Shown here: piece after piece, positions 1 through 58,728 of the stretch
Layout: every line of letters starts with the position of its first letter
How positions within the stretch are numbered: position 1 is the stretch's first letter
Assembly (NCBI GenBank): GCA_050015075.1
Contig: JBEKCB010000034.1
Span: forward strand, 1-58,728
Source of the DNA: Candidatus Brocadiia bacterium
GTDB taxonomy: Bacteria; Planctomycetota; Brocadiia; CAIUPP01
Direction: 5' to 3'
Length of the DNA: 58,728 nucleotides
The notes under the pieces: generated by a model
What the model was told of the DNA's origin: nothing
The model's database searches: none
Seen by the model: the letters and a program-made list of their open reading frames with translations, nothing else
Position numbers and translations under genes: made by a program

Positions 1-393
1 AAAAAGCGCGGGCTGATAGACGGTCAGGACGCGCCGGCGCTTTTTGGCCTCGCGGATGACGGCCGCCGCTTCGCGCGCGTCGCGCGTCATGGGCTTTTCC
101 ATGATGACGTGCAGTCCGCGCCGCAGCGCCGCCACCGCCATCGGTTTGTGGAGATGCGTGGGAGTGGCGATGACGACGGCGTCGAGGCCGGGCTGCTCGA
201 TCATCTGCGCGTAATCGGCGAAGGCGCGGCATTTCAGCTCGCGTTCCGCCTCCGCGCGCCGGTCGGCCTCCATGTCGCACGCGGCGACGAGCCGGAAATC
301 GGGGTGCTTGACCAGCGCGCGCGCGTGCTGCTGCCAGCCGATCCGGCCGAGTCCCGCCAGGGCGATGTGCAACGGCTTCTTGTTCTTTTTCAT
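1..393 (-). CDS. Gfo/Idh/MocA-family oxidoreductase, partial (runs off the window start)
   Basis: Not in the ORF track; translated by hand as MKKNKKPLHIALAGLGRIGWQQH...DAVVIATPTHLH...GLHVIMEKPM. It has the Rossmann GxGxxG and EKP motifs, with a GGAG RBS upstream. Confidence 0.85.
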   Translation of the reverse strand, partial: MKKNKKPLHIALAGLGRIGWQQHARALVKHPDFRLVAACDMEADRRAEAERELKCRAFADYAQMIEQPGLDAVVIATPTHLHKPMAVAALRRGLHVIMEKPMTRDAREAAAVIREAKKRRRVLTVYQPALF

Positions 394-478
394 CGCGTTC
401 ACTCCACTTTCTCTGAAGGGAAAAGCGCGGTTGCGCCGCGAGCAGCCGGCCACTGTATACCACCGCGCGGTGCGAGCG

Positions 479-1777
479 TCAAGGGTTCTCCGCGGTGACC
501 TTTCGCCTGTGGACTTGCGTCATTCCCTTCGGCGGCCAGGAGCGCCGGTACTGCTGCGTGCCGAAGCGATCGAGATCGTCCGCCAGGATGAACACGCCGC
601 CGTCATGCCAGGCGTTCCCTCGGGCGAGCCAGTCGGCGATGCCGCGCTGAAGGCTGGTGTCGCGCGGCGCCGTCGCGAGACTGAATTCCTCCTGCAGGAA
701 GACGAACCACAGGCTCTCGACGCCCCAGGGCACGACGGGATACAGGTAGAATTCGCGCAGGCAGCGCACGAGGTTCGAGGAGGGCGGCAGAATTTCCTCG
801 AGGTGCGGGCTGAACATCCACGAGCGGCAGGCGACCGCCGCCGGCGCCTGGCCGGGAAAATGCCGGCGGAAGAACTCCACCGCGCGCCGCATGGACCCGG
901 CGCACTCGTCGAGCGAGAACCGGTCGCCTGCGGGGATGTGCATCTGGAGCACCGGGTCGCCGCGCGCCAGGACGCGCTGCCAGTCGGCGAGCGGCAGCTC
1001 CACTTTCCGATGCTCGGCGACGCCGGAGGGCGAGATGGGATACCCGGTCACCGCGGAGTCGGCGATGACGAGCGTGGATTTCCACGCCGGCGGCGTCTCG
1101 GCCGATTCGGCGTTCGCCACGTATCCCTGCCGGTCGAACGCGATTCCCTCTTCGGCCAATGCAACCACGGCGCCCGACCGGCGGTGGCGGAAAACCAGCA
1201 CCGGCGCGGTGCTGGGCCGCGCCCAATACTCGAGCCGGCCGAAGCGGAAATAGAGGTTCTCCCGGATATAGTTCCGCAGCCATCCGATCTGCCGCGCGAA
1301 CAGTCCCAGCCGCCCGCGGTTCGCGCGCGCGTAGTAAACGCTCATGGAGTGCACCTGCCGGCACGTCTCCCGCGTGACCTCTTCGGGCACGCCGATCGAG
1401 CGGTGATACTCGCGCATCAGCGGCATCATGCCCAGGGCGATGAGCAGGTAGAAGACGCCGCCGGCGTCGCCGAGGGCCGTCTCCAGCTTGGGCCATCCCG
1501 CGAAGGATGGATCCGCGCCGAAATACGCCCGCCGGTAGCCGTGCCAGGCAAGTCGCAGAAGAGCCGGGTCCTCCGCAATCCGCCGCGCCGCGTCTTCCAG
1601 GGCAGGCTCGACGGATTTGCTGAAGCCGCTCCACTCGCGGCAGGAACTGAATTCGGCGGGAGTCAGGAACGAGGGCCGGCCCGCCGGCAGCAGGCTCATG
1701 GACTCGTCCCAGGCCGGCCGGACCGCTTCAAGGGAGGCCATTTCCTGGAGCGCGGATAGGACTTTTTCAAGCTTCAC
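479..1777 (-). CDS. Acyltransferase-domain protein (N-terminal acyltransferase domain plus GNAT-like C-terminal domain)
   Basis: Motifs FRFGRLEY, LQMHIPAG and CRSWMFSP..LPPSSN are typical of this family; GTG start with an AGGAG RBS. Confidence 0.65.
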   Translation of the reverse strand: MKLEKVLSALQEMASLEAVRPAWDESMSLLPAGRPSFLTPAEFSSCREWSGFSKSVEPALEDAARRIAEDPALLRLAWHGYRRAYFGADPSFAGWPKLETALGDAGGVFYLLIALGMMPLMREYHRSIGVPEEVTRETCRQVHSMSVYYARANRGRLGLFARQIGWLRNYIRENLYFRFGRLEYWARPSTAPVLVFRHRRSGAVVALAEEGIAFDRQGYVANAESAETPPAWKSTLVIADSAVTGYPISPSGVAEHRKVELPLADWQRVLARGDPVLQMHIPAGDRFSLDECAGSMRRAVEFFRRHFPGQAPAAVACRSWMFSPHLEEILPPSSNLVRCLREFYLYPVVPWGVESLWFVFLQEEFSLATAPRDTSLQRGIADWLARGNAWHDGGVFILADDLDRFGTQQYRRSWPPKGMTQVHRRKVTAENP

Positions 1778-1868
1778 GTCTCTTCTCCTGACAGCGGGCG
1801 GGCATCAAGCAGCGCATTGTGACGAGTGAGGTCACGCCCGTCAAGCAGCGCTCTCGATTTGCCGATCC

Positions 1869-1897
1869 TTGACACGCACTTCGAGGCGGCATAGGAT
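1869..1897 (+). promoter_or_regulatory. Sigma70-like promoter TTGACA-N17-TAGGAT
   Basis: Consensus -35 box, 17-nt spacer and near-consensus -10 box, ending 8 nt before the ATG at 1906. Confidence 0.55.
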
Positions 1898-1905
1898 GCT
1901 GCACC

Positions 1906-3042
1906 ATGCAGACCGACCTTGAACGTTTCATAGACTGCATGGAGTATCGCTCGTCCGACCGGCGGCCGAACCATGAACTGGGCGTGTGGCCGCAGACCCG
2001 GCAACGGTGGAATGCGGAAGCGCCCGGCGCGGTCGGCGAATTCAATTGGAACTGGTTCTACAACGAACCCGCGCTGGGGCTCGATCGGCGCGACTACATC
2101 CGCGTCAACTACGGGTTCATCCCGTCATTCGCCCGCAAAGTCCTGGAGGAAACGCCGGAATACGAAGTCATCCGGAACGCCAACGGCATCGTGACGAAGG
2201 CCTTGAAGGCCGGCACGGTCGGCGACGTGCGCATGTGCATGGACCAGTACCTTTCCTTTCCCGTCGCCCAGCCGGAGGATTTCCCGGCGGTGAAGGCGCG
2301 CCTGGTCGCCGGCGTCCCCGAGCGCCGGCCGCCGGATCTCGCCCGGAAGCTCGCCGCCTGGCGCCGGCGGGAATGTCCGCTGGTGCTCGGAGAGAACTGC
2401 GCCGCCAACGGCTTCTACTGGCGCGCCCGCGAGTTCCTGGGCACCGAAGCGCTCTCTTATGCCTGGTACGATCACCCCGGCCTCATGCACGAGATGATGG
2501 CCTTCTACGCCGACTTCATCATCGAGACCAGCCGGCCGGTGCTGGAAAAGATCGCCCCCGATTACTTCGTCTTCAACGAAGACCTTTCGATGAAGAACGG
2601 CCCGCTCCTGAGCCCGGAGACTTTCCGAACGTTCATCTTCCCGCACCTCAAGCGGGTAGTCGCCTTCCTGCGCAGCCACGGCACCCGGTACATTGCCGTG
2701 GATTCCGACGGCGACCCGACGGCGATCGTGGCCCTGTGGATGGATGCCGGCGTGGACACCCTCTGGCCGATCGAGCGGGCGTCGGGGATCAGCCCAATGG
2801 CGCTGCGGAAGCGCTTCGGCAAGGGGCTGCGACTCTGGGGCGGCGTGGACAAGCGCGTCCTGGCGCAAGGCCCCGCAGCGATCCGCGCGCACCTGCGCGA
2901 GTTCATTCCGCTGATCGAAGAAGGCGGCTTCATCCCGACCGTAGATCACACCGTGCCGCCGGATGTCTCCTGGGAGAATTTCCGCTACTATATGGACTTG
3001 AAACGGCGGCTGCTTGCGGGTGCGTTCACGGCGCTGGGATAG
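1906..3042 (+). CDS. Uroporphyrinogen decarboxylase (URO-D/CIMS-like) family protein
   Basis: Motifs NEDLSMKNGPLLSP, VDSDGD, LWGGVDKR and GGFIPTVDHTVPPDVSWENF. Confidence 0.8.
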   Translation: MQTDLERFIDCMEYRSSDRRPNHELGVWPQTRQRWNAEAPGAVGEFNWNWFYNEPALGLDRRDYIRVNYGFIPSFARKVLEETPEYEVIRNANGIVTKALKAGTVGDVRMCMDQYLSFPVAQPEDFPAVKARLVAGVPERRPPDLARKLAAWRRRECPLVLGENCAANGFYWRAREFLGTEALSYAWYDHPGLMHEMMAFYADFIIETSRPVLEKIAPDYFVFNEDLSMKNGPLLSPETFRTFIFPHLKRVVAFLRSHGTRYIAVDSDGDPTAIVALWMDAGVDTLWPIERASGISPMALRKRFGKGLRLWGGVDKRVLAQGPAAIRAHLREFIPLIEEGGFIPTVDHTVPPDVSWENFRYYMDLKRRLLAGAFTALG

Positions 3043-3063
3043 GCCGCCGTGAAAGTGCGGCGG

Positions 3064-5361
3064 CTATTGCTTCGTATCGCCCAGATAGAACTCGAGCGCC
3101 GCGACCGATTTCAGAAAATGCTCCCACGAGTGCCGTTCGCTGACAAGACTCCTGGCCCGCTCGGCCTTCATGGCAGCCTCTTCCGGTCTGCTCATCAGTT
3201 GCAGGATGGCGGCGACGAACTTGGGAACGTCGTCGTAAGGTTCAATAAGATATCCCGTCTCTCTGTTGATCAACTCGGGAACGCCGCCGACGCTCGACGC
3301 GACAACCGGCAAGCCGCATGCCGCTGCCGCCAGCAGCACGTTGGGCAGGCCGTCCCATTGTGAAGTGTACAGAAGCAGGTCAAAATCCTGCGTCGGCAAC
3401 GACGAGAATCCATCAAAAACGCCATGGAGAAGAACGTTGCGGCATTTGCGTAACTCCCGAAGGTCCCGGTCGTGTGAATCCAGCAAGGGAGAGCCATAAA
3501 CGTGAAACTCAAGTTGCGGCAGCGCTTGTGCAATTGCACGCAAAAGGTCGGGCCGTTTTTGGCGGTCCAGCCTTCCAGCCCAAAGGACTTTTCCGGAGTT
3601 TCCCGAAGACAGTGAACGTCTCCTGCGCGTTTCAGGTGTCGGGGCGTATATGGTCCTGAAGAGTTTCTCAGGGAACCCATAAATGTCGCACAGAGTTCGC
3701 GGATAACTGTGGTTGTCTGAAAGGACGCAGCTCAGGTGAGAATACGCATCACAGAGGAAACCGTGGGCATACCCAAATGGTTTCAACTCCGCCGTGTAGT
3801 CCTCGCAAAACAGCGAGGCGAACAAGCGCGAGGACTCCGAGAAGCACCGTCCATGTGCGGCGTATATTGACCATCCCAAGTGGGAATTTATGTTGTGTAT
3901 GACCGCGGGCTCAAGCTGCAGAAGCAGCCGCAACAGGACAAATCGTTGTTCGTCAAACGTGAGGTGTCGCGCCGCTTTTCCAAATTCGAGCGCCCCGACG
4001 TTCTCCGGCAATTTGTGGAGCCACGGGGAATCGGTGTTCTCCGTTGTAATGACGAGGACATTCTTGCGGTATTCATCCACCAGCGCACGAATGAAATCCA
4101 GAGCTTCAATGTCGGCCCCGCCGCGTTGCAGCCATGGCAGCAGAAACACGTGCGAGTAACGGTTCGCACCGAGGACTTTCATCGCGCCCGCGAAAATCGG
4201 GACCTCCTTGCGGAGCGGGATAACGTTTTTGTAATAGGGAACGGTGCCGAGAAATGCCTGATCTGGAAAAAGCCCAGGCTCGATTTCCGATAATGCCTTG
4301 AGTTCTTCGATCAGCCAGTCGGGGGCGGACCAGCGGGACGGCTGCTGCCACATTCCTAAGGAACCCGAGTTGGGCTCCAGCATTTCCAGGAGCAACAGCT
4401 TGACTCTATGGATCAAACTCAAACACCGCGCTTGCAGCGGCGAAGGGAGGAGCAGTATCAGCGGGCGGACCAGAGTGTAATAGAGGGCCTTAACACAGGA
4501 ACGCGCCGCGAGCTTAATGTTGTGCGCACATGCCCTGGTCAGACGAAGCAGGCTGCTGTGCAGCGTTTCGGTTGAGGCATGAGTCTGTGGAGAAATGTTG
4601 CCTTCCGGCGACACGGCGGGCCGCTGCGCAACGTCAGCCTCGTGATGCGGATATAAAACATTGATCTGGCTGAAGAGCGGACTTCGCGGGATTACGGCGG
4701 CCGCCGCATCGTGTTCAGACCAACGGCTGCCGGCGGTTTTCATCCGAGTGAAGTGAGCGGTACACGGCACCACCTCATGCTTGACTCCATCCGCCACCAC
4801 CAGCGTATTCCAATGCCAGTCTTCATATCCAAACCCATTCCTGGCCCTCGCAGCCACGTAGGGTATTCGGACACATGTCTCACGCCGGAGGAACGCCGCA
4901 GAATTCCAATAGTTGAAGCACAGCAGGTTGCCGACGTGGAACTTAGGTGAATCCTGACTCAGGTGGCGCCAGCAGCGCTGAATCCTTCCAAATGCAAGCA
5001 CCACCTCCGGATGCAGGACAACCTCGCGCGAAGTCGCCTCCATCTGCAGATAGGCGTTATAAAGCCAATTCTCGGAAATGAAGTCGTCGCCGTCCACAAA
5101 TGCCACATATTCGCCCGACGCCCGCTGCACACCTGCGTTCCGCGCCAACCCGGGATCGCCAAATGACGTTTCGACGACCAAGTTAGGCGCGGACTTCAGA
5201 ACGATGTCCCGTGTCAAGCTCGCAGCATTGTCGAGGACACAGACTCTTTCCACATGGAGGGATTTCTTTTCGCAGTAATCCGTCGCGCGGCCTATGCTGC
5301 GCAGCGTTCGATGGGCAATCAAGTCTTCTGCATGAAACAGGATGATGCACGAAATATCCAC
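3064..5361 (-). CDS. Bifunctional glycosyltransferase (N-terminal GT2 plus C-terminal GT4)
   Basis: GT2 motif ARNAGVQRASGEYVAFVDGDD; GT4 motifs WAGRLDRQKRP and SQWDGLPNVLL..GLPVVASSVGG. GTG start at 5361 chosen for its GGAG RBS and because a promoter overlaps the 5433 ATG. Confidence 0.8.
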   Translation of the reverse strand: MDISCIILFHAEDLIAHRTLRSIGRATDYCEKKSLHVERVCVLDNAASLTRDIVLKSAPNLVVETSFGDPGLARNAGVQRASGEYVAFVDGDDFISENWLYNAYLQMEATSREVVLHPEVVLAFGRIQRCWRHLSQDSPKFHVGNLLCFNYWNSAAFLRRETCVRIPYVAARARNGFGYEDWHWNTLVVADGVKHEVVPCTAHFTRMKTAGSRWSEHDAAAAVIPRSPLFSQINVLYPHHEADVAQRPAVSPEGNISPQTHASTETLHSSLLRLTRACAHNIKLAARSCVKALYYTLVRPLILLLPSPLQARCLSLIHRVKLLLLEMLEPNSGSLGMWQQPSRWSAPDWLIEELKALSEIEPGLFPDQAFLGTVPYYKNVIPLRKEVPIFAGAMKVLGANRYSHVFLLPWLQRGGADIEALDFIRALVDEYRKNVLVITTENTDSPWLHKLPENVGALEFGKAARHLTFDEQRFVLLRLLLQLEPAVIHNINSHLGWSIYAAHGRCFSESSRLFASLFCEDYTAELKPFGYAHGFLCDAYSHLSCVLSDNHSYPRTLCDIYGFPEKLFRTIYAPTPETRRRRSLSSGNSGKVLWAGRLDRQKRPDLLRAIAQALPQLEFHVYGSPLLDSHDRDLRELRKCRNVLLHGVFDGFSSLPTQDFDLLLYTSQWDGLPNVLLAAAACGLPVVASSVGGVPELINRETGYLIEPYDDVPKFVAAILQLMSRPEEAAMKAERARSLVSERHSWEHFLKSVAALEFYLGDTKQ

Positions 5362-5431
5362 TGCGGACTCCGTTGAGCCGGGATTTGCCAAATGGCCCGC
5401 GTCGAGAAATCGGCCGCCGATCAAACGGCAC

Positions 5432-5461
5432 ATGCTAACGACAGAAGTCGCCCCGTGTCAA
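5432..5461 (-). promoter_or_regulatory. Sigma70-like promoter TTGACA-N18-TAGCAT for the glycosyltransferase
   Basis: Read on the minus strand between the cls stop and the glycosyltransferase start. Confidence 0.45.
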
Positions 5462-5477
5462 GGAATTGTTCGGCGGA

Positions 5478-6905
5478 TCAAAGGAGCGGGCTGAAGAGCT
5501 TTGCCATGTTCTGGCCCAAGCGGCGGACCATCGGGCGACGCTTCCAGGCCTGGGGATCGAGCGGTACAGAATCCCGCAGGTACTTGTCTTGCACTTCGCG
5601 CAACCTGTCGGTCATCGCCCGGCCGTAGCAGATCAGGTTCACCTCGAAGTCCAGCGTGAAGGAACGGATATCGAAATTACCCGTGCCGATGAGGGCGAGG
5701 GCGTGGTCTATACTCATTGTCTTGGAGTGAAGCAGCCCCGGCTTGTAGAGGTGCACGTTGACTCCGACAGCGATGAGGTCGTCGTAGTACGCTCGCGAGG
5801 CGGCGCCAATCAGGATCTGATGGCAGTGCCCGGGGACAATCAGGTCCACCTTCACTCCGCGCCGCACGGCGACCTCCAGCGCTTGCATGAACGGCTCGTC
5901 GGGCACGAAATAGGGGGTGGTCAGAACAACCCGTTCGTGGGCATCGTAGAGCGCCGCCACCAGCAGGCGCTGGTAATTGTCGGTGGGGTAGTTCGGACCG
6001 CTGGGCAACGTCTGGACGAGGCCCGGTCCCTTGCCGGCTGGCTTCGGATAGACGTCCTCGTCGTCCAGAACCTCGCGCGTCTCGAAGTGCCAGTCGGAAA
6101 GAAACACGCCCTGAAGCTCCAGCACGGTCGGGCCGGCCAGCCGCACCATCAGGTCCGTATAGGCCACACCGCGATGTCCGTAATCGGCATTGACGATGTT
6201 CTGCGAGCCGGTGTATCCGAGCCGGCCGTCAATCACCACCAGTTTCCTATGGTTCCTCAAGTCAATCCTGGCCATCCTGCGCCGGAAGAGGCCGACGGGC
6301 ATCGCCGCGCGCACCAGAATGCCATTGTCCTTCATCGTGCGGCCCAGGTTCCGCAACATGCCATGCGAGCCCACCGCGTCCACAAGCACCCGGCAGGTCA
6401 CGCCGCGACGGACCGCGCGGGCCAGCGCATCGGCTACGCGACGGCCGGTCGCGTCGTCGGCAAAAATGTAGAAAAGCATGTGGACGTGGCGCCGGGCGGC
6501 GTCAATATCGGCGATGATCCGGGCGATGACTTCGTCGGGTTCCGTGAGCAGTTCGAAATCGTTGCCGCCGAGGATCGGGAAATCGCCGAGGCTCTTGGCG
6601 AGGGCAACCGTGGAACTCAATTCCTTGCCGAGTTCCGCGCCGGCGATATGCGGACGCGCCGCAGACTGACGCCGGGCGGACTGGATCGTCTGGAGCAATT
6701 CCCGGTGACGCTGAATGCGGCGGCGCGGTATCCGGTAGTCGCCGATCAGAAAGAAAAGGATCAGCCCTGGAATCGGGAGAAAGAAGATAATCGCCAGCCA
6801 CGCCAGCGCCGAAACCGGCTTGCGGTGATACGGCACGACCACCAGCATCACCAGCCGGATTCCCCACTCGACGATCTCGTACGGCAGTATCAGATAGGGC
6901 ATCAT
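5478..6905 (-). CDS. cls: Cardiolipin synthase
   Basis: Two N-terminal TM helices and two PLD HKD motifs (NHRKLVVIDG, LHSKTMSID), plus TPYFVP. Confidence 0.9.
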   Translation of the reverse strand: MMPYLILPYEIVEWGIRLVMLVVVPYHRKPVSALAWLAIIFFLPIPGLILFFLIGDYRIPRRRIQRHRELLQTIQSARRQSAARPHIAGAELGKELSSTVALAKSLGDFPILGGNDFELLTEPDEVIARIIADIDAARRHVHMLFYIFADDATGRRVADALARAVRRGVTCRVLVDAVGSHGMLRNLGRTMKDNGILVRAAMPVGLFRRRMARIDLRNHRKLVVIDGRLGYTGSQNIVNADYGHRGVAYTDLMVRLAGPTVLELQGVFLSDWHFETREVLDDEDVYPKPAGKGPGLVQTLPSGPNYPTDNYQRLLVAALYDAHERVVLTTPYFVPDEPFMQALEVAVRRGVKVDLIVPGHCHQILIGAASRAYYDDLIAVGVNVHLYKPGLLHSKTMSIDHALALIGTGNFDIRSFTLDFEVNLICYGRAMTDRLREVQDKYLRDSVPLDPQAWKRRPMVRRLGQNMAKLFSPLL

Positions 6906-7136
6906 GTTCCGCAGGCAGCCATGGCCGGCGCGGCTTTAGTGCAGCATTTCGCAAGGCCGACTGGACTTGCGAAATGCCGCACTTCCACAGGGGCTTCACC
7001 CCTATGGCGCTCCAAGACGCTCCTTCCCGTCGCGTCTTTCCGCTGTAACCCCTTGGAGGGCCTTCCGCGGCCCTCCAAACCTCCCGCGACGTACAGCGCA
7101 TTTCAGAAGTCCAGACGGACTTCTGAAATGCTGTGC

Positions 7137-7934
7137 TTATCGAGCCCGGACGACTTCGATGTCCGCGAGCACCGCAAAGTGGTCCGACACCTTGTCCGGC
7201 AGGACCTGGTATCGCTTCACCCGCAGTTGCGGAGAAACCAGGATCCAGTCCAGGCGCCACTTTTTCCTGCCGAGGTGGAAAGTGGTCAGCTCGCTGGAGT
7301 CGGGCGCTTGAGGTTGCAGGTTCAGCTCGTAGGCGAGCCGTCTGAGCGAATCGTCTTCGCCGCCCCACTGGCAGTTCAAATCGCCCAGGACGACCAGCGG
7401 CACTTTTCTCCCGCCCAGGTGCTCCACCATGGCCGCGACCTGTCTGTGGCGCGCTTTCCGCCGCAGACACGCGAGGTGGACTGAAACGATGTCCACTTCC
7501 AAATGCGGAGCGCCCGCCGGCGAGATCGTGGCCATAACAAAGCCCTTGGTGAGGCTCGGAAATCGGTGGTCGAATGTCACGGATTTCAGATTCTTGAGCG
7601 GGAGTCTGGAAAGAATCGCCGTGCCGTAGGCGATGCGCCGCATCTTTCCGATGGACACGTGCTCGCCCAGGAAATAGTGCGCATAGTCGCCGAGCCCGGC
7701 GAGCCGTTCGACGTGGTCAAAATTCCCGCTCAGACACGAGTTCCCGTCAACTTCCTGAAGCCCCACCACGTCGGGCCGTTCCCGCTTGAGCACGGCGGCG
7801 ATCTCGGAGAGATGCTTCTCGACGGTCCGGCGCCTGAAACACGGGTAGTTCCTCAGCTTGCGCCCGTGCGCGGCATTGAGGGTGATGACGCGAAACGAGG
7901 GCAAGCTCGTTTTATGCGCCTCGTGCTTCACCAT
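7137..7934 (-). CDS. Endonuclease/exonuclease/phosphatase family protein
   Basis: Motifs ITLN, PDVVGLQEVD, SVHL, VLGDLN, LDWILVS and SDH. Confidence 0.85.
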   Translation of the reverse strand: MVKHEAHKTSLPSFRVITLNAAHGRKLRNYPCFRRRTVEKHLSEIAAVLKRERPDVVGLQEVDGNSCLSGNFDHVERLAGLGDYAHYFLGEHVSIGKMRRIAYGTAILSRLPLKNLKSVTFDHRFPSLTKGFVMATISPAGAPHLEVDIVSVHLACLRRKARHRQVAAMVEHLGGRKVPLVVLGDLNCQWGGEDDSLRRLAYELNLQPQAPDSSELTTFHLGRKKWRLDWILVSPQLRVKRYQVLPDKVSDHFAVLADIEVVRAR

Positions 7935-7945
7935 GGGCTTGGCCG

Positions 7946-9013
7946 TTAGAATTGGAATCCCCGTTCCTTGAAGATCCTCACGCAGGCGTCCACAACAGCC
8001 GCGTCAAAGAGAATGCCCTTGTTCGCGGATATTTCCTTGAGGGTCGTCTCCAAGCTGGCCGCCGGCCGGTAAGGACGGGTGGAGAGCATCGTCTCGACCA
8101 CGTCGGCCACGGCGAGGATCCGCGCTTCCAGAAGGATGGCGTCTCCCTTGAGGCCTTGCGGATAGCCCGAGCCGTTCAGCCGCTCGTGATGCTGCAGCGT
8201 GGCGAGGGCGACCGGCCAGACGAAATTGATTTCCTTCAGGATGTCGTAGCCGAATTGAGGATGAGTCTTGACGATGCTGAACTCGTCGGCGCTGAGCCTT
8301 CCGGGCTTGAACAGGATTTCGGCGGGTATCGCGATCTTGCCGAGGTCGTGCATATAGCCGGTGATGCGGACTCCTTCAACCTGGTCGGCCGGCAGCCCCA
8401 TTTCGGCCGCGATGGCGCACGAAAGCACCGCCACGCGCTTCTCGTGCCCGGCGGTATAGGGATCGCGGAATTCCAGCGCGGAGGAGATCGCTTTGACCGT
8501 TCCGTCCATCATCTGCCGGAGCCGGTCGGCGCTTTCCTCCACCTGCTTCTCCGCGTGCTTGCGCTCGGTGATGTCCGTCACGGCGCCGATCCACTTGCGC
8601 GGCTTGCCCGCGGCGTCGTACACCACGCTGCCGCGGTCGAGCCAGTAGAGATAGGTCCCGTCCCTGCGCTTCACGCGGCATTCCAGGCAATAGGGCTCCT
8701 CGGACTTCAGCTTCTTCTCCACCGCCGCCAGGACGCGCTCGCGGTCTTCCGGATGGAGCCGGCTCATCCACGCTTCCATCGTCCGCGGGAACCTGTTCGG
8801 CTTGTACCCGAGGAGTTCGTCCACCTGTCCGAACCAATCCACGCGCTTGGCCAGGTCCCACTCGTAGATCAGATTCGTCGCGGACTGAGCAGCCACCCGA
8901 TAGCGCTCGTTGGCCGCGCGCTCCTGCACGAGTTCGGCATTGAGCCGCGCGATCTCGGCGGCGGGAGATTCCGCCCCCGAACGCCTTGCGGCGCGTTTGA
9001 CGTGCCTGGCCAT
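7946..9013 (-). CDS. PAS-domain HD-GYP cyclic-di-GMP phosphodiesterase
   Basis: PAS/PAC (LHPEDRERV...GAVTDITERK) followed by RDPYTAGH, HDLGK and HHERLNGSGYP. Confidence 0.9.
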   Translation of the reverse strand: MARHVKRAARRSGAESPAAEIARLNAELVQERAANERYRVAAQSATNLIYEWDLAKRVDWFGQVDELLGYKPNRFPRTMEAWMSRLHPEDRERVLAAVEKKLKSEEPYCLECRVKRRDGTYLYWLDRGSVVYDAAGKPRKWIGAVTDITERKHAEKQVEESADRLRQMMDGTVKAISSALEFRDPYTAGHEKRVAVLSCAIAAEMGLPADQVEGVRITGYMHDLGKIAIPAEILFKPGRLSADEFSIVKTHPQFGYDILKEINFVWPVALATLQHHERLNGSGYPQGLKGDAILLEARILAVADVVETMLSTRPYRPAASLETTLKEISANKGILFDAAVVDACVRIFKERGFQF

Positions 9014-9116
9014 TCGCCGGCCCCTTCGCCGTTTTCCACGGCTTCCCCAACGTGAACGGTACCGCCTTATGCTACCACAAGATACCGGTGGACGGAAACT
9101 TCAGTTGGAGATCGAG

Positions 9117-9144
9117 TTGACAGCAGCCGTTTCGAAGCTACAAT
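9117..9144 (+). promoter_or_regulatory. Sigma70-like promoter TTGACA-N16-TACAAT
   Basis: Upstream of the esterase, followed by an AAGGAG RBS. Confidence 0.5.
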
Positions 9145-9175
9145 ACCACCGCACAGCACCAGGAAGGAGTAACCG

Positions 9176-10108
9176 ATGAAAACTCGAACCGCTTTCACGA
9201 TTCTTACCGCCGGCATCGTCTCCCTTGGCCTGCACGCCACCGCGGCGCGCGGCCAGCCTGACGCAACCGATCGGATTATGGAAACCAGCAGCGCCTCGCC
9301 CGAAGGCTGCACCATCGAAAAGTTCCGCGTCCGCTCACCCGCCATGGGACGCGAGATCAAGGCTCTGGTGGTCCTGCCGCCGGAGTACAAGGCTCATCCG
9401 GAGAAGCGTTACCCCATCCTATACACGCTCCACGGCGCCGCCGCGCCCTATGACTGCTTCAGCGCGATGCTCCCGCTCCTCCAGGCGCTCAAGAACAAGC
9501 CCATGATCGTCACCTGCATGGATGGCGACGCGTGGTCGTGGTACATAGACTCGCCCGTTCCCCTGGTCGCAGGGAGAGACCCGAAGGACACCACTCGCGT
9601 CAAATCCCTCTTCACCACTTTTTTCCTCGACGAGTTCATTCCCTGCATTGATCGTCATTACCGGGTCAACCCCAGGCAGCGGATGCTGACGGGCTTTTCC
9701 ATGGGCGGCTTCGGGGTGCTGCATTATATGCTGGCCCGGCCCGGAGAATTCGTCTCCGTCAGCGCCCTCAGCGGCGCCTTCTTTCCCTTAAACCCGCCTG
9801 ATGAGGGGACGGAGAAATTCCTGTCGCCCATCCTCGGTCCTTACAAGGAGCATGCCGAACGCTACCTCGCTTTGGACCTTTACACGGGGATCAAGGACCA
9901 GGTGGCGAAAGGCGCCAAGATGCCGCCGATCTACTTGACCTGCGGGACGGAGGATCAGCTGCTGGAGTCGAACCGAGCGATGGCCAAGTTTTTGAAGGAA
10001 CAGGGAGTGGCCTGCAAGTCCGTTGAAGCCCCGGGCAAGCACGATTGGCCATTCTGGAGAGACGCCTCGGCCGGTATCATTGACTTCCACTGGCGCTCGC
10101 TGCAGTAG
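9176..10108 (+). CDS. Secreted alpha/beta-hydrolase esterase (CE1-like)
   Basis: Signal peptide; YPILYTLHG, nucleophile GFSMGG, CGTED and GKHDW. Confidence 0.85.
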   Translation: MKTRTAFTILTAGIVSLGLHATAARGQPDATDRIMETSSASPEGCTIEKFRVRSPAMGREIKALVVLPPEYKAHPEKRYPILYTLHGAAAPYDCFSAMLPLLQALKNKPMIVTCMDGDAWSWYIDSPVPLVAGRDPKDTTRVKSLFTTFFLDEFIPCIDRHYRVNPRQRMLTGFSMGGFGVLHYMLARPGEFVSVSALSGAFFPLNPPDEGTEKFLSPILGPYKEHAERYLALDLYTGIKDQVAKGAKMPPIYLTCGTEDQLLESNRAMAKFLKEQGVACKSVEAPGKHDWPFWRDASAGIIDFHWRSLQ

Positions 10109-10187
10109 ACAGTCTCTCGGATGGTTTTCGGCTTGTGGAACCGGCCCGGAAGCGCAGAGCCGTCACAATTCTTTCCGGAGACAACGC

Positions 10188-11450
10188 ACGGATTCGCGCA
10201 CACGGGTGAAGCTGGCCCTGAACCATCAGAAGCCTGACCGGCCGCCGATAGACCTGGGGGCCACGGCGGTCACCGGCGCTCACGTGAGCATCGTCAGCGC
10301 ACTGCGGCGCCGCCTGGGCCTGAGCAAGGCCGACGAGCGGGTCAAGGTGGTCGAGCCCTATCAAATGCTCGGCGAAGTGGCCGACGATCTCAAGGTCGCG
10401 CTGGGCTGCGACTTCGCGGGTCTGGGGATGCGCAGGAACCTCTTCGGTTTCGAGAACCGGGACTGGAAACCCTGGGTGACATTCGACGGGACACCGGTGC
10501 TCGTGCCCGGCAAGTTCAATACTGTTCCGGAGCCGAACGGCGACCTGCTGCTCTATCCGGAGGGAGACGCCGGCGTCCCTCCAAGCGGACGCATGCCCAA
10601 GGGCGGGTTCTACTTCGACGCCATTGTCCGCCAACCGCCCATTGATGACGCTGCACTCAAGGTCGAGGACAACCTGGAGGAATTCGGGCCCGTTGCCGAC
10701 GAGGACCTGGAGCACCTGCGCGCGACTTCCGCTGCGCTCTACCGCAACACGCCCTATGCGCTCGTAGGCACGTTCGGCGGGACGGCCTTCGGCGACATTG
10801 CCCTGGTGCCGGCTCCGTTTCTCAAGAACCCGAAGGGAATCCGGGACGTGGCGGAATGGTACATCAGCACCATTGCGCGGCGCGAACACGTCCGGGAGAT
10901 TTTCCACCGGCAATGCGACATCGCGCTCAAGAACCTGGCGCTCATTCACCAGGCGGTCGGGGATCAGGTGGCGGTCATTTTCGTCAGCGGCGCCGACTTC
11001 GGCACGCAGAACGCCCCCTTCATCTCACCGGACGCCTACCGCGACCTTTTCCAGCCCTTCCACCGAAAGGTCAACGACTGGATCCACGGTCATACGGCCT
11101 GGAAAAGCTTCTGCCACTCCTGCGGATCCATTGAGCCGCTGATCACCGATCTCATCGCTGCGGGGTTCGATATTCTCAACCCGGTGCAATGCTCGGCCGC
11201 GAACATGGAGCCGGAGCGCCTGAAGAAGCGATACGGAGAAAAGCTGGTCTTCTGGGGCGGCCTGGTGAACACGCAGAAGACTCTTCCCTTCGGCACGGTG
11301 GCCGACGTGGCGCAGGAAGTGGAGTCTCGACTGAAGATATTCAGCCCTGGCGGCGGCTATGTGGCCAACCCGGTCCACAACATCCAGGCCGGTTGCCCCG
11401 TGGAAAACGTGATCGAGGCATTTCGCCTGATCAGGGAGATTCAGCACTAA
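10188..11450 (+). CDS. URO-D/methylcobamide methyltransferase-like family protein; start probably ACG at 10188 (alternative GTG at 10206)
   Basis: N-terminus (M)DSRTRVKLALNHQKPDRPPIDLG, plus DFGTQ, HSCG, LNPVQCSA and FWGG. A GGAG lies 7 nt before the ACG. Confidence 0.75.
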   Translation, partial: TDSRTRVKLALNHQKPDRPPIDLGATAVTGAHVSIVSALRRRLGLSKADERVKVVEPYQMLGEVADDLKVALGCDFAGLGMRRNLFGFENRDWKPWVTFDGTPVLVPGKFNTVPEPNGDLLLYPEGDAGVPPSGRMPKGGFYFDAIVRQPPIDDAALKVEDNLEEFGPVADEDLEHLRATSAALYRNTPYALVGTFGGTAFGDIALVPAPFLKNPKGIRDVAEWYISTIARREHVREIFHRQCDIALKNLALIHQAVGDQVAVIFVSGADFGTQNAPFISPDAYRDLFQPFHRKVNDWIHGHTAWKSFCHSCGSIEPLITDLIAAGFDILNPVQCSAANMEPERLKKRYGEKLVFWGGLVNTQKTLPFGTVADVAQEVESRLKIFSPGGGYVANPVHNIQAGCPVENVIEAFRLIREIQH

Positions 11451-11464
11451 ACGGTGAAATCGGT

Positions 11465-13045
11465 CTATTTCTCAGCCGAACCGGCCCCGGCAGCAGACGC
11501 GGCGGCCAGGCGGTGGCGCTCGTCGAGCTTGGCGCGGACCTCGGCCATCTTCTTGGCGGTGATCGGCATCCAGAAGGAGATGACGAACGCCAGCAGCGCG
11601 CCGAGGATCAGCATCCCGAACCCCCAGAAGCGCATGCTCTCCACGACTCCCGGCGGCTGGACGTCGAGTTTCACGTCGAACCCGATCCAGACAAGGAGGT
11701 ACCCGGCGATGACGGTGATGATGGAATTTTGGAACTTGCTCAGCCAGTTCAGCACCGCGATAAAGAGCGCCTCGTGGCGTTCACCGGATTGCAGCTCGTC
11801 AATATCGCAGATGTCCGGCATGATCGCGTTCAAGAAAATTCCGCCAATGCCTTGCAGGGGAATGAATGCCAGCGTGAAGCCCATGTAAAGCCAATATTGG
11901 CCCGGACGCATGAAGAACGGAAGCAGGAGGGCATTGAGGAGGCCGATGCCGTAGCTGAAAATGATGCCGGTGCGCTTGCCGATGAGCTTGCAGAGGGGCG
12001 CGGCGATGAGTACCATGACGAACCCCCAGCCGAGGCCCACAAAATTGCCTGGTACGCCCAAGAACCCAACAGCCATTTTGGGGTCCTTCATGCCGGCGCA
12101 AAGGCTGAAGATGAGAATGAAGAAGCTGATCTGCTGCCAGAGCATGTTGCCGAGAGTCGTGGCGAACTGGAGGAGGAGGACCACGACGAAGGCGCGCACG
12201 CGGAGTGTCGCCTTGAGCGAATGCCAGATATTGCCTCGCCTGCTCTGCGCCGCCCACTTGAATCGCTCGCGGCAGGCGAACACCACCACGAGCCCGGCGA
12301 TGAGTGCGAGCACGGCCATCCCGCCCCCGACCCAGCGGATCCCATTGATCGAGGTGCCGAACCAGCTCGCATGCAGGCCAAACCACTGAGCCAGCCAGTC
12401 GAGCGCCCGGACCGGCATGTCGAGCCAGCCCTTGCTGTTATGCTGGCCAAGCCACTGGGCAATCGAGAGGGTATTACTCTCAGGGTGGACAAGCCACATG
12501 GCAATCATGTAAAGGGGGATCATCCCAGGGAGGCCCATGTAGAAGCCCCGGATGGCCTGAACGCGCGCGCGCTGATTGAAATCGTCGGAAAGCTCGAAGC
12601 CGAGCGCCTGATGGGTCGTGTCGAAAATGCCGTAAAGGGAGAAGATCACGAGGTTCGCGACGAGCACCCAGACGAAGAGCGCTGCCTGCGACCAGTGCGG
12701 GGAAGCCCACCACATCCCGGCGATGACGAACGCGCCGATCAAGGTCGAGGCGAGGATGAACGGGCGCCGTCGGCCCATGCCGCTGCGGCACGCGTCGGAC
12801 CAGTTGGCCCAAACCGGATCCAGGAAGCCATCTATCAGCCGGGGCAAGGCTTGCGCCCAGCCGATCAAGATGGGGCTGAGCTTGTACTCCAGCGGGAAGA
12901 ACTGCATAACGAGGAAGCCGAACGGGATGTACAACAAGATATCGGTCATGGCCCCGACGCTGTAGAGGTGGATCGTGAGCGCCTTGGCTGTAAACGCCTT
13001 CTTCGCGGGCTGTTCGCCTGAAACGGCTGCGGAATCTGCTGCCAT
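11465..13045 (-). CDS. MFS sugar transporter (GPH/MelB-like)
   Basis: About 12 TM segments; DGFLDP..WSD..GRRRPFI and MPDICDIDELQSGERHEALF. Confidence 0.85.
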   Translation of the reverse strand: MAADSAAVSGEQPAKKAFTAKALTIHLYSVGAMTDILLYIPFGFLVMQFFPLEYKLSPILIGWAQALPRLIDGFLDPVWANWSDACRSGMGRRRPFILASTLIGAFVIAGMWWASPHWSQAALFVWVLVANLVIFSLYGIFDTTHQALGFELSDDFNQRARVQAIRGFYMGLPGMIPLYMIAMWLVHPESNTLSIAQWLGQHNSKGWLDMPVRALDWLAQWFGLHASWFGTSINGIRWVGGGMAVLALIAGLVVVFACRERFKWAAQSRRGNIWHSLKATLRVRAFVVVLLLQFATTLGNMLWQQISFFILIFSLCAGMKDPKMAVGFLGVPGNFVGLGWGFVMVLIAAPLCKLIGKRTGIIFSYGIGLLNALLLPFFMRPGQYWLYMGFTLAFIPLQGIGGIFLNAIMPDICDIDELQSGERHEALFIAVLNWLSKFQNSIITVIAGYLLVWIGFDVKLDVQPPGVVESMRFWGFGMLILGALLAFVISFWMPITAKKMAEVRAKLDERHRLAAASAAGAGSAEK

Positions 13046-13077
13046 CAATTAATCTCCAATTGTTGTTGCGGCGATAC

Positions 13078-13815
13078 TCAGGCGTCGTCCGGGTATTGGC
13101 TGAAATCGTGCGCGGCCTTCCAGCCCAGGCGGCGATATGAGGGTTCCATGTCGGCGTGGTTCACGCAGTCGCGATGACCGAGCACCCAGAAAGCCTCGCA
13201 ACTCAGGTCCGGCAGGCGCAGGGCGCAGTCTGCGGCGTCGCCGATGTCGCGCCGGTCAATGAACTGCCAGTTCACGCTCGGCCGCTTCACGCCATACTTA
13301 TCCACCAGCGTGTCGGCATCGTTAATATACGCCGGCCGCAGCATCGCCACGGCAATGCCCTGCGTGCGATGGTAGTATTCGGCAATGACCTCCTGGCAGG
13401 TCTTCGTCAGACTGTACATGCTGGTCGGCTGAGCCGGCATGTCCGAACGCAAGAACTCGCCCGCCTCGTGCTGCGCGTCGAGCACCCCAACACTGGAGAT
13501 CAGGACCACCCGGCGAATCTTCTTCTCGGCGGCGGCCGCGAACAGGTTCGCGGTTCCCTTCACGTTCGCGTCGAACGGAATCGTCGGCGTGCCGTACACC
13601 TCCGGCCGATTCGGCGCCATGTGCGCGATCACCAGCGCGTCCATGCCGTCCACCGCGCGACGGCAGACCGCAAGGTCGCTGACGTCGCCGACTATCAGTT
13701 CGTGGCGTGTGTCGCGCTTGACCACGTCCATCAGGCGCAACTGGTGTTTCGATTCGAGCGCCTTGACCAATCCCGCGCCCAGAAAGCCCGTTGCGCCGGT
13801 AATGAGCAGTTTCAT
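13078..13815 (-). CDS. NAD-dependent epimerase/dehydratase (extended SDR)
   Basis: MKLLITGATGFLG, ISS and YSLTK (YxxxK). Confidence 0.85.
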   Translation of the reverse strand: MKLLITGATGFLGAGLVKALESKHQLRLMDVVKRDTRHELIVGDVSDLAVCRRAVDGMDALVIAHMAPNRPEVYGTPTIPFDANVKGTANLFAAAAEKKIRRVVLISSVGVLDAQHEAGEFLRSDMPAQPTSMYSLTKTCQEVIAEYYHRTQGIAVAMLRPAYINDADTLVDKYGVKRPSVNWQFIDRRDIGDAADCALRLPDLSCEAFWVLGHRDCVNHADMEPSYRRLGWKAAHDFSQYPDDA

Positions 13816-14101
13816 CTGGTCTCTCCGTTCTCTCACGATGAAAAGTGTGAGACGAAAAGCTGGAACTGATTCCAACAACTGGCGACGTTTTACACACCCT
13901 CGGCAAGCGTGTCAAGCGGCCGGTGAGGGGCAGGGGTGGATAAACTCGGATTGAACATCCCGTTCTCTCTGAGGCGACCTGGCGTAAATCAAAGTGACGC
14001 CGCTGACGGAACGGCGGCAGAGGCGGAGGTGCATTCGGTTCCACTTCAGCCATCCCCAGCGCCCTGGAACTCTGCTCAAGACCGGCGGACTGGCGAGGAA
14101 C

Positions 14102-14128
14102 TTGACAGCGCCAACTTGACCGTATAAT
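14102..14128 (+). promoter_or_regulatory. Possible promoter TTGACA-N15-TATAAT
   Basis: Both hexamers are perfect consensus but the spacer is short (15 nt). Confidence 0.35.
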
Positions 14129-14201
14129 CTCCGGTTCAAAAGCCGACTGTCTTTTGGAAGAAGGGCGAATGGGAAATCCCGGTTAAAAGGAAAAAGGCAA
14201 A

Positions 14202-14822
14202 ATGATCACCCTCCATGAGAAGCCATGGCTGAAGAAGAACGAAACTCTGGTCTGCCTCGGCGACAGCCTGACAGCCCCCAAGGACGGTTTCGTGGCCCTC
14301 CTCGCGAAGGCGCTCAAGCCTCTGAAGATCCGCGTGATCAACGCCGGGCTGGGCGGCGACAAGACGCCGCAGACGCTCGTGCGACTCAGACAGGACGTGA
14401 TCGCCCGGAAGCCCGATGCGCTTTCTATTTTTCTGGGAACGAACGACGGCGTCATCGGCCGCGGCCGATGGGCGGATGAACCCCGCGTCACGCCCGAGGC
14501 TTACCGCTGCAACCTCGTCTGGATCATCTACATGTGCCGGTTGAACGGGATTAAGAAGTTCAGCATCACCCCGCCGATGTTCTATGAGGGCGGCCTGTGG
14601 ACGGAATTCGGCGAACCCTTCGGCCTCTACCGCCTCGCCGCGCGCGAAGCCGCTGATGAAATGGGCGCCCGGCTTGTGCCGGCGGACGTGGCGTTTCAAC
14701 AGGAATGGCAGAAACACCCCGGCCACACCGGCCTGCTGCTCACCGACGACGGAGCCCATCTGAACGCCGCCGGCCACCGGCTGGTGGCCGACGCAAGTCT
14801 CAAGGCGTGGAAGATGGCGTAA
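14202..14822 (+). CDS. SGNH/GDSL hydrolase
   Basis: LGDSLT, NAGLGG, GTND and DGAHLN. Confidence 0.9.
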   Translation: MITLHEKPWLKKNETLVCLGDSLTAPKDGFVALLAKALKPLKIRVINAGLGGDKTPQTLVRLRQDVIARKPDALSIFLGTNDGVIGRGRWADEPRVTPEAYRCNLVWIIYMCRLNGIKKFSITPPMFYEGGLWTEFGEPFGLYRLAAREAADEMGARLVPADVAFQQEWQKHPGHTGLLLTDDGAHLNAAGHRLVADASLKAWKMA

Positions 14823-14959
14823 AGGCCGAAGACACCACGCGGCGAATGCAATAGGCTTTGTTCCTCCGCCGGGAAACGGGTGAAATGGAAGCGAGTTGAA
14901 TCCATCGCTGGTTGATAATGCCAGCGGATTTGACAACCGCCGAGAGGCGGACCGGTAAG

Positions 14960-16177
14960 ATGGGAAATCGCCGGCAAAATATTTTCGCGGGCGACAGTCA
15001 GCAGCAGTGGCTGCCGTGCAAAGGATGGGCGGTGCGCGCGGTGACGGCCTGCTTCGCCTTGCTCACCGCGGTTTCAGCGATCGGCGCAGAATCAAGGGAA
15101 GCGACTGAACAGGAGAAGAAGATGACCATCGGCGCTTACTATTTCGACGGGTGGGCGGGCCATAACCGATCGGCTGAGGATGCCGGGCAACCGTGGGCTC
15201 GAAACGCTCCTGCGCTGCTGACCCGGAGGATGATCGAGGAGTTCCCGCAGCGGGAGCCGCTCTGGGGCTGGCGGGATGATTCGCCGGCGATTATGGAGCG
15301 GCAAATAGATCTCGCGGCGGGCCACGGCCTCGACTTCTTTGCGTTCTGCTGGTACTGGCACGATAACGGGGGGCCGATCAACGAGAAGGCGATCGAGGAA
15401 GACCCCAAGCACAGCGGGCTGGAACTGTTCCTGAAGGCGAGAAACAGCCGGCGCATGAAGTTCTGCCTGCTGGTGGCCAATCACGATGGATTCGAGATCA
15501 AAGGGACGGAGCATTGGAAGCAGGCCGCCGACTTCTGGATGCGCTATCTGAAGCACCCGCAGTGCGTCACGGTCGGCGGGAAGCCGCTGGTGATCATTTT
15601 CAATCCCGGCGGCGGAGATAAGGACGGCTTCGCGTACCTGCAGGAAGCGGCGCGAAAAGCGGGGCTGCCGGGCGTGGCGATCGCCGGTTGCGGGGGCGGG
15701 ACGCCGGAGATGGGTTACACCCACAGGACGCATTACAACGTGATACCGGGGTACACGGCCGGATCGGAGGAGCACAAGTACGCGGAACTGGCGGCCGCGA
15801 ACCGAGAGGCGTGGGCCGGCAGCCGCGGGCAGCCGTACATGCCGGAGATCATAGTCGGGTGGGACAAGCGGCCGTGGGAGAATCCGACGGGCCTGCACCA
15901 GAATGCCGGATGGTACTACCCGGACCGCACGCCGGAGCAGTTCGCGATCCACCTGCGCGATGCGATGGCGTGGATGGACGAACACCCCGAAGAGACCACC
16001 GCCGAGCGCATCGCTCTGATCTATGCGTGGAACGAATTAGGCGAAGGCGGGTACATGGTCCCGACCAAGGGCGACCCCGACGGCAAGTACCTGAAGGCGC
16101 TTCGGTCGGTGGTGATGCCGGCCGGTCAACCGGGTCAGCCGGGCGCTCCAGCGGATGCGGACAAGGCGCACCCTTGA
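14960..16177 (+). CDS. GH99-like/WbsX-family glycoside hydrolase, probably secreted (start uncertain)
   Basis: AYYFDGW, QIDLAAGHGLDFFAFCWYW, GWDKRPW and YAWNELGEG. Confidence 0.7.
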   Translation: MGNRRQNIFAGDSQQQWLPCKGWAVRAVTACFALLTAVSAIGAESREATEQEKKMTIGAYYFDGWAGHNRSAEDAGQPWARNAPALLTRRMIEEFPQREPLWGWRDDSPAIMERQIDLAAGHGLDFFAFCWYWHDNGGPINEKAIEEDPKHSGLELFLKARNSRRMKFCLLVANHDGFEIKGTEHWKQAADFWMRYLKHPQCVTVGGKPLVIIFNPGGGDKDGFAYLQEAARKAGLPGVAIAGCGGGTPEMGYTHRTHYNVIPGYTAGSEEHKYAELAAANREAWAGSRGQPYMPEIIVGWDKRPWENPTGLHQNAGWYYPDRTPEQFAIHLRDAMAWMDEHPEETTAERIALIYAWNELGEGGYMVPTKGDPDGKYLKALRSVVMPAGQPGQPGAPADADKAHP

Positions 16178-16225
16178 GCTTTGACCGCCGATCACCGGCG
16201 GATATCACTTTTCGAGGAGGAAAAA

Positions 16226-18526
16226 ATGTCCTTCCAGTCTGCCGCAAGCGCGCTGCTGACGGCCTTCCTGCTGTTCACCGTGGGTGCCAATGCGCCGGCC
16301 GCTGAGGGCCCGCCGCCAGAGGAGCATTGGCAGCTCTGGGACGACAACGGCGCCGAGGGCTGGTTTGCGCCGGAGTATAAGTACGATGACGGCATGACGC
16401 CCGCGCCATGGGAAGATGCGTTCACATTTTTCCGGCAGCCGGCCGGCAGCCTGGGATGGATCGTCGCCAACGGCGACAACCTCGAGTTCGAGAAGGCGCC
16501 GGGCCGGCCCATCCACTTCAAGGGGCTCACGACGCACGCATTCGCCTGCCCGCCCGAAAAGGCTGCGGCCTATGCGAACATCCTGCGCAAGTTCGGCTTC
16601 AACGAGGTGCGGTTCCACTCCCTCTGCGAGGGCCTCCTCAAGAAGGAGGGAAGTCTGTCGGCGTCGAGCCCGAGCGGAACGACTTCAACGTACACCCTGC
16701 CTGAGCTCGACCCGGACCGCATGCGGACGTTCGACAACTACTTCGCCGAATTGAAGAAGGCCGGCATCTACGTTCGCCTGTCCGGCAATTTTGCCACGTA
16801 CTGGTCCCCGTCCACCGGCGTGCATACTCCGGAGAAAATTCCGCGGCTCAACAACATCGCGTACTTCTTCGACGATAAGCACCAGGAGCTTTATCTGAAA
16901 AGCGTCCGCCTGTTCCTGGACCACGTCAATCCCTATACCGGCTTGCGCTACGCCGACGATCCCGCCTGCAACATGTACATGGTGGTCAACGAGACCAGCC
17001 TCTACTGGAGCGACGCCCGGCTTCTGCCGGAGTACTACCGCAGCGAGCTGCAGGAGAAATACAACGCCTGGCTGACGGAGAAATACGGGGACGACGCCGC
17101 CTTGCTGAAGGCCTGGCAGGCGCCCGGCCAGGGGACGGCCCTCGGCGGCGACGAATCGCTCTTCGACGGCAGCGTCGCTCTGATGGGACCCAGGGGCGTG
17201 GCCGGCGCGGAGGAGAAAGATCACAAGCGCGGAGCCGACGAGATGCGGTTCTACTACAAGCTGGAGACCGACTGGTTCGGAAAGGTGCGCAGCGCCATCC
17301 GGGAAACCGGCAGCCGGATGCTGGTGCAGAGCACCTCCTGGAACGGCCCCGCCGCGTTGCAGGAAATGCAGACCGCTTCGGAGGCGGCGCTGGATTTCAC
17401 CGGCAAGCACGTCTACTGGCTCGGCGGCGGGGCGGGGCTGAGGCGCGGAGAGTTCCGAATGGCCAACGAGCCGGTCGAGCGCCACCCCAACGACCATCTC
17501 CTGCTCCTCTGCTACCAGCACGTCGCCGACAAGCCCTTCAACATCACCGAGTGGAACTTCTGCTACCCGAACGATTACACCACGGAGGCGGCGGTATTCA
17601 TGGCCGCCTACGGCGCGCTTCAGAACGTCTCGGCCAATCATCGCTTCGACGCCGACGAGCCGGAATTCCTCCCCATGAAGGACAATTCCTTCAGCATGTT
17701 CGAATCGCCCGCCGGCATGGCCGTTGAGCCGCTGGCTTATTTCCTGTACGTGCGCGGCGACCTGCGTCCTGCCCCGATCATCCGCCAGGATGCGCTGACC
17801 GAGGCCGAACTGTTCGACCCCTTCCGCGGCCGGCAGGAGCGCGGGCGGCGCGGGGGCGGCTACTTCCCGTACCTCGGCGGCCAGCCCGGGCCCTGGGACT
17901 CCATGCTGGTGGGCGGCGTGCGGCTTTCCTTCGACCCGGCAAAGTATCCTGCCATCTGGGATCAGAAAACCTATGACGCCGGGCACGACGCGCAGGCCGG
18001 CACGATCACGAGCATGACCGGCGAACTCGTCTGGAACACGCGCGGCGAGTTCGTGCAGGCGCAGACGCCCAGGACCCGTTGCCTGATGGGCGCCCTCCAG
18101 GGCAAACACGAGAACGGCCCGCTCACGATGGACCTCAGCCGAGCCTACGGCGTGGCCGGAATGGCCAGTCTCGACGATCGTGCGCTCGAAACCTCGCAGC
18201 GCATCCTCCTCACTCTGGCCGGCCGCGACCGCAACACCGGCCAGACGATCGAGGCGGTGATGCCCGGCGACCAGCCCGCGTCCGGACGCAGGGGCAGATA
18301 CAGGCTGGAAGTGCTCGGCGGTCCTCCGATTATCGAGGAGCCGGTCACGGTGGACTTCTCTCTGAAGACGGAGCACAACGGGACCTGGACGGTCTTGCCG
18401 GTGGACGTCTGCGGACGGCCCCTTGCGGACCGGCAGCGGACATTGACCGCCGCCGACGGCGTGCTCACGGGTAAAATCAGCACGCGCGACGATAAAGCGC
18501 TGAATTACATCTTGACGGTCCAATGA
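16226..18526 (+). CDS. Secreted putative glycoside hydrolase (clan GH-A-like TIM barrel)
   Basis: Signal peptide; GFNEVRFH, LKKAGIYV, HVNPYTGLRYADDP, VVNE (acid/base-like) and ITEWN (nucleophile-like); GGAGG RBS. Confidence 0.6.
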   Translation: MSFQSAASALLTAFLLFTVGANAPAAEGPPPEEHWQLWDDNGAEGWFAPEYKYDDGMTPAPWEDAFTFFRQPAGSLGWIVANGDNLEFEKAPGRPIHFKGLTTHAFACPPEKAAAYANILRKFGFNEVRFHSLCEGLLKKEGSLSASSPSGTTSTYTLPELDPDRMRTFDNYFAELKKAGIYVRLSGNFATYWSPSTGVHTPEKIPRLNNIAYFFDDKHQELYLKSVRLFLDHVNPYTGLRYADDPACNMYMVVNETSLYWSDARLLPEYYRSELQEKYNAWLTEKYGDDAALLKAWQAPGQGTALGGDESLFDGSVALMGPRGVAGAEEKDHKRGADEMRFYYKLETDWFGKVRSAIRETGSRMLVQSTSWNGPAALQEMQTASEAALDFTGKHVYWLGGGAGLRRGEFRMANEPVERHPNDHLLLLCYQHVADKPFNITEWNFCYPNDYTTEAAVFMAAYGALQNVSANHRFDADEPEFLPMKDNSFSMFESPAGMAVEPLAYFLYVRGDLRPAPIIRQDALTEAELFDPFRGRQERGRRGGGYFPYLGGQPGPWDSMLVGGVRLSFDPAKYPAIWDQKTYDAGHDAQAGTITSMTGELVWNTRGEFVQAQTPRTRCLMGALQGKHENGPLTMDLSRAYGVAGMASLDDRALETSQRILLTLAGRDRNTGQTIEAVMPGDQPASGRRGRYRLEVLGGPPIIEEPVTVDFSLKTEHNGTWTVLPVDVCGRPLADRQRTLTAADGVLTGKISTRDDKALNYILTVQ

Positions 18527-18725
18527 AGGAGCGATGCGGAATTGCCCGGAACCGAGCAAGCCCCGGCCGTGGCGCCAACTTGCCGGAGGCCGGTCCGCCG
18601 CGTACTTCACGCCCCATGCGTGGAATCGCCCGGGCGGGCCTTCTTGCGGTTGTCGGGGCCTCGTGGTAGATTCCTGCAAACGGCGGCGCAACAGGGCGGC
18701 GTGAACTTGAGAGGGGATCACGACC

Positions 18726-20081
18726 ATGCACTGGCAGCACATCCTCTGGCCCAGGCTGACCAGCCGACCGGTTCGGGCGCGCATGCGCCATTTTCGGATC
18801 CCGCAAGCCGACCGGCATTCGCGCGTGCATCTCCGCGTCGAGGAGGACGGCAGCGGCCTGATGCTGGTGGACGCGACGGTGGCGGTGCGGCTGAACCACT
18901 CGGCGATGGAGATCGCCCACGCGATTCTCGAGGGAAAATCGCTCGAGCAGACGACGCGCGCGCTGCGCAAGCAGTTCCGCGACGCGACAGCGGAACAGGT
19001 CGCGCGCGACTACGAGAAGCTCAGGCAGATTCTCTTCCCGGCCGGGCACGAGGCGCAGTGCCCGTGGCAGGATCTGGCGTCGAAAGAGAACGAGCCGTTC
19101 TCGATTAAAGTCTCCGCGCCGTACCGCGCCGACCTCGCCCTGCTCTACCGCTGCCAGAACCACTGTCCGCACTGCTATGTCGAACGGTCGCGCGAGATGC
19201 CATCGCTCTCGCGGGAGCAGTGGAACTCCGTCCTCGAAAAGCTCTGGCATGCGGGCATCCCGCACATCTGCTTCACCGGCGGCGAGGCGACGCTCTGCGA
19301 CTTCCTGGTCGAGCTTGTGGAGAAAGCGCGGGACCTCGGGCAGGTCAGCGGACTCCTGACGAACGGCAGGCGCCTCTCCGAGCGCGACTACGCCCGCCGT
19401 CTCGTCGCCGCCGGACTCGACCACGTTCAGATCACCCTCGAGTCGCACGTCGAGGACGTTCACAATCGAATGGTCGGCGCGCCCGGCTACGGCGAGACGC
19501 TGGCGGGGCTGAAGAATGCGCTCTCCGAGGGCATCTACACCGTGACGAACACCACGCTGACGCGGCTGAACGCGCCGCAGATCGAGCAGACGGTGGAGTT
19601 TCTGCACGGGCTCGGCGTGAAGGCGTTCGCCTGCAACTCGCTCATCATCTCCGGCGGCGGAAAGAACAGCGACGTGGGACTGACGATGCCGGAACTGGCG
19701 CGCGTGCTGCCGCTGGTGAACCGGAAGGCCCGCGCGCTGGGCATGCGATTCATCTGGTATACGCCGACGCCGTACTGCCGCCTGAATCCTGCGCAGCTCG
19801 GCCTGGGCTTCAAACGCTGCACCGCCGCCGAGTACAACATCTGCGTCGAGCCGAACGGCGACGTGCTGCCGTGCCAAAGCTGTTACCGCGTCGCCGGAAA
19901 CATGCTCGCCGACCCGTGGAAGAAAATCTGGTCAGGCCCGGTCTTCAAGGAAATCCGCGACCGACTGGCCGTGCCGGACGACTGCCGCACTTGCCCGGAC
20001 TTCGCGATCTGCGGCAGCGGGTGCCCCTTGAGCCGCGAACATGACATGATCCACTGCACGGACCGCGTTTCGGAAGGATAA
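18726..20081 (+). CDS. Radical SAM/SPASM protein with an N-terminal PqqD-like (RRE) domain
   Basis: CQNHCPHC, FTGGE and LTNG; SPASM CTAAEYNICVEPNGDVLPC...CRTCPDFAICGSGC; N-terminal segment VRLNHSAMEIAHAILEGKSLEQ..ATAEQVARDY resembles PqqD. Confidence 0.85.
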   Translation: MHWQHILWPRLTSRPVRARMRHFRIPQADRHSRVHLRVEEDGSGLMLVDATVAVRLNHSAMEIAHAILEGKSLEQTTRALRKQFRDATAEQVARDYEKLRQILFPAGHEAQCPWQDLASKENEPFSIKVSAPYRADLALLYRCQNHCPHCYVERSREMPSLSREQWNSVLEKLWHAGIPHICFTGGEATLCDFLVELVEKARDLGQVSGLLTNGRRLSERDYARRLVAAGLDHVQITLESHVEDVHNRMVGAPGYGETLAGLKNALSEGIYTVTNTTLTRLNAPQIEQTVEFLHGLGVKAFACNSLIISGGGKNSDVGLTMPELARVLPLVNRKARALGMRFIWYTPTPYCRLNPAQLGLGFKRCTAAEYNICVEPNGDVLPCQSCYRVAGNMLADPWKKIWSGPVFKEIRDRLAVPDDCRTCPDFAICGSGCPLSREHDMIHCTDRVSEG

Positions 20082-20084
20082 CGC

Positions 20085-21845
20085 ATGGGCCGGAATCAAC
20101 GGAGGCCATGGACGATCCTGGCGGCGCTCGCCTGCGCCGGTTTCCTCGCCGCGGTCGCGCCGGCCCAGGAGTACCGGTTCAGCGTGCCCGAGGCACAGGT
20201 CGTGCTGACGGTGCAGCCGGATGCTTCGATCCTCGTTGACTATCGCCTCAGGTTCCAGAACGACCCGGCCGCGCACCCGATTGACATCGTGGATGTCGGC
20301 ATGCCGACGAAGGACTACGAGGTCCTGACCGCTTCCATTGACGGCAAGCCGCTGAATTCATGGAAACCCTCGACCGCCATCGAGACCGGACCGGAAATCC
20401 ACCTGGAGGGACATGCCATCCCGCCCGGCGGCGCCGGCACGTTCGAATGCCGCGCGCGCGTCACCGGCATGGTCTACGAGGACCGCGGCGACAAGGGCCG
20501 CGCCTCCCTGCGCTTTACGCCGACCTGGTTCGGCGATCGATATGTCACGGGCGAGACGGACCTGCTCCTGATCGTCAAGTTTCCGCCGGGCGTCCACCCC
20601 GACGAGGTCGTGTGGCAGACGAACATGCCGCAGTTCTTCAAGAAGGGCGCGCTGGACCCGGACAACGTGGCCTTCGTGGCCTGGAAGGAGCATTACCGGT
20701 TCACCGGGCCGAAGATGTTCGGCTGCTCGTTCCCACGGTCGGTCATGGCGCGCGTTGAGTCGAGCGGCCTATGGACGATGTTCCGGTTCTGGTGGGAAGG
20801 ATCGGCGGAGGCGCAGGAGATCGGCGGGGCGATATTCCTCGTTCTGTTCAGCATCTTTTTTCTGCTCGTGACGCGCGGCACGGGGATCACGGTGCTGATC
20901 CTCTGCATCGGCGCGTGCATCATTGTGATGGTTGAGTCGCCGACGTTGCATCTGTGCCTGTGGCTGTTGATCCCGATCATGGGCGCGGCGTGGTATTTTG
21001 CCCTGCACCGCGCGAAGCCGCATTACCTGCCGGCGGTTGCGCAGGTGGAAGGCGGCGGCGTGTGCCGCGGCTTGACGCCCGCGGAGGCCGGCGTCCTGCT
21101 CGAACTGCCTCCGCAGCGGGTGCTCGGCATGATCCTCACGAGCCTGTTCAGCCGAGGCATCATCCGCACGGTCAAGCCGGAGCCGCTGGAGGTCGAACTG
21201 CGCGGCACGCGGCCGGAGCCCAACATCGTCCAGTTGCAGGGACAGCGCACCATGCTGGAACCCTACGAGGTCGGGTTCCTGGATGTCCTGTGCGCGCCAC
21301 CGCCGGAAGTGGCGGAGAAGGATTTCAGCGCGCCGTTGAAAAACATGGTCGGCTCGGTCAGCTATAAGATCAGCGGCTTCGACCGCGAGGCGACGCGCGC
21401 GTATTATCGCGCCGTCACGGCGCGCGCCTGGGAGCAGATCAGCGCCGAGACGGACCCGACGAAGAAGGATGACCTGGCGGCCCAGCGGCTGAGCTGGCTC
21501 TCCCTGTCGGACGACTACGAGCGGCGAATGGAGGCGGAGCGAGCGCGCGGCTGGTCCTATTGGCCGAGCTGGTATTATGCGCCCGGCTACGGCCACAGCG
21601 AGAACTGGTACCGAGACTTGAACCGGTCGGTGGCCCCGGCGGCGGCGCGTTCGGCGCAGAGTATCGTGCCGCCGGTCAAAGGAGTGGACCTTTCCGGTGT
21701 AGACCACTTCACGCTGAACAGCCTGAACCAGATCGCGGAGTCGGCCGAAAGCGGCGGAGGCGGCGGCGGCGGTTTCGGCGGCGGCTGTGCCTGTGCCTGC
21801 GCCGGCTGCGCCTGCGCGTGCGCGTGCGCCGGCGGAGGGCGCTAG
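20085..21845 (+). CDS. Membrane protein (signal peptide, exported domain, 3 TM; DUF2207-like architecture) with a Gly/Cys-Ala C-terminal tail
   Basis: Hydrophobic segments; ends SGGGGGGGFGGGCACACAGCACACACAGGGR; starts 3 nt after the radical SAM stop. Confidence 0.75.
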   Translation: MGRNQRRPWTILAALACAGFLAAVAPAQEYRFSVPEAQVVLTVQPDASILVDYRLRFQNDPAAHPIDIVDVGMPTKDYEVLTASIDGKPLNSWKPSTAIETGPEIHLEGHAIPPGGAGTFECRARVTGMVYEDRGDKGRASLRFTPTWFGDRYVTGETDLLLIVKFPPGVHPDEVVWQTNMPQFFKKGALDPDNVAFVAWKEHYRFTGPKMFGCSFPRSVMARVESSGLWTMFRFWWEGSAEAQEIGGAIFLVLFSIFFLLVTRGTGITVLILCIGACIIVMVESPTLHLCLWLLIPIMGAAWYFALHRAKPHYLPAVAQVEGGGVCRGLTPAEAGVLLELPPQRVLGMILTSLFSRGIIRTVKPEPLEVELRGTRPEPNIVQLQGQRTMLEPYEVGFLDVLCAPPPEVAEKDFSAPLKNMVGSVSYKISGFDREATRAYYRAVTARAWEQISAETDPTKKDDLAAQRLSWLSLSDDYERRMEAERARGWSYWPSWYYAPGYGHSENWYRDLNRSVAPAAARSAQSIVPPVKGVDLSGVDHFTLNSLNQIAESAESGGGGGGGFGGGCACACAGCACACACAGGGR

Positions 21846-22008
21846 TGTAGTGTCCGGGAAATAACATACATAAGCCTAGCCCGCGTCATGTTGAGCGCAG
21901 CGAAGCATCTCACACCATAAGCCGTTGCCGACGCGCAGCGTATGAGATTCCTCGCTCCGCTCGGAATGACCAGACTTTATGCAACTCATTTCCAGGACAG
22001 CACACTAG
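21842..22008. mobile_element. MITE-like element, copy 1 (imperfect terminal inverted repeats, CTAG at both ends, internal palindrome)
   Basis: Left end TAGTGTAGTGTCCGGGAAAT matches the reverse complement of the right end TAGTGTGCTGTCCTGGAAAT at 17/20. Internal arms 21885-21911 and 21944-21970 pair at 21/27. Confidence 0.65.
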
Positions 22009-22039
22009 GTCGAGCGAAAGCGCCGAATCGTCCTCGGCG

Positions 22040-22786
22040 GTGGAGATCCGAGCGGTGGGGAGCGAAGCGAGCGCGCCGAAGGACTCTCTTCAGACGCTGG
22101 ACGAGCAGTACCGGCGCCAGGCCGCGTGGTTCTATGGAGTGCGGTCGAACCTGCTGAGGCGGGTGGCGATCGAGGGGAAACGGCGCGTGCTCGATCTCGG
22201 CTGCGGCACCGGCGCGGTCATCGAGGAACTGGCGCGCCGCTGCAAGGGGCAGGTGGTCGGACTGGACATCGAGGCCGCGCCGCTCAATCTCCATCCCGGG
22301 CGATTCGCCGCCTCAGATCGGGTGATCGCTGCCGGCGGGGCGCTTCCGTTTCCGGACGCGAGCTTCGACCTGGTGTTCACTCAGATGCTCTTCCTCTGGG
22401 CGGCCGAGCCCGGCGCGCTCGTCCGTGAAATCGCGCGCGTCCTTGAGCCCGGCTGCGAACTCATCGCGGCGGCTGAGCCGGATTTCGGCGGGCGGATCGA
22501 GTATCCCGAAGCGAGCCGGCTGGGACCGAGGATGAGCGCCGCGCTCCGCGCGCTCGGCGCGGACCCCGAAATCGCGCGGAAGCTGCCGGAGATTCTCTCG
22601 CGCGAGGGGTTTCACGTTGACATGGGCGTGCACCCTTCGCTCTTCCAACCGGATGAACTATCGGCGGCCTCGGAAGAGGAGCGGAAGTTCCTCGCCTCGG
22701 TCGAGGACCGGGCCGTCGAGAAGCGGCCTGCGGCGACTTTTCTTTTTATGCCCTATTTCTGGTTTCTCGCGCGCAGGCCGCACTAA
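22040..22786 (+). CDS. Class I SAM-dependent methyltransferase (start uncertain)
   Basis: VLDLGCGTG, LPFPDASFDLV and EIARVLEPG. Confidence 0.85.
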   Translation: MEIRAVGSEASAPKDSLQTLDEQYRRQAAWFYGVRSNLLRRVAIEGKRRVLDLGCGTGAVIEELARRCKGQVVGLDIEAAPLNLHPGRFAASDRVIAAGGALPFPDASFDLVFTQMLFLWAAEPGALVREIARVLEPGCELIAAAEPDFGGRIEYPEASRLGPRMSAALRALGADPEIARKLPEILSREGFHVDMGVHPSLFQPDELSAASEEERKFLASVEDRAVEKRPAATFLFMPYFWFLARRPH

Positions 22787-22831
22787 CGCGCTGGCTCTCA
22801 GCCGTTCTTTTTATGGTGAGAATCCGACTTC

Positions 22832-23524
22832 ATGAAACGATTTCTCGTGACGCTGCCCCGCAACCTCGTGGGCTGCTTTAAAGGCCGGATGATCGTGTGG
22901 CACGTCATCGCCATCGTTCTCACTTTCATCCTCGTCACGTCCGGCTTGGACTGGCGCTATTTTCTGGCCACCCGCGATCCGACGCTTCATTCCTGGATGT
23001 TTCGCGCCGTCCACATCGGCATGCTGCTGCCGCTCGCCTTGCCGCTGGCTCTTTTTGCGCTCGGCGCCATCGCCGGAAATGCCCGGGCCATCGTGATCGG
23101 CTGGGCCGTCGGTCAGGCCGCGCTCCTCGGCTTGCTGATCGCGGCCGCGTACAAGGCGGTTACGGGGCGCGCCCATCCTTCGCACGGCGTCGGCGCGGAC
23201 ATCAGTCATGTCTTCCACTTCGGCTTGCTGCGCGGCGGGGTTTTCTGGGGCTGGCCGTCGTCGCATACCACGGTCGCCTTCGCGATGGCGGTGACGGTGT
23301 TCATGCTCTGTCCGAAACGGCGGTGGCTGGGCTTGGGGGCGATCCTCTACGCTTTCTACGTCGGCGTTGGAGTCTCCATGACCATCCATTGGTTCTCGGA
23401 TTTCGTGGCCGGAGCGATTATCGGCTCGGTCATCGGAACCGTTGTCGGGAGAAGTTTTTCGGCCGACGGCGCCGCAGATCGCCCGTGTACTTCTCGCGGA
23501 GACGAGCGACCTGTCGCTCCTTGA
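22832..23524 (+). CDS. PAP2-family membrane phosphatase
   Basis: KAVTGRAHP, WPSSHT and HWFSDFVAG with TM helices. Confidence 0.8.
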   Translation: MKRFLVTLPRNLVGCFKGRMIVWHVIAIVLTFILVTSGLDWRYFLATRDPTLHSWMFRAVHIGMLLPLALPLALFALGAIAGNARAIVIGWAVGQAALLGLLIAAAYKAVTGRAHPSHGVGADISHVFHFGLLRGGVFWGWPSSHTTVAFAMAVTVFMLCPKRRWLGLGAILYAFYVGVGVSMTIHWFSDFVAGAIIGSVIGTVVGRSFSADGAADRPCTSRGDERPVAP

Positions 23525-23670
23525 CAGGTAACGTGGAGGCGGCGTAGGATGCCGCCGGACTCGCCCGCCATCCGTGTGGCGGGGAATGGGCTATCGGACC
23601 GGGGCGCGCCGGTGCCCAATTTCCGCCAGCTCTTGGACGCGGCCTGACATCCGAAGGAATGAACTGAACG

Positions 23671-26244
23671 ATGAGAAAAATTCTGGCGGTACTGTCGGTA
23701 TGCGCCCTGAGTGCTTGCCAATCCGGCCCGGCGCAATCGCCTGCGCCGGAACCGGTCGTCAAAGCGCAGGACACCCGGGGAACGCCGGACCAACGTGCGG
23801 ACCGGTTGCTGAAACAGTTGACGCTGGAGGAGAAGATCCAACTGGTCAGCGGAGACGGTTTTATGACGCATCCGATTGACCGATTGGGAATCGGCGCCTT
23901 CTACATGTCCGATGGCCCGCAGGGCGTTCGGAACGGGCCCGGCGATCCGACGCCGCGCGCCTGCGCGTTTCCGGCGGGGGCCGCGCTGGCGGCGACGTGG
24001 GACGTTGACCTGGCCGCGGCTTATGGCAGGGCGATCGGCCTGGAAGGGCGCGCGCGGGGAACTCATTTCCAGCTCGGGCCCGGGCTTAATATCTGCCGCG
24101 TGCCCGTCAACGGCCGCAACTTCGAGTACTTCGGCGAGGACCCTTACCTGGCGTCCGTCATCGCGGCCAACTGGGTGAAAGCATGCGCGGCGCAAGGCGT
24201 CGTCCCCACGATCAAGCATTTCGCCGCCAACAACCAGGAGAACAACCGATCCTCCGTGGACGCGCAGGTGGACGAACGGACGCTGCATGAGATTTATCTG
24301 CCCGCGTTCAGGAAAGCGGCGCTCGAGGGCGGCAACGTCGCGGTGATGTGCTCCTATAACCGCCTCAACGACCATTACGCCAGCAATAACGATTGGCTGT
24401 TGAACCAGACGCTCAAGAAGCTGTGGGGTTTCAAGGGCTTGGTGATGTCCGACTGGGGCGCGTCGCACTCGGTGACGGACTTGGCCATGGGGCTCGATCT
24501 GGAAATGCCGCGAGGCGATAACCTTTCGGCAAAGAACCTTGAAGCCGCACTGGCCGCCGGCACGATCAAGCCATCGGACCTGGACGGAGCCGTGCATCGC
24601 ATCCTGCGCACCGCCGCCGCCGCAGACTGGCTCGATGCCGGCTGGGAGCAGAAGAATTCCGCTCTGCCGATGGATTCCCCGGGATCGGCCAAGGTGGCGT
24701 TGGACGTTGCGCAAGCATCCATTGTGCTGCTGAAGAACGACCGTGACGCGTTGCCGCTGGACCGGAGCCAGGTCAAAACCATCGTCGTCCTGGGCCCCAA
24801 TTCCTCATCTGCGCCCGGCGCCGTTCCGATCAATATCGGCGGCGGCGGCAGCGGCCAGGTGACGCCGTTCGACGCGCGCATACCCGAGGCCGATTATCTC
24901 CAGGGGATCATTCGAGCCGCAGGAAGCAACGTGAATGTGATCCACCTGCCGATGCCGGAGGACGCCGATCAAGCCGTGTTCGCGACGTTCGCCAACGCGC
25001 GCACGGCTCCGGATGGCCCGCCCGGACTGACGCTCACCGTCGAGGTGACGGGCGAGGGCCCCTCGGTGACGATCCCTCCATCGGTCCAGACCTCGGTCAA
25101 TGTGACCTGGGAGCGCGGACAATTGCCGTTCGACGTTCCGGCCGGGCGCGACGCCACGTTCACCTGGAGCGGCGTGCTGGTTTCAGCCGAAGAAAGCGAT
25201 TGGGTGGTCCGCGTGGCAGGCAGGCCGGTCATTACAGTTGATGGACGGATCATCGAGAACGCCAATGGCCAGATGGTTCATCTGCAGGGGAACCGGCCGA
25301 CGCCCGTCCAGATCCAGTATCGCGCCCTGGCCAATCCGCGAGGCCGCGGCGGACGAGGCGGCGGCGGATTGATGATCAAGGCTGGTCTCCAGCCGCCGGC
25401 GTCGGCGATACCGGACCTGTCCGCCGTGAAAACCGCTGACGCAGCGATTGTCTGCGTTGGGTTCAACCGCAACGCAGAGTCCGAAGGCCGGGACCGCCCG
25501 TTCGAGTTGCCCGGACTCCAGCAATACCTGCTGTCCCGAGTCGCTGCCTTGAATCCGCGCACTATCGTCGTCAACAACAGCGGCGCGGCGGTGGGTATGA
25601 CCGGCTGGCGCGACGGCGTCGCTGCGATTCTCCAGGCGTGGTACCTCGGCCAGGAAGGCGGCGTCGCGATCGGAAACGTGTTGTTCGGCGACGTCAATCC
25701 GTCCGGCCGGCTCTGCTCGACGTTCGACAAGACGTTCGAGGACAACCCCGCCTTCGCCTATTATCCCGGAGCGACGCCGCCCGGCGGCGGTTACCCGGTC
25801 GAACCCTACACCGAGGGCATCTTCTACGGTTATCGCGGGTACGATAAGGCGAACAAAGATCCGTTGTTCCCATTCGGATACGGCCTGAGTTACACGACCT
25901 TCCAGCTTTCCAATCTGAAGATTCAGAAAGCCGGCTCGGATGTGAAAGTTTCCCTGGATGTCGGGAACACCGGCCGGCGCGCCGGAGCCGAAGTGGTGCA
26001 GATCTACGTGGGGCAGGAGAATCCCTCCGTGCCGCGCCCGTTGCGGGAACTCAAGGGGTTCCGCAAGGTGATGCTCGATCCGGATCAGACCAGGCGCGTC
26101 GAAATCACTCTGCCACGGAGCGCGTTCGCCTACTGGAGCCCGGACAAAAAGGATTGGACCGTGGACTCCGGCGCGAGTTTCACCATCGAAGCCGGCGTAT
26201 CCGAGCGCGAGATTGAATTGAAGGACACCATCAAAGTTAACTAG
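23671..26244 (+). CDS. GH3 beta-glucosidase, lipoprotein, with a PA14-like insert and C-terminal Fn3-like domain
   Basis: Lipobox LSAC; SDGPQGVR, GRNFEYFGEDP, KHFAAN, MSDW, PFGYGLSYT and RELKGF. Confidence 0.9.
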   Translation: MRKILAVLSVCALSACQSGPAQSPAPEPVVKAQDTRGTPDQRADRLLKQLTLEEKIQLVSGDGFMTHPIDRLGIGAFYMSDGPQGVRNGPGDPTPRACAFPAGAALAATWDVDLAAAYGRAIGLEGRARGTHFQLGPGLNICRVPVNGRNFEYFGEDPYLASVIAANWVKACAAQGVVPTIKHFAANNQENNRSSVDAQVDERTLHEIYLPAFRKAALEGGNVAVMCSYNRLNDHYASNNDWLLNQTLKKLWGFKGLVMSDWGASHSVTDLAMGLDLEMPRGDNLSAKNLEAALAAGTIKPSDLDGAVHRILRTAAAADWLDAGWEQKNSALPMDSPGSAKVALDVAQASIVLLKNDRDALPLDRSQVKTIVVLGPNSSSAPGAVPINIGGGGSGQVTPFDARIPEADYLQGIIRAAGSNVNVIHLPMPEDADQAVFATFANARTAPDGPPGLTLTVEVTGEGPSVTIPPSVQTSVNVTWERGQLPFDVPAGRDATFTWSGVLVSAEESDWVVRVAGRPVITVDGRIIENANGQMVHLQGNRPTPVQIQYRALANPRGRGGRGGGGLMIKAGLQPPASAIPDLSAVKTADAAIVCVGFNRNAESEGRDRPFELPGLQQYLLSRVAALNPRTIVVNNSGAAVGMTGWRDGVAAILQAWYLGQEGGVAIGNVLFGDVNPSGRLCSTFDKTFEDNPAFAYYPGATPPGGGYPVEPYTEGIFYGYRGYDKANKDPLFPFGYGLSYTTFQLSNLKIQKAGSDVKVSLDVGNTGRRAGAEVVQIYVGQENPSVPRPLRELKGFRKVMLDPDQTRRVEITLPRSAFAYWSPDKKDWTVDSGASFTIEAGVSEREIELKDTIKVN

Positions 26245-26296
26245 AGGCCGTTTCACAACCTGCACGCCAAAAGGGCCTTTTCAAAGGGTTGACAGG

Positions 26297-28525
26297 ATGA
26301 TGAGGCAACTTCTCATTGCCGCTCTTCTGGCTGCGGCAGCCGCGGCGTATGCGGGACAACCGGATGCGAAGGTGGTGATCGGCGACGCCCGGTTTACGGT
26401 CATCGCGCCGGAGTGCATCCGGATCGAATATGCTAAGGACGGCAAGTTCGTGGATGACAAGTCCATGTTCGCCGTCGAACGCGACGCCGCCTGGAATGAT
26501 TTCAAGTTGATCCATGAAGGCGACGATGTGGTCATTGACACGGGAAGAATCCGGCTGCGATACCATTCTGACAACAAGCCGTTCAACCAGGAGAATCTGC
26601 GCGCGCAGATCGCGCGGGGCAAAGATTGGGTAGAGTGGCGGCCCGGCGTGAAGAACCGGGAAAACCTGGGCGGGACGATCCGCACGCTGGACGGCGTGAA
26701 GGGCCCGGTGGACCTGGGCGACGGCGTGTTGTCGCGCGACGGCTGGTACCTGCTGGATGATTCGCAAACCCCTCTGCTGACCAGCGATTGGGTCCAGGAG
26801 CGCCCGGAAAACGGAAGCACGGACTGGTATCTTTTCGGCTATGGGACCGATTACAAGGCGGCATTGAGGGCGCTGACGCGCATCGGCGGCGCGGTGCCGC
26901 TCCCGCGAAAGTACGTCCTCGGCGCATGGTACTCCCGGTATTGGCCGTACACGTCGCAGGATTTTCGGGAAATTGTAGCAGGGTACCGCCAGCACGATTT
27001 CCCGCTCGATGTCATCGTCATGGATATGGACTGGCACCTCACGCGCCTTCCCGGGTCGGACCGGAAGGGCCAGATCTGGACCGGCTACACATGGGACCGC
27101 GGACTCATCCCGGACCCGGAAGGGCTTCTCCAGTGGTTCCATCAGCAGGGGCTCCATGTGACGCTGAACGACCATCCGGCCGACGGCGTACAGCCTCACG
27201 AACAGATGTACGGGGCTTTCATGAAAGCCATGGGAGCGGACCCTTCCACGAAGGAGACGTTGCCGTTCGATGCCGGCAACAAAGAGTACCTCGACACGTT
27301 CTTTCACTACACGCACGACCCATTGGAAAAGGAGGGCGTGGATTTCTGGTGGCTGGACTGGCAGCAATATGCCAACACGCGCAGTCTGCCGCATTTGACC
27401 AACCTGGCCTGGTTGAATGAGTACTATTATCGTCACACAAGCCGGAACGACTTGCGCGGTCAAAGTTTCAGCCGCTGGGCCGGGTGGGGCGACCATCGCC
27501 ATCCGATCCATTTCTCCGGCGACGCGGACACCGGTTGGAATATGCTCACGTTCGAGGTGCCGTTCACCTCGACCGCCGGAAATGTCGGGTGCTTCTTCTG
27601 GTCGCACGACATCGGCGGGCACATGGGCGGGCGCAACGAGGAAAGCTATGTGCGGTGGGTCCAGTTCGGCGCCACCTCAGCCGCCCTGCGCTCGCATTCC
27701 ACTCGCAATGCGGACATGGATCGCCGTCCGTGGACGTACAGCCGGCAGGCGGAAGACTCGATGCGCGTCAGCTTTCACCTGCGCTCCGAATTGTTCCCCT
27801 ATATTTATTCCAGCGCATGGGAAAGCTGCACGGAGTCCGTGCCGCTCAACCGGCCGATGTACATCGAGTACCCCGGCAGGGAAGAAGCCTACCGCAATCC
27901 GCAGGAGTACTTTTTCGGCGACAACTTGCTGGTGGCGCCGATCACGTCACCCGGGCAGGGGCCGGAGAAAGTCGCGCAGCAGACCGTCTGGTTCCCGCCC
28001 GGCGAGTGGTACGATTGGTTCACCGGCCGGCATTTCTCAGGGGAACGGACCGAAACGGTTTCGGCGGACATCAACCGGTTCCCGTTGTTTGCCCGAGGAG
28101 GTGTGCCGGTCCCCTTGCAGCCGTATACGCAGCGAATGACCACAGCTCCTCTCGCCAATCTGGTGGTCCGCTGCTACCCGGGAACCGATGGACAGAGCGC
28201 CAGCACGACACTGTACGAAGACGATGGAGTGACGGGCAGATATTTACGGGGAGAGTCGTCACAGACTGTCTTGACGTATCGGCGCTCGAACAACAAGGTG
28301 GCCGTGATCATATCGCCGTCGAAGGACAGTTTTGCGGGGCAGGTCGAGAAGCGATCCTACCTGGTGGAACTGCGCGAGACCGCCAAACCGCGCGATGTCG
28401 CGGTCAGCCACGGGAAATCTGAGACGGACTATGTAACCGACTACGATGAAAGCACGCATACGATTCATGTGAGAATAGCCCCTCGGCCGGTTCATGATGA
28501 ATTGACGATTTCGGTTAACTTCTGA
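26297..28525 (+). CDS. GH31 glycoside hydrolase, secreted
   Basis: Signal peptide; FPLDVIVMDMDWH, DFWWLDWQ, HFSGD, WSHDIGG and LYEDDG. Confidence 0.9.
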   Translation: MMRQLLIAALLAAAAAAYAGQPDAKVVIGDARFTVIAPECIRIEYAKDGKFVDDKSMFAVERDAAWNDFKLIHEGDDVVIDTGRIRLRYHSDNKPFNQENLRAQIARGKDWVEWRPGVKNRENLGGTIRTLDGVKGPVDLGDGVLSRDGWYLLDDSQTPLLTSDWVQERPENGSTDWYLFGYGTDYKAALRALTRIGGAVPLPRKYVLGAWYSRYWPYTSQDFREIVAGYRQHDFPLDVIVMDMDWHLTRLPGSDRKGQIWTGYTWDRGLIPDPEGLLQWFHQQGLHVTLNDHPADGVQPHEQMYGAFMKAMGADPSTKETLPFDAGNKEYLDTFFHYTHDPLEKEGVDFWWLDWQQYANTRSLPHLTNLAWLNEYYYRHTSRNDLRGQSFSRWAGWGDHRHPIHFSGDADTGWNMLTFEVPFTSTAGNVGCFFWSHDIGGHMGGRNEESYVRWVQFGATSAALRSHSTRNADMDRRPWTYSRQAEDSMRVSFHLRSELFPYIYSSAWESCTESVPLNRPMYIEYPGREEAYRNPQEYFFGDNLLVAPITSPGQGPEKVAQQTVWFPPGEWYDWFTGRHFSGERTETVSADINRFPLFARGGVPVPLQPYTQRMTTAPLANLVVRCYPGTDGQSASTTLYEDDGVTGRYLRGESSQTVLTYRRSNNKVAVIISPSKDSFAGQVEKRSYLVELRETAKPRDVAVSHGKSETDYVTDYDESTHTIHVRIAPRPVHDELTISVNF

Positions 28526-28575
28526 TCTTTGAAACGTTCGCGGTGAACGTTCAGGATGAAAACAGGAGGATCCGC

Positions 28576-29604
28576 GTGAAAGAGCGATGGCTCGCGCTCG
28601 CAGCGCTTGCACTGATGTTCGCCGTCATCGGCTGCGAGAAATCCCCGGCGAAACCGAAGATCGGCGTCGCGATTTATAAATTCGACGATACCTTCATGTC
28701 CTATGTGCGCAACAAGATCGAATCATCCGCGAAAGGCAACATCGAACTCTCCGTGCAGGACAGCCAGTACGATCAGCCGAAGCAGAATGACCAGATTGAC
28801 CAGTTCCTGGCCCAGGGTTGCACCGCCCTCGCCGTCAACCTGGTGGACCCTTCCGCCGTGTCGGTCATCATCGAGAAGGCAAAAGCGAAAAACGTCCCTC
28901 TCGTGCTTTTCAACCGCGAGCCGGCCGCCGCGGATATGGCGAAGTGGGACAAGGTGTACTATGTCGGCGCGAAGGCCCAGCAGTCCGGAACCTATCAAGG
29001 CGAGATCATTGCGGATTATTGGAAAGCGCATCCCGCCGCCGACCTCAACAAGGACGGAAAAATCCAGTACGTCATGCTGATCGGCGATCCGAGCAACACC
29101 GACGCGAAGTTCCGCACCGAGTACTCGATCAAAGCGGTTGAAGCCGCCGGACTCCAGGTTGAAAAACTCGCCGAAGATACCGCGATGTGGGACCGCGTCA
29201 GAGCCCAGGAAAAAATGGCCGCCTTCCTCACCGCCTACAAAGACAGGATCGAAGTCGTGTTCGCCAATAACGACGACATGGCGCTGGGCGCCATCGAAGC
29301 CCTCAAGGCCGCCGGTTATTTCAAGGGCGGCAGATTCATGCCGGTCGTCGGCGTGGACGCCACGCCGCCGGCCCTCGACGCCATCGAGCAGGGCACGCTT
29401 CTCGGGACCGTCCTGAACGACGCCGAACGGCAGGGACTCGCCACGTATGAACTGGCCTATGCCCTGGCCACGGGCGCGAAAGAAGTCAAGACCAGCGTGG
29501 CTCCGCTTGCGGACCAGGACGGCAACGTCTCGGCCGCCGGCAGGTACATCTGGGTGCCGTACGTAAAGGTGACGAGGGACAATTTCAAACAATTTAAGAA
29601 ATAG
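28576..29604 (+). CDS. mglB: Galactose/methylgalactoside ABC transporter substrate-binding lipoprotein
   Basis: IGVAIYKFDDTFMSYVR, KQNDQID, LAVNLVDP, FNREP, ANNDDMALGAIEAL and GTVLNDA; AGGAGG RBS before the GTG. Confidence 0.8.
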   Translation: MKERWLALAALALMFAVIGCEKSPAKPKIGVAIYKFDDTFMSYVRNKIESSAKGNIELSVQDSQYDQPKQNDQIDQFLAQGCTALAVNLVDPSAVSVIIEKAKAKNVPLVLFNREPAAADMAKWDKVYYVGAKAQQSGTYQGEIIADYWKAHPAADLNKDGKIQYVMLIGDPSNTDAKFRTEYSIKAVEAAGLQVEKLAEDTAMWDRVRAQEKMAAFLTAYKDRIEVVFANNDDMALGAIEALKAAGYFKGGRFMPVVGVDATPPALDAIEQGTLLGTVLNDAERQGLATYELAYALATGAKEVKTSVAPLADQDGNVSAAGRYIWVPYVKVTRDNFKQFKK

Positions 29605-29701
29605 CGCGTCGCGGGATGTGAGGTGCTCGATTCCTTAAGCAAAGGGTGTACGCTCCGACGTACATCCTTTTTTACGTCTCATGGAGGGACGTGACCACGC
29701 C

Positions 29702-31216
29702 ATGGCGAGCGGCGAATTCATCCTCGAGATGCGCCATATCTCCAAGAGCTTCCCGGGCGTTAGAGCGCTCGATGACGTTTCGATTCAAGTCCGCGCCGGG
29801 TCGGTCCATGCGCTCATGGGAGAGAACGGCGCCGGAAAATCCACGTTGATGAAGTGCCTGTTCGGCATCTACGTTCCCGACCAGGGAGAGATCGTGCTGG
29901 ACGGGAAACCCGTTTCTTTCGATACCGCGAGCCAGGCGTTGGACTCCGGGATATCCATGATTCACCAGGAACTGCTGCCCGTTCCATTCCGAAACGTAAT
30001 GGAAAACCTGTGGCTTGGAAGGTTTCCTCTTAAAAACTACGGCGTCGTGAAGCTGGTTGACCATAAGAAAATGTACGCGGATACGAAGGCGGTCTTCGAA
30101 AACTTGAAATTGGATATCGCCCCGGACGCGAAGGTGCTCGATTTGTCCGTTTCACAAATCCAGGCGATGGAAATCGCCAAGGCGATATCGTACAACTCGA
30201 AGGTGATCATAATGGACGAGCCTACGTCTTCCCTCACTCAGAACGAGGTTCAGCGCCTTTTTGCGATCATCCGAAAACTAAGAAGCGAAGGCGTCGCGAT
30301 CATCTACATCTCGCATAAAATCGAAGAAATTCTCGAAATCGCGGATGAAGTGACGATCATGCGCGACGGCAGGAATGTCGGGACCTGCGATGCGAAGGAC
30401 CTGACGACCGACCTGATCATCAGCCGGATGGTCGGCCGGGACCTTACGCACCGTTTCCCGCCGAGGGAGAACGTTCCCGGCGAAGTCGTCATGCGCGTCG
30501 AGAACCTGACCTCGACGGCCGAGAGATCGTTCAGGGAAGTATCCTTCGACCTCCGAAGGGGCGAGATCTTCGGCGTCAGCGGCCTCGTAGGAGCCCAGCG
30601 CACCGAACTCGTCGAGGCGATCTTCGGGTTGAGAGACATCCGCGCCGGGAATATCCGGATTGAGGGCAAGCGCGTCGAGATCAATAATCCCATACGGGCG
30701 AAAAAGAACCGAATGGCCCTTCTTACGGAAGACCGCAGGGCGACGGGAGTATTCCCAGTCCTTTCGGTGTTGGATAATACCCTGATCGCCAATCTGGACA
30801 AGTATGTCCGCGGAACGCGGCTTCTGGACAAAAGACGGGGAGAATCGGACGTCAACAAGAGCATCGCCATGCTCCGAGTCAAAACGCCTTCTTCCGCAAC
30901 GCCCATGGAAAGCCTCTCGGGAGGCAACCAGCAGAAAGTGATCGTCGCGCGCTGGCTGCTGACCGAACCGGAAATACTGATCCTCGACGAGCCGACCCGC
31001 GGCATCGACGTCGGCGCGAAATACGAGATTTACACCATCATCGCCGACCTTGCGAAACGCGGGAAAAGCGTCATCATGATCTCTTCGGAAATGCCGGAGT
31101 TGATCGGCATGTCCGACCGCATCATGGTCATGTGCGAAGGCCGGGTCACCGGCATTCTGAACGGCAAAGAGGCGACGCAGGAGCGCATCATGACGCTCGC
31201 GACGCAGTTCACATAA
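29702..31216 (+). CDS. mglA: Sugar ABC transporter ATPase
   Basis: GENGAGKSTLMKCLFGIY, MDEPTSSL, LSGGNQQK and LDEPTRGIDVGAK. Confidence 0.85.
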   Translation: MASGEFILEMRHISKSFPGVRALDDVSIQVRAGSVHALMGENGAGKSTLMKCLFGIYVPDQGEIVLDGKPVSFDTASQALDSGISMIHQELLPVPFRNVMENLWLGRFPLKNYGVVKLVDHKKMYADTKAVFENLKLDIAPDAKVLDLSVSQIQAMEIAKAISYNSKVIIMDEPTSSLTQNEVQRLFAIIRKLRSEGVAIIYISHKIEEILEIADEVTIMRDGRNVGTCDAKDLTTDLIISRMVGRDLTHRFPPRENVPGEVVMRVENLTSTAERSFREVSFDLRRGEIFGVSGLVGAQRTELVEAIFGLRDIRAGNIRIEGKRVEINNPIRAKKNRMALLTEDRRATGVFPVLSVLDNTLIANLDKYVRGTRLLDKRRGESDVNKSIAMLRVKTPSSATPMESLSGGNQQKVIVARWLLTEPEILILDEPTRGIDVGAKYEIYTIIADLAKRGKSVIMISSEMPELIGMSDRIMVMCEGRVTGILNGKEATQERIMTLATQFT

Positions 31217-31229
31217 ATTGGGGACGGCG

Positions 31230-32273
31230 ATGGGCAAGAGCGCATCCGACATGCTCGGCGGCATTACGCCGCGTTCGGTGCGAGAGTTCTCCAGCAGGAA
31301 TGCGATCGTCCTCGTGCTTTTCGGCATCGTCATCATCATCGGCATCCTGAAGCCGAGCTTCCTCACCCTGGAGAATATCGGCAACATCCTCAGAATTTCG
31401 TCGGTTCGCGCCATCATCGCCCTCGGCGCCAGCGGCATCCTCATCAGCAAGGGCGTGGATCTCTCGGCCGGCCGGACGGTGGGCCTCGCGGCGGTGATCT
31501 CGGCGTCGTTGATCCAGCGATCCGATTACGCGAGCAAGCTCTACCCGCATCTGCCCGACCTGCCCCTGCTGGTCCCGATCATCGCCGGCTTGAGCGTCGG
31601 GCTGATCGTCGGCGCGTTCAACGGTTTCGTCGTGGCGCACCTCAAAGTTCCTCCGTTCATCACGACCCTCGGGACGATGACCATCGTCTGGGGCGCGGCG
31701 TCGCTCTACGTGGACCGGCCGCCGATGGGCGCGCAGCCGCTCGGCGGCCTGCGGGCGGATTTCACGAACCTCGGATCGGGCTCCCTGGGTTTCACGGATG
31801 GCTTCGCGATACCGACGATCATCCTGATCGCCGCCGCCGTTTTAGGTCTCTATTGGATCATGCTCAACAAAACGAGGCTCGGGAAGAACCTATATGCGGT
31901 CGGAGGTAATTGCGACGCCGCGATCGTTTCGGGCGTTGACGTGAAGAAAACCCTCATATCGGTCTACGTCATCGCCGGCCTCCTCTATGGTCTCGGCGGA
32001 GTGCTCCTGGCCGCGCGTTCCGGCGGGGCCACCAACAACTACGGCAACATGTATGAACTGGACGCGATCGCGGCGTGCGTCATCGGAGGCGTCTCGACGA
32101 ACGGCGGCATCGGGACCGCGGGCGGCGTGCTCACCGGCGTGCTGATCTTCGAGGTGCTCAACAACGGCCTCGTCGTCCTGGGCGTTTCGGCCTACTGGCA
32201 ACAGATCGCCAAGGGGCTCATCATCATCGCGGCGGTCGCACTCGACATCAGGAAGTACACGAGGAAACGGTAG
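31230..32273 (+). CDS. mglC: Sugar ABC transporter permease
   Basis: DLSAGR, PPFITTLG, GATNNYGNMYELDAIAACVIGGVS. Confidence 0.85.
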   Translation: MGKSASDMLGGITPRSVREFSSRNAIVLVLFGIVIIIGILKPSFLTLENIGNILRISSVRAIIALGASGILISKGVDLSAGRTVGLAAVISASLIQRSDYASKLYPHLPDLPLLVPIIAGLSVGLIVGAFNGFVVAHLKVPPFITTLGTMTIVWGAASLYVDRPPMGAQPLGGLRADFTNLGSGSLGFTDGFAIPTIILIAAAVLGLYWIMLNKTRLGKNLYAVGGNCDAAIVSGVDVKKTLISVYVIAGLLYGLGGVLLAARSGGATNNYGNMYELDAIAACVIGGVSTNGGIGTAGGVLTGVLIFEVLNNGLVVLGVSAYWQQIAKGLIIIAAVALDIRKYTRKR

Positions 32274-32525
32274 TATGGCGTCCCTGTAATAAGTTGCATA
32301 TTGCGCGGTCATTCTGAGCACATTAGCCGCGCCAACGACTGCGCGGCTGGTGCATCAATAGAAAATGCGCGCCGAACGCGCATTTTCTTAGGAGCGAAGC
32401 GAAGAATCTCATACGCTGCTTGTAGTGGCGCCGTAAGGCGCTACGTCGTATGCCCTGACGGGCACACTACGAGCAGCATGACACATGGTGAGCTCACGTA
32501 CGTTATTTGCAGGACATGACAGCAG
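32271..32525. mobile_element. MITE-like element, copy 2 (opposite orientation to copy 1, diverged, with a nested insert)
   Basis: Shares blocks with the reverse complement of copy 1: AGTTGCATA..GGTCATTC.GAGC, GAATCTCATACGCTGC and CATGAC...GTTATTT...GGACA. Begins at the mglC TAG stop. Confidence 0.55.
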
Positions 32526-32551
32526 GGTTTCATTTGCTAAGGGGACGTCGA

Positions 32552-34060
32552 ATGATGAAAACAGCGGCGATTGGGATTGGGGCGCTGGCCGTCTGCCTGT
32601 CCGCTTTCGCGGCGGATAATTCGGCGAATATCCTGACTCCGCCTGCCCCGGCCGAGCCTCGGATCAATGGTCCTGCGGTGTTCGGCGTGCGCCCGGGATC
32701 GCCGTTTCTGTACACCATTCCAGCCACCGGAGACCGGCCGATGGAGTTTGCCGCGGATGGTTTGCCCCAGGGGCTGGCGGTTGACACCGCGACCGGGCGG
32801 ATCACCGGCGAACTGGCCGGGAAGGGCGAGTTCAAGGTCGTCCTGAAAGCCGGGAACGCGAGGGGATCGGCGGAGAAGAAATTTCGGATCATCGCGGGCG
32901 ACCGGATCTGCCTGACCCCGCCGATGGGCTGGAACAGTTGGAACTGCTGGGCGGGATCGGTCAATCAGGACAAGGTCCTGCAGTCGGCCCGGCAGATGGT
33001 CTCCACCGGGCTGATCAACCACGGTTGGACGTACATCAATATTGACGATACCTGGCAGGGCAAGCGCGGCGGAGAGTTCAACGGACTTCAAGGCAACGAG
33101 AAGTTCCCGGACATGAAGGGTCTCTGCGACGAGATTCACAAGCTCGGGCTGAAGGCGGGAATCTACTCCACGCCGTGGATGACTTCATACGCGGGATTCC
33201 CCGGCGGGTCCGGCGACAACCCCTCGGGCGCGTGGGACCGGACGATGGCGGACCGGAAGCACTGGCGGTTCGGGACGACCTCGTTCGCTGAAAACGATGC
33301 CAGGCAGTGGGCGGCGTGGGGATTCGACTATCTCAAGTACGACTGGAATCCCAATGACCTCGAGCACGTATCCGAGATGAACAAGGCGCTGCGGGCGTGC
33401 AAGCGGGACACGGTTTTCTCTCTGTCCAACGCCGCCCCGTTCGAGCACGCCGCCGACTGGGCGAAATGGGCCAACTGCTGGCGCACCACCGGCGACATCA
33501 ACGACCAGTGGCGCGTCGTGAGCGGCATCGCCTTCTCCGGCGACCGCTGGGCGCCGTTCGCCGGTCCGGGCCACTGGAACGATCCGGATATGCTGGTGGT
33601 CGGCTACGTCGGCTGGGGCCCGGCTCTGCACATGACCGGCCTGACGGCCGATGAACAGTATACGCACATCAGCATGTGGTGCATGCAGTCGGCGCCGCTG
33701 TTGATCGGATGCGACATGGAGAAGCTCGACCCGTTCACGCTCAGCCTGCTGACCAACGACGAGGTCCTCGCGGTGGACCAGGACGCTCTCGGGAAGCAGG
33801 CGGTCCGCGTGGACAGGATCGGAGAGGTGGACGTTTACCTGAAGGAGCTGGAGGACGGTTCCAGGGTCGTGGGGTTCTTCAATCGCGGGCCTCAAGTCCA
33901 GACCGTGGACTTCGACAAGCTGCCCAGCCTCGGCATGCCCGGCACGCTGCGGGCCCGCGACTTGTGGAGTCAGAAGAACCTCGGCAACGTCAACGGCGTG
34001 ATCCGGGCGACGATCAACTCCCACGGAGCGGTCCTGATCAGGCTGACGCCGGCGGAGTAG
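32552..34060 (+). CDS. GH27 alpha-galactosidase with an N-terminal putative Ig domain, secreted
   Basis: TPPMGWNSWN, INIDDTWQ, GFDYLKYDW, WRTTGDI and GHWNDPDML. Confidence 0.9.
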   Translation: MMKTAAIGIGALAVCLSAFAADNSANILTPPAPAEPRINGPAVFGVRPGSPFLYTIPATGDRPMEFAADGLPQGLAVDTATGRITGELAGKGEFKVVLKAGNARGSAEKKFRIIAGDRICLTPPMGWNSWNCWAGSVNQDKVLQSARQMVSTGLINHGWTYINIDDTWQGKRGGEFNGLQGNEKFPDMKGLCDEIHKLGLKAGIYSTPWMTSYAGFPGGSGDNPSGAWDRTMADRKHWRFGTTSFAENDARQWAAWGFDYLKYDWNPNDLEHVSEMNKALRACKRDTVFSLSNAAPFEHAADWAKWANCWRTTGDINDQWRVVSGIAFSGDRWAPFAGPGHWNDPDMLVVGYVGWGPALHMTGLTADEQYTHISMWCMQSAPLLIGCDMEKLDPFTLSLLTNDEVLAVDQDALGKQAVRVDRIGEVDVYLKELEDGSRVVGFFNRGPQVQTVDFDKLPSLGMPGTLRARDLWSQKNLGNVNGVIRATINSHGAVLIRLTPAE

Positions 34061-34195
34061 CTCCTCGCTGCGGAGCGGCTGTGCCGCCCATCAACGCCGC
34101 GAGTGCTTGCAGGAGGGCTCGTGACATCCAGGAAATGCTGATCCATGCGCACTTCAGAGTGGACCCGGTCACCGTTTTCCCCGAGGAGCCAGCAG

Positions 34196-35134
34196 ATGAG
34201 CATCGTACAGGCGGCTGTCGTGCAGGACGCGCCTCCGCAGTTCAGCACGCCGGCAACGCTGGCGAAAGTGGAACAGCACCTGCGCGAGGCCAGCAAACAA
34301 GGCGCGCAAGTGGTGGTTTTCCCGGAAGCGTTCATCGGCGGCTATCCCAAGGGAATGGACTTCGGCGCGCGGGTGGGCATGCGCTCGATGGAAGGCCGGA
34401 GGGATTTTCAGAGGTACTACGACGGCGCCGTCCAGGTGCCCGGCCCGGTGACCGGCGCGCTCGGGAAAATGGCGGCGGAATACCATCTGGTCATGGTGAT
34501 AGGAGTGATCGAGCAGACGCCAGGCACCCTATACTGCTGCGTCCTGTTCTTCGGGGCCGACGGCAAGCTGATGGGCAAACGCAGGAAGGTCATGCCGACG
34601 GCTATGGAGCGGCTGGTGTGGGGCTTCGGCGATGGCTCGACCCTGAGCGTCTTCCCGACGCCTGTCGGCCGCATTGGAGCGGTGATCTGTTGGGAGAACT
34701 ACATGCCGTTGATGCGCATGGCCATGTACGGACAAGACATCCAACTGTACTGCGCTTGCACGCTGGACGACCGTGAGACCTGGCAACCCACAATGCGACA
34801 TATCGCGCTGGAGGGCCGGTGCTATGTGCTTTCGAGCTGCCAGTTCGCCCGGCGCTCGGATTTCCCGGATTGGTGCAAGCCGGCGCCGAGCGCCGATGCA
34901 GACCCGGTCATGATTCGGGGCGGGAGCTGCATCGTAAGTCCGCTCGGACGGGTGATCGCGGGGCCCGTCTACGACCGCCCGGCCATGCTTATGGCGGAGT
35001 TGGATCTCGCCGAGATCACCCAGGGCAAGTATGATCTCGACGTAGCCGGCCACTACGCCCGGCCGGACATCTTCCAACTCACCGTCAACACCAAACCGCA
35101 GGAAGCGGTCTCGCTGGACGGACCGCCGGAATGA
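34196..35134 (+). CDS. Nitrilase (carbon-nitrogen hydrolase)
   Basis: Catalytic E-K-C in FPEAFIGGYP, RRKVMPT and ICWENYMP; DVAGHYARPD. Confidence 0.9.
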   Translation: MSIVQAAVVQDAPPQFSTPATLAKVEQHLREASKQGAQVVVFPEAFIGGYPKGMDFGARVGMRSMEGRRDFQRYYDGAVQVPGPVTGALGKMAAEYHLVMVIGVIEQTPGTLYCCVLFFGADGKLMGKRRKVMPTAMERLVWGFGDGSTLSVFPTPVGRIGAVICWENYMPLMRMAMYGQDIQLYCACTLDDRETWQPTMRHIALEGRCYVLSSCQFARRSDFPDWCKPAPSADADPVMIRGGSCIVSPLGRVIAGPVYDRPAMLMAELDLAEITQGKYDLDVAGHYARPDIFQLTVNTKPQEAVSLDGPPE

Positions 35135-35216
35135 GAAGGAAGTTCGGTACACCAACCGCCCATTTCATGCGCACTGCGGCAGGTTCTCGAACGTGACCGA
35201 TCGCAAGGAGCCACAG

Positions 35217-36986
35217 ATGCCGGGCTTGAAGCTGACCACGGAACAGGCCGCCGGACGCAGCATCATCCGAGGACTGCGCCGGACAGCGCTCATGGTGATC
35301 GTGGCAAGCGTGACCGGGTTCAGCGGCTACGCGCCCGCCGCGGACGCGGCCGATTCCAGCGCGGCGGCGAAGGCGTTTACATATAAGACTCCCCAGGGCG
35401 TGACGTTCGTGGTGACGGCCGAGGGGCTGTCGTCCATCCGGTATGCCGATCGCGAGCTCGCCACGGGCGCCTGGCGGGCTGGCAGCGGCGAGGACTGGTT
35501 CCGCTACGGCAACGGCAGGGTCGCCGCCGACAAGATCACCGAAAAGTCCCTGGAGATCCTGGACGGCAATCGCGCCCGCGTGCGCCATGTCATGCAGGAC
35601 ATCACCGCCGATTATAGTTACGTGTTCGACGGTGAAGACGTGACCGTGACCGCCCGCCTGGAGAACGCCAACCCGGCGGAGGAGATGGCCGTCGCCCGCT
35701 TTTACGGCCTGAAATTCGACTTCGGCCGGCCGCCGGCGGGCGTCATGTGCACGCAGCATATCTCGTACTTCCAGTTCCCCGGCCACGGCATTGCCATGTG
35801 CCATCCCAGCGGCTTCTCGAATATCGGCGGCAGCTACGCCGTCAACGAGGCCGTCGGGATCGGCGTCTCGCCCAGCCGGACCGGCCTGGTGCGGACGCTG
35901 ATTCTCTGGGACCACGGCGACTGGGCCCACCAGGAGACCGATCCCTGCCGGAATCTGAACTACTTCGTGGTCGCGCCGACGCCGGCCGCCGGAGCCAGGA
36001 CCTACGAGATGAAGCTCCGCGTCAGTCCCGATCGCGACTGGAAGCACCTGCTCGCCCCGTACAAAGAGCACTTCCAGGGGACGTTCGGGCCGGTGCAGTA
36101 CAAGGCCGACAACCGCTGGGCCGCCTCGTTTTACGCCAACAAGAGCATGCAGGCGGTCAGCGAGAAGAATCCTTACGGCTTCCATGACGGAATGGCGCGG
36201 CTGGACCTGCCCGAAGGAGTCCAGGCCCTGTGCGAGTTCATGCTCAAGCAGTTTCGCGAGGGCGGCGGCCAGGGAATGATCCTTTGGGGCCAGGGCGGCG
36301 AGGAGCCTCGCGGAGGCATGTACCGACCCGACTTCGACATCCTTCCGCCGGAGGTCGAGGCGCAGTGGCCGGCGCTGGCCCGGCAGTTCAAGGAGGCCGG
36401 CGTCCGCCTGGGTGTCACGGCTCGCCCGCGTCATATGGCCGTCCGCGTGAGCTGGAAGTCCGATGGGATCATTGACATCAACGCCGACGACGAAGGCCAC
36501 CGCCAGGTGCTCTGGAATCGTTTCAAGAACATGATCGCCCGCGGTTGCACCCTCTTCTACCTTGACAGCTTCGGCGACTCGCTGGAGGACGTGAAGCTCA
36601 TGCAGTTCCTCCGCCGGCAGATGGGGCCGGACATCCGGACTTTCGCCGAGCACCAGTGCGATGCGATCATGCCGTTCAGCGGCGGCTACAGCGAGACCGA
36701 ACTCAACGGCGACGCGGAGGGCAAAACCGGCAGTTATGCCTTCTGGTCCGGGCTGCGGAACTGGGAGATCTACCGCTGGCTGGCGCCGGGGTCGCAGATG
36801 GTGTCGCGTCTCTTTCGGACCAACAGCAAGGCGCCTGAGAACGTCGAGCCGGCGGAGCGGTTCTGGTTTCGCAACCACATCACGCCGTTGGTCGTCTACG
36901 GCCGGCCGACCGTCTCGGTTGCCGAACTCAAGGCCATGCAGGCCGAGTATGTTGACGATCAGGGACAGTGGAAGGACGGCCCTTAG
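35217..36986 (+). CDS. Secreted hypothetical protein (possible novel glycan-active enzyme)
   Basis: AAGGAG RBS, signal peptide and a long ORF in the operon's orientation; C-terminal LFYLDSFGD..FAEH hints at a TIM barrel. Confidence 0.6.
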   Translation: MPGLKLTTEQAAGRSIIRGLRRTALMVIVASVTGFSGYAPAADAADSSAAAKAFTYKTPQGVTFVVTAEGLSSIRYADRELATGAWRAGSGEDWFRYGNGRVAADKITEKSLEILDGNRARVRHVMQDITADYSYVFDGEDVTVTARLENANPAEEMAVARFYGLKFDFGRPPAGVMCTQHISYFQFPGHGIAMCHPSGFSNIGGSYAVNEAVGIGVSPSRTGLVRTLILWDHGDWAHQETDPCRNLNYFVVAPTPAAGARTYEMKLRVSPDRDWKHLLAPYKEHFQGTFGPVQYKADNRWAASFYANKSMQAVSEKNPYGFHDGMARLDLPEGVQALCEFMLKQFREGGGQGMILWGQGGEEPRGGMYRPDFDILPPEVEAQWPALARQFKEAGVRLGVTARPRHMAVRVSWKSDGIIDINADDEGHRQVLWNRFKNMIARGCTLFYLDSFGDSLEDVKLMQFLRRQMGPDIRTFAEHQCDAIMPFSGGYSETELNGDAEGKTGSYAFWSGLRNWEIYRWLAPGSQMVSRLFRTNSKAPENVEPAERFWFRNHITPLVVYGRPTVSVAELKAMQAEYVDDQGQWKDGP

Positions 36987-37014
36987 CGGACCGTCGAGAA
37001 AAGGAGAGGATTCC

Positions 37015-38085
37015 ATGAAGAGGGTGCGCGTTGGCGTAATCGGATGCGGTGCGATCAGCCCGGCCTATCTGCGCAACATGAAGACCCATTTCTCCGCCGT
37101 GCTCGACGTTGTGGCATGCGCCGACCTGGACCGGGAACTGGCCGCCAAGCGCGCCACGGAGTTCGGCGTGGGGCGCGTGTGCAGCACGGATGAGTTGCTG
37201 GCCGCTTCAGACATCGAACTGGCGATCAATCTCACGCCGTTCCCTGCGCACTACGACGTTTCCATGGCGGTTCTGAAAGCGGGCAAGCATTTGTTCACTG
37301 AAAAGTCGCTGGCGCAGACCCGTGACCAGGGGATGGATATCCTCCAGACGGCAAAGAGCAAAGGACTGCTGATCGGCGCGGCAGCCGACACATTTCTTTC
37401 CGCCGGCCCCCAGGCGTGCCTCCGGGCCATCAACGGCGACGAAATCGGCAAACCCACGGTCGCCAACGGGTTCATCGGCGTGGCAGGGCGCCGCGAGCAC
37501 TACCTCCACGCGTACGGAGGAGCCCTCTTCGATATGGGGCCATATTATCTCACGGCCCTTGTCGCTCTCCTGGGTCCGGTGGTCCGCGTGAGCGGCTCGG
37601 CGCAAAAACCGTTTGAAGAATTGACCGACGCCAAGGAAGGAGGCAAAACTTTCCGAGTGGATCGCCCGACGACGATCGCCGGAGTCCTGGACTTTGCCGG
37701 CGGCTGCGTCGCCGTCTTCACCGCTTCCGGCGACGTGTCGTGCTATCAGCCGCGCGTTGAAATACACGGCGTCAAGGCCTCCCTGCTCATGGGCGATGCG
37801 AACGGCTACAGCGCCGCTTCCCGGATGAGAAAGAGCGACCGCTCCGAGAGCGAACTTCCCATGGGCGATGGCTTCACGGCCGAAGGCCGCGCCCTGGGTA
37901 TTGCGGAAATGGCCGTGGCGATGCGCGCAGGACGCGCGCCTCGTGCCAGCGGCGAGCTGGCCTACCATGTGCTGGACATTATGCATGCCTTGCAGGATGC
38001 GTCGCAGCAGAACCGGCACGTGCGCCTGCGGAGCACATGCGCGCGTCCCACGCCGTTCAACATGGCCGAACTTTCAGGACAATGA
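37015..38085 (+). CDS. Gfo/Idh/MocA-family oxidoreductase
   Basis: VGVIGCGAIS, GKHLFTEKS and GALFDMGPYYLTALV. Confidence 0.85.
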   Translation: MKRVRVGVIGCGAISPAYLRNMKTHFSAVLDVVACADLDRELAAKRATEFGVGRVCSTDELLAASDIELAINLTPFPAHYDVSMAVLKAGKHLFTEKSLAQTRDQGMDILQTAKSKGLLIGAAADTFLSAGPQACLRAINGDEIGKPTVANGFIGVAGRREHYLHAYGGALFDMGPYYLTALVALLGPVVRVSGSAQKPFEELTDAKEGGKTFRVDRPTTIAGVLDFAGGCVAVFTASGDVSCYQPRVEIHGVKASLLMGDANGYSAASRMRKSDRSESELPMGDGFTAEGRALGIAEMAVAMRAGRAPRASGELAYHVLDIMHALQDASQQNRHVRLRSTCARPTPFNMAELSGQ

Positions 38086-38365
38086 CACGGCGGGCGTGTT
38101 CCGGTACATCTCGAATTTCTGCAGAGGCCACCAGAAAAAGCACAATGCCGCGCGGCGTATCTCGTCCTCAAGCACCAAGCCGCTGGCACGGACCACTTTT
38201 TCTCGGCCGCCGCCTGGCCCAAGGCGACGCGTGTTGAGCCGACTATCGCCCGAGCCAGGACTCAGGCTCTGCCCGTCAGGATTAATCCCAACACCACTCG
38301 GCGACAGCGCCGTTTTTGCTGCGCCGGTTCCCGCTCCACGCATTCAAGCCGCGCGGGTTATTATC

Positions 38366-38395
38366 TTGACTTGCTTCGGAAGCACACCCTATAAT
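38366..38395 (+). promoter_or_regulatory. Sigma70 promoter TTGACT-N18-TATAAT for the ubiquitin-system operon, with palindrome TGCTTC-G-GAAGCA in the spacer
   Basis: Read directly; lies about 125 nt upstream of the ATG at 38520. Confidence 0.6.
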
Positions 38396-38519
38396 GCCCG
38401 CGTTGTCGAGGGCTTTGGAGATCACTCTCCGCTGGCGGGCGCTGCGGCGTAGGGCGGGTGGCAATGTTGTAACGTCGCGCGTTCCAGTATGCGGTTCGCA
38501 CCCATTTGAAGGGGCAGCC

Positions 38520-39590
38520 ATGTCCTTCGCGGTCAAATGTCAGTGCGGCAAAGTGTTCAACGTCAAGGACGAATTCCTGAATCGGCAGGTGGAGTGCCAG
38601 GTGTGCCATGCCGTGTTCACGGCGACTCCGGAAGCGGCCGCGCCGGAACCGCCGGCGGTCAGTTCGCCCTCGTCAAATGCTTCGGCTGCCGCCGCGTCGG
38701 GAAACTTCCCCTGTCCCTTCTGCGCTGAACCGATTCCGAAAGGCTCCGTCTTCTGCCCGCTCTGCGGCGAGTCTTTGGGCGGCAAGCTCACGCCGGAGCA
38801 GGGCGCCCAGTTGCTCGCGGCCGCATCCGCGCAGCTCGACCAGTACGTTCGGAACCCGGAGAACCTGTCGTCGGACGACGCTCTGCGCGGCCGGCTCTTC
38901 TCGACAATGAGCATCGTTCTCGGAATCCTTCTGGCAATCTCCGTCGCTGCGATCGTGGCCGGAGGTTTGATGCACAGAGACAGTGGGATGCCGTTGGTGG
39001 TTTTGGGGATCATCTTCGGGTTAATTTTCATCATCGCTTTTCCAATTTCGTGGGCGAACGACTATCGCGCTTCGCACATCCACGATGCGCAGAAACCCGA
39101 GCAAGCCATGCGGCGGTACTTCCTCTCCTGCCGCTCCGGCCGGCACCTGAAAGCTTTTGCGTGCCTGGCGCCCTCCGCGCGCAACGGCTCATCGGCGCAC
39201 GCGCCGAAGTTTGAGAAGATCCCGTCTGAGTCGCCCGATTGCAAGATCACGGACTGGTCGAGCTTTCGGGAATACTGCCGGACGATTTTCAAGGGGCCGG
39301 GCGGCTATCAGCGGGCCGTTTACCTGAAGAAGGTCAAGGTCGAAAAGCAACTTCCCGACGGAACGGCGTGGGTCACGGCCGAATTCCAGTTCACCAGTTT
39401 CTCCAAGTGGCTGTACCTGCTCATCCTGATCAACCTCCTCGTCTGCGCGGTCGTCGTTGCCGTGGTGACGAAGCGTGAAAAGAAGACCATACGAAAGTGC
39501 CTTTTCCGGCGCGGCGACCGATGGTACGTGGCGGAGGCGGATTTCGAAGGCGCTCTGGACAAGGCGGCTCCGGCATTCGCCGAAGCCTAG
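38520..39590 (+). CDS. Zinc-ribbon membrane protein (first gene of the ubiquitin-like operon)
   Basis: CQCG...CQVC, a Pro/Ala/Ser linker, CPFC...CPLC and 3 TM segments. Confidence 0.7.
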   Translation: MSFAVKCQCGKVFNVKDEFLNRQVECQVCHAVFTATPEAAAPEPPAVSSPSSNASAAAASGNFPCPFCAEPIPKGSVFCPLCGESLGGKLTPEQGAQLLAAASAQLDQYVRNPENLSSDDALRGRLFSTMSIVLGILLAISVAAIVAGGLMHRDSGMPLVVLGIIFGLIFIIAFPISWANDYRASHIHDAQKPEQAMRRYFLSCRSGRHLKAFACLAPSARNGSSAHAPKFEKIPSESPDCKITDWSSFREYCRTIFKGPGGYQRAVYLKKVKVEKQLPDGTAWVTAEFQFTSFSKWLYLLILINLLVCAVVVAVVTKREKKTIRKCLFRRGDRWYVAEADFEGALDKAAPAFAEA

Positions 39591-39602
39591 CGAGGGCCCA
39601 AC

Positions 39603-39899
39603 GTGAGCACCGACTCGGATAACATGACGGTCGAAGTATGGGACGCGACGGGCAACAAGAAGACCGTGGCCAGCCTCCCGCGGAACGCGCCGGTGAACCG
39701 CATCCTGGTGCTGCTGATCGAGAAGATGAACCTGCCGCGGCATAGCCCCGACGGGCAACTCATGAGCTACAAGTTCCATCACAAGGCCAGCGGAAAGCAG
39801 TTGCTCGACGAAGCCAGCCTGGAGTCCTCCGGCGTCAAAGAGGGCGATGTGCTGCGCATCCAGCCGGAGATCACCGCCGGTGCCCATGCTGAGAATTGA
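39603..39899 (+). CDS. Ubiquitin-like beta-grasp protein (YukD/EsaB-like) with C-terminal ...PEITAG-AHAEN
   Basis: 98 aa; the Ub-like C-terminal half GKQLLDEASLESSGVKEGDVLRI resembles ubiquitin [23 protein letters not shown]; adjacent to E1, JAB and E2 genes. Confidence 0.8.
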   Translation: MSTDSDNMTVEVWDATGNKKTVASLPRNAPVNRILVLLIEKMNLPRHSPDGQLMSYKFHHKASGKQLLDEASLESSGVKEGDVLRIQPEITAGAHAEN

Positions 39900-41088
39900 T
39901 TCAGGCGAGTCGAAGGAATCCGGCCGGTTCAGCCGCTTTGAACTCATCTCCTGGTGGGACCAGGATCGCCTCCGCAACGCGAGGGTGCTGGTCGTCGGGG
40001 CCGGCGCGCTGGGGAATGAGATCGTCAAGAACTGCAGCTTGCTGGGGATCGGCAATCTCCTCGTGGTGGACATGGACCGCATCGAGCTGTCGAACTTGTC
40101 CAGGTCAGTGCTGTTCCGCGAGTCGGACCGCGGCCGAAGCAAAGCAGAGGTGGCCTGCGAGTCGGCGCGCGCCATTTATCCCGATATCCGCGCCCGACCG
40201 TTCGTGGGGAACATCGTCCACGACCTCGGCCTCGGCGCCTATTTCTGGGCGGACGTGGTCATCGGCGGGCTTGACAACCGCGAGGCTCGCGTCGCCATCA
40301 ACTCCGGCGCGATGTTCGCCGGGAAACCGTGGATTGACGGCGCCATCGAGGCGCTCGACGGCGTGGCGCGGGTATTCCTGCCCGGCGACGGGCCGTGCTA
40401 TGAGTGCACGATGAGCGAGCTGGACTGGAAGCTCCTGCAGGCGCGCCGCTCCTGCGCGCTCCTCACGCGCGACGAAATGCTTGAGGGAAAGGTCCCCACC
40501 ACTCCGACGACGGCCAGCATCATCGCGGGCTTTCAGACGCAGGAGGCCGTCAAAATCCTTCATGGCATGGAGCCGATCGGCGGGCAGGGGTTCGTCTTCT
40601 CGGGCCTCGGCGGCGAGGCATACCTCGTCCGATACACCCGAAAGCCGGACTGCGGCGCGCACGACACGGCGGAGCGCGTGGAGCCGCTGGGCCATGGAGT
40701 CGGCGCGGTGACGGTGGGGGACCTGCTGGAAAGGGCCCGCCGCGATTTGGGCGGGGAGGCGGTGATCGGGCTCAGCCGCGACGTCGTTGCCGCGCTGATC
40801 TGTCCGAAGTGCGATCGCCGCGAAACCCTCTTCCGTTCCCTGGGCCGGGTGACGGAGGCCGAAGCGCTCTGCCCGGACTGCGGCGACCCCCGCGCGCCGG
40901 AGACGATCCTGACCGTCGCGCCCGATTCCGGGTTGAGCGACCGCACCTTCTCGGAAATCGGCCTGCCCGAATTCGACGTGGTCGTTGCCCGGCGCGGCGA
41001 AGCGTCGGTCGCTTATCTTTTCGATGGCGACGCCGAGCGCGTTCTGGGCGAACTGCGCCCCATGGACCTCAAGGAGTCCCCCAGTTGA
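39886..41088 (+). CDS. E1-like ThiF-family adenylyltransferase (ubiquitin-activating enzyme)
   Basis: VVGAGALGNE, DMDRIELSNLSR, GLDNREAR, CYEC...RRSC (putative catalytic Cys), PTT, and an extra C-terminal zinc ribbon CPKC..CPDC. Confidence 0.88.
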   Translation: MLRIDSGESKESGRFSRFELISWWDQDRLRNARVLVVGAGALGNEIVKNCSLLGIGNLLVVDMDRIELSNLSRSVLFRESDRGRSKAEVACESARAIYPDIRARPFVGNIVHDLGLGAYFWADVVIGGLDNREARVAINSGAMFAGKPWIDGAIEALDGVARVFLPGDGPCYECTMSELDWKLLQARRSCALLTRDEMLEGKVPTTPTTASIIAGFQTQEAVKILHGMEPIGGQGFVFSGLGGEAYLVRYTRKPDCGAHDTAERVEPLGHGVGAVTVGDLLERARRDLGGEAVIGLSRDVVAALICPKCDRRETLFRSLGRVTEAEALCPDCGDPRAPETILTVAPDSGLSDRTFSEIGLPEFDVVVARRGEASVAYLFDGDAERVLGELRPMDLKESPS

Positions 41089-42428
41089 CGAAGAACGAGT
41101 CAACCCCCGGCGCGAAGAAGTCCGATTTCGGCCGCATCGAAATGAAGGACCTCAAAGCGGCGAAGTTCCCGGTGAATCTCGCCGGCGAGTACCGCGTCCA
41201 TCTCACCCGGAACGCCGGCGACAAGATGAAAGCCCACGCCGCAACGACCAGCGAAGTTGAACTGTGCGGCGTTCTCGTCGGCGAGATCTGCAAGGACGAC
41301 CTGGGCGCCTTCGTCGAGATCTCCGATGTCATCGAGGGCCGGGCGGCGAACAATTACGGGTCCCAGGTGACGTTCACGCACGAGACGTGGTCGCACATTC
41401 ATTCCGCCATGGACCAGAAGCACCCGGGAAAGCGCATCGTGGGCTGGTATCACACGCATCCCGGGTTCGGCGTGTTCCTTTCCGGCATGGATACGTTCAT
41501 CCAGGAGAACTTCTTCAACGAGCCCTACCAGGTGGCGATCGTCATCGAGACGAAACAGCAGCAACTCGGTTGCTTTGCGTGGAAGAACGGGAAGTCCGTG
41601 CCGCTGAGGCGCCTCTGGATCGGCGACGACGAGGTCCTGCTCCAGACGGGCGAGGCGGAGCCGTTCGACCCTGAAGCTCGGTCGTCGCAGAAGTCCGAGC
41701 GGGAACCGGAGCCGGCCCGGCAAGGCGGCCGGCCGAGCTGGGGCCTCGGCACGCTGCTCGGCATCGCGTGCGGCTGCATGGTCGGGTGGCTCGCCGGCCG
41801 CTACATCTCCGCGGCCGAAGTCCAGCGCGCGGCGATGGATTCCATCCAGTCGGAGGTCTACTCGATACTGGAATACGCCGCCATGAACGTGTCCGCGGGC
41901 AAGGACTTTGAGGACGTTGAAGACCGCCTCGGCAAGATCGAGGGGCTGCTGAAGGACCACAAAGAGAAGGAGGCCCTCGAGGCGCTCCAGGGCTGCGAGA
42001 AAATGATTGCCGGGATCAAGGGCACGTACCAACTGGACCGATCCCGATTCCGGAGCGATATGGCCGACGTGGCCGCGCGGAAGCGCACCCTGGCGCAGAG
42101 CGTCCAGGCGACCGAGCAACGCGAGTCGGTGCTCGAGGAGTACCTTGCAGATCTTTACCTGACAAGGATCAACTCATTTTTCGCTGAAGCCGGAACGACC
42201 GACTTGGCCAAATTCCCGCCGCAGCTCCAGCAGATGGTCAAGATATGCCTCGACCGGTCGCTGACTCTGTGTCCGGAGGCCAAGCCCCAAATCCAGCAGA
42301 TGTATCCCGGCCTCATCGAGTTCTTCTATCCGGAGCCGAAGCCGCCAGCGGGTGCCGCGGAGGGAAAGCCTGGCGCTGAAAAGGCGCCGCGAGGGAAGAC
42401 AAGCACAACGCCGGAGGCCGCGCGATGA
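41085..42428 (+). CDS. JAB/MPN+ (Mov34) metalloprotease with a TM anchor and helical C-terminal domain
   Basis: ELCGVLVG and JAMM motif GWYHTHPGFGVFLSGMD; TM GLGTLLGIACGCMVGWLAG. TTG start overlaps the E1 TGA, with an AAGGAG RBS. Confidence 0.85.
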   Translation: MTKNESTPGAKKSDFGRIEMKDLKAAKFPVNLAGEYRVHLTRNAGDKMKAHAATTSEVELCGVLVGEICKDDLGAFVEISDVIEGRAANNYGSQVTFTHETWSHIHSAMDQKHPGKRIVGWYHTHPGFGVFLSGMDTFIQENFFNEPYQVAIVIETKQQQLGCFAWKNGKSVPLRRLWIGDDEVLLQTGEAEPFDPEARSSQKSEREPEPARQGGRPSWGLGTLLGIACGCMVGWLAGRYISAAEVQRAAMDSIQSEVYSILEYAAMNVSAGKDFEDVEDRLGKIEGLLKDHKEKEALEALQGCEKMIAGIKGTYQLDRSRFRSDMADVAARKRTLAQSVQATEQRESVLEEYLADLYLTRINSFFAEAGTTDLAKFPPQLQQMVKICLDRSLTLCPEAKPQIQQMYPGLIEFFYPEPKPPAGAAEGKPGAEKAPRGKTSTTPEAAR

Positions 42429-42465
42429 CGACGGACCCCGGCACGATAGTCCGTGAGGGCAGAAC

Positions 42466-43527
42466 ATGGCTGACGTGACGATCACCCGCGAGGAACTGAA
42501 CGACCCGAAGATTGACGAGGTGATTAACCTCGAGAAATCGCTCGCGCAAACCGGGGGACAATTCATCGAGGACGTGAAGACGCCGTTCTATCTGAACCCG
42601 GTCGTCTACTACGCCACGGCCTGCGTGCTCGGGGCGTTCTCGGCGTGGTGCGTTTTCGAGCCGTTCTACAACGAGGGGCCGGGCCCGGGGATTCCCTTCG
42701 TCAGCGACTATCTCCTGTTCGGTTTGGCGGCGGCGCTCATGGGGTTGGCCATGGGCGTGATATACGGCGCGGCAAACCACAACGGGCGGGACTGCTTCTA
42801 CTGTGGCGCCGTCGGCGTCGGCGTGGGGCTCCTTGCAACGATCGTGACAACGCTCCTGGCGGACCTCTGTTTCGGCGTCCTCTCACATATCGCCCTCGCG
42901 ATATCCGGCCGGAAAGGCTATGTCCGCTTTGCCGACCTGCGGGGCGGGGCATTCTTTCTGGCCATGTGCGGGCGGGCGCTCGCCTGGGCGATCGTCAGCG
43001 CGGGCGCCGGGCTCGGCCTGGGCGTCGCCTTGAAGTCCAAGAAACTGATCTTGAACGGACTGGCCGGCGGGCTGGTAGGCGGCACGCTCGGCGGATTGCT
43101 CTTCGACCCGATCGGACGGTGGCTGCTCAGCGCGCAAAGCAGCGCCGCCGCGAGCCGCGCGGTCGGAATGACGGCCATCGGGCTGCTCGTCGGGCTCTTT
43201 GTCGGGTTGTTCGAGAATATTTCCAAGGACTCCTGGTTCCTGATGCTCAAAGGCCCGCTGGCGGGCAAACAGTTCAGCATCTTCAAGAGCCCGATGACCA
43301 TCGGCTCGGCCCCCAAGCGCAACATCTACCTCTTCAAGGACGCCGAGATAGACCCTCTGCACGCAAGCGTCATCAAATCCGGCAACCGGTACATGCTTCA
43401 AGATGAGGGCAGCAAGAGCGGGACGTTTGTAAACGGGCGCCGGGTGGACAAGTACGTCCTTCGCCCGGGTGACGTCGTCACGATCGGCCAGACGGTCCTG
43501 AAGTATCATGAGAAACAGAAATCGTAA
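42466..43527 (+). CDS. Multi-TM membrane protein with a C-terminal FHA domain
   Basis: About 7 Gly-rich TM segments, then TIGS...H...LQDEGSKSGTFVNG...LRPGDVVTIG. Confidence 0.8.
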   Translation: MADVTITREELNDPKIDEVINLEKSLAQTGGQFIEDVKTPFYLNPVVYYATACVLGAFSAWCVFEPFYNEGPGPGIPFVSDYLLFGLAAALMGLAMGVIYGAANHNGRDCFYCGAVGVGVGLLATIVTTLLADLCFGVLSHIALAISGRKGYVRFADLRGGAFFLAMCGRALAWAIVSAGAGLGLGVALKSKKLILNGLAGGLVGGTLGGLLFDPIGRWLLSAQSSAAASRAVGMTAIGLLVGLFVGLFENISKDSWFLMLKGPLAGKQFSIFKSPMTIGSAPKRNIYLFKDAEIDPLHASVIKSGNRYMLQDEGSKSGTFVNGRRVDKYVLRPGDVVTIGQTVLKYHEKQKS

Positions 43528-43550
43528 GGCCTGACGCCGGGAGACTCGGC

Positions 43551-44357
43551 TTGGGAGAAGGGACCACTAAAGGGACGACGCAGGTCTGCCCGAACTGCGG
43601 TGCCAGGCTGGCGGTCACGCCCGAGTTGCTCGGGCGGAAGTGCCGGTGCGCCCAATGCATGAAGGTATTCATCGCCGGCGAAGAGGCGCCGGCGCAAGCC
43701 GCGTCGGCGCAGCCGATGCCGGGTCCTTCCGTGGAAGCGCCTCCGGCGCGGCCGGCGGCTGCTGCAACTCCGCCGCCCGCGGCGGCGTCCGCCGCGCCCA
43801 TCTCGCCCGCCGACGATCTTCCGGAGTTCATGAAGGCGAACCGCAGGATCGCTCAACGCGCCTGCTCGAGGTGCGGCGCGCAGCTTGAATTGGGCGACGA
43901 TGTCTTCAACTGTCGCGCTTGCGGTTCCAGTATGCATCAGGCCTGTCACACCGCCGTCGGCGGCTGCGCGAATCCCTCCTGTCCGCAAACGAAAGTCGGC
44001 GGCGAACTTTCACTGGTGTCCGCACCGCCCGTGGAGAGTCCTCCGGCCGCGCCCATGGCCGCCGACGAGACACCCTGCCGGTTCTGCGGCGAGCGGATCA
44101 AGGTCGGCGCCCGGAAGTGCCGATTCTGCAATGAATTCCAGTCGGAAGCCGACCGCGGGAAAGCCCAAGGAAGGACTCCCTCGGACGAGAAGCTCAACGC
44201 TTGGGAAATCCTCCTGGGCATCCTGTGCGCCGGCATCGGCTGTATCGTGGGCATTGTCTATATCGTTCAGGGCAAGAAGAAGGGCTGGAAGCTGTTGTTG
44301 CTTTCGATCATCATGTGGATTATCTTTTACATCATCAGGGCGGCGGCTAAGCGGTAG
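43551..44357 (+). CDS. Zinc ribbon + prokaryotic RING finger + zinc ribbon + 2 TM (putative E3)
   Basis: CPNC..CAQC; RING C-x2-C-x12-C-x2-C-x4-H-x2-C-x6-C-x4-C at 43863-43982; CRFC..CRFC; start uncertain. Confidence 0.75.
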   Translation: MGEGTTKGTTQVCPNCGARLAVTPELLGRKCRCAQCMKVFIAGEEAPAQAASAQPMPGPSVEAPPARPAAAATPPPAAASAAPISPADDLPEFMKANRRIAQRACSRCGAQLELGDDVFNCRACGSSMHQACHTAVGGCANPSCPQTKVGGELSLVSAPPVESPPAAPMAADETPCRFCGERIKVGARKCRFCNEFQSEADRGKAQGRTPSDEKLNAWEILLGILCAGIGCIVGIVYIVQGKKKGWKLLLLSIIMWIIFYIIRAAAKR

Positions 44358-44392
44358 CTGGTCCCGGCCTGAAGGTGCGCCGGAGAGAATCC

Positions 44393-45007
44393 ATGGCCGA
44401 GGCTGACGCGAAGTCCGACATCCATGTGCTTGCGGCGGAGTCTTCGACGGCGGGCAAGATGTGCTCGATTTGCCAAAGCCAGATCATCATGGGCGAGCGC
44501 ATCCTGAAGTGTCCGTCGTGCACGCTGCCGTTTCATAAGGACTGCTGGATCGAGAACGGCGGTTGCGCGCAGTACGGTTGCAAAAGCGCCCCGCAAACGG
44601 CGAAGTCCGAACCGGCCTCGGGCTTGGCGAGCAACGTCTGGGGCGAAGAGAAGCCCTGTCCATCGTGCAGGAAACTGATCCGCGCTCAGGCGGTCAAGTG
44701 CCGGTTCTGCGGTGCGAGCTTCGGGACGTCCGAGATCCTCTCGGCCGACCAGTATGCCAGCCGGGAGTACGAGGGACAGGAGCACCTGCGAGTGCGGAAC
44801 AAAGTCATTGGCCTGTTCCTCGCGTCCCTCACGGGCTTCCTCTCGCCCATAACGGTCATCCTGTTCGCGCTGCTCGTTTTCGGCAAGCGCTTTTACGGTA
44901 TTGAGTACCGGCGTCTGCCTCAGGCCATCCGCGCGTTGGCCTGGATCGGCTTGGGGATCAGCGGCCTGTTCGTTTTGCTCCTCGTCCTGTTCGTGGCTTT
45001 CGATTGA
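44393..45007 (+). CDS. Prokaryotic RING finger + zinc ribbon + 2 TM (putative E3)
   Basis: CSICQSQIIMGERILKCPSCTLPFHKDCWIENGGCAQYGC at 44462-44581; CPSC..CRFC; GGAG RBS. Confidence 0.8.
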   Translation: MAEADAKSDIHVLAAESSTAGKMCSICQSQIIMGERILKCPSCTLPFHKDCWIENGGCAQYGCKSAPQTAKSEPASGLASNVWGEEKPCPSCRKLIRAQAVKCRFCGASFGTSEILSADQYASREYEGQEHLRVRNKVIGLFLASLTGFLSPITVILFALLVFGKRFYGIEYRRLPQAIRALAWIGLGISGLFVLLLVLFVAFD

Positions 45008-45018
45008 ATCGGCGGGTT

Positions 45019-46332
45019 ATGGCTGAAACACCTGAAGCGATGGTCGCGAGCAGCTTTCAGGCCGGCAACACGTGCCCGGCATGCCAGCGGCTCATCGAGG
45101 AGAATCAGCGGATCATCCGGTGCGACCAGTGCGGCGGACTGCACCACGAGTTGTGCTGGCAGGTGCAGGCCGGATGCTCGTCGTACCATTGCGATAAGCG
45201 GGCGCGTGCGGACTTCGGCCGGCTCCAGGCCGATCTCGTGATCAGCGCCTCCGACGCCGAGCGTGTGGTGGTGCCGCCAATGCCGCCGCGTGCGCGGACC
45301 GAGGAGCTGGCGCGGATGTACCTCCCTGAAGAGCCGAAGCGCCTCAGCAGGCTGGCGGTCGCAGCCTCGGTCCTGGCCGTTCTGAGTGCGATGACCGTGT
45401 GGGGTGTGGCCGCTGAGACTTGGCCGCTCGCCGTGTGCGGGTTCGCGCTGGCCCTGATCGCCCTCGTCACGGGCATCATCGGCCTCGTGGTCATTTACAC
45501 GGGCGGGAGGGCCAAGGGACTGAAGCTTGCCGGGACCGCGCTCGGCTTCACCGCCGCGGTGATGCTCGTCTCGGTGGGCATCCTCGCGCTGCGGGAAAGG
45601 GGGTCGCGCGGAGACTCCGCCGCGGTCCTTGACTTCTCCAACAGCGCGCCGAGCGAGGAGACGCTCAGCCGTCTTGATCCGATCAAGGCCAACGCGCTGC
45701 GGGCGAACGTCGTCGTCCGGGCGCAAGGCGGCGGATGGCTCTCCAGCGCGACGCTCTTCGGCTCGGGGACCATCTTGAGGGTCGTCGGCCAGCGGGCGTT
45801 TATCCTCACCAACCGCCATGCGATCGAGCACGAGGGCGCCATTTTGAAACGTATCGAGGTTCTGTTCCACAACGGCGAGCGGAGCGGGGCCGTCGTGGAG
45901 TGGCTGGCCCCGGGCGGAATGGACATCGCCATCCTCTCGTGCCAGGCGCTCACGCTGACGGGAATTGAACCGGCGAAGCTCGCCTCGGACCTTGCGGCGC
46001 AGAGCGAGCGCGTCTTTGTCATCGGGAACCCTCTGAACCTCTCCTGGAGCTACAGTGAAGGGGTGATTTGCGCCACGCGCTCCCAGAACACGGGAGACCG
46101 CGCGATTTCCGTGTACCAGACCCAGGCGCCGACCCGTCCCGGCAGCAGCGGAGGCGGATTGTACGACATGAGCGGCACCCTGCTGGGGGTGAACACGTGG
46201 ACGGAAAACACCACGACCGGCGAGGGCATGTCGTTCGCCATCTCCACGAAGAGCATCTTGGAAGCGCTGCCGGCAGAGGCCGCCGCCCGCTTCCTGCAGC
46301 AGGGCGCCGAGGCGCCGCAAGGGGCGCAGTAA
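45019..46332 (+). CDS. Prokaryotic RING finger + 3 TM + trypsin-like serine protease
   Basis: RING at 45073-45192; catalytic triad LTNRH, MDIAIL and PGSSGG. Alternative TTG start at 45004 overlaps the previous stop. Confidence 0.85.
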   Translation: MAETPEAMVASSFQAGNTCPACQRLIEENQRIIRCDQCGGLHHELCWQVQAGCSSYHCDKRARADFGRLQADLVISASDAERVVVPPMPPRARTEELARMYLPEEPKRLSRLAVAASVLAVLSAMTVWGVAAETWPLAVCGFALALIALVTGIIGLVVIYTGGRAKGLKLAGTALGFTAAVMLVSVGILALRERGSRGDSAAVLDFSNSAPSEETLSRLDPIKANALRANVVVRAQGGGWLSSATLFGSGTILRVVGQRAFILTNRHAIEHEGAILKRIEVLFHNGERSGAVVEWLAPGGMDIAILSCQALTLTGIEPAKLASDLAAQSERVFVIGNPLNLSWSYSEGVICATRSQNTGDRAISVYQTQAPTRPGSSGGGLYDMSGTLLGVNTWTENTTTGEGMSFAISTKSILEALPAEAAARFLQQGAEAPQGAQ

Positions 46333-47249
46333 TGAGCACCATGCGACTTCGCCGACTGAAGGCTGACTACGACAAGATCTGCACGATGTTCAGCGGCAAG
46401 TCGCCCATCCGCGTCAAAGAGGCCCGTGGCACGCCGCCGGAGAAATACCAGATCGAGTTCCTCGTGACGAGCCTGCAGCAAGACCCGATGACGCACGCAC
46501 TCCGCAGCCACAACTGCTTTATCGCCGAGATCACGCTCACGGCGGCGTACCCGCGTATGGCGCCGCAATGCCGGATGATCACACCTGCTTTCCATCCCAA
46601 TATCGCTCCGCACGCCATCTGCATCGGCGACCACTGGGCTGCGGGCGAATCGCTCCCGTTTCTCATTGTGCGTATCGCCGAGATGGTCGCGTTTCAATCG
46701 TACAATGTCAAGAGCCCGCTCAACGGCGAGGCCGCCCGCTGGGTCGAAGCGAACAAAGCCAGCGTCCCGACCGACACGCGTGACTTCTCCGCGCTGCTTT
46801 CCGTCGGCGAGGCCGTCGCCCGCAGCCGGGACGGCGCCGTAGTGACCAGCTCCGAATGCGCTAACTGCGGAAAGCCCGCCGGCGCGGCGCCGATGAAAGT
46901 CTGCGTCAACCAGCACACCACGTGCGACGACTGCGCGCTGGAGTGTGCGGTCTGCAAGAGCGTGCTCTGCCTGAAATGTCCTCAGGAGCGTTGCGCGCTC
47001 TGCGGCGCCACGGCTTGCCACCGCTGCCTGGTGCGGTGCAACTGCTGCAACCGGATCGCCTGCTCAAAGCACGCCGGTCCATGCCACGTCTGTGGGCTGG
47101 GAACCTGCGCGGAATGCCTCGTCCGCTGCGACGCGTGCGGGCGGCTCGCCTGCGTCCAGCACATCACCAAAGCGCTGGTTGACGGCGGGAGGAAATACCA
47201 TTGCACGGCATGCACCGGCCAGGCCCAACAGCCGCACGCGCTCTCCTGA
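46332..47249 (+). CDS. E2 ubiquitin-conjugating (UBC) enzyme with a C-terminal multi-zinc-finger tail
   Basis: RLRRLKADY, YPRMAP, FHPNIAPHAIC (catalytic Cys), W, and SPLNGEAA; 14 Cys/His ligand pairs follow; TAATG overlap with the protease stop. Confidence 0.88.
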   Translation: MSTMRLRRLKADYDKICTMFSGKSPIRVKEARGTPPEKYQIEFLVTSLQQDPMTHALRSHNCFIAEITLTAAYPRMAPQCRMITPAFHPNIAPHAICIGDHWAAGESLPFLIVRIAEMVAFQSYNVKSPLNGEAARWVEANKASVPTDTRDFSALLSVGEAVARSRDGAVVTSSECANCGKPAGAAPMKVCVNQHTTCDDCALECAVCKSVLCLKCPQERCALCGATACHRCLVRCNCCNRIACSKHAGPCHVCGLGTCAECLVRCDACGRLACVQHITKALVDGGRKYHCTACTGQAQQPHALS

Positions 47250-47782
47250 CCGCCGAGGTTGAATGGGCGTCAGGCCAGGCGGCGTCAGCCCATACGTCCG
47301 CAGAGGCGACTGCGGCCAGGCGCGCCTACGGTTTTCTTCTGCCCCCCGAAGCGGATCTGGCCTGCGACGCGCGCACAAACTGGACCTACCTGCTCATCCT
47401 GCTGGCCTTTCTGATCCTGCCGTTCGTGGTCCGGTTCGAGCCGAAGGTGAGTGCCTCTCCGACACTCTTCGGTTTCAACCTTCCGTCCATGTGTCCCTGC
47501 CGCGAGATTTTCGGAGTGAATTGCCCCGGCTGTGGGCTGACTCGTTCCTTTGTACTGCTCGCGCACGGACATATCGGCGAGTCGCTGCGGTACCACCGGC
47601 TGGGGATTGTGCTCTATGGGGTCTTCGGTTGGCAGGCGATCTTCCGCATCTGCTGCATCGCGCGGCGGTCACGGCCGATCCCGCATTCCTTACTCACTTT
47701 GCAACGGGTGGTTCCGGCAGTCGTGATCGTTCTATTGATCGTGAACTGGGCGGTGAATCTGCTCCCGCTGCCATATCTGTGA
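47201..47782 (+). CDS. DUF2752-family small membrane protein (true start unresolved)
   Basis: CPCREIFGVNCPGCGLTRSF..LAHG signature with flanking TM helices. Confidence 0.7.
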   Translation: MHGMHRPGPTAARALLTAEVEWASGQAASAHTSAEATAARRAYGFLLPPEADLACDARTNWTYLLILLAFLILPFVVRFEPKVSASPTLFGFNLPSMCPCREIFGVNCPGCGLTRSFVLLAHGHIGESLRYHRLGIVLYGVFGWQAIFRICCIARRSRPIPHSLLTLQRVVPAVVIVLLIVNWAVNLLPLPYL

Positions 47783-47813
47783 AAGGGACTTGCGGCCACG
47801 CGAGTCCCTTTTT
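47782..47813 (+). terminator. Intrinsic terminator closing the ubiquitin-like operon
   Basis: AAAGGGACTTGCG-GCCA-CGCGAGTCCCTTT followed by TT: 13-bp stem with one G-U pair, immediately after the stop. Confidence 0.75.
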
Positions 47814-47955
47814 CATTGGCCGAAAACGCCTCTTGTACAGTACTTTGTACAGTGCGGGCCTCCGGCCGAGCGCTCGCCCGGATTTTCAAGAGGGCGCTGT
47901 CAGGTCCGCGAGCGCTTCCCGCCGCGCTATCTCTTCGCCGCCGCGCGCCGCTCGT

Positions 47956-48897
47956 TCACTCCGTTCTGGCCGGCGACCGGAACTGCCGCCCGACCAGTAT
48001 GCAGTACGGTGTGAAGCCCAGCTTGAGGTAGCTGGCGTGCGCGGCGGCATTCCAGAGCTGCGTTCCGACCGACACGACCCGGCAGCCGAGCCCATGACCC
48101 TGCCGCATCGCGCGCGAGACCAACGCCGCGGCGATACCCTGGCGGCGGCAGTCTTCCCGCGTGCTCAGCGCAAAGATGTTCATGGCCGGCGAGCCGAGGC
48201 GATCGAGGTGCGGCAGCACCACCCAGGCGATGCTGCCGACGATCTCTCCGTTGATCTTCGCGCGGGCCGCCCTGGGCTCGAAACCGCTCCAGGATTCGTG
48301 CATCGGCTCGTGATTCGTTCCGGCTGCGTCCTCTTCAAACTCAACGGCGATCCGCGCCGGCGCTTCCTCGGGCGCGTCCTGCATCCGCGCGACCATGAAG
48401 ATGGATTCCTGGGTGTTCTTGAACCCGGCCACTTCCAGAACGAGGTGAACGTGCGGAAGGGAGACCGGACACATCGGCTCTCCGCCGAACCACAGACCGC
48501 GATAGAACGGATAGCCGGCGTACGGGTGCATCGCCTCCATCTCCTGAAACCCGGCGCGCCGAAGCCAGGCGGCAGCTTCCTGCACCAGCGCGGCGCCTAT
48601 GCGCAGGCTCTCGCGCGGGAAGATCAGCATCCGGATCCGCGCCACCTTCGCGTTCAGGTCGTTCCACGGTTCGGTTCCGGGCGTAACGCAGGCATGAACC
48701 CAGCCAAGGACGCGCCCGGCGCGCACCGCAATGAAAAGGCCCGCCGGATCAAAGTAGGATTTCTTCTCGACCAACTGGATGAACCGCTCCGCCGTCAGCG
48801 GCGCGATATGCGGCTCGAACGCGGTCTCGTCGTTATAGACGCGCGCCATTCCTTCCAGGAACTGCCGGTCATAGGTCTCGATGGAGAAGTCCGCCAA
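47956..48897 (-). CDS. GNAT-family acetyltransferase (tandem GNAT)
   Basis: TREDCRRQGIAAALV..NAAAHASYLKLGF; an N-terminal degenerate GNAT domain. Confidence 0.75.
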   Translation of the reverse strand: MADFSIETYDRQFLEGMARVYNDETAFEPHIAPLTAERFIQLVEKKSYFDPAGLFIAVRAGRVLGWVHACVTPGTEPWNDLNAKVARIRMLIFPRESLRIGAALVQEAAAWLRRAGFQEMEAMHPYAGYPFYRGLWFGGEPMCPVSLPHVHLVLEVAGFKNTQESIFMVARMQDAPEEAPARIAVEFEEDAAGTNHEPMHESWSGFEPRAARAKINGEIVGSIAWVVLPHLDRLGSPAMNIFALSTREDCRRQGIAAALVSRAMRQGHGLGCRVVSVGTQLWNAAAHASYLKLGFTPYCILVGRQFRSPARTE

Positions 48898-48910
48898 CCC
48901 GTTCTCCTTG

Positions 48911-50479
48911 TTACATGTCTGCGGGCCGCCCCAGGCGCATGGGCAGTCCCATCATCGAATACATCGAACGCGTCGGATGCAACCCGCGCGTGGACGCCCT
49001 GACGAACACCTGCGCACAGAAGGGGCCGTCGCCCTGCGCATGAGCGGCAAACGGCCGGCCAACGGGCAATCCGTCGAACTCGGATGCGCTGACGCACCGG
49101 ACGCCCTGCGGAGCGATCTCCACTTCGCGCGAGAGCCGCCGGCCGCCGCCCAATCCATAGGCCGAGAGCACCACCCGCACCGGCCGTTTCGCCGGGTTGA
49201 ACAGGTGATAGGCCTGCGACCATTCGGCGGGGACATCATCCGCGCCGCCCGCCTGGCCGATGCCCAACCAATATTCACATTCATTCTTCAGCGGGCCCGG
49301 GTACAGATTGACGCCGGACATGGCGCCCGGGCAACAGCGGCTGAACATCTCGAACTCCGCGCCCGTCACATCGGGGATTACCGGGTGATCCGCCCGCACG
49401 GTCAGCGCAAAAGGCTGGTTGATCGAGGTGTGTTGGCCGAGCCATGGCGGCCTGTGAAGCCACTGGCATACCGACTGCTGCGGCGGAACGGTGTACGGCG
49501 CCGATTCGCTCGTCCGGCCGTCCGGCCCGTGGAAGCTGAGCGTGACGCGAGCGTCGCGGCTGACGTGGGGGTTGTGGACAAAGAGCAAGTTCCAGGTCAG
49601 ATCGCTGCTCTCCCAGACCCTGTCGCCAGCCTTGGCGCGCGGGAGAACACCCCGTTCGAGAATAGCGCCGCCCGGGTAATACCAGAGCTTCGAAAGGCGG
49701 CGCCGCACCGGATAACCTATAACACTGCGCGTGCCGATGACCGGCGTCCATCCGCGCCATCGCGCGCGCCGCGTGAGCTGAGGAATGACCGGCCCGGTGG
49801 CGTTGAGCCGGATAACATAGTCGCCCTCGATCTTCATCACCGGTTCGCGATCCGTCCCCGTAAGCTGTGGGCTGCGTTCCCACAGGTTCATCTGCTTGAC
49901 CCGGCATGCCGGGACGACGACCGTTTCCTCCGCGCCTCGGGCCCGTCCGCGCGGAAAGTAGCGCACGCGGACGCTGACCTCTGCGTTCCCGGGATTCAGG
50001 ATCGAAAGCGTCTCGATCTCGTACCAACTCGGATCCTTTCCCTGGTAACAGTCCGGGAAAACCCAGCTTGTCTCATCGTGCAAGGGACCCGGGTACGGAG
50101 CGACCGCGACCAGGGCGTCCGGCACTTCCTCCCAGAACGTGAAATCCTGGTGCAGCGCCTGGGGCAGCACCGGGACGTTCGACTGAAGCGCTATCCAGAA
50201 GGACTGCTTGTGAGGCACCTCCGGCAATGCGGCCAGTTCCAGCGCGCCGATCGCCGAAGGTTCGACCGTCATGGCGACTTCGCTGGGCGGCCGGTCCACG
50301 TGGTAGAACCGCACCTGCACGCGGGCTTTCTTCCGTTGGGGGTTGTAGACGAACAACCCGGAGGAGCATTCCCGCGGCCTGCCGGAAGCGGCGCGATGCT
50401 CGGCCGGCTGATCGTCCCAGATGAATCCGTCCCCGACGAACCAGTGCTTGCCGCCCCTGCCGTATTGAGTCTCTGCCAT
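48911..50479 (-). CDS. Protein with four tandem Anabaena sensory rhodopsin transducer (ASRT/DUF1362)-like domains
   Basis: Four repeats of W..G...(L/I)xNP...V...V.P...F......P(V/F): HWFVGDG..VYNP, SWVFPD..ETLSILNP, LWYYPGG..VHNP and YWLGIG..LFNP. Confidence 0.65.
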   Translation of the reverse strand: MAETQYGRGGKHWFVGDGFIWDDQPAEHRAASGRPRECSSGLFVYNPQRKKARVQVRFYHVDRPPSEVAMTVEPSAIGALELAALPEVPHKQSFWIALQSNVPVLPQALHQDFTFWEEVPDALVAVAPYPGPLHDETSWVFPDCYQGKDPSWYEIETLSILNPGNAEVSVRVRYFPRGRARGAEETVVVPACRVKQMNLWERSPQLTGTDREPVMKIEGDYVIRLNATGPVIPQLTRRARWRGWTPVIGTRSVIGYPVRRRLSKLWYYPGGAILERGVLPRAKAGDRVWESSDLTWNLLFVHNPHVSRDARVTLSFHGPDGRTSESAPYTVPPQQSVCQWLHRPPWLGQHTSINQPFALTVRADHPVIPDVTGAEFEMFSRCCPGAMSGVNLYPGPLKNECEYWLGIGQAGGADDVPAEWSQAYHLFNPAKRPVRVVLSAYGLGGGRRLSREVEIAPQGVRCVSASEFDGLPVGRPFAAHAQGDGPFCAQVFVRASTRGLHPTRSMYSMMGLPMRLGRPADM

Positions 50480-50511
50480 GGCGTTCTCCCGAGGGAAGCC
50501 TCCTCGGAAAG

Positions 50512-51840
50512 TCAGGCCGGCTTCCCGATGTCCTGAAGCGTGCCGGCGATGCACAACAGCGTTTTGCGCTTCGACCGATCGTCGGGTATCTTCATCGCCT
50601 CCAGCTCAGCTCGCAGCCGTTCGAGATCCCGCGCGTAGTCCGCGCGCGCCGCCGGCGCCATGCGGTTCAGCAGATAGACGGGCGGGCCCGGCGCGGCCGG
50701 GTTCTCGGGCCACACGAGCGGTTCGAGCGACAGCGGGCCATCTCCCAGGCGAAAGCTCGAACGAGAGAAGTAGGCCTCCTCCGCGCGCGCAAACCAGTCG
50801 GAAAGGCCGTCCAGTTGATTCCCGCTCACGCCGTACACTGAGGCGAGCGCCTCGGCCAGCGCGGCTTCGGCCGACACTTGCGGCGAGGAAAGAATGCGGG
50901 CGCCCGTCCGCCAGGACAGTTCTTCAACCGGGTTCGCGAACGGACGATAGAAGTACTCGCAGGCGCGCCCGCCGTCCTCATACAGGCGCTTGAGCGCGCG
51001 CGCGGAAGAAAGCCCGCACGGCGCGAACCACCGGAGACGATCCCAATGCATCGGCGGCTCAACGAAAACGCCGCCCACGGAACCGAACGCGCAGGCGATC
51101 TCCCGAACCAGCGAAGCGCGGTCCCGGCCGGGCGAACGGGCCGACCGTTCCTCGACCTCAACCATGTAGTCCACGGCTTTCGAGATGCGGCGGAGGTGCG
51201 GCAGGTCCTGCGCGTTCTCCAGGCGCATTCCCCAGCCCGCCTGGCCCACAACCCAGTCGGGCCGGCCGGCGTGGACGTGCTCGGCGCACTTGATCAGCAG
51301 GGCCGCATGATACTCGGCCTGGCTGAGCGGCCGGCATTTCTCGCATTCGCAACGTCCCTCGTCCGCCGATTGCATGCTCAGGCCGTCCAGGCCCCACGCG
51401 GGATCCATCATAAAATCCAGCACCTGTCGCTGCCAGTCCCAGGCCGCCGGGCTGGACCCGCACATGACGCGGCGCGGGCCCGCGGAGACGCCGGGCGCCT
51501 TGGCGATGATTTCGTCGAATCCCCACGAGTAGATGCCTGCACCGGCGAGGACCTTCACCCCTCGCGCATGGGCGGCCTCCACGAAGGCGTGCAGCCGCGC
51601 GGCGCGCGAATCGTCCACAACGTTCTTCAACGGCGCAGGCCATGACCGCGCCACGAACAATCCCCAGACGAGATTGTATTCGATTCCGAGTTCAGACTGG
51701 ACGTCAAGAAAGCGCACCTGGTCGGCGAAAAGCTGATCGTCCCAGCGAATGCTGGGCCACTCCTCATTGGGAATCGGCTCGGAAGCCAGGTCTCGAACCC
51801 AGCCGACCGTGACGCGATACGTGAACGGCGGTGAACTCAC
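50512..51840 (-). CDS. Hypothetical protein (possible TIM barrel with a CxCxxC motif)
   Basis: Long ORF in the operon's orientation with a GGAG RBS; FVEAAHARGVKV, LDGLSMQSAD and CECEKC. Confidence 0.6.
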   Translation of the reverse strand: MSSPPFTYRVTVGWVRDLASEPIPNEEWPSIRWDDQLFADQVRFLDVQSELGIEYNLVWGLFVARSWPAPLKNVVDDSRAARLHAFVEAAHARGVKVLAGAGIYSWGFDEIIAKAPGVSAGPRRVMCGSSPAAWDWQRQVLDFMMDPAWGLDGLSMQSADEGRCECEKCRPLSQAEYHAALLIKCAEHVHAGRPDWVVGQAGWGMRLENAQDLPHLRRISKAVDYMVEVEERSARSPGRDRASLVREIACAFGSVGGVFVEPPMHWDRLRWFAPCGLSSARALKRLYEDGGRACEYFYRPFANPVEELSWRTGARILSSPQVSAEAALAEALASVYGVSGNQLDGLSDWFARAEEAYFSRSSFRLGDGPLSLEPLVWPENPAAPGPPVYLLNRMAPAARADYARDLERLRAELEAMKIPDDRSKRKTLLCIAGTLQDIGKPA

Positions 51841-51884
51841 GGAGGCGATCTCCTATCGTTTTCGGGCCCCTCGACAGCTTCGGC

Positions 51885-52208
51885 TCACAGGGGCGCGCCG
51901 CGCGGGTGCGGTTGAGTCGTTGCGCCGGCGTCCACGCAGATCGTCTGCCCGGCGATGTATTCGGCCTGCGCGCCGGCCAGGAAGGCCACGCAGGCGGCGA
52001 TCTCCGCCGGGACTCCCGCCCACCCCAGCTCGGCCGTTTCCTGAAGGTCCTTCTCGGACCGGCCGCAGAGGAACACGCGCATCCCCTCGGCGCCCAGGCG
52101 CAGGCAAATGCCGCGCCCGATGCCGCTGCCGCCGCCGGTCACGAGCGCGCTCTGGCCTTTGAGGTCGGGGTCACAGGGTCCCTGCGGAGGGCGAATGACG
52201 TCGGACAT
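51885..52208 (-). pseudogene. SDR oxidoreductase with an in-frame internal deletion
   Basis: N-terminal LKGQSALVTGGGSGIG is joined directly to C-terminal GWAGVPAEIAACVAFL..YIAGQTICVDAG; no YxxxK; 107 aa. Confidence 0.75.
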
Positions 52209-52220
52209 GCGCGGCTTCTC

Positions 52221-53423
52221 CTATGGAAGCGCAGCCGAGCCGTCGGGAAGGCGCGCGAGCGTCCACTGCGGAAGGGAGTTGGCGCAGGGATATTTCGCCG
52301 CCTTGGCCTCGTCCAGGTCTATGCCGAGGCCCGGCCGGTCATTGGGATAGGCGTATCCGTCGCGCACCTCGGGACAGCCGGGGAAGACCTCGCGCTCGGC
52401 GTCGGTGAACCCGGACCACTCCTGAACGCCGAAGTTCGGCGCGCTGATGTCGAGGTGAACGTTGGCTGCGTGGCCGACCGGCGAGACATCCGGCGGCCCA
52501 TGCCACGCGGTGCGGATTCCGAACGCCTCGCAGAGCGCGGCCAGTTTCCGCGCGGGGGTGATTCCGCCGATGGCGCTGACGTGGCAGCGGATGAAGTCAA
52601 TCAGGCGGCCCTCGATGAGCGGCATCCACTCGCAGGGGTTGGTGAAGAGTTCGCCCATCGCCAGCGGCATGACGCACTGTTGCCGAATCGCGCGGAACCA
52701 CTCGATCTGCTCCGGCGGCAGAGCGTCTTCCAGGAAGAAAAGCCGGTACGGCTCCAGCGCCTTGGCGAGACGAACCGCCTCGAACGGGGGCAGGCGTTCG
52801 TGGATGTCGTGCAGCAGCTCGACCTCGAAGCCGAGCTTGCTCCGGAGATGTTCGAACAGCCGGGGGATGTTCCGGGCGGCGGCGTCCGGATCGTGATAAG
52901 CGCCGGGCAGCGCGCCTTCGGGCTTCCGGCGGGCCGGCGCCGCGCCCTGGTAGCCGCCCATCTGGCAGCGGATGACGCGATATCCCTGCTCGATGAAGGC
53001 GCGCGCTCTTTCCTCGACTTGCGCCGCGTCGCGGCCGTCGGCATGGCGATAGACCGTCACCCCCTCGCGGCATTTCCCGCCCAGCAGTTCATACAGCGGC
53101 ATCCCCGCGAGCTTGGCCTTGATATCCCACAGCGCCATGTCCACGCCCGACAGGGCGTTGTTCAGCACCGGCCCGTTGCGCCAGTACGAGCTGACCCACG
53201 ACGTGCGCCAGAGGTCCTCGATCCGCTGCGTCTCCTTCCCGCGCAGGAAGGGCCGAAGGAACTCCTCGACGGCGACCTTGACCGGTGTGTGCCGCTGCGT
53301 GAACGTCGCGCAGCCGAGGCCGTAAAGACCCGGCTCGGACGTCTCAACCTTGACCACGATCAGTTGAGCGGATCCCGGCTGGGTCAGAATGACGCGGATG
53401 TCGCGGATCGTGATCGGGGGCAT
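52221..53423 (-). CDS. Enolase-superfamily sugar-acid dehydratase (mannonate dehydratase/RspA-like)
   Basis: GLGCATFTQR, YWRNGPVLNNALSGVDMALWDIK, LLHDIHERL, FFLED, MGELF and WHGPPDVSP; AAGGAG RBS. Confidence 0.88.
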   Translation of the reverse strand: MPPITIRDIRVILTQPGSAQLIVVKVETSEPGLYGLGCATFTQRHTPVKVAVEEFLRPFLRGKETQRIEDLWRTSWVSSYWRNGPVLNNALSGVDMALWDIKAKLAGMPLYELLGGKCREGVTVYRHADGRDAAQVEERARAFIEQGYRVIRCQMGGYQGAAPARRKPEGALPGAYHDPDAAARNIPRLFEHLRSKLGFEVELLHDIHERLPPFEAVRLAKALEPYRLFFLEDALPPEQIEWFRAIRQQCVMPLAMGELFTNPCEWMPLIEGRLIDFIRCHVSAIGGITPARKLAALCEAFGIRTAWHGPPDVSPVGHAANVHLDISAPNFGVQEWSGFTDAEREVFPGCPEVRDGYAYPNDRPGLGIDLDEAKAAKYPCANSLPQWTLARLPDGSAALP

Positions 53424-54019
53424 ATCGTCTCCTTGGAAGTCCGATCTCCACCGGGAGTGCCGGGGACGCGCGGCCTGCTCCCGCAATTCCCTTCCATCCC
53501 GGACTGCCCTCAGCGCGTTGAGGCTGCTTCTACCACGGCGCAACACTCCAGTCAACCCGGACCCGTGCGCGCGGCGGGAGAGCGTTGGACATCCGGCCTG
53601 GATCCCTCGCGCCTGGAGTTTTCCTTGCGGGGCGAGGCCGCCGGCTCGACGAAGAATCTCCGCATTTCCGCCCCTGGCAATTCAAGGGTCTGCAAGCTGC
53701 AAGTCCGCCCGCTTCGGCTTCTCCTTACCGCCCAAAGTCGCCGACATCAAGTGCCCGTTATGCTCATCTCGCAAGTCAATCGGATTCCCGTCGGGGTCTC
53801 TGGTCTGCTCGCAGGTCAACGCCATCCGGACCTCGGTTACGAAGATGAACCGTGCCGAACGCTCCCTGATATTCACGCAACGACAGGCGGAACCCCGGGC
53901 AGGGTCTTTCTTGCAAATTGCGCGCGTGCCGGTGATAATCTGCTGCGCTGCTCAAGAGAGGGGACGTCAGACAGTTGAAGGATTAGAGCCGGTTTCGCAA
54001 CCTCCTCAAGGGATAGGCC

Positions 54020-54688
54020 ATGTGGAGAGATGAGGTTGACGCCGCCGCTCAGCGCCGATATCTGGACCTGCTCCGTCTGCCGAATTCCTTCACGGAGGAG
54101 GAGTTGAAGGAGGCGTACCGGGACATGTCGCGCGTATGGCATCCGGACAGGTATCGGTCGGATTCCCGGCTTCAGCGAAAGGCGGCGGAGGTTTTCAAGG
54201 AGATCAACGCGGCAAACCAGTACTTCAGAAAGAACTTGGAGAACGGGAGCTTCACCTTTCGCGATTCGACGTCGTCCTTTGTACAGGATCAGTCTCGAAC
54301 ATCAGCCGGGATCCAGAAAATCATGGACGAGGCTCGGCATGAGACAACACGAAAGTACGAGGAGGAGCTTAGCGCAGTTCGTAGCGGTCATGCAGCGGAA
54401 CTTGACGCATTGGCGCACAGGCACCGCAATTACATTCAGGAAGTACGAGCGCATTGCCAAGACCAAGTCTCGCGGCTGGCATCCAGGCTGAGTGCCATTA
54501 ACGAGGAACTGCAGCGTGAGAAGTCGAAGTCCCAATGCGCGCTCCTTCAGAAGCTCTTGCGAGGTGTCCTCTCCACGTACACGGCCGTGCGGAACATCTT
54601 CAGGAACGTCGTTGCCAGGCCGGCTGTCGCCCTCCGCCGCGGCTGTTGTTCCTTTGTCTCATCATTGGGAAGAAAACACTCATCCTGA
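54020..54688 (+). CDS. J-domain (DnaJ-like) protein with a coiled coil
   Basis: ELKEAYRDMSRVWHPDRY...FKEINAA. Confidence 0.7.
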   Translation: MWRDEVDAAAQRRYLDLLRLPNSFTEEELKEAYRDMSRVWHPDRYRSDSRLQRKAAEVFKEINAANQYFRKNLENGSFTFRDSTSSFVQDQSRTSAGIQKIMDEARHETTRKYEEELSAVRSGHAAELDALAHRHRNYIQEVRAHCQDQVSRLASRLSAINEELQREKSKSQCALLQKLLRGVLSTYTAVRNIFRNVVARPAVALRRGCCSFVSSLGRKHSS

Positions 54689-54896
54689 GGCTGTCCGCAT
54701 CATTTGATTCTCACCTGGACGTGGGCAGCCACACGCATCCCGCGCCTGCCAGTCTGGGCGCGTACTCCTCCCGCACCTGAGAAAACCCGCGTCGAATCTC
54801 AAGGTGCTTGTGTCACATTCTTCCTCCTGATAGACTGTTTCACGCTTTCTGCATGATGGTCATGCCCCCGGCCATTCTTTGAAAAGGAAGAGAACG

Positions 54897-56027
54897 ATGT
54901 CGAAGTTCCAGATAAAGTCGGCGGACCAGTGCAAGTATGATGAGGTGTCATTGGGCGAGGTCATGATGCGGCTGGATCCGGGCGATGTCCCGGCGCGCCG
55001 GGCGCAGATGTTGCGCGTCTTCCACGGCGGCGGCGAGACGAACGTGGCGGAGGGCCTGAGCGCCTGTTTCGGACTGCGCACGGCCATCGTCACGGCCCTG
55101 GTGGATGACAGCGTCGGACGCAACATCGAACGCCAGCTTCGCGAGGCCGGCGTGGACACGCGCCATGTCATATGGTTTTCCACCGACGGCAAGGGGCGTT
55201 TCTCCACCGACGGTAAGGGAACGCTCCACAACGGCATCAACTTCACCTGGGCCGGCAGGGGCGTGCTCCCTTCGGTGACGGAATACTACCGCGCGCATAC
55301 GCCTGTCCGCGAACTCAAGCCCGGCGACGTGGACTGGGGCGCGCTTTTCCAGCAGGGGGTGCGCTGGTTCAACACGGGCGGCATCTACAACAACCTTTCC
55401 GCCAACGCCTCCGCCCTGGCGCTCGAGGCCATGACCGAAGCCGGCCGGCACGGCGCATTTCGGTCGTTCGACCTCAACTATCGTTCCAAGGTCGAGCCGA
55501 ACAAGGACCGCGCGCGCGAGGCTAACCGCAAGATCGTGCCCCACGTGGATTTTCTCGTCGGCAACCAGAATGACTTTGACGATGCCCTCGGCTACACCGC
55601 CGTCAAGGTCGCCAAGAGCGACCCTTTTGAAAAGTGGCTCGACGTCTACACCGACATGCTCCGCAAGGTGGCCCATGACTACCCGAACCTGAAAATCATC
55701 GGCACGCAACTTCGAGCGGCCATCTCAGCCGACCGCATCAACTGGGGCGCGGTGCTCTACGACGTTGCAGAGGACAAGCGCTACCTGGCGAGCATGCGCG
55801 AGAACATCGAGATCACAGATCGCACCGGCGGCGGTGACTCCTTCGCCTCCGGCGCCGCAGCCGCGCTGCTGAATGGCAAGGGACTCGCCGACGCCGTCGA
55901 ATGGGGCGCCGCCCATGGTATCTGCGTCCAGGAAACGCCCGGCGATACCACCATGGTCACACAGAAGGAAGTCGAGGCCGAGGTCAAGCGCGCTCAGGCA
56001 GGCGGTGGTGTCAGCGCCCTGAGGTGA
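54897..56027 (+). CDS. kdgK: PfkB-family sugar kinase, 2-keto-3-deoxygluconate kinase-like
   Basis: LGEVMMRL, GGGETNVA, SFDLNYR and DRTGGGDSFASG. Confidence 0.75.
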   Translation: MSKFQIKSADQCKYDEVSLGEVMMRLDPGDVPARRAQMLRVFHGGGETNVAEGLSACFGLRTAIVTALVDDSVGRNIERQLREAGVDTRHVIWFSTDGKGRFSTDGKGTLHNGINFTWAGRGVLPSVTEYYRAHTPVRELKPGDVDWGALFQQGVRWFNTGGIYNNLSANASALALEAMTEAGRHGAFRSFDLNYRSKVEPNKDRAREANRKIVPHVDFLVGNQNDFDDALGYTAVKVAKSDPFEKWLDVYTDMLRKVAHDYPNLKIIGTQLRAAISADRINWGAVLYDVAEDKRYLASMRENIEITDRTGGGDSFASGAAAALLNGKGLADAVEWGAAHGICVQETPGDTTMVTQKEVEAEVKRAQAGGGVSALR

Positions 56028-56116
56028 TTCCGACTCTGGGAGCCGGCCGTGCTCGGAGGGGTGGTCAATGGAAAATCCCGACTTGTCGGCCCGGCAGGGA
56101 ATTGAGGAGAGGTGAC

Positions 56117-57718
56117 ATGCTCGGAAAAATTCTGACGCTCGGTCTCACTGTCGTGGCAGCCGCGTGTCTTTCGACTCCGTGTTGGAGCCAGGAAACGCCG
56201 GTGGTCGTCTACACGAATGACAACGCCCCGGCGACGCCCAGGCTCGCCGATCTTCCCTTGAAGACGGGCGTCTCGCAATACGGCATGACCTGGACGTTCG
56301 ATAAGCCGGCGCGAGTCGGGCAATTCGTCAACGGCGACTTTTACGTTGTCGGGCCGGTCGCGATCACTGAGATCACGCCGCGGCCGCTTTACGGCGCCGA
56401 GATCCCCGCCGCGCAGCTCGACCACATGGATAAGGAAAAGCCGGAAAAGGACCGCGTGCGGAACGGCTTCATGCTCAATCCGCCCGCGGAGATGAAAGTC
56501 GCTTACGACAGCGGCATCCGGAACTGGTTCGACCCGTCGCTGATTCAGAAGCTTCCGGTCGCGATGAAGCCGGGCGATTCGCTCGTCTCGACCATCAGCA
56601 TGCCGATGCGCCCCGTCGCCGATACCGTCCAGGGCCGGCCGATCACCCGCGGCGAGGAAGACAACAGCCCCGTCCGAGACGCCGCGGTGCTGACCTGCGT
56701 GGCCGAGCCGCAGCCGGCCGACGCGTTCCGCCCGGCGTTCTGCGACCGCACTCAGAAAATCTATCTCGCCCGCAACCTGGGGCGCAAATTGCTGCCTGCC
56801 GTAGCCCCGCAAGGCGACTTCCCCAAGCTCGAAAAATACATTCGCCTCACCCAGCGCCCGTGGGTCCATACCTGCTTCTTCGGCTTCTAGATCCCCAACG
56901 ACGACATGCCCGGCTACGGCCAGCAGATCGGCGAATGCTCCGGCAACTGCGCCCTGCTCCTCTGCTGCAAGTACACCCCGCAACAGAAAGAGCCGCTGCT
57001 CATCAGCTTCGTTCAGGTTGGCATTGACCTCGGCGGGATGATCCGCGCCGGACATCCCGGTTGGGAATGCTGGGGCGGACACGGCAGCGGATGCAAACTC
57101 CCCATCTTCTTCGCCGGATTGCTCCTCGGCGACGACGAACTCGCCCATATCCACAATTCATTTCCCAAGGCGCACTTCGCTGAGGATGAGCAGACCGCCT
57201 ATGGCGATTGCTGGACCGGCGCCAAAGTCGTCTTCACCGGCCACTCCGGCATTGATGAAGCCACCGGCATTGGCCGCAATTACGCTCGCACCAACGACGC
57301 CTGGGGCCCCTACGAGCATATTCAACCTGCGAAATGGGTGGGCGGCAACTGGACCAGCGAAGCCTATCGCCGCGCCAACACCAGCGCCGCCTGGATCGGC
57401 CAGGCGCTCGCGATCCACCTTCTCCGGGCCGAGAAAGTCTGGAACCACGACGCGTTCCTGGACTATGTGGATCGCTGGATGTTCGAGAACGATGCGCCCG
57501 CCATCAAGACCCTCGCCGCGCTCGGCCATAACTATGACCAGGACTGGACGCGCGAGGGCACGTGCGAATGGAATCGCTGGCACATAGCGATGTGGCAGAC
57601 GTACCGCGCCACCCCAGGCATGCCCCCAACCGATGGCTGGAAACGGCAGCACGACTCCAGCTACTACGAGAACGCCATCGGCAAAGAACTCAAAGCCCCC
57701 GCACGGCCTGGCGGGTAG
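56117..57718 (+). pseudogene. Secreted hypothetical protein interrupted by an in-frame TAG at 56888-56890 (pseudogene, sequencing error or readthrough)
   Basis: ORFs 56117-56890 and 56906-57718 share one frame (CFFGF*IPNDDMPGYG); no RBS precedes 56906. Confidence 0.65.
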
Positions 57719-57896
57719 AATCGCCGCCGGCGCGCCAGGCACAAGCCGAATTGGACCGAGTCGAGCCGGCGCGTCATGGCTCGCCGCACCGGCCATCGCA
57801 TCACCGCGCCAATCCGCCGCGCGCGCACCGCCGAGGACGTCTCGCCCACAGCGATGGCCGTCGTATCTGATCAGCAGCCCACAAGCAGAATCCGTA

Positions 57897-58349
57897 TCAG
57901 GCTTGCTTCCCTGTCATGCGGGTGATGTCAACGCGGAAGACGCACGTCTTGGCAACGGCATCATCGGGAAAAACGGACGTTCCCGAACCGTAGTGCCGCA
58001 TCAGCACGGCGAGCGCCCGGCGCTTCTCCGCAGGATCCTCGATAAAGGTCGCCCGGCCGAAGCCAATGACGCTGCGGTACTTCGTCCGGCAATTGCAGCC
58101 GGTATCCCCGACGACGATCTCCACGCCCGTGTCCACTTGGAAACACACGCGGTTGTTCCTGCGCAGGATGTCGAGCTTCTGCCCTTCGGCCGCGGAGTGG
58201 AAGTACAGCGTCCGGTTTTCGTATCCGAAGTTCATCGGGACGACGTAGGGCTGCTCATCGTCACACAGTCCGAGACGGCAGACCGTCGCCCTCAACATGA
58301 CGTCTTCCATCACGGCAGGATCCGTGATCTCTCGTTCACTTCTGCGCAT
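57897..58349 (-). CDS. Pyridoxamine 5'-phosphate oxidase-like (NimA-type) flavin-binding protein
   Basis: MRRSEREI, PYVVPMNFGY, LYFHSAAEGQK, YRSVIGFG and MTGK. Confidence 0.85.
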   Translation of the reverse strand: MRRSEREITDPAVMEDVMLRATVCRLGLCDDEQPYVVPMNFGYENRTLYFHSAAEGQKLDILRRNNRVCFQVDTGVEIVVGDTGCNCRTKYRSVIGFGRATFIEDPAEKRRALAVLMRHYGSGTSVFPDDAVAKTCVFRVDITRMTGKQA

Positions 58350-58351
58350 GG

Positions 58352-58728
58352 TCATCTCCCGCCAAACTTGAGCATTTTCCACATCCCGATATTGACGAAT
58401 CCCAGGCGATGGTAGATCGCGCCCGCCTCGGGATTGTGAAAGAACAGGCAGGCCGACTTGCCGCGCTGCTCCAGGTCGTGGACGAGGTAATAAACACAAG
58501 CGCTGGCATAGCCTTTTCGGCGGTGCCGCTCGTCGGTGCCCACCAGGATGACCATCGCGGCCGTGTCCGTCTCCGCCACGACGGACGCGCAGGAGACGAG
58601 CCTCCCCGACTCCGCATCGCGGATGATGGCCACGCGCGTTTTCCCGGCGGCAATCTCCTCGGCCAGGATCTCAACGCTCAAGCCTCCCCCGGCGAATTCC
58701 TGGAGCGACTGGATCAGGGCATAGATAT
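58352..58728 (-). CDS. GNAT acetyltransferase, partial (5' end beyond the window)
   Basis: VGTDERHRRKGYAS..LFFHNPEAGAIYHRLGF; the frame stays open to the window end. Confidence 0.8.
   Translation of the reverse strand, partial: IYALIQSLQEFAGGGLSVEILAEEIAAGKTRVAIIRDAESGRLVSCASVVAETDTAAMVILVGTDERHRRKGYASACVYYLVHDLEQRGKSACLFFHNPEAGAIYHRLGFVNIGMWKMLKFGGR

What the first reader, a model, noticed from the sequence alone, without database searches (positions are those of the whole stretch)
18726..22786. PqqD-like radical SAM/SPASM enzyme beside a membrane protein ending in CACACAGCACACACAGGGR, plus a methyltransferase
Seen: the radical SAM stop is 3 nt from the next gene, and no short precursor peptide is evident. 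That gene's tail (21786-21845) has 7 alternating Cys after a poly-Gly linker and uses mixed codons (TGT/TGC, GCC/GCG), which points to protein-level selection. A signal peptide plus 3 TM would put the tail in the cytoplasm. Known: RRE-bearing SPASM enzymes install thioether crosslinks on Cys-rich peptides (sactipeptides, ranthipeptides). Inference: a RiPP-like core fused to a 586-aa membrane protein is modified in place or released, or the tail is a metal or Fe-S binding device matured by the enzyme.
Basis: partly seen in the sequence, partly recalled or inferred. Interest (0 to 1): 0.75.

Follow-up and report, generated by a model that had tools for sequence, protein, structure and literature searches.

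The report
Radical SAM enzyme with Cys-Ala-tailed membrane protein
A radical SAM enzyme and a membrane protein ending in an almost unchanging Cys-Ala tail travel together across many bacterial phyla, which suggests an undescribed system that chemically modifies a protein tail anchored at the membrane.

Summary
On the + strand, 18726-20081 encodes a radical SAM/SPASM enzyme with an N-terminal PqqD-like peptide-recognition domain. Three bases later, 20085-21845 encodes a 586-aa membrane protein ending in GGG-CACACAGCACACACAGGGR. A SAM methyltransferase follows at 22040-22786.

A search with the tail cut off the query still found the tail on 115 of the 150 best homologues. The other 35 are mostly fragments. 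Seventeen residues stay fixed at 31-40 % overall identity, while third codon positions vary.

The enzyme and the membrane protein co-occur in both directions:
- 37 of 38 well-flanked loci seeded on the membrane protein hold the enzyme.
- 30 of 32 well-flanked loci seeded on the enzyme hold the tail.
- The same 16 of 201 evenly drawn genomes of the Anaerolineae MAG G002's phylum hold both genes.

A sister system in the window's own phylum pairs a 33-37 % identical enzyme with a similar membrane protein ending in (ACHS)n.

No Pfam or NCBIfam model reaches its cutoff for the membrane protein, and no paper searched holds the motif. My best reading is that the enzyme modifies the tail in place, probably with thioether crosslinks. 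That chemistry is inferred, not shown. I rate it a new variant of a known kind, with high interest.

The parts
18726..20081 (+). Radical SAM/SPASM enzyme (451 aa) with an N-terminal PqqD-like recognition (RRE) domain. By residue: RRE about 19-103, radical SAM core about 134-344, SPASM about 351-445.
   Evidence: Pfam finds Radical_SAM and SPASM above their cutoffs and PqqD at 21.6 bits against a 23.4 cutoff. Cys C143, C147, C150, C351, C365, C383, C420, C423, C429 are invariant, and C433 is kept in at least 90 %, across 32 orthologues. The AF2 model has pLDDT 82.3, and Foldseek aligns 376-452 columns to SkfB, SuiB and CteB.
19152..19175 (+). CX3CX2C motif (C143-C150, CQNHCPHC) that would bind the radical SAM [4Fe-4S] cluster.
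   Evidence: Read from the translation. The three Cys are invariant in alignment A2.
20085..21845 (+). DUF2207-like membrane protein (586 aa) that carries the tail.
   Evidence: ORF. No Pfam or NCBIfam model reaches its cutoff: Pfam gives only a chance-level MADF hit at 19.2 bits against a 22 cutoff, and NCBIfam gives nothing. The tail-less search found 627 representative homologues at E <= 1e-3. The AF2 model has pLDDT 84.9. The nearest named clusters in the ESM Atlas are DUF2207 and DUF2207_C.
20085..20165 (+). Signal-peptide-like N-terminus (residues 1-27, ending AVAPAQE).
   Evidence: Hydropathy peak at residues 8-29 and a helix at 6-21 in the model. Cleavage is inferred.
20166..20735 (+). 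Beta-sandwich domain, read as extracytoplasmic (residues about 28-217).
   Evidence: Strands span 32-217 in the model. Foldseek matches the N-terminal beta domain of M1 aminopeptidases and LTA4H at E about 4e-8, with TM-scores of 0.15-0.30.
20805..21011 (+). Three transmembrane helices (residues about 241-309).
   Evidence: Helices at 241-263, 268-284/292 and 295-309. Hydropathy windows above the threshold start at residues 242-290, a hydrophobic block of about 242-308.
21015..21749 (+). Helical/beta-meander domain, read as cytoplasmic (residues 311-555), with the conserved motif VEGGG(I/V)(K/C)RGLT.
   Evidence: Alignment A1 and the model. Structural leads point to DUF2207_C and GPP34-like clusters at TM 0.49-0.59. 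The sister-system proteins match residues about 322-462.
21687..21725 (+).
   Evidence: D540 is invariant and L536 nearly so in alignment A1. The more distant tail variant carries a VTNPxP motif here instead. Binding was not tested.
21750..21785 (+). Gly-rich linker SGGGGGGGFGGG (residues 556-567).
   Evidence: Its length and sequence vary among homologues. It is disordered in the model.
21786..21845 (+). Tail CACACAGCACACACAGGGR plus stop (residues 568-586). The last 17 residues are invariant.
22040..22786 (+). Class I SAM-dependent methyltransferase (248 aa), a frequent third member of the cassette.
   Evidence: Pfam Methyltransf_11 at 70.5 bits. The best NCBIfam model is the DVU_1556 family at 71.6 bits, below its 155 cutoff. 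A homologue lies in 30 of 38 and in 26 of 32 well-flanked loci.
22790..22804 (+). Terminator-like hairpin with a T-run just after the methyltransferase stop; a possible operon end.
   Evidence: The number of such sites in the region is not above the shuffled expectation, so only the position is suggestive.

Best explanation
The window holds a conserved cassette of three genes: a radical SAM/SPASM maturase with a peptide-recognition domain, a DUF2207-like membrane protein, and a SAM methyltransferase.

I propose the following mechanism. The membrane protein has a beta-sandwich domain outside the cell, three TM helices and a helical domain inside. A flexible poly-Gly linker then presents the invariant tail (CA)nG(CA)mGGGR to the cytoplasm. 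The maturase docks on the protein's C-terminal region through its recognition domain and modifies the tail while it stays attached. The most likely chemistry is radical formation of intramolecular thioether bridges between Cys sulfur and the C-alpha or C-beta of Ala or Gly, as in sacti- and ranthipeptide synthases. The methyltransferase would then add methyl groups. The product would be a rigid, membrane-tethered, sulfur-rich module, perhaps for handling metals or redox chemistry.

What is shown: the anatomy, the invariance of the tail, and the tight co-inheritance of the enzyme and the membrane protein. What is inferred: that the tail is the substrate (about 0.65), that the chemistry is thioether formation (about 0.35), and that the product stays attached.
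For: 1. Enzyme type.
- The CX3CX2C motif and the full SPASM Cys set are conserved in 32 orthologues (nine invariant, C433 in at least 90 %).
- The N-terminus folds as beta strands followed by three helices.
- Foldseek's top eight hits are SkfB, SuiB and CteB, aligned over 376-452 columns.
- The best sequence hits to solved structures are SkfB (7e-14, starting at residue 51) and PqqE.
- A degenerate paralogue in other phyla hits PqqD above its cutoff, 28.9 bits against 23.4.

2. Tail under extreme protein-level constraint.
- 118 of 120 listed homologues carry it.
- 115 of the 150 best hits in the tail-less search carry it: 41 window-type, 65 of the variant CACACA[G/S]CACACAGGGR, and 9 near-variants. 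The 35 without it have a median length of 348 aa, against 576 aa for those with it.
- Synonymous sites vary freely.

3. Co-occurrence.
- Seeded on the tail and membrane protein: the enzyme is present in 68 of 80 loci, and in 37 of 38 loci with at least 5 kb on both sides. The median gap is 100 nt.
- Five genomes whose locus lacked the enzyme were searched whole. Four have a 393-474-bit orthologue elsewhere, and one has only fragments.
- Seeded on the enzyme alone: a CA tail is present in 62 of 80 metagenome loci, and in 30 of 32 with at least 3 kb on both sides.
- In 201 evenly drawn genomes of the phylum of G002 (its locus L038 is titled Anaerolineae), the membrane protein is in 16. An enzyme orthologue at E <= 1e-195 is in exactly those 16, and the two genes lie next to each other on one contig in 15 of them.
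- In 201 genomes of the window's own phylum, all 6 with the membrane protein also have the enzyme.

4. Sister system. Seven genomes of the window's phylum have a 32-37 % identical enzyme. In the six of these whose region I read (L092-L094, L096-L098) it lies directly downstream of a similar membrane protein ending in (ACHS)n...GG(A/S)x. In the seventh (G062) no such protein stood in the stretch fetched. Enzyme clade and tail type thus change together.

5. Precedent. SPASM radical SAM enzymes are known to install thioethers on whole proteins. I read the abstract and sections 8 and 14 of PMC13692751, on CrpC and CrpA; that paper also names QHNDH as a precedent.

6. No recurring protease or exporter. 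Among the ORF families found in at least 8 of the 80 loci, no peptidase turned up. The only ABC ATPase sits in 14 loci.
Against: - No data show any modification.
- The Pfam PqqD hit on the window's own enzyme is just below cutoff.
- Every NCBIfam equivalog for known maturases is far below cutoff: PqqE 103 bits against 381, StsB 87 against 625, SkfB 56 against 300. The chemistry therefore cannot be transferred by homology.
- The tail has no Asp, Glu, Thr, Asn or aromatic residue of the kind that serves as acceptor in characterised sacti- and ranthipeptides (this list is from my own knowledge).
- CxCxC patterns are also classic metal-thiolate ligands.
- Two well-flanked enzyme loci (L108, L138) and the membrane-protein loci L012 and L038 lack the partner nearby.
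- Related genomes are not independent, so the perfect phyletic match overstates the statistical weight.
- The cytoplasmic location of the tail rests on a predicted topology. Positive charges lie on both sides of the TM block.
Confidence: 0.55

Rival explanations
1. The tail is a metal-thiolate or Fe-S binding device, like a metallothionein or a cluster carrier. The radical SAM enzyme either is served by it or loads it, without crosslinking the tail covalently.
For: The tail has seven Cys in a CxCxCxxCxCxCxC pattern. The sister tail pairs Cys with His, (ACHS)n, both good metal ligands. In the CrpA precedent the authors suspect metal binding as the biological role (PMC13692751, sections 8 and 14). 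The tail is disordered in the AF2 model, as unloaded metal-binding peptides usually are.
Against: Metal-binding Cys peptides normally tolerate changes at the spacer residues. Here every Ala and Gly is as fixed as the Cys. The enzyme also carries a peptide-recognition domain typical of maturases that modify covalently. The two readings are not exclusive: a crosslinked tail could still bind metal.
Confidence: 0.2
2. The membrane protein acts as a giant leader. After modification the tail is cut off at the Gly-rich linker and released as a small Cys/Ala-rich peptide natural product.
For: A poly-Gly stretch lies directly before the core, reminiscent of double-glycine leader cleavage sites (the comparison is from my own knowledge). 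The layout of leader-like segment, linker and core resembles a RiPP precursor.
Against: No peptidase turned up among the ORF families found in at least 8 of 80 loci, and the only ABC ATPase sits in 14 loci with no C39 peptidase domain found. A 560-aa membrane-embedded leader used once per peptide would be costly. The rest of the protein is itself conserved, which suggests it has its own function.
Confidence: 0.1
3. The enzyme acts on something other than the tail: an unannotated short peptide, the small zinc-ribbon membrane protein found in most clusters, or a lipid or small molecule. The membrane protein is then only a partner or scaffold.
For: A conserved protein of about 115-130 aa, with 2 TM helices and a zinc ribbon, ending ...YQ(I/L)EE(A)PKW, lies in 66 of the 80 genome loci and 42 of the 80 metagenome loci. 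My ORF clustering ignored ORFs under 70 aa.
Against: The zinc-ribbon protein was not found in the window's genome, which is 93.6 % complete. It is also missing from the contig of the closest relative, L101. The enzyme and the tail protein persist there regardless. The tail is the most conserved element of the whole cassette, and it changes type together with the enzyme clade.
Confidence: 0.1

Closest known systems
Sactipeptide and ranthipeptide maturases (SkfB, CteB/SCIFF, PapB, StsB)
   Same: The enzyme has the same three-part layout: recognition domain, radical SAM core and SPASM/Twitch domain. These are its best sequence and fold matches. The presumed substrate is Cys-rich and encoded next door.
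   Different: All NCBIfam models for these families score far below cutoff. The presumed substrate is the tail of a 586-aa membrane protein rather than a short peptide. No protease or exporter recurs. The tail offers only Ala and Gly as possible acceptors.
Protein-substrate SPASM thioether systems: CrpC/CrpA of Methanococcus voltae and QhpD/QhpC
   Same: A SPASM radical SAM enzyme with a recognition domain modifies Cys-rich repeats at the C-terminal end of a whole protein encoded beside it, and the product stays a protein (PMC13692751: abstract, sections 8 and 14).
   Different: CrpA is a 28.8-kDa protein with a 17-residue motif repeated ten times, each containing C-X-X-Q/D. CrpC belongs to TIGR04463, which is not among the 25 best NCBIfam hits shown of 49. 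In the window the substrate is membrane-anchored, the motif is an invariant (CA)n tail, and a methyltransferase is part of the cassette. Neither the tail motif nor DUF2207 occurs in the two supplementary files held for that paper.
DUF2207 / DUF2207_C membrane proteins
   Same: The overall architecture matches: a signal peptide, an outer beta-sandwich, TM helices and an inner helical domain. The nearest named Atlas clusters score 0.93-0.96 for the whole protein. One structure row meets the Atlas's own bar for DUF2207_C. TM-scores to DUF2207_C clusters are 0.56-0.59.
   Different: Pfam gives no DUF2207 hit at E <= 0.01 for the window protein or for 10 distant homologues. As far as I know, no link between radical SAM enzymes and DUF2207 is described.
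ACGX-repeat peptide system (TIGR04340 radical SAM) and other orphan repeat-peptide SPASM systems
   Same: A SPASM enzyme is paired with a short-period, Cys-containing repeat (family names are from NCBIfam). The sister system's (ACHS)n tail has the same period of four.
   Different: The window enzyme scores 51.8 bits against a 400 cutoff and the sister enzyme 93.4. Those systems use small free peptides (from my own knowledge). None of them has been characterised either.
Metallothionein-like CxC motifs
   Same: Alternating Cys give a high local thiol density.
   Different: No family match was found. The spacer residues are invariant, and the tail is genetically tied to a radical SAM maturase.

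Membership tests
Radical SAM superfamily with SPASM domain | A CX3CX2C cluster motif and the Pfam Radical_SAM model above its cutoff | tested here: met
   CQNHCPHC at C143-C150 is invariant in 32 orthologues. PF04055 scores 80.4 bits against a 29.5 cutoff.
Radical SAM superfamily with SPASM domain | The C-terminal seven-Cys SPASM motif, including CX2CX5CX3C | tested here: met
   C351, C365, C383, C420, C423 and C429 are invariant, and C433 is kept in at least 90 % of the 32 orthologues. PF13186 scores 39.6 bits against a 21.5 cutoff.
RRE (PqqD-like) bearing peptide maturases | An N-terminal PqqD-like winged-helix domain | tested here: inconclusive
   Pfam PqqD scores 21.6 bits, below its 23.4 cutoff. 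Against that, the model shows strands 19-56 followed by three helices, SkfB, SuiB and CteB align from the N-terminus, and the degenerate paralogue scores 28.9 bits. I read the domain as present; binding was not tested.
Sactipeptide / ranthipeptide (RiPP) systems | A short precursor with leader and core that is released by a protease or exporter | tested here: not met
   The candidate substrate is the C-terminus of a 586-aa membrane protein. No recurring peptidase or exporter was found.
Sactipeptide / ranthipeptide (RiPP) systems | Enzyme membership in a curated maturase family (StsB, SkfB, PapB, SCIFF and others) | tested here: not met
   All score far below cutoff, for example StsB 87 bits against 625 and SkfB 55.9 against 300.
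Sactipeptide / ranthipeptide (RiPP) systems | Thioether (S-C-alpha or S-C-beta/gamma) crosslinks in the product | not testable with these tools
   This needs mass spectrometry of co-expressed or native protein.
PqqE/PQQ or mycofactocin cofactor pathways | An equivalog-level match, and a PqqA or MftA precursor nearby | tested here: not met
   PqqE scores 103 bits against 381, and MftC 72 against 265. No such short precursor was seen among the recurring ORF families; ORFs under 70 aa were not examined.
Protein-substrate SPASM thioether systems (CrpC/CrpA type) | A Cys-repeat protein encoded beside a SPASM enzyme that carries a recognition domain | tested here: met
Protein-substrate SPASM thioether systems (CrpC/CrpA type) | The enzyme belongs to TIGR04463, and the substrate has C-X-X-Q/D repeats | tested here: not met
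   TIGR04463 is not among the best 25 of 49 NCBIfam hits. The tail contains no Gln or Asp.
DUF2207 (PF09972 / PF20990) | A Pfam model match | tested here: not met
   No hit at E <= 0.01 for the window protein or 10 homologues. Only Atlas feature and structure leads exist.
ACGX-repeat system | The TIGR04340 enzyme above its cutoff, and an ACGX repeat peptide | tested here: not met
   51.8 bits against a 400 cutoff. The repeat here is CA, not ACGX.

The most novel reading that the evidence does not exclude
The cassette builds a new kind of membrane-tethered, protein-derived module. The (CA)nG(CA)m tail folds back at its single Gly, so that every cross-strand pair is one Cys and one Ala. The radical SAM enzyme then zips it into a ladder of up to six thioether rungs. 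If the bonds go to Ala C-beta, they would be chemically lanthionines made by a radical route. The methyltransferase caps the product. Together with the (ACHS)n sister system, this would define a superfamily of DUF2207-like membrane proteins that carry programmable, enzyme-matured Cys-repeat tails, used at the inner face of the membrane for metal, sulfur or redox handling.
Probability: 0.25. Interest if true: 0.85.

Novelty: new variant of a known kind. Interest (0 to 1): 0.72.

Why it matters
Radical SAM/SPASM maturases are mostly known for making small secreted peptides. Examples that act on whole proteins are few: QhpD, anSME and, described only in 2026, CrpC.

This cassette differs in several ways. 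The substrate candidate is membrane-anchored. Its tail is invariant across at least eight named lineages, among them Chloroflexota/Anaerolineae, Planctomycetota, Armatimonadota, Elusimicrobiota, Hydrogenedentota, Deltaproteobacteria/Polyangiaceae and candidate phyla. The tail-less search found 627 representative proteins for the family. No Pfam or NCBIfam model reaches its cutoff for the membrane protein, and none of the papers I searched mentions the motif.

It also gives the large DUF2207-like superfamily of unknown function its first concrete biochemical handle. The experiment is simple and decisive: co-express two or three genes and weigh a 19-residue tail. Bellilinea caldifistulae is a cultured carrier, so native protein is within reach.

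Tried and rejected
- Complex prediction, enzyme (alignment A2) with residues 500-586 of the membrane protein (alignment A1): score 0.02, verdict 'no answer'. This is no evidence either way.
- First related-loci scan with the single protein: 25 pattern matches, no relative confirmed. I repeated it with alignment A1.
- Zinc-ribbon protein and PAS-like protein in the window's own genome: no hit at E <= 0.01 among six-frame ORFs of at least 50 aa.
- Degenerate enzyme paralogue in the window's genome: the only strong hit to its profile is the active enzyme itself.
- PAP2 gene downstream (22832-23524): no homologue in any of the 80 genome loci, so I do not count it as part of the cassette.
- Apparent 1118-aa fusion in L097: this is an open-frame artefact. 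The (ACHS)n protein lies in another frame.
- RNA evidence: one metatranscriptome run holds a 266-nt contig identical to 22403-22668, inside the methyltransferase. Nothing from that run lies on the enzyme or the membrane protein apart from low-complexity matches on the Gly linker. That is too little to speak of expression.
- Literature searches: the tail strings gave 0 papers. 'Cys-Ala repeat', 'alternating cysteine' and 'cysteine-rich C-terminal tail', each combined with radical SAM, gave 0 papers. ACGX gave nothing relevant. For DUF2207 with radical SAM, none of the 25 top-ranked papers holds DUF2207. A six-term RiPP/transmembrane query gave 0 papers. The SPASM review PMC10114670 has no passage on membrane or Cys-rich protein substrates.
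- One search was a term-syntax error, corrected.
- Lanthionine by dehydration, and thiazole or oxazole by a YcaO enzyme: I set these aside because the tail has no Ser or Thr, and no such enzyme family recurs in the loci.

Full report
WHAT IS THERE

Three genes lie on the + strand.
- 18726-20081 encodes a 451-aa radical SAM enzyme.
- 20085-21845, three bases further on, encodes a 586-aa protein.
- 22040-22786 encodes a 248-aa methyltransferase, after a 194-nt gap.

The 586-aa protein ends ...DLSGVDHFTLNSLNQIAESAE-SGGGGGGGFGGG-CACACAGCACACACAGGGR.

Pfam places the first protein in Radical_SAM (80.4 bits) and SPASM (39.6 bits). It gives a PqqD hit of 21.6 bits, just below the 23.4 cutoff. The third protein is a class I methyltransferase (Methyltransf_11, 70.5 bits). 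For the middle protein, no Pfam or NCBIfam model reaches its cutoff: Pfam gives only a chance-level MADF hit of 19.2 bits against a cutoff of 22, and NCBIfam gives nothing. A terminator-like hairpin sits directly after the methyltransferase stop. The PAP2 gene that follows has no counterpart in related loci.

THE ENZYME

An alignment of 32 orthologues (43-58 % identity) keeps these residues invariant:
- C143, C147 and C150, which form the CX3CX2C motif;
- C351, C365, C383, C420, C423 and C429 of the SPASM set, whose last Cys, C433, is kept in at least 90 % of rows;
- C112, in the linker before the radical SAM core.

The AF2 model (pLDDT 82.3) shows four N-terminal strands and three helices ahead of the radical SAM barrel. 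Foldseek's best matches are SkfB, SuiB and CteB, followed by anSME and PqqE. Alignments to SuiB and CteB run over 429-452 columns, so the N-terminal domain is included. By sequence, the closest solved structures are SkfB (7e-14, starting at residue 51) and PqqE.

Every curated NCBIfam maturase model scores far below its cutoff. The enzyme is therefore a peptide or protein maturase by architecture, but it belongs to no characterised family.

THE MEMBRANE PROTEIN

The AF2 model (pLDDT 84.9) shows, in order:
- an N-terminal signal-like helix;
- a beta-sandwich at residues 32-217;
- three TM helices at 241-309;
- a helical and beta-meander domain at 332-555;
- a disordered end at 557-586.

Hydropathy agrees with this layout. 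Basic residues flank the TM block on both sides, so 'tail inside' remains an inference. The link to a cytoplasmic Fe-S enzyme supports it.

The beta-sandwich resembles the N-terminal domain of M1 aminopeptidases, with low TM-scores. The ESM Atlas puts the protein nearest to unnamed Chloroflexota and Bathyarchaeota clusters, and after those to DUF2207 and DUF2207_C clusters. These are leads only, since the Pfam DUF2207 models do not match.

THE TAIL IS REAL AND UNDER PROTEIN-LEVEL SELECTION

A word-seeded search listed 120 homologues, and 118 end in CACAGCACACACAGGGR. The other 2 lack the tail; one is labelled partial. That search can be biased by the tail's own words. I therefore ran phmmer with residues 1-555 only, against 1.84 billion cluster representatives. 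It found 627 hits at E <= 1e-3.

Of the best 150 hits:
- 41 carry the window-type tail;
- 65 carry the variant CACACA[G/S]CACACAGGGR;
- 9 carry near-variants, such as GGGA at the end, one substituted residue, or a short CACACAGGGR;
- 35 carry none. These have a median length of 348 aa against 576 aa, and include obvious truncations and one frameshifted tail.

The general form is (CA)n-G-(CA)m-GGGR. Among the 80 genome loci the counts are 46, 12, 9, 8 and 7 for the five main forms. The 17 window-type tails are 17 different DNA strings with a mean third-position identity of 0.375. The rest of the protein is only 31-40 % identical between phyla. The window's genome holds only one such tail.

CO-OCCURRENCE

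Seeded on the membrane protein and tail (genome contigs, 80 loci):
- An enzyme orthologue of at least 150 bits lies in 68 of 80 loci.
- It lies in 37 of the 38 loci with at least 5 kb on both sides, at a median distance of 100 nt.
- The methyltransferase lies in 30 of those 38.

Five genomes whose locus lacked the enzyme were searched whole. Four have an orthologue of 393-474 bits on another contig, and one has only fragments.

Seeded on the enzyme alone (metagenome contigs, 80 loci):
- A CA tail lies in 62 of 80 loci.
- It lies in 30 of the 32 loci with at least 3 kb on both sides. The exceptions are L108 and L138.

Seeded on neither gene:
- I searched 201 evenly drawn genomes of the phylum of G002. 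Its locus L038 is titled Anaerolineae.
- The membrane protein is in 16 genomes. An enzyme orthologue at E <= 1e-195 is in exactly the same 16.
- The two genes are adjacent in 15 of those 16.
- The one further enzyme hit is a weak paralogue at 1e-45.

In 201 genomes of the window's own phylum the membrane protein is rare, in 6 genomes including the window's. All 6 also have the enzyme.

Related genomes are not independent, so these figures describe the pattern and are not a statistical test.

OTHER MEMBERS OF THE CASSETTE

ORF clustering over the 80 loci adds these:
- A protein of about 115-130 aa with 2 TM helices and a zinc ribbon, ending ...YQ(I/L)EE(A)PKW. It lies in 66 of the 80 genome loci and 42 of the 80 metagenome loci.
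- A degenerate enzyme paralogue that keeps the PqqD-like domain (28.9 bits) but has lost CX3CX2C. It lies in 48 of the 71 loci that have any enzyme-family ORF.
- A PAS-like protein of about 115 aa, in 15 loci.

None of the three was found in the window's genome. The cassettes in the Elusimicrobiota locus (L006) and the Hydrogenedentota loci (L010, L069) are similar to the window's: they lack the paralogue but keep the zinc-ribbon gene. The core is therefore the enzyme, the tail protein and usually the methyltransferase.

No peptidase family recurs. The remaining recurrent families look like lineage synteny: an ABC ATPase in 14 loci, methylmalonyl-CoA mutase, LigA, a Na/H exchanger, and C_GCAxxG_C_C in 8 loci.

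SISTER SYSTEM

Seven genomes of the window's phylum have an enzyme that is 32-37 % identical. In the six whose region I read (L092-L094, L096-L098), it lies directly after a membrane protein of the same build. That protein matches residues about 322-462 of the window protein. Its tail is (ACHS)n, for example ...[36 protein letters not shown]. In the seventh genome (G062) no such protein stood in the stretch fetched. Tail type and enzyme clade change together, and both tail types end in GG-small-x. This is what an enzyme-substrate pair would show, although co-inheritance alone could also produce it.

HOW IT MOST LIKELY WORKS

The recognition domain and the precedents point to modification of the tail while it remains on the protein. 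The precedents are SPASM enzymes that act on whole proteins: CrpC installs ranthionine crosslinks on the Cys-repeat protein CrpA, and that paper also cites QHNDH (PMC13692751; I read the abstract and sections 8 and 14).

The tail has no Ser or Thr, so dehydration chemistry is excluded. The available partners for Cys are Ala, Gly and other Cys.

A hairpin that turns at the single Gly would place a Cys opposite an Ala at every rung. This follows from the sequence alone and is speculation. It would allow a ladder of thioethers.

My estimates:
- the enzyme and the membrane protein are functional partners: about 0.9;
- the tail is the substrate: about 0.65;
- thioethers are formed: about 0.35.

The rivals are listed with their tests: a metal or Fe-S site, release as a peptide, and a different substrate. 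The structure-based docking attempt gave no verdict.

NOVELTY

I found no Pfam (2025 copy) or NCBIfam (release 20.0) model that reaches its cutoff for the membrane protein or the zinc-ribbon protein. No paper in the searchable library contains the motif or the association. Two supplementary files of the CrpC paper were searched without a hit. Subscription-only papers and further supplements were not visible to me.

The kind of system, a SPASM maturase plus a Cys-rich substrate, is known. Several features are new: the membrane-anchored substrate, the invariant (CA)n tail, the methyltransferase, the degenerate paralogue and the breadth of distribution. I therefore rate it a new variant of a known kind.

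CONTEXT

The window's DNA recurs in peat metagenome runs. Carbohydrate-active genes flank the cassette in the window. The closest relative's contig (L101, enzyme 78 % identical) shares only the enzyme region with the window. Together with the patchy distribution of 6 in 201 genomes, this points to lateral movement of the cassette.

Noticed in passing
L096 2586-4358; L092 8282-10009 (-); L093 2-1543; L094 2523-4154 (-); L097 3999-5711; L098 3-719: A sister system in the window's own phylum. These membrane proteins have the same build but end in an (ACHS)n repeat followed by ...VSGGAH/SH/SR/SF. Each is followed by a 32-37 % identical radical SAM/SPASM enzyme. In L093, L094 and L097 an unassigned membrane protein follows (about 395 aa in L094). 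No NCBIfam or Pfam model matches the tail proteins.
   Followed up: partly
e.g. L078 10999-12264; 48 of the 71 loci with an enzyme-family ORF: A degenerate paralogue of the enzyme keeps the PqqD-like domain (28.9 bits) but has lost the CX3CX2C Cys and, in most cases, the SPASM Cys. It may act as a non-catalytic recognition partner. It was not found in the window's genome.
   Followed up: partly
e.g. L078 7585-7959; L010 146-493: A small protein (about 115-130 aa) with 2 TM helices and a C-terminal zinc ribbon, ending in the conserved ...YQ(I/L)EE(A)PKW. It lies in 66 of the 80 genome loci and 42 of the 80 metagenome loci, and has no Pfam or NCBIfam match. It was not found in the window's genome.
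   Followed up: partly
window 21900-22113: The gap between the membrane protein and the methyltransferase holds a repeat. Its summed contig depth in two peat DNA runs jumps from about 8 to about 5000, so the sequence is shared with many other organisms or loci. The spurious ORF 21942-22157 lies on it.
   Followed up: no
L066 14328-14774 (8 loci in all): A C_GCAxxG_C_C 'putative redox-active protein' recurs in the loci of some Chloroflexota-type MAGs. The cassette's methyltransferase has the DVU_1556 family as its best NCBIfam model, below cutoff. From my own knowledge, that family neighbours a C_GCAxxG_C_C protein in Desulfovibrio.
   Followed up: no
L099 6852-8447 and L100 5344-6996 (genome G032): One genome of the window's phylum carries two tail-bearing paralogues. 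Only one of them lies next to the enzyme.
   Followed up: no
window 14202-18526 and 23671-28525: The cassette sits among carbohydrate-active genes. Upstream lie a GDSL lipase/esterase, a WbsX-like protein and a protein with a weak GH42-like match. Two long ORFs downstream were not scanned. The closest relative's contig (L101) does not share these flanks.
   Followed up: partly
window 22403-22668: A 266-nt contig from one metatranscriptomic run matches the methyltransferase gene exactly. This is too little to claim expression.
   Followed up: partly
e.g. L057 3871-4212 (15 loci): A small PAS-like protein (about 115 aa; its Pfam PAS_4 hit is below cutoff) follows the enzyme in some Anaerolineae loci.
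   Followed up: no

What the first reader, a model, noticed from the sequence alone, without database searches (positions are those of the whole stretch)
38366..47813. Complete membrane-associated eukaryote-like ubiquitination operon (Ubl, E1, JAB, three RING E3s, E2)
Seen: ten co-oriented genes between one promoter and one terminator, several with overlapping stop/start codons. They encode a Ubl, an E1 with CYEC..RRSC, a JAMM protease, a UBC E2 with HPN and a catalytic Cys, and three RING proteins. They also encode an FHA protein, a zinc-ribbon membrane protein and a DUF2752 protein; seven of the ten genes carry TM segments. Known: operons with Ubl, E1, E2, JAB and RING domains have been predicted by comparative genomics in planctomycetes and other bacteria. 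The bacterial Bil/Bub E1-E2-JAB systems conjugate Ubls, with an antiphage role shown for Bil, and are not known to need RING E3s. Inference: this is a tri-ligase system acting at the cytoplasmic membrane, for envelope quality control (ERAD-like), transmembrane signalling or defence. I do not recognise this exact architecture as experimentally characterised.
Basis: partly seen in the sequence, partly recalled or inferred. Interest (0 to 1): 0.93.

Follow-up and report, generated by a model that had tools for sequence, protein, structure and literature searches.

The report
Membrane-bound bacterial ubiquitin-like conjugation operon
A peat planctomycete carries a ten-gene operon encoding a complete ubiquitin-style protein-tagging machine (tag, E1, E2, three membrane RING ligases, a tag-removing protease); this kind of operon was predicted from genomes in 2011, and I found no report of one tested in a bacterium.

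Summary
Window 38366-47818 carries ten co-oriented, tightly packed genes between a promoter-like site and a strong terminator hairpin. They encode a zinc-ribbon membrane protein, a YukD-like Ubl, a ThiF-type E1, a membrane JAB/JAMM peptidase and a polytopic TM-FHA protein. They also encode three membrane Prok-RING_1 proteins, a UBC-type E2 and a DUF2752 protein. All catalytic and zinc-binding residues are conserved in the orthologues compared. The Ubl always ends in ...AG followed by a variable tail, the mark of a processed, conjugatable modifier. The eight-gene core keeps its order in 10 of 20 loci fetched from other Planctomycetota. E2, Ubl and RING co-occur in 44 of 401 sampled genomes. The third RING protein is fused, across three TM helices, to an HtrA-like serine protease. 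The E2 has a long Cys-rich tail. The FHA domain lacks the canonical phosphothreonine-binding residues. The flanks are housekeeping genes, not a defence island. This class was predicted by comparative genomics in 2011, so it is a new member of a known but untested kind. The biological role remains inferred. Tagging of membrane proteins is my best guess; a conflict system is the main rival.

The parts
38366..38395 (+). promoter-like site TTGACT-18-TATAAT
   Evidence: 11 of 12 positions match. It is the only hit in 10.5 kb, but 1.2 hits are expected by chance, so it is suggestive only.
38520..39590 (+). g1: two N-terminal zinc ribbons, a TM hairpin, a roughly 110-aa domain, a third hydrophobic segment and a basic tail
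   Evidence: Orthologues lie at the operon's 5' end in L031, L032 and L034, and elsewhere in L041 and L042. Weak likeness to g6 (1e-4). The Atlas lead to an NTF2/SnoaL-like fold is below the bar. Topology unresolved.
39624..39899 (+). g2: Ubl precursor (91 aa; alternative GTG start at 39603). The mature end is predicted at Gly86 (EITAG), followed by the 5-residue tail AHAEN.
   Evidence: Pfam YukD 3e-8. 13 of 13 sequences end in ...AG plus a variable tail. Model pLDDT 85.8, beta-grasp. Best folds are ubiquitin and NEDD8, TM 0.82-0.85 normalised by target.
39886..41088 (+). g3: E1 (400 aa) with an adenylation domain, C171-x2-C174, candidate catalytic C190, and a C-terminal roughly 130-aa region with a CPKC...CPDC zinc ribbon
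   Evidence: ThiF 8e-51. Motifs present in 13 of 13 sequences. The nearest solved sequences are eukaryotic UBA7 (1.4e-30) and Uba1 (1.3e-26), ahead of MoeB (8e-21) and ThiF (8e-18).
41142..42428 (+). g4: JAB/JAMM peptidase (alternative TTG start at 41085), one TM at about 201-219, then a poorly conserved helical C-terminal region
   Evidence: JAB 1.3e-11. E40, H104, H106, S114 and D117 are invariant in 13 sequences. Nearest solved: CSN5 1e-9 and an Rpn11-like protein 2.3e-9. One TM in 11 of 13 sequences by the crude scan; L034 got 2 segments and the type-B L049 none.
42466..43527 (+). g5: polytopic membrane module (5-7 hydrophobic segments, Gly-rich) plus a C-terminal non-canonical FHA domain
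   Evidence: The family has 226 representatives at E<=1e-30. Fusions to JAB (2 of 82) and to Prok-RING_1 (1 of 82) exist.
43551..44357 (+). g6: N-terminal zinc ribbon, Prok-RING_1 (C4HC3), second zinc ribbon, 2 TM
   Evidence: 37.8 bits, over the cut-off. Paralogue of g7, 2e-12.
44393..45007 (+). g7: Prok-RING_1 (C24, C27, C40, C43, H48, C51, C58, C63), second zinc ribbon, 2 TM
   Evidence: (ligands invariant in 15 sequences). Modelled on the E2.
45019..46332 (+). g8: Prok-RING_1, three TM, then an HtrA-like serine protease (H267, D302, S377); alternative TTG start at 45004
   Evidence: Trypsin_2 5e-20 and Prok-RING_1 (33.1 bits). Triad present in 14 of 14 sequences. Three TM segments between the two domains in most orthologues by the crude scan.
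46332..47249 (+). g9: E2 with a UBC core (1-160; H88-P89-N90, C97) plus a Cys-rich beta-hairpin repeat tail (about 165-295)
   Evidence: UQ_con 7e-8. HPN and C97 invariant in 17 sequences. Profile against PDB: UBE2C 6e-12. Model pLDDT 84.7. Ubc13/UbcH5 TM 0.68-0.70 by target.
47210..47782 (+). g10: DUF2752 membrane protein with a conserved CPGCG motif (alternative start at 47201)
   Evidence: DUF2752 1.8e-17. Found next to the E2 in L031-L035, L043 and L044, and inside the operon in L038.
47781..47818 (+). intrinsic terminator hairpin plus U-run
   Evidence: -40.9 kcal/mol, z = -5.6

Best explanation
This is a self-contained ubiquitin-like protein conjugation system assembled at the cytoplasmic membrane.

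Steps inferred from the sequence and the families:

1. The 91-aa beta-grasp protein g2 is made as a precursor. The JAB/JAMM peptidase g4 cuts off the short variable tail after the conserved ...EITAG.
2. The E1 (g3) adenylates the exposed Gly and takes it as a thioester on Cys190.
3. The Ubl passes to Cys97 of the soluble UBC-type E2 (g9).
4. Three paralogous membrane-anchored C4HC3 RING proteins (g6, g7, g8) dock the charged E2 at the membrane. They promote transfer to lysines of nearby proteins.
5. The same JAB can remove the tag.

None of these steps has been shown biochemically here.

The likeliest targets are the operon's own membrane partners or other envelope proteins. The partners are the TM-FHA protein g5, g1, g10 and the RING proteins themselves.

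g8 places a periplasm-facing HtrA-like protease and a cytoplasmic RING in one polypeptide. It therefore probably couples an event outside the membrane to tagging inside it.

My odds: a true E1-E2-RING conjugation cascade, about 0.8. Action on membrane or envelope proteins as a housekeeping or regulatory function rather than defence, about 0.4. The confidence figure given for this explanation (0.7) is for the conjugation cascade at the membrane, not for the biological role.
For: - Domains: all six enzyme and modifier families are detected.
- Residues: every catalytic or zinc residue is conserved in the orthologues compared. These are the E1 CxxC and Cys190 in 13 of 13; the JAMM residues in 13; the E2 HPN and C97 in 17 of 17; the RING ligands in 15 of 15; and the protease triad in 14 of 14.
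- Ubl end: 13 of 13 sequences end in ...AG with tails of 0 to more than 20 residues, and two end exactly at AG.
- Ubl fold: the model matches ubiquitin, NEDD8 and SUMO best.
- Nearest solved relatives: the E1, E2 and JAB are closest in sequence to eukaryotic or archaeal Ub-system enzymes, not to MoeB/ThiF or defence proteins.
- E2-RING model: E2(1-160) with g7 RING(18-82) scored 0.74; the best of 3 controls scored 0.11. That mark was reached by 58 of 80 solved complexes and 2 of 110 mismatched pairs. The runs agree in at least 83% of contacts and the partner's pLDDT is at least 79. The interface uses E2 helix 1 and the loops at 74-76 and 101-107. E2-RING is a textbook pair, so this pass may come from likeness to solved complexes.
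- Synteny: the g2-g9 core keeps its order in 10 of 20 fetched loci, and all ten genes are present in 3 of 20.
- Co-occurrence in 401 genomes: E2 in 56, Ubl in 48, Prok-RING_1 in 67, all three in 44. Related genomes are not independent samples.
- Own genome: its only three Prok-RING_1 domains are these three.
- Fusions: JAB and Prok-RING_1 fusions occur in the g5 family.
- Neighbourhood: flanks are housekeeping genes here and variable elsewhere. The E2, the Ubl and the two plain RING proteins g6/g7 match no conjugation-related PADLOC model; g6 gave only a weak Cas12f zinc-ribbon hit (9.6e-5) and g8 only weak hits through its protease domain.
Against: - There is no biochemical or expression evidence of any kind.
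- No substrate, reader or degradation machine is identifiable. No Proteasome-family gene was found in the genome, which is 93.6% complete.
- The modifier ends in Ala-Gly, not Gly-Gly, and its Pfam family (YukD) is known for non-covalent roles in type VII secretion.
- Distribution is patchy. None of the 20 listed same-class genomes (93-100% complete) has a match to the E2, the Ubl or the RING family. That fits a mobile or conflict system as well as it fits loss.
- TM counts and sidedness rest on a crude hydropathy scan. The topology of g1 conflicts with the positive-inside rule.
- The complex model concerns a family pair with many solved examples.
Confidence: 0.7

Rival explanations
1. A conflict or defence system (anti-phage, or a selfish 'protein-level restriction-modification' element as proposed by Aravind and colleagues). 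The Ubl is conjugated to invader or self proteins on infection. The JAB reverses the tagging and the protease acts as the effector.
For: - The distribution is patchy. The E2 is in 56 of 401 phylum genomes and in none of the 20 listed same-class genomes.
- PMC3417536 (passages read) describes such operons as mobile and proposes that they are selfish elements.
- Bil and CBASS show that bacterial E1/E2 systems can act in defence (PMC11601603, passages read).
- A protease is fused to one RING.
- VWA fusions occur in the g5 family, 5 of 82.
Against: - The window's flanks are an ABC transporter, alpha-galactosidase, CN-hydrolase, a GFO/IDH/MocA oxidoreductase, a GNAT and an ASRT protein.
- Ten flanking ORFs in nine orthologous loci are cytochrome c, Ig/PKD, TPR, a phosphodiesterase, DnaG, or match no family.
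- The E2, the Ubl and the RING domains hit no conjugation-related PADLOC model. The E1 and JAB hit only generic models weakly, with BilD at 2.3e-5.
- The Ubl is 55-80% identical across families while its neighbours are 25-57% identical. That is unlike fast-evolving defence genes.
- Hits cluster by taxonomic family, for example f24 10 of 11.
- No mobile-element genes were seen in the flanks examined.
Confidence: 0.2
2. The Ubl is not conjugated. Like YukD in type VIIb secretion, it is a non-covalent assembly factor for a membrane complex, and the E1/E2/RING homologues have structural or other roles.
For: - Pfam places g2 in YukD.
- YukD controls T7SSb assembly non-covalently (PMC12637312, title and abstract seen in the listing).
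- Seven of the ten products are membrane proteins.
Against: - The conserved C-terminal Gly carries variable tails.
- The catalytic Cys residues of the E1 and E2 and the JAMM site are intact in all orthologues.
- None of the ten operon genes matches a T7SS family.
- The Ubl model is closest to ubiquitin and NEDD8.
Confidence: 0.05
3. A sulfur-carrier system of the ThiS/MoaD-ThiF/MoeB type. The Ubl C-terminus is thiocarboxylated for cofactor or metabolite synthesis.
For: The E1 belongs to the ThiF/MoeB superfamily, and the best NCBIfam rows are ThiF and MoeB, all far below their cut-offs.
Against: - No rhodanese domain, sulfurtransferase or biosynthetic gene lies in or next to the operon.
- An E2, three RINGs and a JAB are present and co-conserved.
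- The E1 is closer to UBA7 and Uba1 than to MoeB or ThiF.
Confidence: 0.03

Closest known systems
Prokaryotic Ubl/E1/E2/JAB/RING operons predicted by Burroughs, Iyer and Aravind (Mol Biosyst 2011; the source of Pfam Prok-RING_1)
   Same: The component set matches: a YukD-like Ubl, an E1, a UBC-like E2, a JAB and RING fingers with TM helices, linked in one gene neighbourhood. I take this operon to be a member of that class.
   Different: I could not read that paper (not held), so what I say of its content is recalled from its abstract and the Pfam description. I therefore cannot tell whether the TM-FHA gene, the RING-protease fusion, DUF2752, the g1 gene or the Cys-rich E2 tail were already described there. 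Its supplements were not seen either.
Caldiarchaeum subterraneum ubiquitin operon (Ub, E1, E2, small RING finger protein, Rpn11), reconstituted in vitro (PMC5654768, PMC6043591; passages and abstract read)
   Same: Both have a pro-modifier with a C-terminal tail removed by a JAMM peptidase, a separate E1 and E2, and a RING E3 that stimulates the E2. The window's JAB matches the solved Rpn11-like protein 6fju at 2.3e-9. That 6fju is the Caldiarchaeum enzyme is my recollection.
   Different: - The archaeal components are soluble and there is one RING; here there are three membrane RINGs, a membrane JAB and four extra membrane genes.
- The archaeal modifier is a close ubiquitin homologue ending in GG. 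Here it is YukD-like, ends in AG, and has no sequence-detectable solved relative.
Bil (BilABCD), Bub and type II CBASS Cap2/Cap3 systems
   Same: These are bacterial E1, E2, Ubl and JAB homologues that carry out real conjugation (PMC11601603, PMC11354881; passages read).
   Different: - Those systems have no RING E3. Their modifiers are ISG15-like or multi-domain, and Cap2 is an E2-E1 fusion.
- The BilB E2 uses a CEHH motif (PMC11354881), while this E2 has the canonical HPN...C.
- Only a weak partial BilD match (2.3e-5), and no match for the E2 or the Ubl, was found in PADLOC.
- Bil and CBASS are defence systems; this locus is not in a defence neighbourhood.
Eukaryotic membrane RING E3s of ER-associated degradation (Hrd1, Doa10/MARCH6) and C4HC3 RING-CH ligases (recalled, an analogy only)
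   Same: Multi-spanning membrane proteins with a cytosolic RING recruit a soluble E2 to tag membrane or lumenal proteins. They share the C4HC3 ligand pattern.
   Different: No homology beyond the RING is shown. No Cdc48 or proteasome partner was identified. One ligase here is fused to a periplasm-facing serine protease, and I know of no ERAD counterpart to that.
Tri-ligase Ubl systems inside vWA-MoxR 'FtsH ternary' conflict systems (Kaur et al. 2020, PMC7159879; passages read)
   Same: [quoted passage not shown]
   Different: There the Ubl is fused to the E2 and to an EAD1 adaptor, with caspase-like effectors and vWA-MoxR/FtsH genes. None of these is in this operon.

Membership tests
Prokaryotic E1-E2-RING-JAB Ubl-conjugation operon (Burroughs 2011 class) | Small beta-grasp modifier with a conserved C-terminal Gly | tested here: met
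   YukD 3e-8. ...AG plus a variable tail in 13 of 13 sequences. Beta-grasp model matching ubiquitin and NEDD8.
Prokaryotic E1-E2-RING-JAB Ubl-conjugation operon (Burroughs 2011 class) | E1 adenylation domain with a catalytic Cys | tested here: met
   ThiF 8e-51. CxxC and Cys190 in 13 of 13 sequences. That Cys190 is the catalytic residue is inferred from its position.
Prokaryotic E1-E2-RING-JAB Ubl-conjugation operon (Burroughs 2011 class) | UBC-fold E2 with HPN and a catalytic Cys | tested here: met
Prokaryotic E1-E2-RING-JAB Ubl-conjugation operon (Burroughs 2011 class) | JAB peptidase with an intact JAMM motif | tested here: met
Prokaryotic E1-E2-RING-JAB Ubl-conjugation operon (Burroughs 2011 class) | RING finger (Prok-RING_1) with eight Zn ligands, linked to the other genes | tested here: met
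   Three domains over the Pfam cut-off. Ligands invariant. Linkage conserved.
Prokaryotic E1-E2-RING-JAB Ubl-conjugation operon (Burroughs 2011 class) | Actual thioester cascade and isopeptide conjugation | not testable with these tools
   Needs biochemistry. Only an E2-RING model is available.
E1 with a C-terminal ubiquitin-fold domain that presents the E2 (a eukaryote-like E1 feature) | Beta-grasp UFD after the adenylation domain | not tested
   Residues 270-400 gave only weak zinc-ribbon hits.
Bil (BilABCD) anti-phage system | ISG15-like double beta-grasp BilA, BilB-type E2 (CEHH motif), defence context | tested here: not met
   The modifier is a single 91-aa beta-grasp. The E2 has HPN...C. 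PADLOC gives no E2 or Ubl match and only a weak BilD match at 2.3e-5. Flanks are housekeeping genes.
Type II CBASS Cap2/Cap3 | E2-E1 fusion protein next to a CD-NTase | tested here: not met
   The E1 and E2 are separate genes 5 kb apart, and no CD-NTase family is among the ten genes. The PADLOC 'E1-E2' rows match the adenylation domain only.
ThiS/MoaD-ThiF/MoeB sulfur-carrier pair | An E1 without an E2 or E3, with sulfurtransferase or biosynthetic neighbours | tested here: not met
   An E2, RINGs and a JAB are present. No rhodanese or biosynthetic genes were found. All NCBIfam ThiF/MoeB rows are far below their cut-offs.
YukD of type VII secretion | YukD-family beta-grasp encoded with T7SS genes (EssC/FtsK ATPase, WXG100) | tested here: not met
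   The YukD profile matches, but none of the other nine genes matches a T7SS family. The EccD row has E 0.04, far below its cut-off.
Canonical phosphothreonine-binding FHA domain | Conserved Arg (GR), Ser (SxxH) and Asn (NG) of the pThr pocket (residue roles recalled) | tested here: not met
   In the alignment to GarA, GR becomes GS, VSRRHA becomes IDPLHA, and NGT becomes SGT. Only the His and the fold-defining Gly remain. The consensus of 82 homologues also reads IGSSP...P.HA...GT.VNG. The FHA fold itself matches (FHA 1.2e-14, Yop-YscD_cpl 1.7e-15).
HtrA/DegP family serine protease | Trypsin-fold His-Asp-Ser triad plus PDZ domain(s) | tested here: inconclusive
   The triad is conserved in 14 of 14 sequences and Trypsin_2 scores 5e-20. 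No PDZ domain was detected, and all NCBIfam HtrA/DegS rows are far below their cut-offs. It is HtrA-like, not a family member by these cut-offs.

The most novel reading that the evidence does not exclude
Planctomycetes run a eukaryote-style, membrane-embedded ubiquitylation network. A highly conserved ubiquitin-fold tag is written onto cytoplasmic-membrane proteins by polytopic RING ligases and erased by a membrane JAMM peptidase. It controls their turnover, sorting or complex assembly, as a bacterial analogue of ERAD or ubiquitin-dependent membrane-protein sorting. One ligase (g8) is wired directly to a periplasm-facing protease, so that envelope events set the cytosolic tagging. In other planctomycetes a compact E1-Ubl-E2-JAB cluster coexists with at least 16 dispersed RING proteins, that is, one E1/E2 serving many substrate-specific E3s.
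Probability: 0.3. Interest if true: 0.85.

Novelty: new member of a known kind. Interest (0 to 1): 0.55.

Why it matters
Bacterial E1/E2 conjugation has been proven only for RING-less defence systems (CBASS, Bil, Bub). A full E1/E2/RING cascade has been reconstituted only from an uncultured archaeon.

My five literature searches found no experimental work on the bacterial RING-containing operons. One 2024 preprint states that the functions of the remaining operon families are unknown (PMC11601603).

This locus is a compact, complete and well-conserved example, so it offers clear handles for experiments. The predicted Ubl processing site is after Gly86. The candidate catalytic cysteines are E1 Cys190 and E2 Cys97. 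The soluble RING and JAB domains can be expressed separately.

It could show three things:

- whether RING-type E3 catalysis predates eukaryotes in bacteria;
- what a ubiquitin-like tag does in a cell where no proteasome gene was found;
- how a membrane ligase can be coupled to a periplasmic protease.

Tried and rejected
- **Key paper not held.** Burroughs et al. 2011 (PMC5938088) and two companion papers (PMC5881585, PMC2732565) are not held. What I say of their content is recalled. No supplements were consulted, and they may list this very architecture.
- **Fused forms of g5.** The search for homologous proteins with g5, lengths 'longer', gave one uninformative FHA protein.
- **Atlas leads.** The Atlas suggested clusters that fuse the g5 membrane module to UQ_con+FHA and to FHA+Trypsin_2. 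The HMMER survey did not confirm these: 0 of 82 long homologues had UQ_con or Trypsin_2. They remain leads only. The Atlas hits for g1 (NTF2/SnoaL-like) are below the bar.
- **E2 Cys-rich tail.** It has no Pfam family. Its only solved match is a 40-residue stretch of the TRIM23 RING at 1.8e-4, which is probably partly compositional.
- **Consensus terminator scan.** It missed the real hairpin; folding found it.
- **RNA evidence.** No RNA holder was listed among 24 runs. Read laying was not used, because contigs of DNA runs cannot show expression.
- **Proteasome.** The Proteasome family was not found in the genome, which is 93.6% complete. This does not prove absence.
- **TM topology.** I used only a home-made hydropathy scan. 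The sidedness of g1 could not be settled.
- **Fisher tests.** The tests overstate significance because related genomes are not independent. I quote the counts, not the p-values.
- **Selection of homologues.** In one search I aligned only the 82 proteins of 400 aa or more, out of the 150 listed, to stay under the residue limit.
- **Selection of loci.** In one search I fetched 20 of the 62 E2 places listed. These were the best-scoring ones, which lie mostly on long contigs.

Full report
**What is there**

Between 38366 and 47818 the + strand carries ten genes with gaps of 12-37 nt or overlapping start and stop codons. Pfam assigns them as follows:

| Gene | Assignment (E-value) |
|---|---|
| g1 | zinc ribbons (weak) |
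| g2 | YukD (3e-8) |
| g3 | ThiF (8e-51) |
| g4 | JAB (1.3e-11) and Prok-JAB |
| g5 | FHA (1.2e-14) and Yop-YscD_cpl (1.7e-15) |
| g6, g7, g8 | Prok-RING_1 |
| g8, additionally | Trypsin_2 (5e-20) |
| g9 | UQ_con (7e-8) |
| g10 | DUF2752 (1.8e-17) |

A genome-wide search shows that these are the only three Prok-RING_1 domains in the 4.64-Mb assembly, and all three are over the curated cut-off.

A crude hydropathy scan finds TM-like segments in seven products: g1, g4, g5, g6, g7, g8 and g10. It finds none in the Ubl, the E1 or the E2.

A promoter-like TTGACT-18-TATAAT lies at 38366-38395. It is a single hit where 1.2 are expected by chance, so its position is suggestive only. It places the ATG at 38394 inside the -10 box, so I start g1 at 38520.

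Directly after the g10 stop codon lies a 14-bp hairpin with a U-run. Its energy is -40.9 kcal/mol, z = -5.6, and 0 of 200 shuffles fold as well.

**Active sites**

I fetched 20 loci around E2 homologues from other genomes of the phylum. I assigned their open frames to the ten queries with tblastn and phmmer.

- **Ubl.** The 13 sequences (window plus 12) are 32-79% identical. All end in ...AG (EITAG in 12, FVAG in L049) followed by 0 to more than 20 unconserved residues. Two end exactly at AG. This is the pattern of a modifier whose C-terminal Gly is exposed by a peptidase.
- **E1.** C171-x2-C174 and Cys190 (RRSC) are present in 13 of 13 sequences.
- **JAB.** E40, H104, H106, S114 and D117 are invariant in 13 sequences.
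- **E2.** H88-P89-N90 and C97 are invariant in the 17 operon-linked E2s.
- **RING.** In g7 the eight ligands (C24, C27, C40, C43, H48, C51, C58, C63) are invariant in 15 sequences. g6 and g8 show the same C-x2-C-x11-C-x2-C-x4-H-x2-C-x6-C-x4-C spacing.
- **Protease.** The His, Asp and Ser of the g8 protease are kept in 14 of 14 sequences.

**Folds and nearest solved relatives**

- **Ubl.** The model (pLDDT 85.8) is a beta-grasp. Its best PDB matches are ubiquitin, NEDD8 and SUMO, with TM 0.76-0.85 normalised by target. By sequence it has no solved relative.
- **E2.** The model (pLDDT 84.7) has a UBC core like Ubc13 and UbcH5, TM 0.68-0.70 by target. The E2 profile finds UBE2C at 6e-12.
- **E1.** It is closer to UBA7 (1.4e-30), Uba1 (1.3e-26) and UBA3 (3.5e-22) than to MoeB (8e-21) or ThiF (8e-18).
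- **JAB.** It is closest to CSN5, an Rpn11-like protein and Rpn11, at 1e-9 to 7e-9.

So the three enzymes look like the Ub-system branches of their superfamilies. They do not look like sulfur-transfer or known defence enzymes. PADLOC has no model that matches the E2 or the Ubl; the RING proteins got no conjugation-related hit, only a weak Cas12f zinc-ribbon row for g6 (9.6e-5) and weak protease-domain rows for g8.

**E2-RING model**

I modelled E2(1-160) with the g7 RING (residues 18-82), using my own alignments.

- The score was 0.74; the best of 3 controls scored 0.11.
- That mark was reached by 58 of 80 solved complexes and by 2 of 110 mismatched pairs.
- The runs agree in at least 83% of contacts, and the partner's pLDDT is at least 79.
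- The contacts are E2 residues 2-12 (helix 1), 74-76 and 101-107, against the two zinc loops and the central part of the RING.

From general knowledge this is the canonical E2-RING surface. E2-RING complexes are abundant among solved structures, so the pass may reflect that likeness. It supports binding but does not show it.

**Conservation**

In a sample of 401 genomes of the phylum:

- The E2 matches in 56 (43 of 288 genera).
- The Ubl matches in 48.
- Prok-RING_1 matches in 67, against 0 of 14 control genomes.
- 45 genomes have both E2 and Ubl, 49 have E2 and RING, and 44 have all three.

The 20 fetched loci break down as follows:

- 10 hold the eight-gene core g2-g9 in the window's order: L031, L032, L034, L036-L040, L042 and L044. 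Three of these (L031, L032, L034) have all ten genes.
- 3 are cut by contig ends: L035, L041 and L050.
- 1 is half of a split system: L043.
- 1 is truncated: L033.
- 1 is reduced: L045, with g2-g5, g7 and g9.
- 1 is a different compact form: L049.
- 3 hold lone E2-like genes: L046-L048.

Each of g6, g7 and g8 has its own orthologues, so the RING triplication is old.

The nearest named relative is a groundwater Planctomycetota MAG. The window's DNA is held by peat metagenome runs.

1. g8 is a RING, three TM helices and an HtrA-like protease. With an odd number of TM helices the RING and the protease face opposite sides of the membrane (inference).
2. The E2 carries a well-modelled Cys-rich beta-hairpin repeat at about 165-295. 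It is conserved in the closer orthologues and absent from others. It matches no Pfam family.
3. The FHA domain of g5 lacks the canonical pThr-pocket residues. Aligned to GarA, GR becomes GS, SRRH becomes DPLH and NGT becomes SGT. The same holds in the consensus of 82 homologues. It scores slightly better on the phospho-independent YscD-type profile. It is therefore more likely a protein-protein module than a phospho-reader.
4. The g5 family is large, with 226 representatives at E<=1e-30. Among its 82 longer members, 2 are fused to JAB, 1 to Prok-RING_1 and 5 to VWA. This ties the membrane module to the Ubl machinery independently of gene order.

**Context**

The window's flanks encode an ABC transporter, alpha-galactosidase, a CN-hydrolase, a GFO/IDH/MocA oxidoreductase, a GNAT and an ASRT-domain protein. 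Ten large flanking ORFs of nine orthologous loci are unrelated to each other and are not defence genes.

No Proteasome-family gene was found in this genome, which is 93.6% complete.

None of the 20 listed genomes of the window's own class (families f2 and f3, 93-100% complete) matched the E2, the Ubl or the RING family. The best relatives are in other classes. The lineage therefore either gained the operon by transfer, or its relatives lost it.

**Mechanism and its status**

The inferred cascade runs as follows:

1. The JAB matures the Ubl at Gly86.
2. The E1 adenylates it and forms a thioester on Cys190.
3. The Ubl passes to E2 Cys97.
4. The membrane RINGs catalyse transfer to Lys residues of nearby proteins.
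5. The JAB reverses the tagging.

This rests on family knowledge plus conserved residues. No step has been shown.

The role is the weak part. I favour regulated tagging of membrane or envelope proteins, at odds of about 0.4, for these reasons:

- Seven products are membrane proteins.
- The Ubl is far more conserved than its partners.
- The neighbourhoods are housekeeping genes.

The main rival is a conflict or defence system, at about 0.2. It fits the patchy distribution and the published view that such operons are mobile (PMC3417536, passages read).

**Literature**

The class was predicted by Burroughs, Iyer and Aravind in 2011. Later papers that I read in passages cite it for exactly this content (PMC7159879, PMC3417536, PMC5654768, PMC11601603). 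I could not read the paper itself.

The archaeal Caldiarchaeum E1/E2/RING cascade was reconstituted in vitro (PMC5654768). That paper notes 'some examples of complete operons' in bacteria.

Five full-text searches found no experimental study of a bacterial RING-containing Ubl operon. A 2024 preprint says that the functions of the remaining operon families are unknown (PMC11601603).

**Verdict**

This is a real, complete and conserved system. It is a new member of a bioinformatically known but experimentally untouched kind. Interest is moderate to high, at 0.55.

Noticed in passing
other genomes: G021, G054, G079, G126, G214, G230, G246, G261, G276, G291, G306, G336, G362 (16 scored matches each), G181 (15), G198 (13); locus L049 = G276:C84: In these mostly large (5-10 Mb) planctomycete genomes, Prok-RING_1 is greatly expanded and dispersed. 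14 of the 15 genomes also have a distant E2 (29-39% identical). In L049 that E2 sits in a compact E1-Ubl-E2-JAB cluster, where tblastn with g6-g8 found no RING. The pattern looks like one E1/E2 serving many E3s.
   Followed up: partly
L046, L047, L048 (G357, G043, G239; family f6, genus g53): These are lone E2-like genes (29-34% identical) that keep HPN but have His or Tyr in place of the catalytic Cys. They are UEV-like inactive E2s. No other operon gene lies within about 18 kb, and no Ubl match was found in these genomes.
   Followed up: partly
L033 (G328:C3:44900-63700): A truncated system. Only the last 63 residues of g5 are present, followed by g6-g10. No Ubl and no E1 at E<=1e-20 was found in this genome, which is 88% complete in 6 contigs. 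It may be a decaying copy.
   Followed up: partly
G285:C2 (L043 and C2:31441-32903): A split system. The Ubl and E1 lie at 31.4-32.9 kb, while the E2 and DUF2752 lie about 297 kb away on the same contig.
   Followed up: no
window 46824-47246 (E2 residues about 165-305): A Cys-rich repeat (CxxC-x4-C units) is modelled as a stack of beta-hairpins at pLDDT about 80-95. It matches no Pfam family. Its only solved match is a weak 40-residue stretch of the TRIM23 RING, 1.8e-4. It is present in the closer orthologues and missing from others.
   Followed up: partly
window 38520-39590 (g1): g1 shares a zinc ribbon, linker, zinc ribbon and TM hairpin layout with the RING protein g6 (BLASTP 1e-4 over 93 residues) but lacks the RING ligands. 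It may be a RING-less relative. Its basic C-terminal tail (7 K/R) conflicts with a simple N-in, three-TM topology.
   Followed up: partly
window 48911-50554 (- strand) and 35193-36986 (+ strand): The downstream neighbour has two ASRT (Anabaena sensory rhodopsin transducer) domain stretches. The 597-aa upstream neighbour matches no Pfam family. Neither was linked to the operon in other genomes.
   Followed up: no
window 38366-47813 in public runs: The operon sequence is held at a word share of 0.5 or more by 16 of the 24 listed runs, all labelled peat metagenome. 7 of these may be the source of the assembly. No run on record as RNA was listed.
   Followed up: no

Follow-up and report, generated by a model that had tools for sequence, protein, structure and literature searches.

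Predicted membrane proteins with Prok-RING_1 fingers in a Ubl conjugation-type operon of a Candidatus Brocadiia bacterium

Gene content of the operon

The window analysed here, that is, the whole stretch of 58,728 nt, is the forward strand of contig JBEKCB010000034.1 (assembly GCA_050015075.1) from a Candidatus Brocadiia bacterium (Planctomycetota; Brocadiia; CAIUPP01). It contains a plus-strand operon of ten genes, encoding in order a Zn-ribbon membrane protein, a YukD-like Ubl, an E1, a JAB peptidase, an FHA membrane protein, RING1, RING2, RING3, an E2 and a DUF2752 protein (Table 1), with intergenic distances of -53 to +50 bases. In the window, the stop of RING2 and the start of RING3 share 4 bases. 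The stop of RING3 and the start of the E2 overlap by the same length in 19 of 26 distinct loci, as scored with a nearest-start heuristic, which is biased towards short distances. One promoter-like consensus match (11 of 12 positions) lies at 38366-38395, and the number of such sites in the window is not higher than in shuffles. The stretch is present in 24 runs labelled 'peat metagenome', typed as DNA by the tool's guess, and none of the runs listed was an RNA run.

Table 1. Genes of the operon, with window coordinates and the matches that identify them
Gene product	Coordinates	Strand	Evidence
Zn-ribbon membrane protein, operon gene 1	38394..39590	+	weak Zn_Ribbon_1/DZR matches; 3 hydrophobic helices
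Ubl, YukD-like beta-grasp precursor	39624..39899	+	PF08817 YukD 34.8 bits (cut-off 27)
E1-like adenylating enzyme	39847..41088	+	ThiF PF00899 172.9 bits
JAB/JAMM metallopeptidase, long helical tail	41142..42428	+	JAB PF01398 45.4 bits; Prok-JAB 28.5 bits
Polytopic membrane protein, C-terminal FHA	42466..43527	+	FHA PF00498 54.9 bits; Yop-YscD_cpl 57.4 bits; 5 hydrophobic segments
RING1	43551..44357	+	PF14446 34.0 bits; finger 1 at 43863-43982
RING2	44375..45007	+	PF14446 45.8 bits; finger 2 at 44462-44581
RING3, HtrA-like protease fusion	45004..46332	+	Trypsin_2 73.1 bits; PF14446 29.0 bits; finger 3 at 45073-45192
E2, UBC core and ~150-aa Cys-rich tail	46332..47249	+	UQ_con 33.2 bits (cut-off 27)
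DUF2752 membrane protein, final gene of the operon	47201..47782	+	PF10825 63.6 bits

Some start positions may need revision. In 8 related loci an orthologue of gene 1 lies in the equivalent position, with alignments beginning at residues 41-43 of the query, and gene 1 probably starts downstream of 38394. The E1 is likely to start a few codons downstream of 39847, and the database copy of RING2 begins at the ATG at 44393.

The catalytic residues of the partner proteins are conserved: E41, H105, H107, S115 and D118 of the JAB peptidase occur in all 17 sequences compared, H88, P89, N90 and C97 of the E2 in all 20, and the protease triad of RING3 (H272, D307, S382) in all 21. The protease domain shows likeness to HtrA, DegP and DegS at scores under the cut-offs of those models. 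Orthologues of the E1 in related loci are 43-69% identical, the FHA membrane protein is also found in related loci, and DUF2752 lies downstream of the E2 in most of them. All 15 Ubl orthologues carry ...QPEITAG, followed by anything from none to many variable residues, and two stop exactly at ITAG. The window Ubl has a 5-residue tail beyond ...EITAG, so that its end before the tail is Ala-Gly, not Gly-Gly. To our knowledge, YukD itself is not known to be conjugated.

A six-frame search of the window for C-x2-C-x12-C-x2-C-x4-H-x2-C-x6-C-x4-C returned three matches in total, one in each of RING1, RING2 and RING3, and the same three were returned with relaxed spacings, confirming the three C4HC3 copies of the first-pass annotation at their positions. 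In 200 mononucleotide shuffles of the window, there were 0 exact and 0 relaxed matches in total. The fingers occupy residues 105-144, 30-69 and 24-63 of their respective ORFs. When the fingers of the window are aligned with those of 20 related loci (49 fingers in all), the eight ligands are the sole invariant columns, and the residues between them are indeed divergent, as had been remarked (finger 2 shares 26% identity with finger 1 and 29% with finger 3).

The same annotation had described different partner domains, and profile search and hydropathy agree, giving Zn-ribbons in RING1 and RING2 and Trypsin_2 in RING3. RING1 consists of an N-terminal Zn-ribbon, a Pro/Ala-rich linker, the finger, a second Zn-ribbon and a C-terminal two-helix membrane hairpin (aa 220-266); RING2 of the finger, a Zn-ribbon and a two-helix membrane hairpin; and RING3 of the finger, three hydrophobic helices (aa 117-191) and the Trypsin_2 domain (aa ~253-396). 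The predicted membrane helices thus number two, two and three. Topology throughout the operon was derived solely from the hydropathy script, which gave clear hydrophobic helices in 7 of the 10 proteins, with an eighth, the JAB peptidase, borderline (aa 202-220, KD 1.60); the topology so predicted would place the RING3 protease domain across the membrane from its finger. The AF2 model of full-length RING2 has a pLDDT of 82.8, with its membrane helices at 94-98.

Family and predicted fold of the fingers

The fingers were scored against Prok-RING_1 (PF14446, curated cut-off 29.1 bits) and against the PHD and C1 models. In the whole-protein scores (Table 1), RING3 lies 0.1 bits under the Prok-RING_1 cut-off; as domains in the genome search, fingers 1, 2 and 3 score 37.8, 42.9 and 33.1 bits, all above it. 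At E ≤ 0.01, Prok-RING_1 matches 49 of the 49 related fingers, compared to 31 for PHD and 23 for C1_1, and for each finger it is the best-scoring of the three models (lowest E 1.4e-13 versus 1.8e-5 and 5e-6, respectively). PHD (PF00628) stays below its 24-bit cut-off, with 20.5 bits on finger 2 and 11.4 bits on whole RING3, RING1 and RING2 being unlisted. C1 (PF00130, cut-off 26.5 bits) is above its cut-off on RING2 (29.2 bits) and below it on RING1 (21.4 bits) and RING3 (14.9 bits).

Bacterial versions of Prok-RING_1 carry transmembrane helices according to the Pfam description, and RING1, RING2 and RING3 all have predicted helices. The gene context associated with PF14446 is also found, with Ubl, E1, E2 and JAB all present in the operon and in related loci, and PF14446 is found in all 20 relatives of RING2 of near-equal length. 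On these profile results, the three fingers are members of the Pfam Prok-RING_1 family. The first-pass annotation had made the same call, and the much weaker scores of PHD bear it out; it had also pointed to a likeness to RING-CH/MARCH ligases, of which the shared C4HC3 order stands, but the RINGv model has no match in RING1-3 at E ≤ 1 and does not appear among the matches listed for the 49 fingers (25 of 37 families).

Ligands 1 to 6 are spaced as in PHD and C1 fingers, and the C1 consensus includes H-x12-C. In a search of the PDB, the finger profile matches PHD and C1 chains alongside RING chains. Together with the PHD and C1_1 matches above, including the C1_1 score over cut-off on RING2, this favours an alternative in which the fingers are not E3 modules at all, but PHD- or C1-like binders of peptide, Ubl or membrane lipid, while the E2 transfers Ubl unaided. 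We consider this very unlikely. Prok-RING_1 is ahead on every finger, and the C1-type His, 12 residues before the first Cys, occurs among the window fingers in RING2 only and is not kept in 18 RING2 orthologues. The fingers are strictly linked to an E2, and one database protein (n = 1) fuses a RING2-type protein to an E2 (PF14446 36.9 bits, UQ_con 45.5 bits).

The AF2 model of finger 2 (pLDDT 84.4) has a beta-hairpin followed by a helix. Its best structural neighbours in VIA are RING E3 domains, namely HRD1 (Z 5.1, rmsd 2.1 over 47), RNF12 (Z 4.8) and EL5 (Z 4.5), all Z values being at or below 5.1, a range that the tool calls common. This list, headed by RING E3 domains, also argues against PHD- or C1-like binders; the RING domains of RNF13 and RMR1 are among the neighbours as well. 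Foldseek against the PDB returned no match at E ≤ 0.001 for the finger model (all E ≥ 0.048), and its best rows mix RING-H2 and PHD, so RING and PHD are indistinguishable by fold here. RING and PHD fingers are both cross-brace. The model weakly suggests a fold resembling RING-H2 and PHD cross-brace fingers, and the fingers presumably bind zinc.

A RING:E2 structure prediction, proposed in the first-pass annotation as a check, was run for the E2 core and a finger, and gave scores of 0.60, 0.60 and 0.63, compared to 0.00 for the best of three controls, with a partner pLDDT of at least 76 and at least 94% of contacts shared between runs. Of 157 solved complexes, 116 reach the pass mark for this score, as do 2 of 215 mismatched pairs, but passing scores at or below 0.60, which comprise 18 of the 157 solved complexes and both passing mismatches, form a weak band, and the pass may reflect likeness only, because RING:E2 pairs are abundant among solved structures. 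The prediction thus gives weak support to docking of finger and E2. Taken together, gene context, fold likeness and the weak complex prediction suggest that the fingers may have E3 activity.

Conservation and paralogy of the finger proteins

Related loci were collected with RING2 and with the E2 as seeds. The operon is colinear in many genomes, mostly of Planctomycetota, with a fixed order of RING1-RING2-RING3-E2. Three fingers are present in 11 of 22 RING2-seeded loci, 3 further loci being interrupted by contig ends, and at least three in 9 of 16 judgeable E2-seeded regions, 14 of which contain a RING2-type gene. RING2 is the only finger in four loci (L017, L019, L095 and L098), and the RING1 and RING3 fingers are absent from distant operon variants. 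RING2 is the near-constant finger protein.

The fingers are 26-29% identical among the RING1-3 paralogues, compared to 44-60% among orthologues. In a finger tree built on 62 columns, RING1 forms a clade with support of 100/99 and RING2 one with 93/81, while RING3 is not resolved; group labels were set by identity to the fingers of the window, and one protease-fused finger (L016) is grouped with RING2. Judged from these comparisons, the three fingers are old paralogues and not a recent expansion. The 'expanded set' of ligases put forward in the first-pass annotation is therefore misleading, since the fingers are ancient paralogues kept in a fixed order across many genomes, not a local expansion. 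Its broader interpretation holds in part: the Prok-RING_1 family stands, and its proposal of service by one E2 fits the single UQ_con match in the genome (93.6% complete), which is the E2 of the operon, and the three PF14446 matches, which all lie within the operon.

The eight ligands of RING2 and a Trp that follows ligand 6 show no variation among 19 orthologues. RING1 in the close clade of the window lacks this Trp as well as a hydrophobic residue between ligands 1 and 2; in the same clade, the hydrophobic residue is found in 19 of 21 RING2 fingers, and the Trp in 21 of 21 RING2 and 17 of 17 RING3 fingers. The possibility that RING1 is a degenerate partner that does not bind E2 was considered, and is weakened by the E2-seeded sample, in which RING1 retains Cys-Trp in the distant three-finger operons L084, L086, L087, L088, L090 and L091, indicating that the divergence of RING1 is clade-specific.

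The three proteins might also act as independent E3s, each bringing E2~Ubl to its own membrane targets via its partner domains; this differs from our preferred reading, set out below, in assembly only. The different partner domains and the age and separation of the fingers are in keeping with independence, as are the one- and two-finger operon variants, which indicate that the finger proteins are separable. On the other hand, the order of RING1-RING2-RING3-E2 is fixed, the genes are joined by the 4-base overlaps described above, and, apart from their small Zn-ribbons, RING1 and RING2 contain hardly any extracytoplasmic or other substrate-binding domain. Independent action is possible, but on the whole we find it doubtful.

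Proposed mechanism and relation to known systems

With moderate confidence, we favour the reading that the fingers serve as E2-docking modules of RING type (binuclear, cross-brace) within a single membrane-anchored Ubl conjugation system, encoded by the ten-gene operon. In the corresponding mechanism, the JAB peptidase would trim the variable Ubl tail to expose ...ITAG, and the E1 would adenylate the Ubl and hand it to the active-site Cys of the one E2. The fingers of RING1-3, anchored via helical hairpins on the cytoplasmic side of the inner membrane, would then recruit E2~Ubl, and the Ubl would be moved onto membrane-proximal targets, from which the JAB peptidase could remove it. RING2 may be the core ligase, with RING1 and RING3 as accessory ligase subunits in the clade of the window, and RING3 could form a physical link between the conjugation system and an HtrA-like protease in the periplasm.

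A more speculative extension, which at present seems improbable to us, is that RING1, RING2 and RING3 join via their membrane hairpins into one heteromeric ligase with RING2 as the catalytic core, that the RING3 protease senses or cuts envelope proteins, and that the fingers attach Ubl to those same proteins or to the FHA partner. If true, such a ligase would be a bacterial counterpart of the three-RING ligases (Pex2/10/12) or of ERAD ligases, and the system a trans-membrane quality-control or signalling device made from ubiquitin parts in a bacterium. Like the proteins of the window, Pex2, Pex10 and Pex12 are three different membrane RING proteins, and they act with ubiquitin machinery at one membrane; in the accessible text of PMC9279156, each has five membrane segments and together they form a channel, compared to two, two and three predicted helices here. 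The likeness to Pex2/10/12, HRD1 and PA-TM-RING proteins is one of analogy only, with no sequence relationship past the finger fold.

Prokaryotic operons of Ubl, E1, E2 and JAB genes with Prok-RING family 1 were reportedly predicted by computation by Burroughs, Iyer and Aravind (Mol Biosyst, 2011), a study which we take to be the source of Pfam PF14446. Those operons have the same finger family and partners (YukD-like Ubl, ThiF-type E1, UBC-type E2 and JAB) as the one described here, from which they probably do not differ in kind. This kind of operon is already known from the 2011 family definition, and the present finding adds no new kind. Hosts of related operons include Planctomycetes, Actinobacteria and Acidobacteria, according to the part of PMC4197634 available to us. 

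An archaeal operon with a similar logic, which speaks for the conjugation reading, is the Ub-E1-E2-srfp(RING)-Rpn11 operon of Caldiarchaeum subterraneum, which functions in vitro: Rpn11 cuts the pro-Ub tail, and the small RING protein is required for transfer (PMC5654768, as far as its accessible text goes). It has one E1, one E2 and a pro-modifier with a C-terminal tail removed by JAB/Rpn11, as would be the case here, and it differs in having one soluble RING-H2 protein and a modifier ending in Gly-Gly, in contrast to three C4HC3 fingers on membrane proteins and a YukD-like modifier ending in Ala-Gly. Relative to the same text, the operon of the window adds the FHA, protease and DUF2752 genes.

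Bil (BilABCD) and CBASS Cap2/Cap3 likewise bring E1, E2 and JAB proteins together with a Ubl or target in one bacterial operon, as described in the accessible part of the preprint PMC10557695, and these systems raise the question of an antiviral role, in which, regardless of how the fingers act, infection would lead to tagging of phage or host membrane proteins. The same part of that 2023 preprint calls operons of this kind, with Ubl, E1, E2, RING and DUB, uncharacterised, and states that an antiviral role is predicted for them. The distribution is sporadic, as a defence system might be: of 301 genomes sampled from the phylum, 53 contain PF14446 and 21 an E2 orthologue, the latter scattered over many families; PF14446 is absent from all 15 genomes of the class to which the window belongs; and record titles of the related loci span several phyla. 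However, PADLOC yields weak generic matches for the E1 (BilD at 21.1 bits and CBASS E1-E2 at up to 56.4 bits) and for the JAB peptidase (models labelled 'JAB' only), and none for the Ubl, the E2, the fingers or the FHA protein; among the BilABCD models, BilD alone matches the operon, and neither PADLOC nor NCBIfam includes models for fingers, Ubl or E2. The neighbours scanned in the window include sugar-metabolism genes, a GNAT and an ASRT-domain protein, and no integrases, phage genes or defence genes. The abundance of hydrophobic helices in the operon is also unlike Bil, and both Bil and CBASS Cap2/Cap3 are without a RING E3 and membrane anchoring. We regard a defence role as unlikely.

Returning to a membrane-anchored Ubl conjugation system with RING-type E2-docking fingers, no bacterial experiments on Prok-RING Ubl operons were found in the searchable literature. 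RING ligases are the largest enzyme class in eukaryotic ubiquitin signalling, and their diversification is an open question. The bacterium studied here keeps a fixed module that comprises one E1, one E2 and three different membrane RING-type proteins. Together with its one- and two-finger relatives, it offers a small natural series in which to ask whether bacterial RING fingers act as E3s, and how one E2 may be shared by several E3s at a membrane.

Motif, family and fold of the fingers

The proteins RING1, RING2 and RING3 each carry a 40-residue finger, and translation gave all three the ligand spacing C-x2-C-x12-C-x2-C-x4-H-x2-C-x6-C-x4-C. Scanning the entire window in six frames turned up no further copy, even with relaxed spacings, and the motif was absent from 200/200 shuffled windows. 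Three tandem fingers with identical spacing, as proposed in the first-pass annotation, were thus borne out, as were the divergence of the residues between the ligands and the different partner domains.

The proposed membership of Prok-RING family 1 was also upheld against PHD: in a set of 49 fingers, drawn from 20 related loci as well as the window, the Pfam model Prok-RING_1 (PF14446) matched 49/49 (best E 1.4e-13), while PHD matched 31/49, far more weakly. C1_1 and zf-RING_2 matched 23 and 14 of these fingers, with scores far below those of Prok-RING_1. For PF14446 (cut-off 29.1 bits), the whole-protein scores of RING1, RING2 and RING3 were 34.0, 45.8 and 29.0 bits, and a six-frame genome search gave domain scores of 37.8, 42.9 and 33.1 bits for fingers 1, 2 and 3. 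RING2 also scored above the C1_1 cut-off (29.2 vs 26.5 bits), but its orthologues do not conserve the N-terminal His required of a C1 domain.

An AF2 model of finger 2 from a 49-row alignment has a confident core (mean pLDDT 84.4, core blocks 90–94) and consists of a beta-hairpin followed by a helix. A Foldseek search with this model gave no match at E ≤ 0.001, its top rows being RING-H2 and PHD fingers. RING E3 domains came out on top in an exhaustive VIA search, with HRD1 (Z 5.1, rmsd 2.1 over 47) followed by RNF12 (Z 4.8) and EL5 (Z 4.5). Such low scores are usual for a domain of 50 residues. From the model and these searches, the predicted fold is placed in the RING/PHD group of binuclear fingers. 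RING is preferred over PHD on the family model and the gene context; the fold does not decide.

The operon and its flanks

In 2011, Burroughs, Iyer and Aravind reportedly predicted operons combining a ubiquitin-like protein (Ubl), E1, E2 and a JAB peptidase with Prok-RING fingers, and the window operon is a further example of this kind. The 2011 prediction is cited for related operons in Planctomycetes, Actinobacteria and Acidobacteria in a passage of PMC4197634, and a passage of PMC10557695 terms Ubl/E1/E2/JAB/RING operons uncharacterised. The genes are tightly packed, with intergenic gaps of -53 to +50 bases, and the genome (93.6% complete) has 3 PF14446 matches and 1 UQ_con match, all within the operon.

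Features of the operon and its flanks
Feature	Position	Strand	Remark
Open frame	35193-36986		597 aa; high third-position G+C; no Pfam match (E ≤ 0.1)
Terminator-like hairpin	38299-38312		just upstream of gene 1
Promoter-like site	38366-38395		11/12 match; just before gene 1; number of such sites in region not above shuffles
Gene 1		+	Zn-ribbon membrane protein
Gene 2		+	YukD-like Ubl
Gene 3		+	ThiF-type E1
Gene 4		+	JAB peptidase
Gene 5		+	polytopic FHA protein
Gene 6	43551-44357	+	RING1 (translation)
Gene 7	44375-45007	+	RING2 (translation)
Gene 8	45004-46332	+	RING3 (translation)
Gene 9		+	UBC-type E2
E2 C-terminal tail	46800-47249		~150 aa; Cys-rich; many C-x2-C pairs; no Pfam match
Gene 10		+	DUF2752 membrane protein
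Open frame	50512-51840	-	442 aa; high third-position G+C; no Pfam match (E ≤ 1e-5)
Open frame	51831-53978		715 aa; high third-position G+C; no Pfam match (E ≤ 1e-5)

The catalytic HPN...Cys of the E2, the JAMM residues of the JAB and the His-Asp-Ser triad of the RING3 protease are intact, and are conserved in 20/20, 17/17 and 21/21 sequences, respectively. In 15/15 orthologues, the Ubl ends in ...QPEITAG plus a variable extension of 0 to many residues, as is typical of a precursor trimmed ahead of activation. By hydropathy, RING1 and RING2 each terminate in a two-helix hairpin, and three helices separate the RING3 finger from its HtrA-like protease, so that the HtrA-like domain would sit across the membrane from the finger. 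The E2 tail is confined to a close clade, the E2 having ~290–323 aa in the related loci L001–L014 and 157 aa in L017, L019 and L021.

The operon is flanked by sugar-metabolism genes, a GNAT and an ASRT-domain protein, with no mobile-element or defence genes among the flanking ORFs scanned. On the operon itself, PADLOC gave weak generic matches to the E1 and JAB only.

Relatives and history of the three fingers

Only 20 near-length relatives of RING2 were found in a 5.8-billion-protein collection, all with PF14446 and one of them fused to an E2. This last protein, P0021 (361 aa), joins a RING2-type finger, Zn-ribbon and hydrophobic helix to an E2 in a single frame; its second membrane helix seems shortened, so that either a genuine fusion or a frameshift in the gene call could account for it. 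A RING2-seeded scan of species-representative genomes gave 75 loci, including 22 full-length relatives. Three fingers stand in the same order in 11/22, the entire operon being colinear where the contig permits; of the rest, 3 are truncated where the contig stops, and two fingers are present in 4 loci and one in another 4. Six records sharing the operon with Planctomycetota (L009, L010, L012, L014, L021, L022) are titled Victivallales, Anaerolineales, Verrucomicrobia, Sumerlaeota, Anaeromyxobacter and Hydrogenedentes, which reflects either lateral transfer or binning errors.

Because the first search was seeded on RING2, it was repeated from the E2, whose core has orthologues at ≥ 49% identity in 21/301 sampled Planctomycetota genomes, the window's own counted. 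Of 20 regions around these E2 genes, 16 had enough upstream sequence to judge, and in these there were three or four fingers in 9, two in 3 (one of them carrying another finger downstream of its E2), one in 2 and none in 2; a RING2-type gene was present in 14/16. Four fingers arise by tandem duplication of the RING1 gene in L087 and L090, and L090 has a shortened last loop in both RING1-type fingers. L092 (G285:C2) and L097 (G073:C187) have a close E2 orthologue (50–55% identity), followed by DUF2752 in L092, but genes for a Ubl, E1, JAB or finger are absent from the ~11.7 kb upstream; these E2s may be orphans or lie in a different gene order.

In distant variants, the RING1 orthologue consists only of Zn-ribbon, linker, Zn-ribbon and hairpin, or is without the first Cys pair, and the protease is without a finger. 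In the finger tree, RING1 forms a clade (100/99) and RING2 a group (93/81), with RING3 unresolved. RING1 and RING2 are 32% identical over 105 aa spanning finger, linker and Zn-ribbon, and the likeness of RING2 to RING3 is limited to the finger. Together, the locus surveys, tree and pairwise likeness show that RING1–3 are ancient paralogues within a conserved module, of which RING2 is the near-constant member.

The finger family is large and this operon type sporadic: PF14446 occurs in 53/301 sampled genomes of the phylum and 0/15 of the window's class, and a finger profile matched 9,266 representative proteins at E ≤ 0.001 (1,263 at E ≤ 1e-10). Family f24 of the phylum (e.g. G054, G214, G276, G291; loci L023–L062) has 15 to at least 21 PF14446 fingers per genome in 10/10 sampled genomes, in open frames of 72 to 1891 aa, and a single distant E2 was found with the window's E2 core (30–35% identity) in 9/10, as though RING-like fingers had multiplied greatly there over a single E2. 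The representative proteins P0022–P0024, P0026 and P0032 each carry four or five PF14446-type fingers in a chain of 300–800 aa.

Proposed conjugation cycle

The most economical reading of the operon is a membrane-anchored Ubl conjugation cycle, in which the JAB would trim the Ubl, the E1 would activate it, the single E2 would carry it, and the fingers would dock E2~Ubl at the membrane. Docking is weakly supported by a complex prediction of the E2 core with the finger, which scored 0.60, 0.60 and 0.63 against 0.00 for the highest of 3 controls, with partner pLDDT ≥ 76 and at least 94% of contacts common to runs. The tool's calibration rates a score of 0.60 as a weak pass; since RING:E2 pairs are common among solved structures, the score shows likeness more than binding. 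The operon has the same logic of parts as the archaeal Caldiarchaeum operon, described in a section of PMC5654768 as working in vitro and requiring its RING protein.

The three finger proteins may act as one heteromeric ligase or as separate E3s. Their fixed gene order and the overlaps between stop and start codons lean towards co-assembly, and the variants with one or two fingers show that the parts are separable. Published experiments on bacterial operons of this type were not found in the literature searched. Part of the value of this operon lies in the natural series of one, two and three fingers that it offers.
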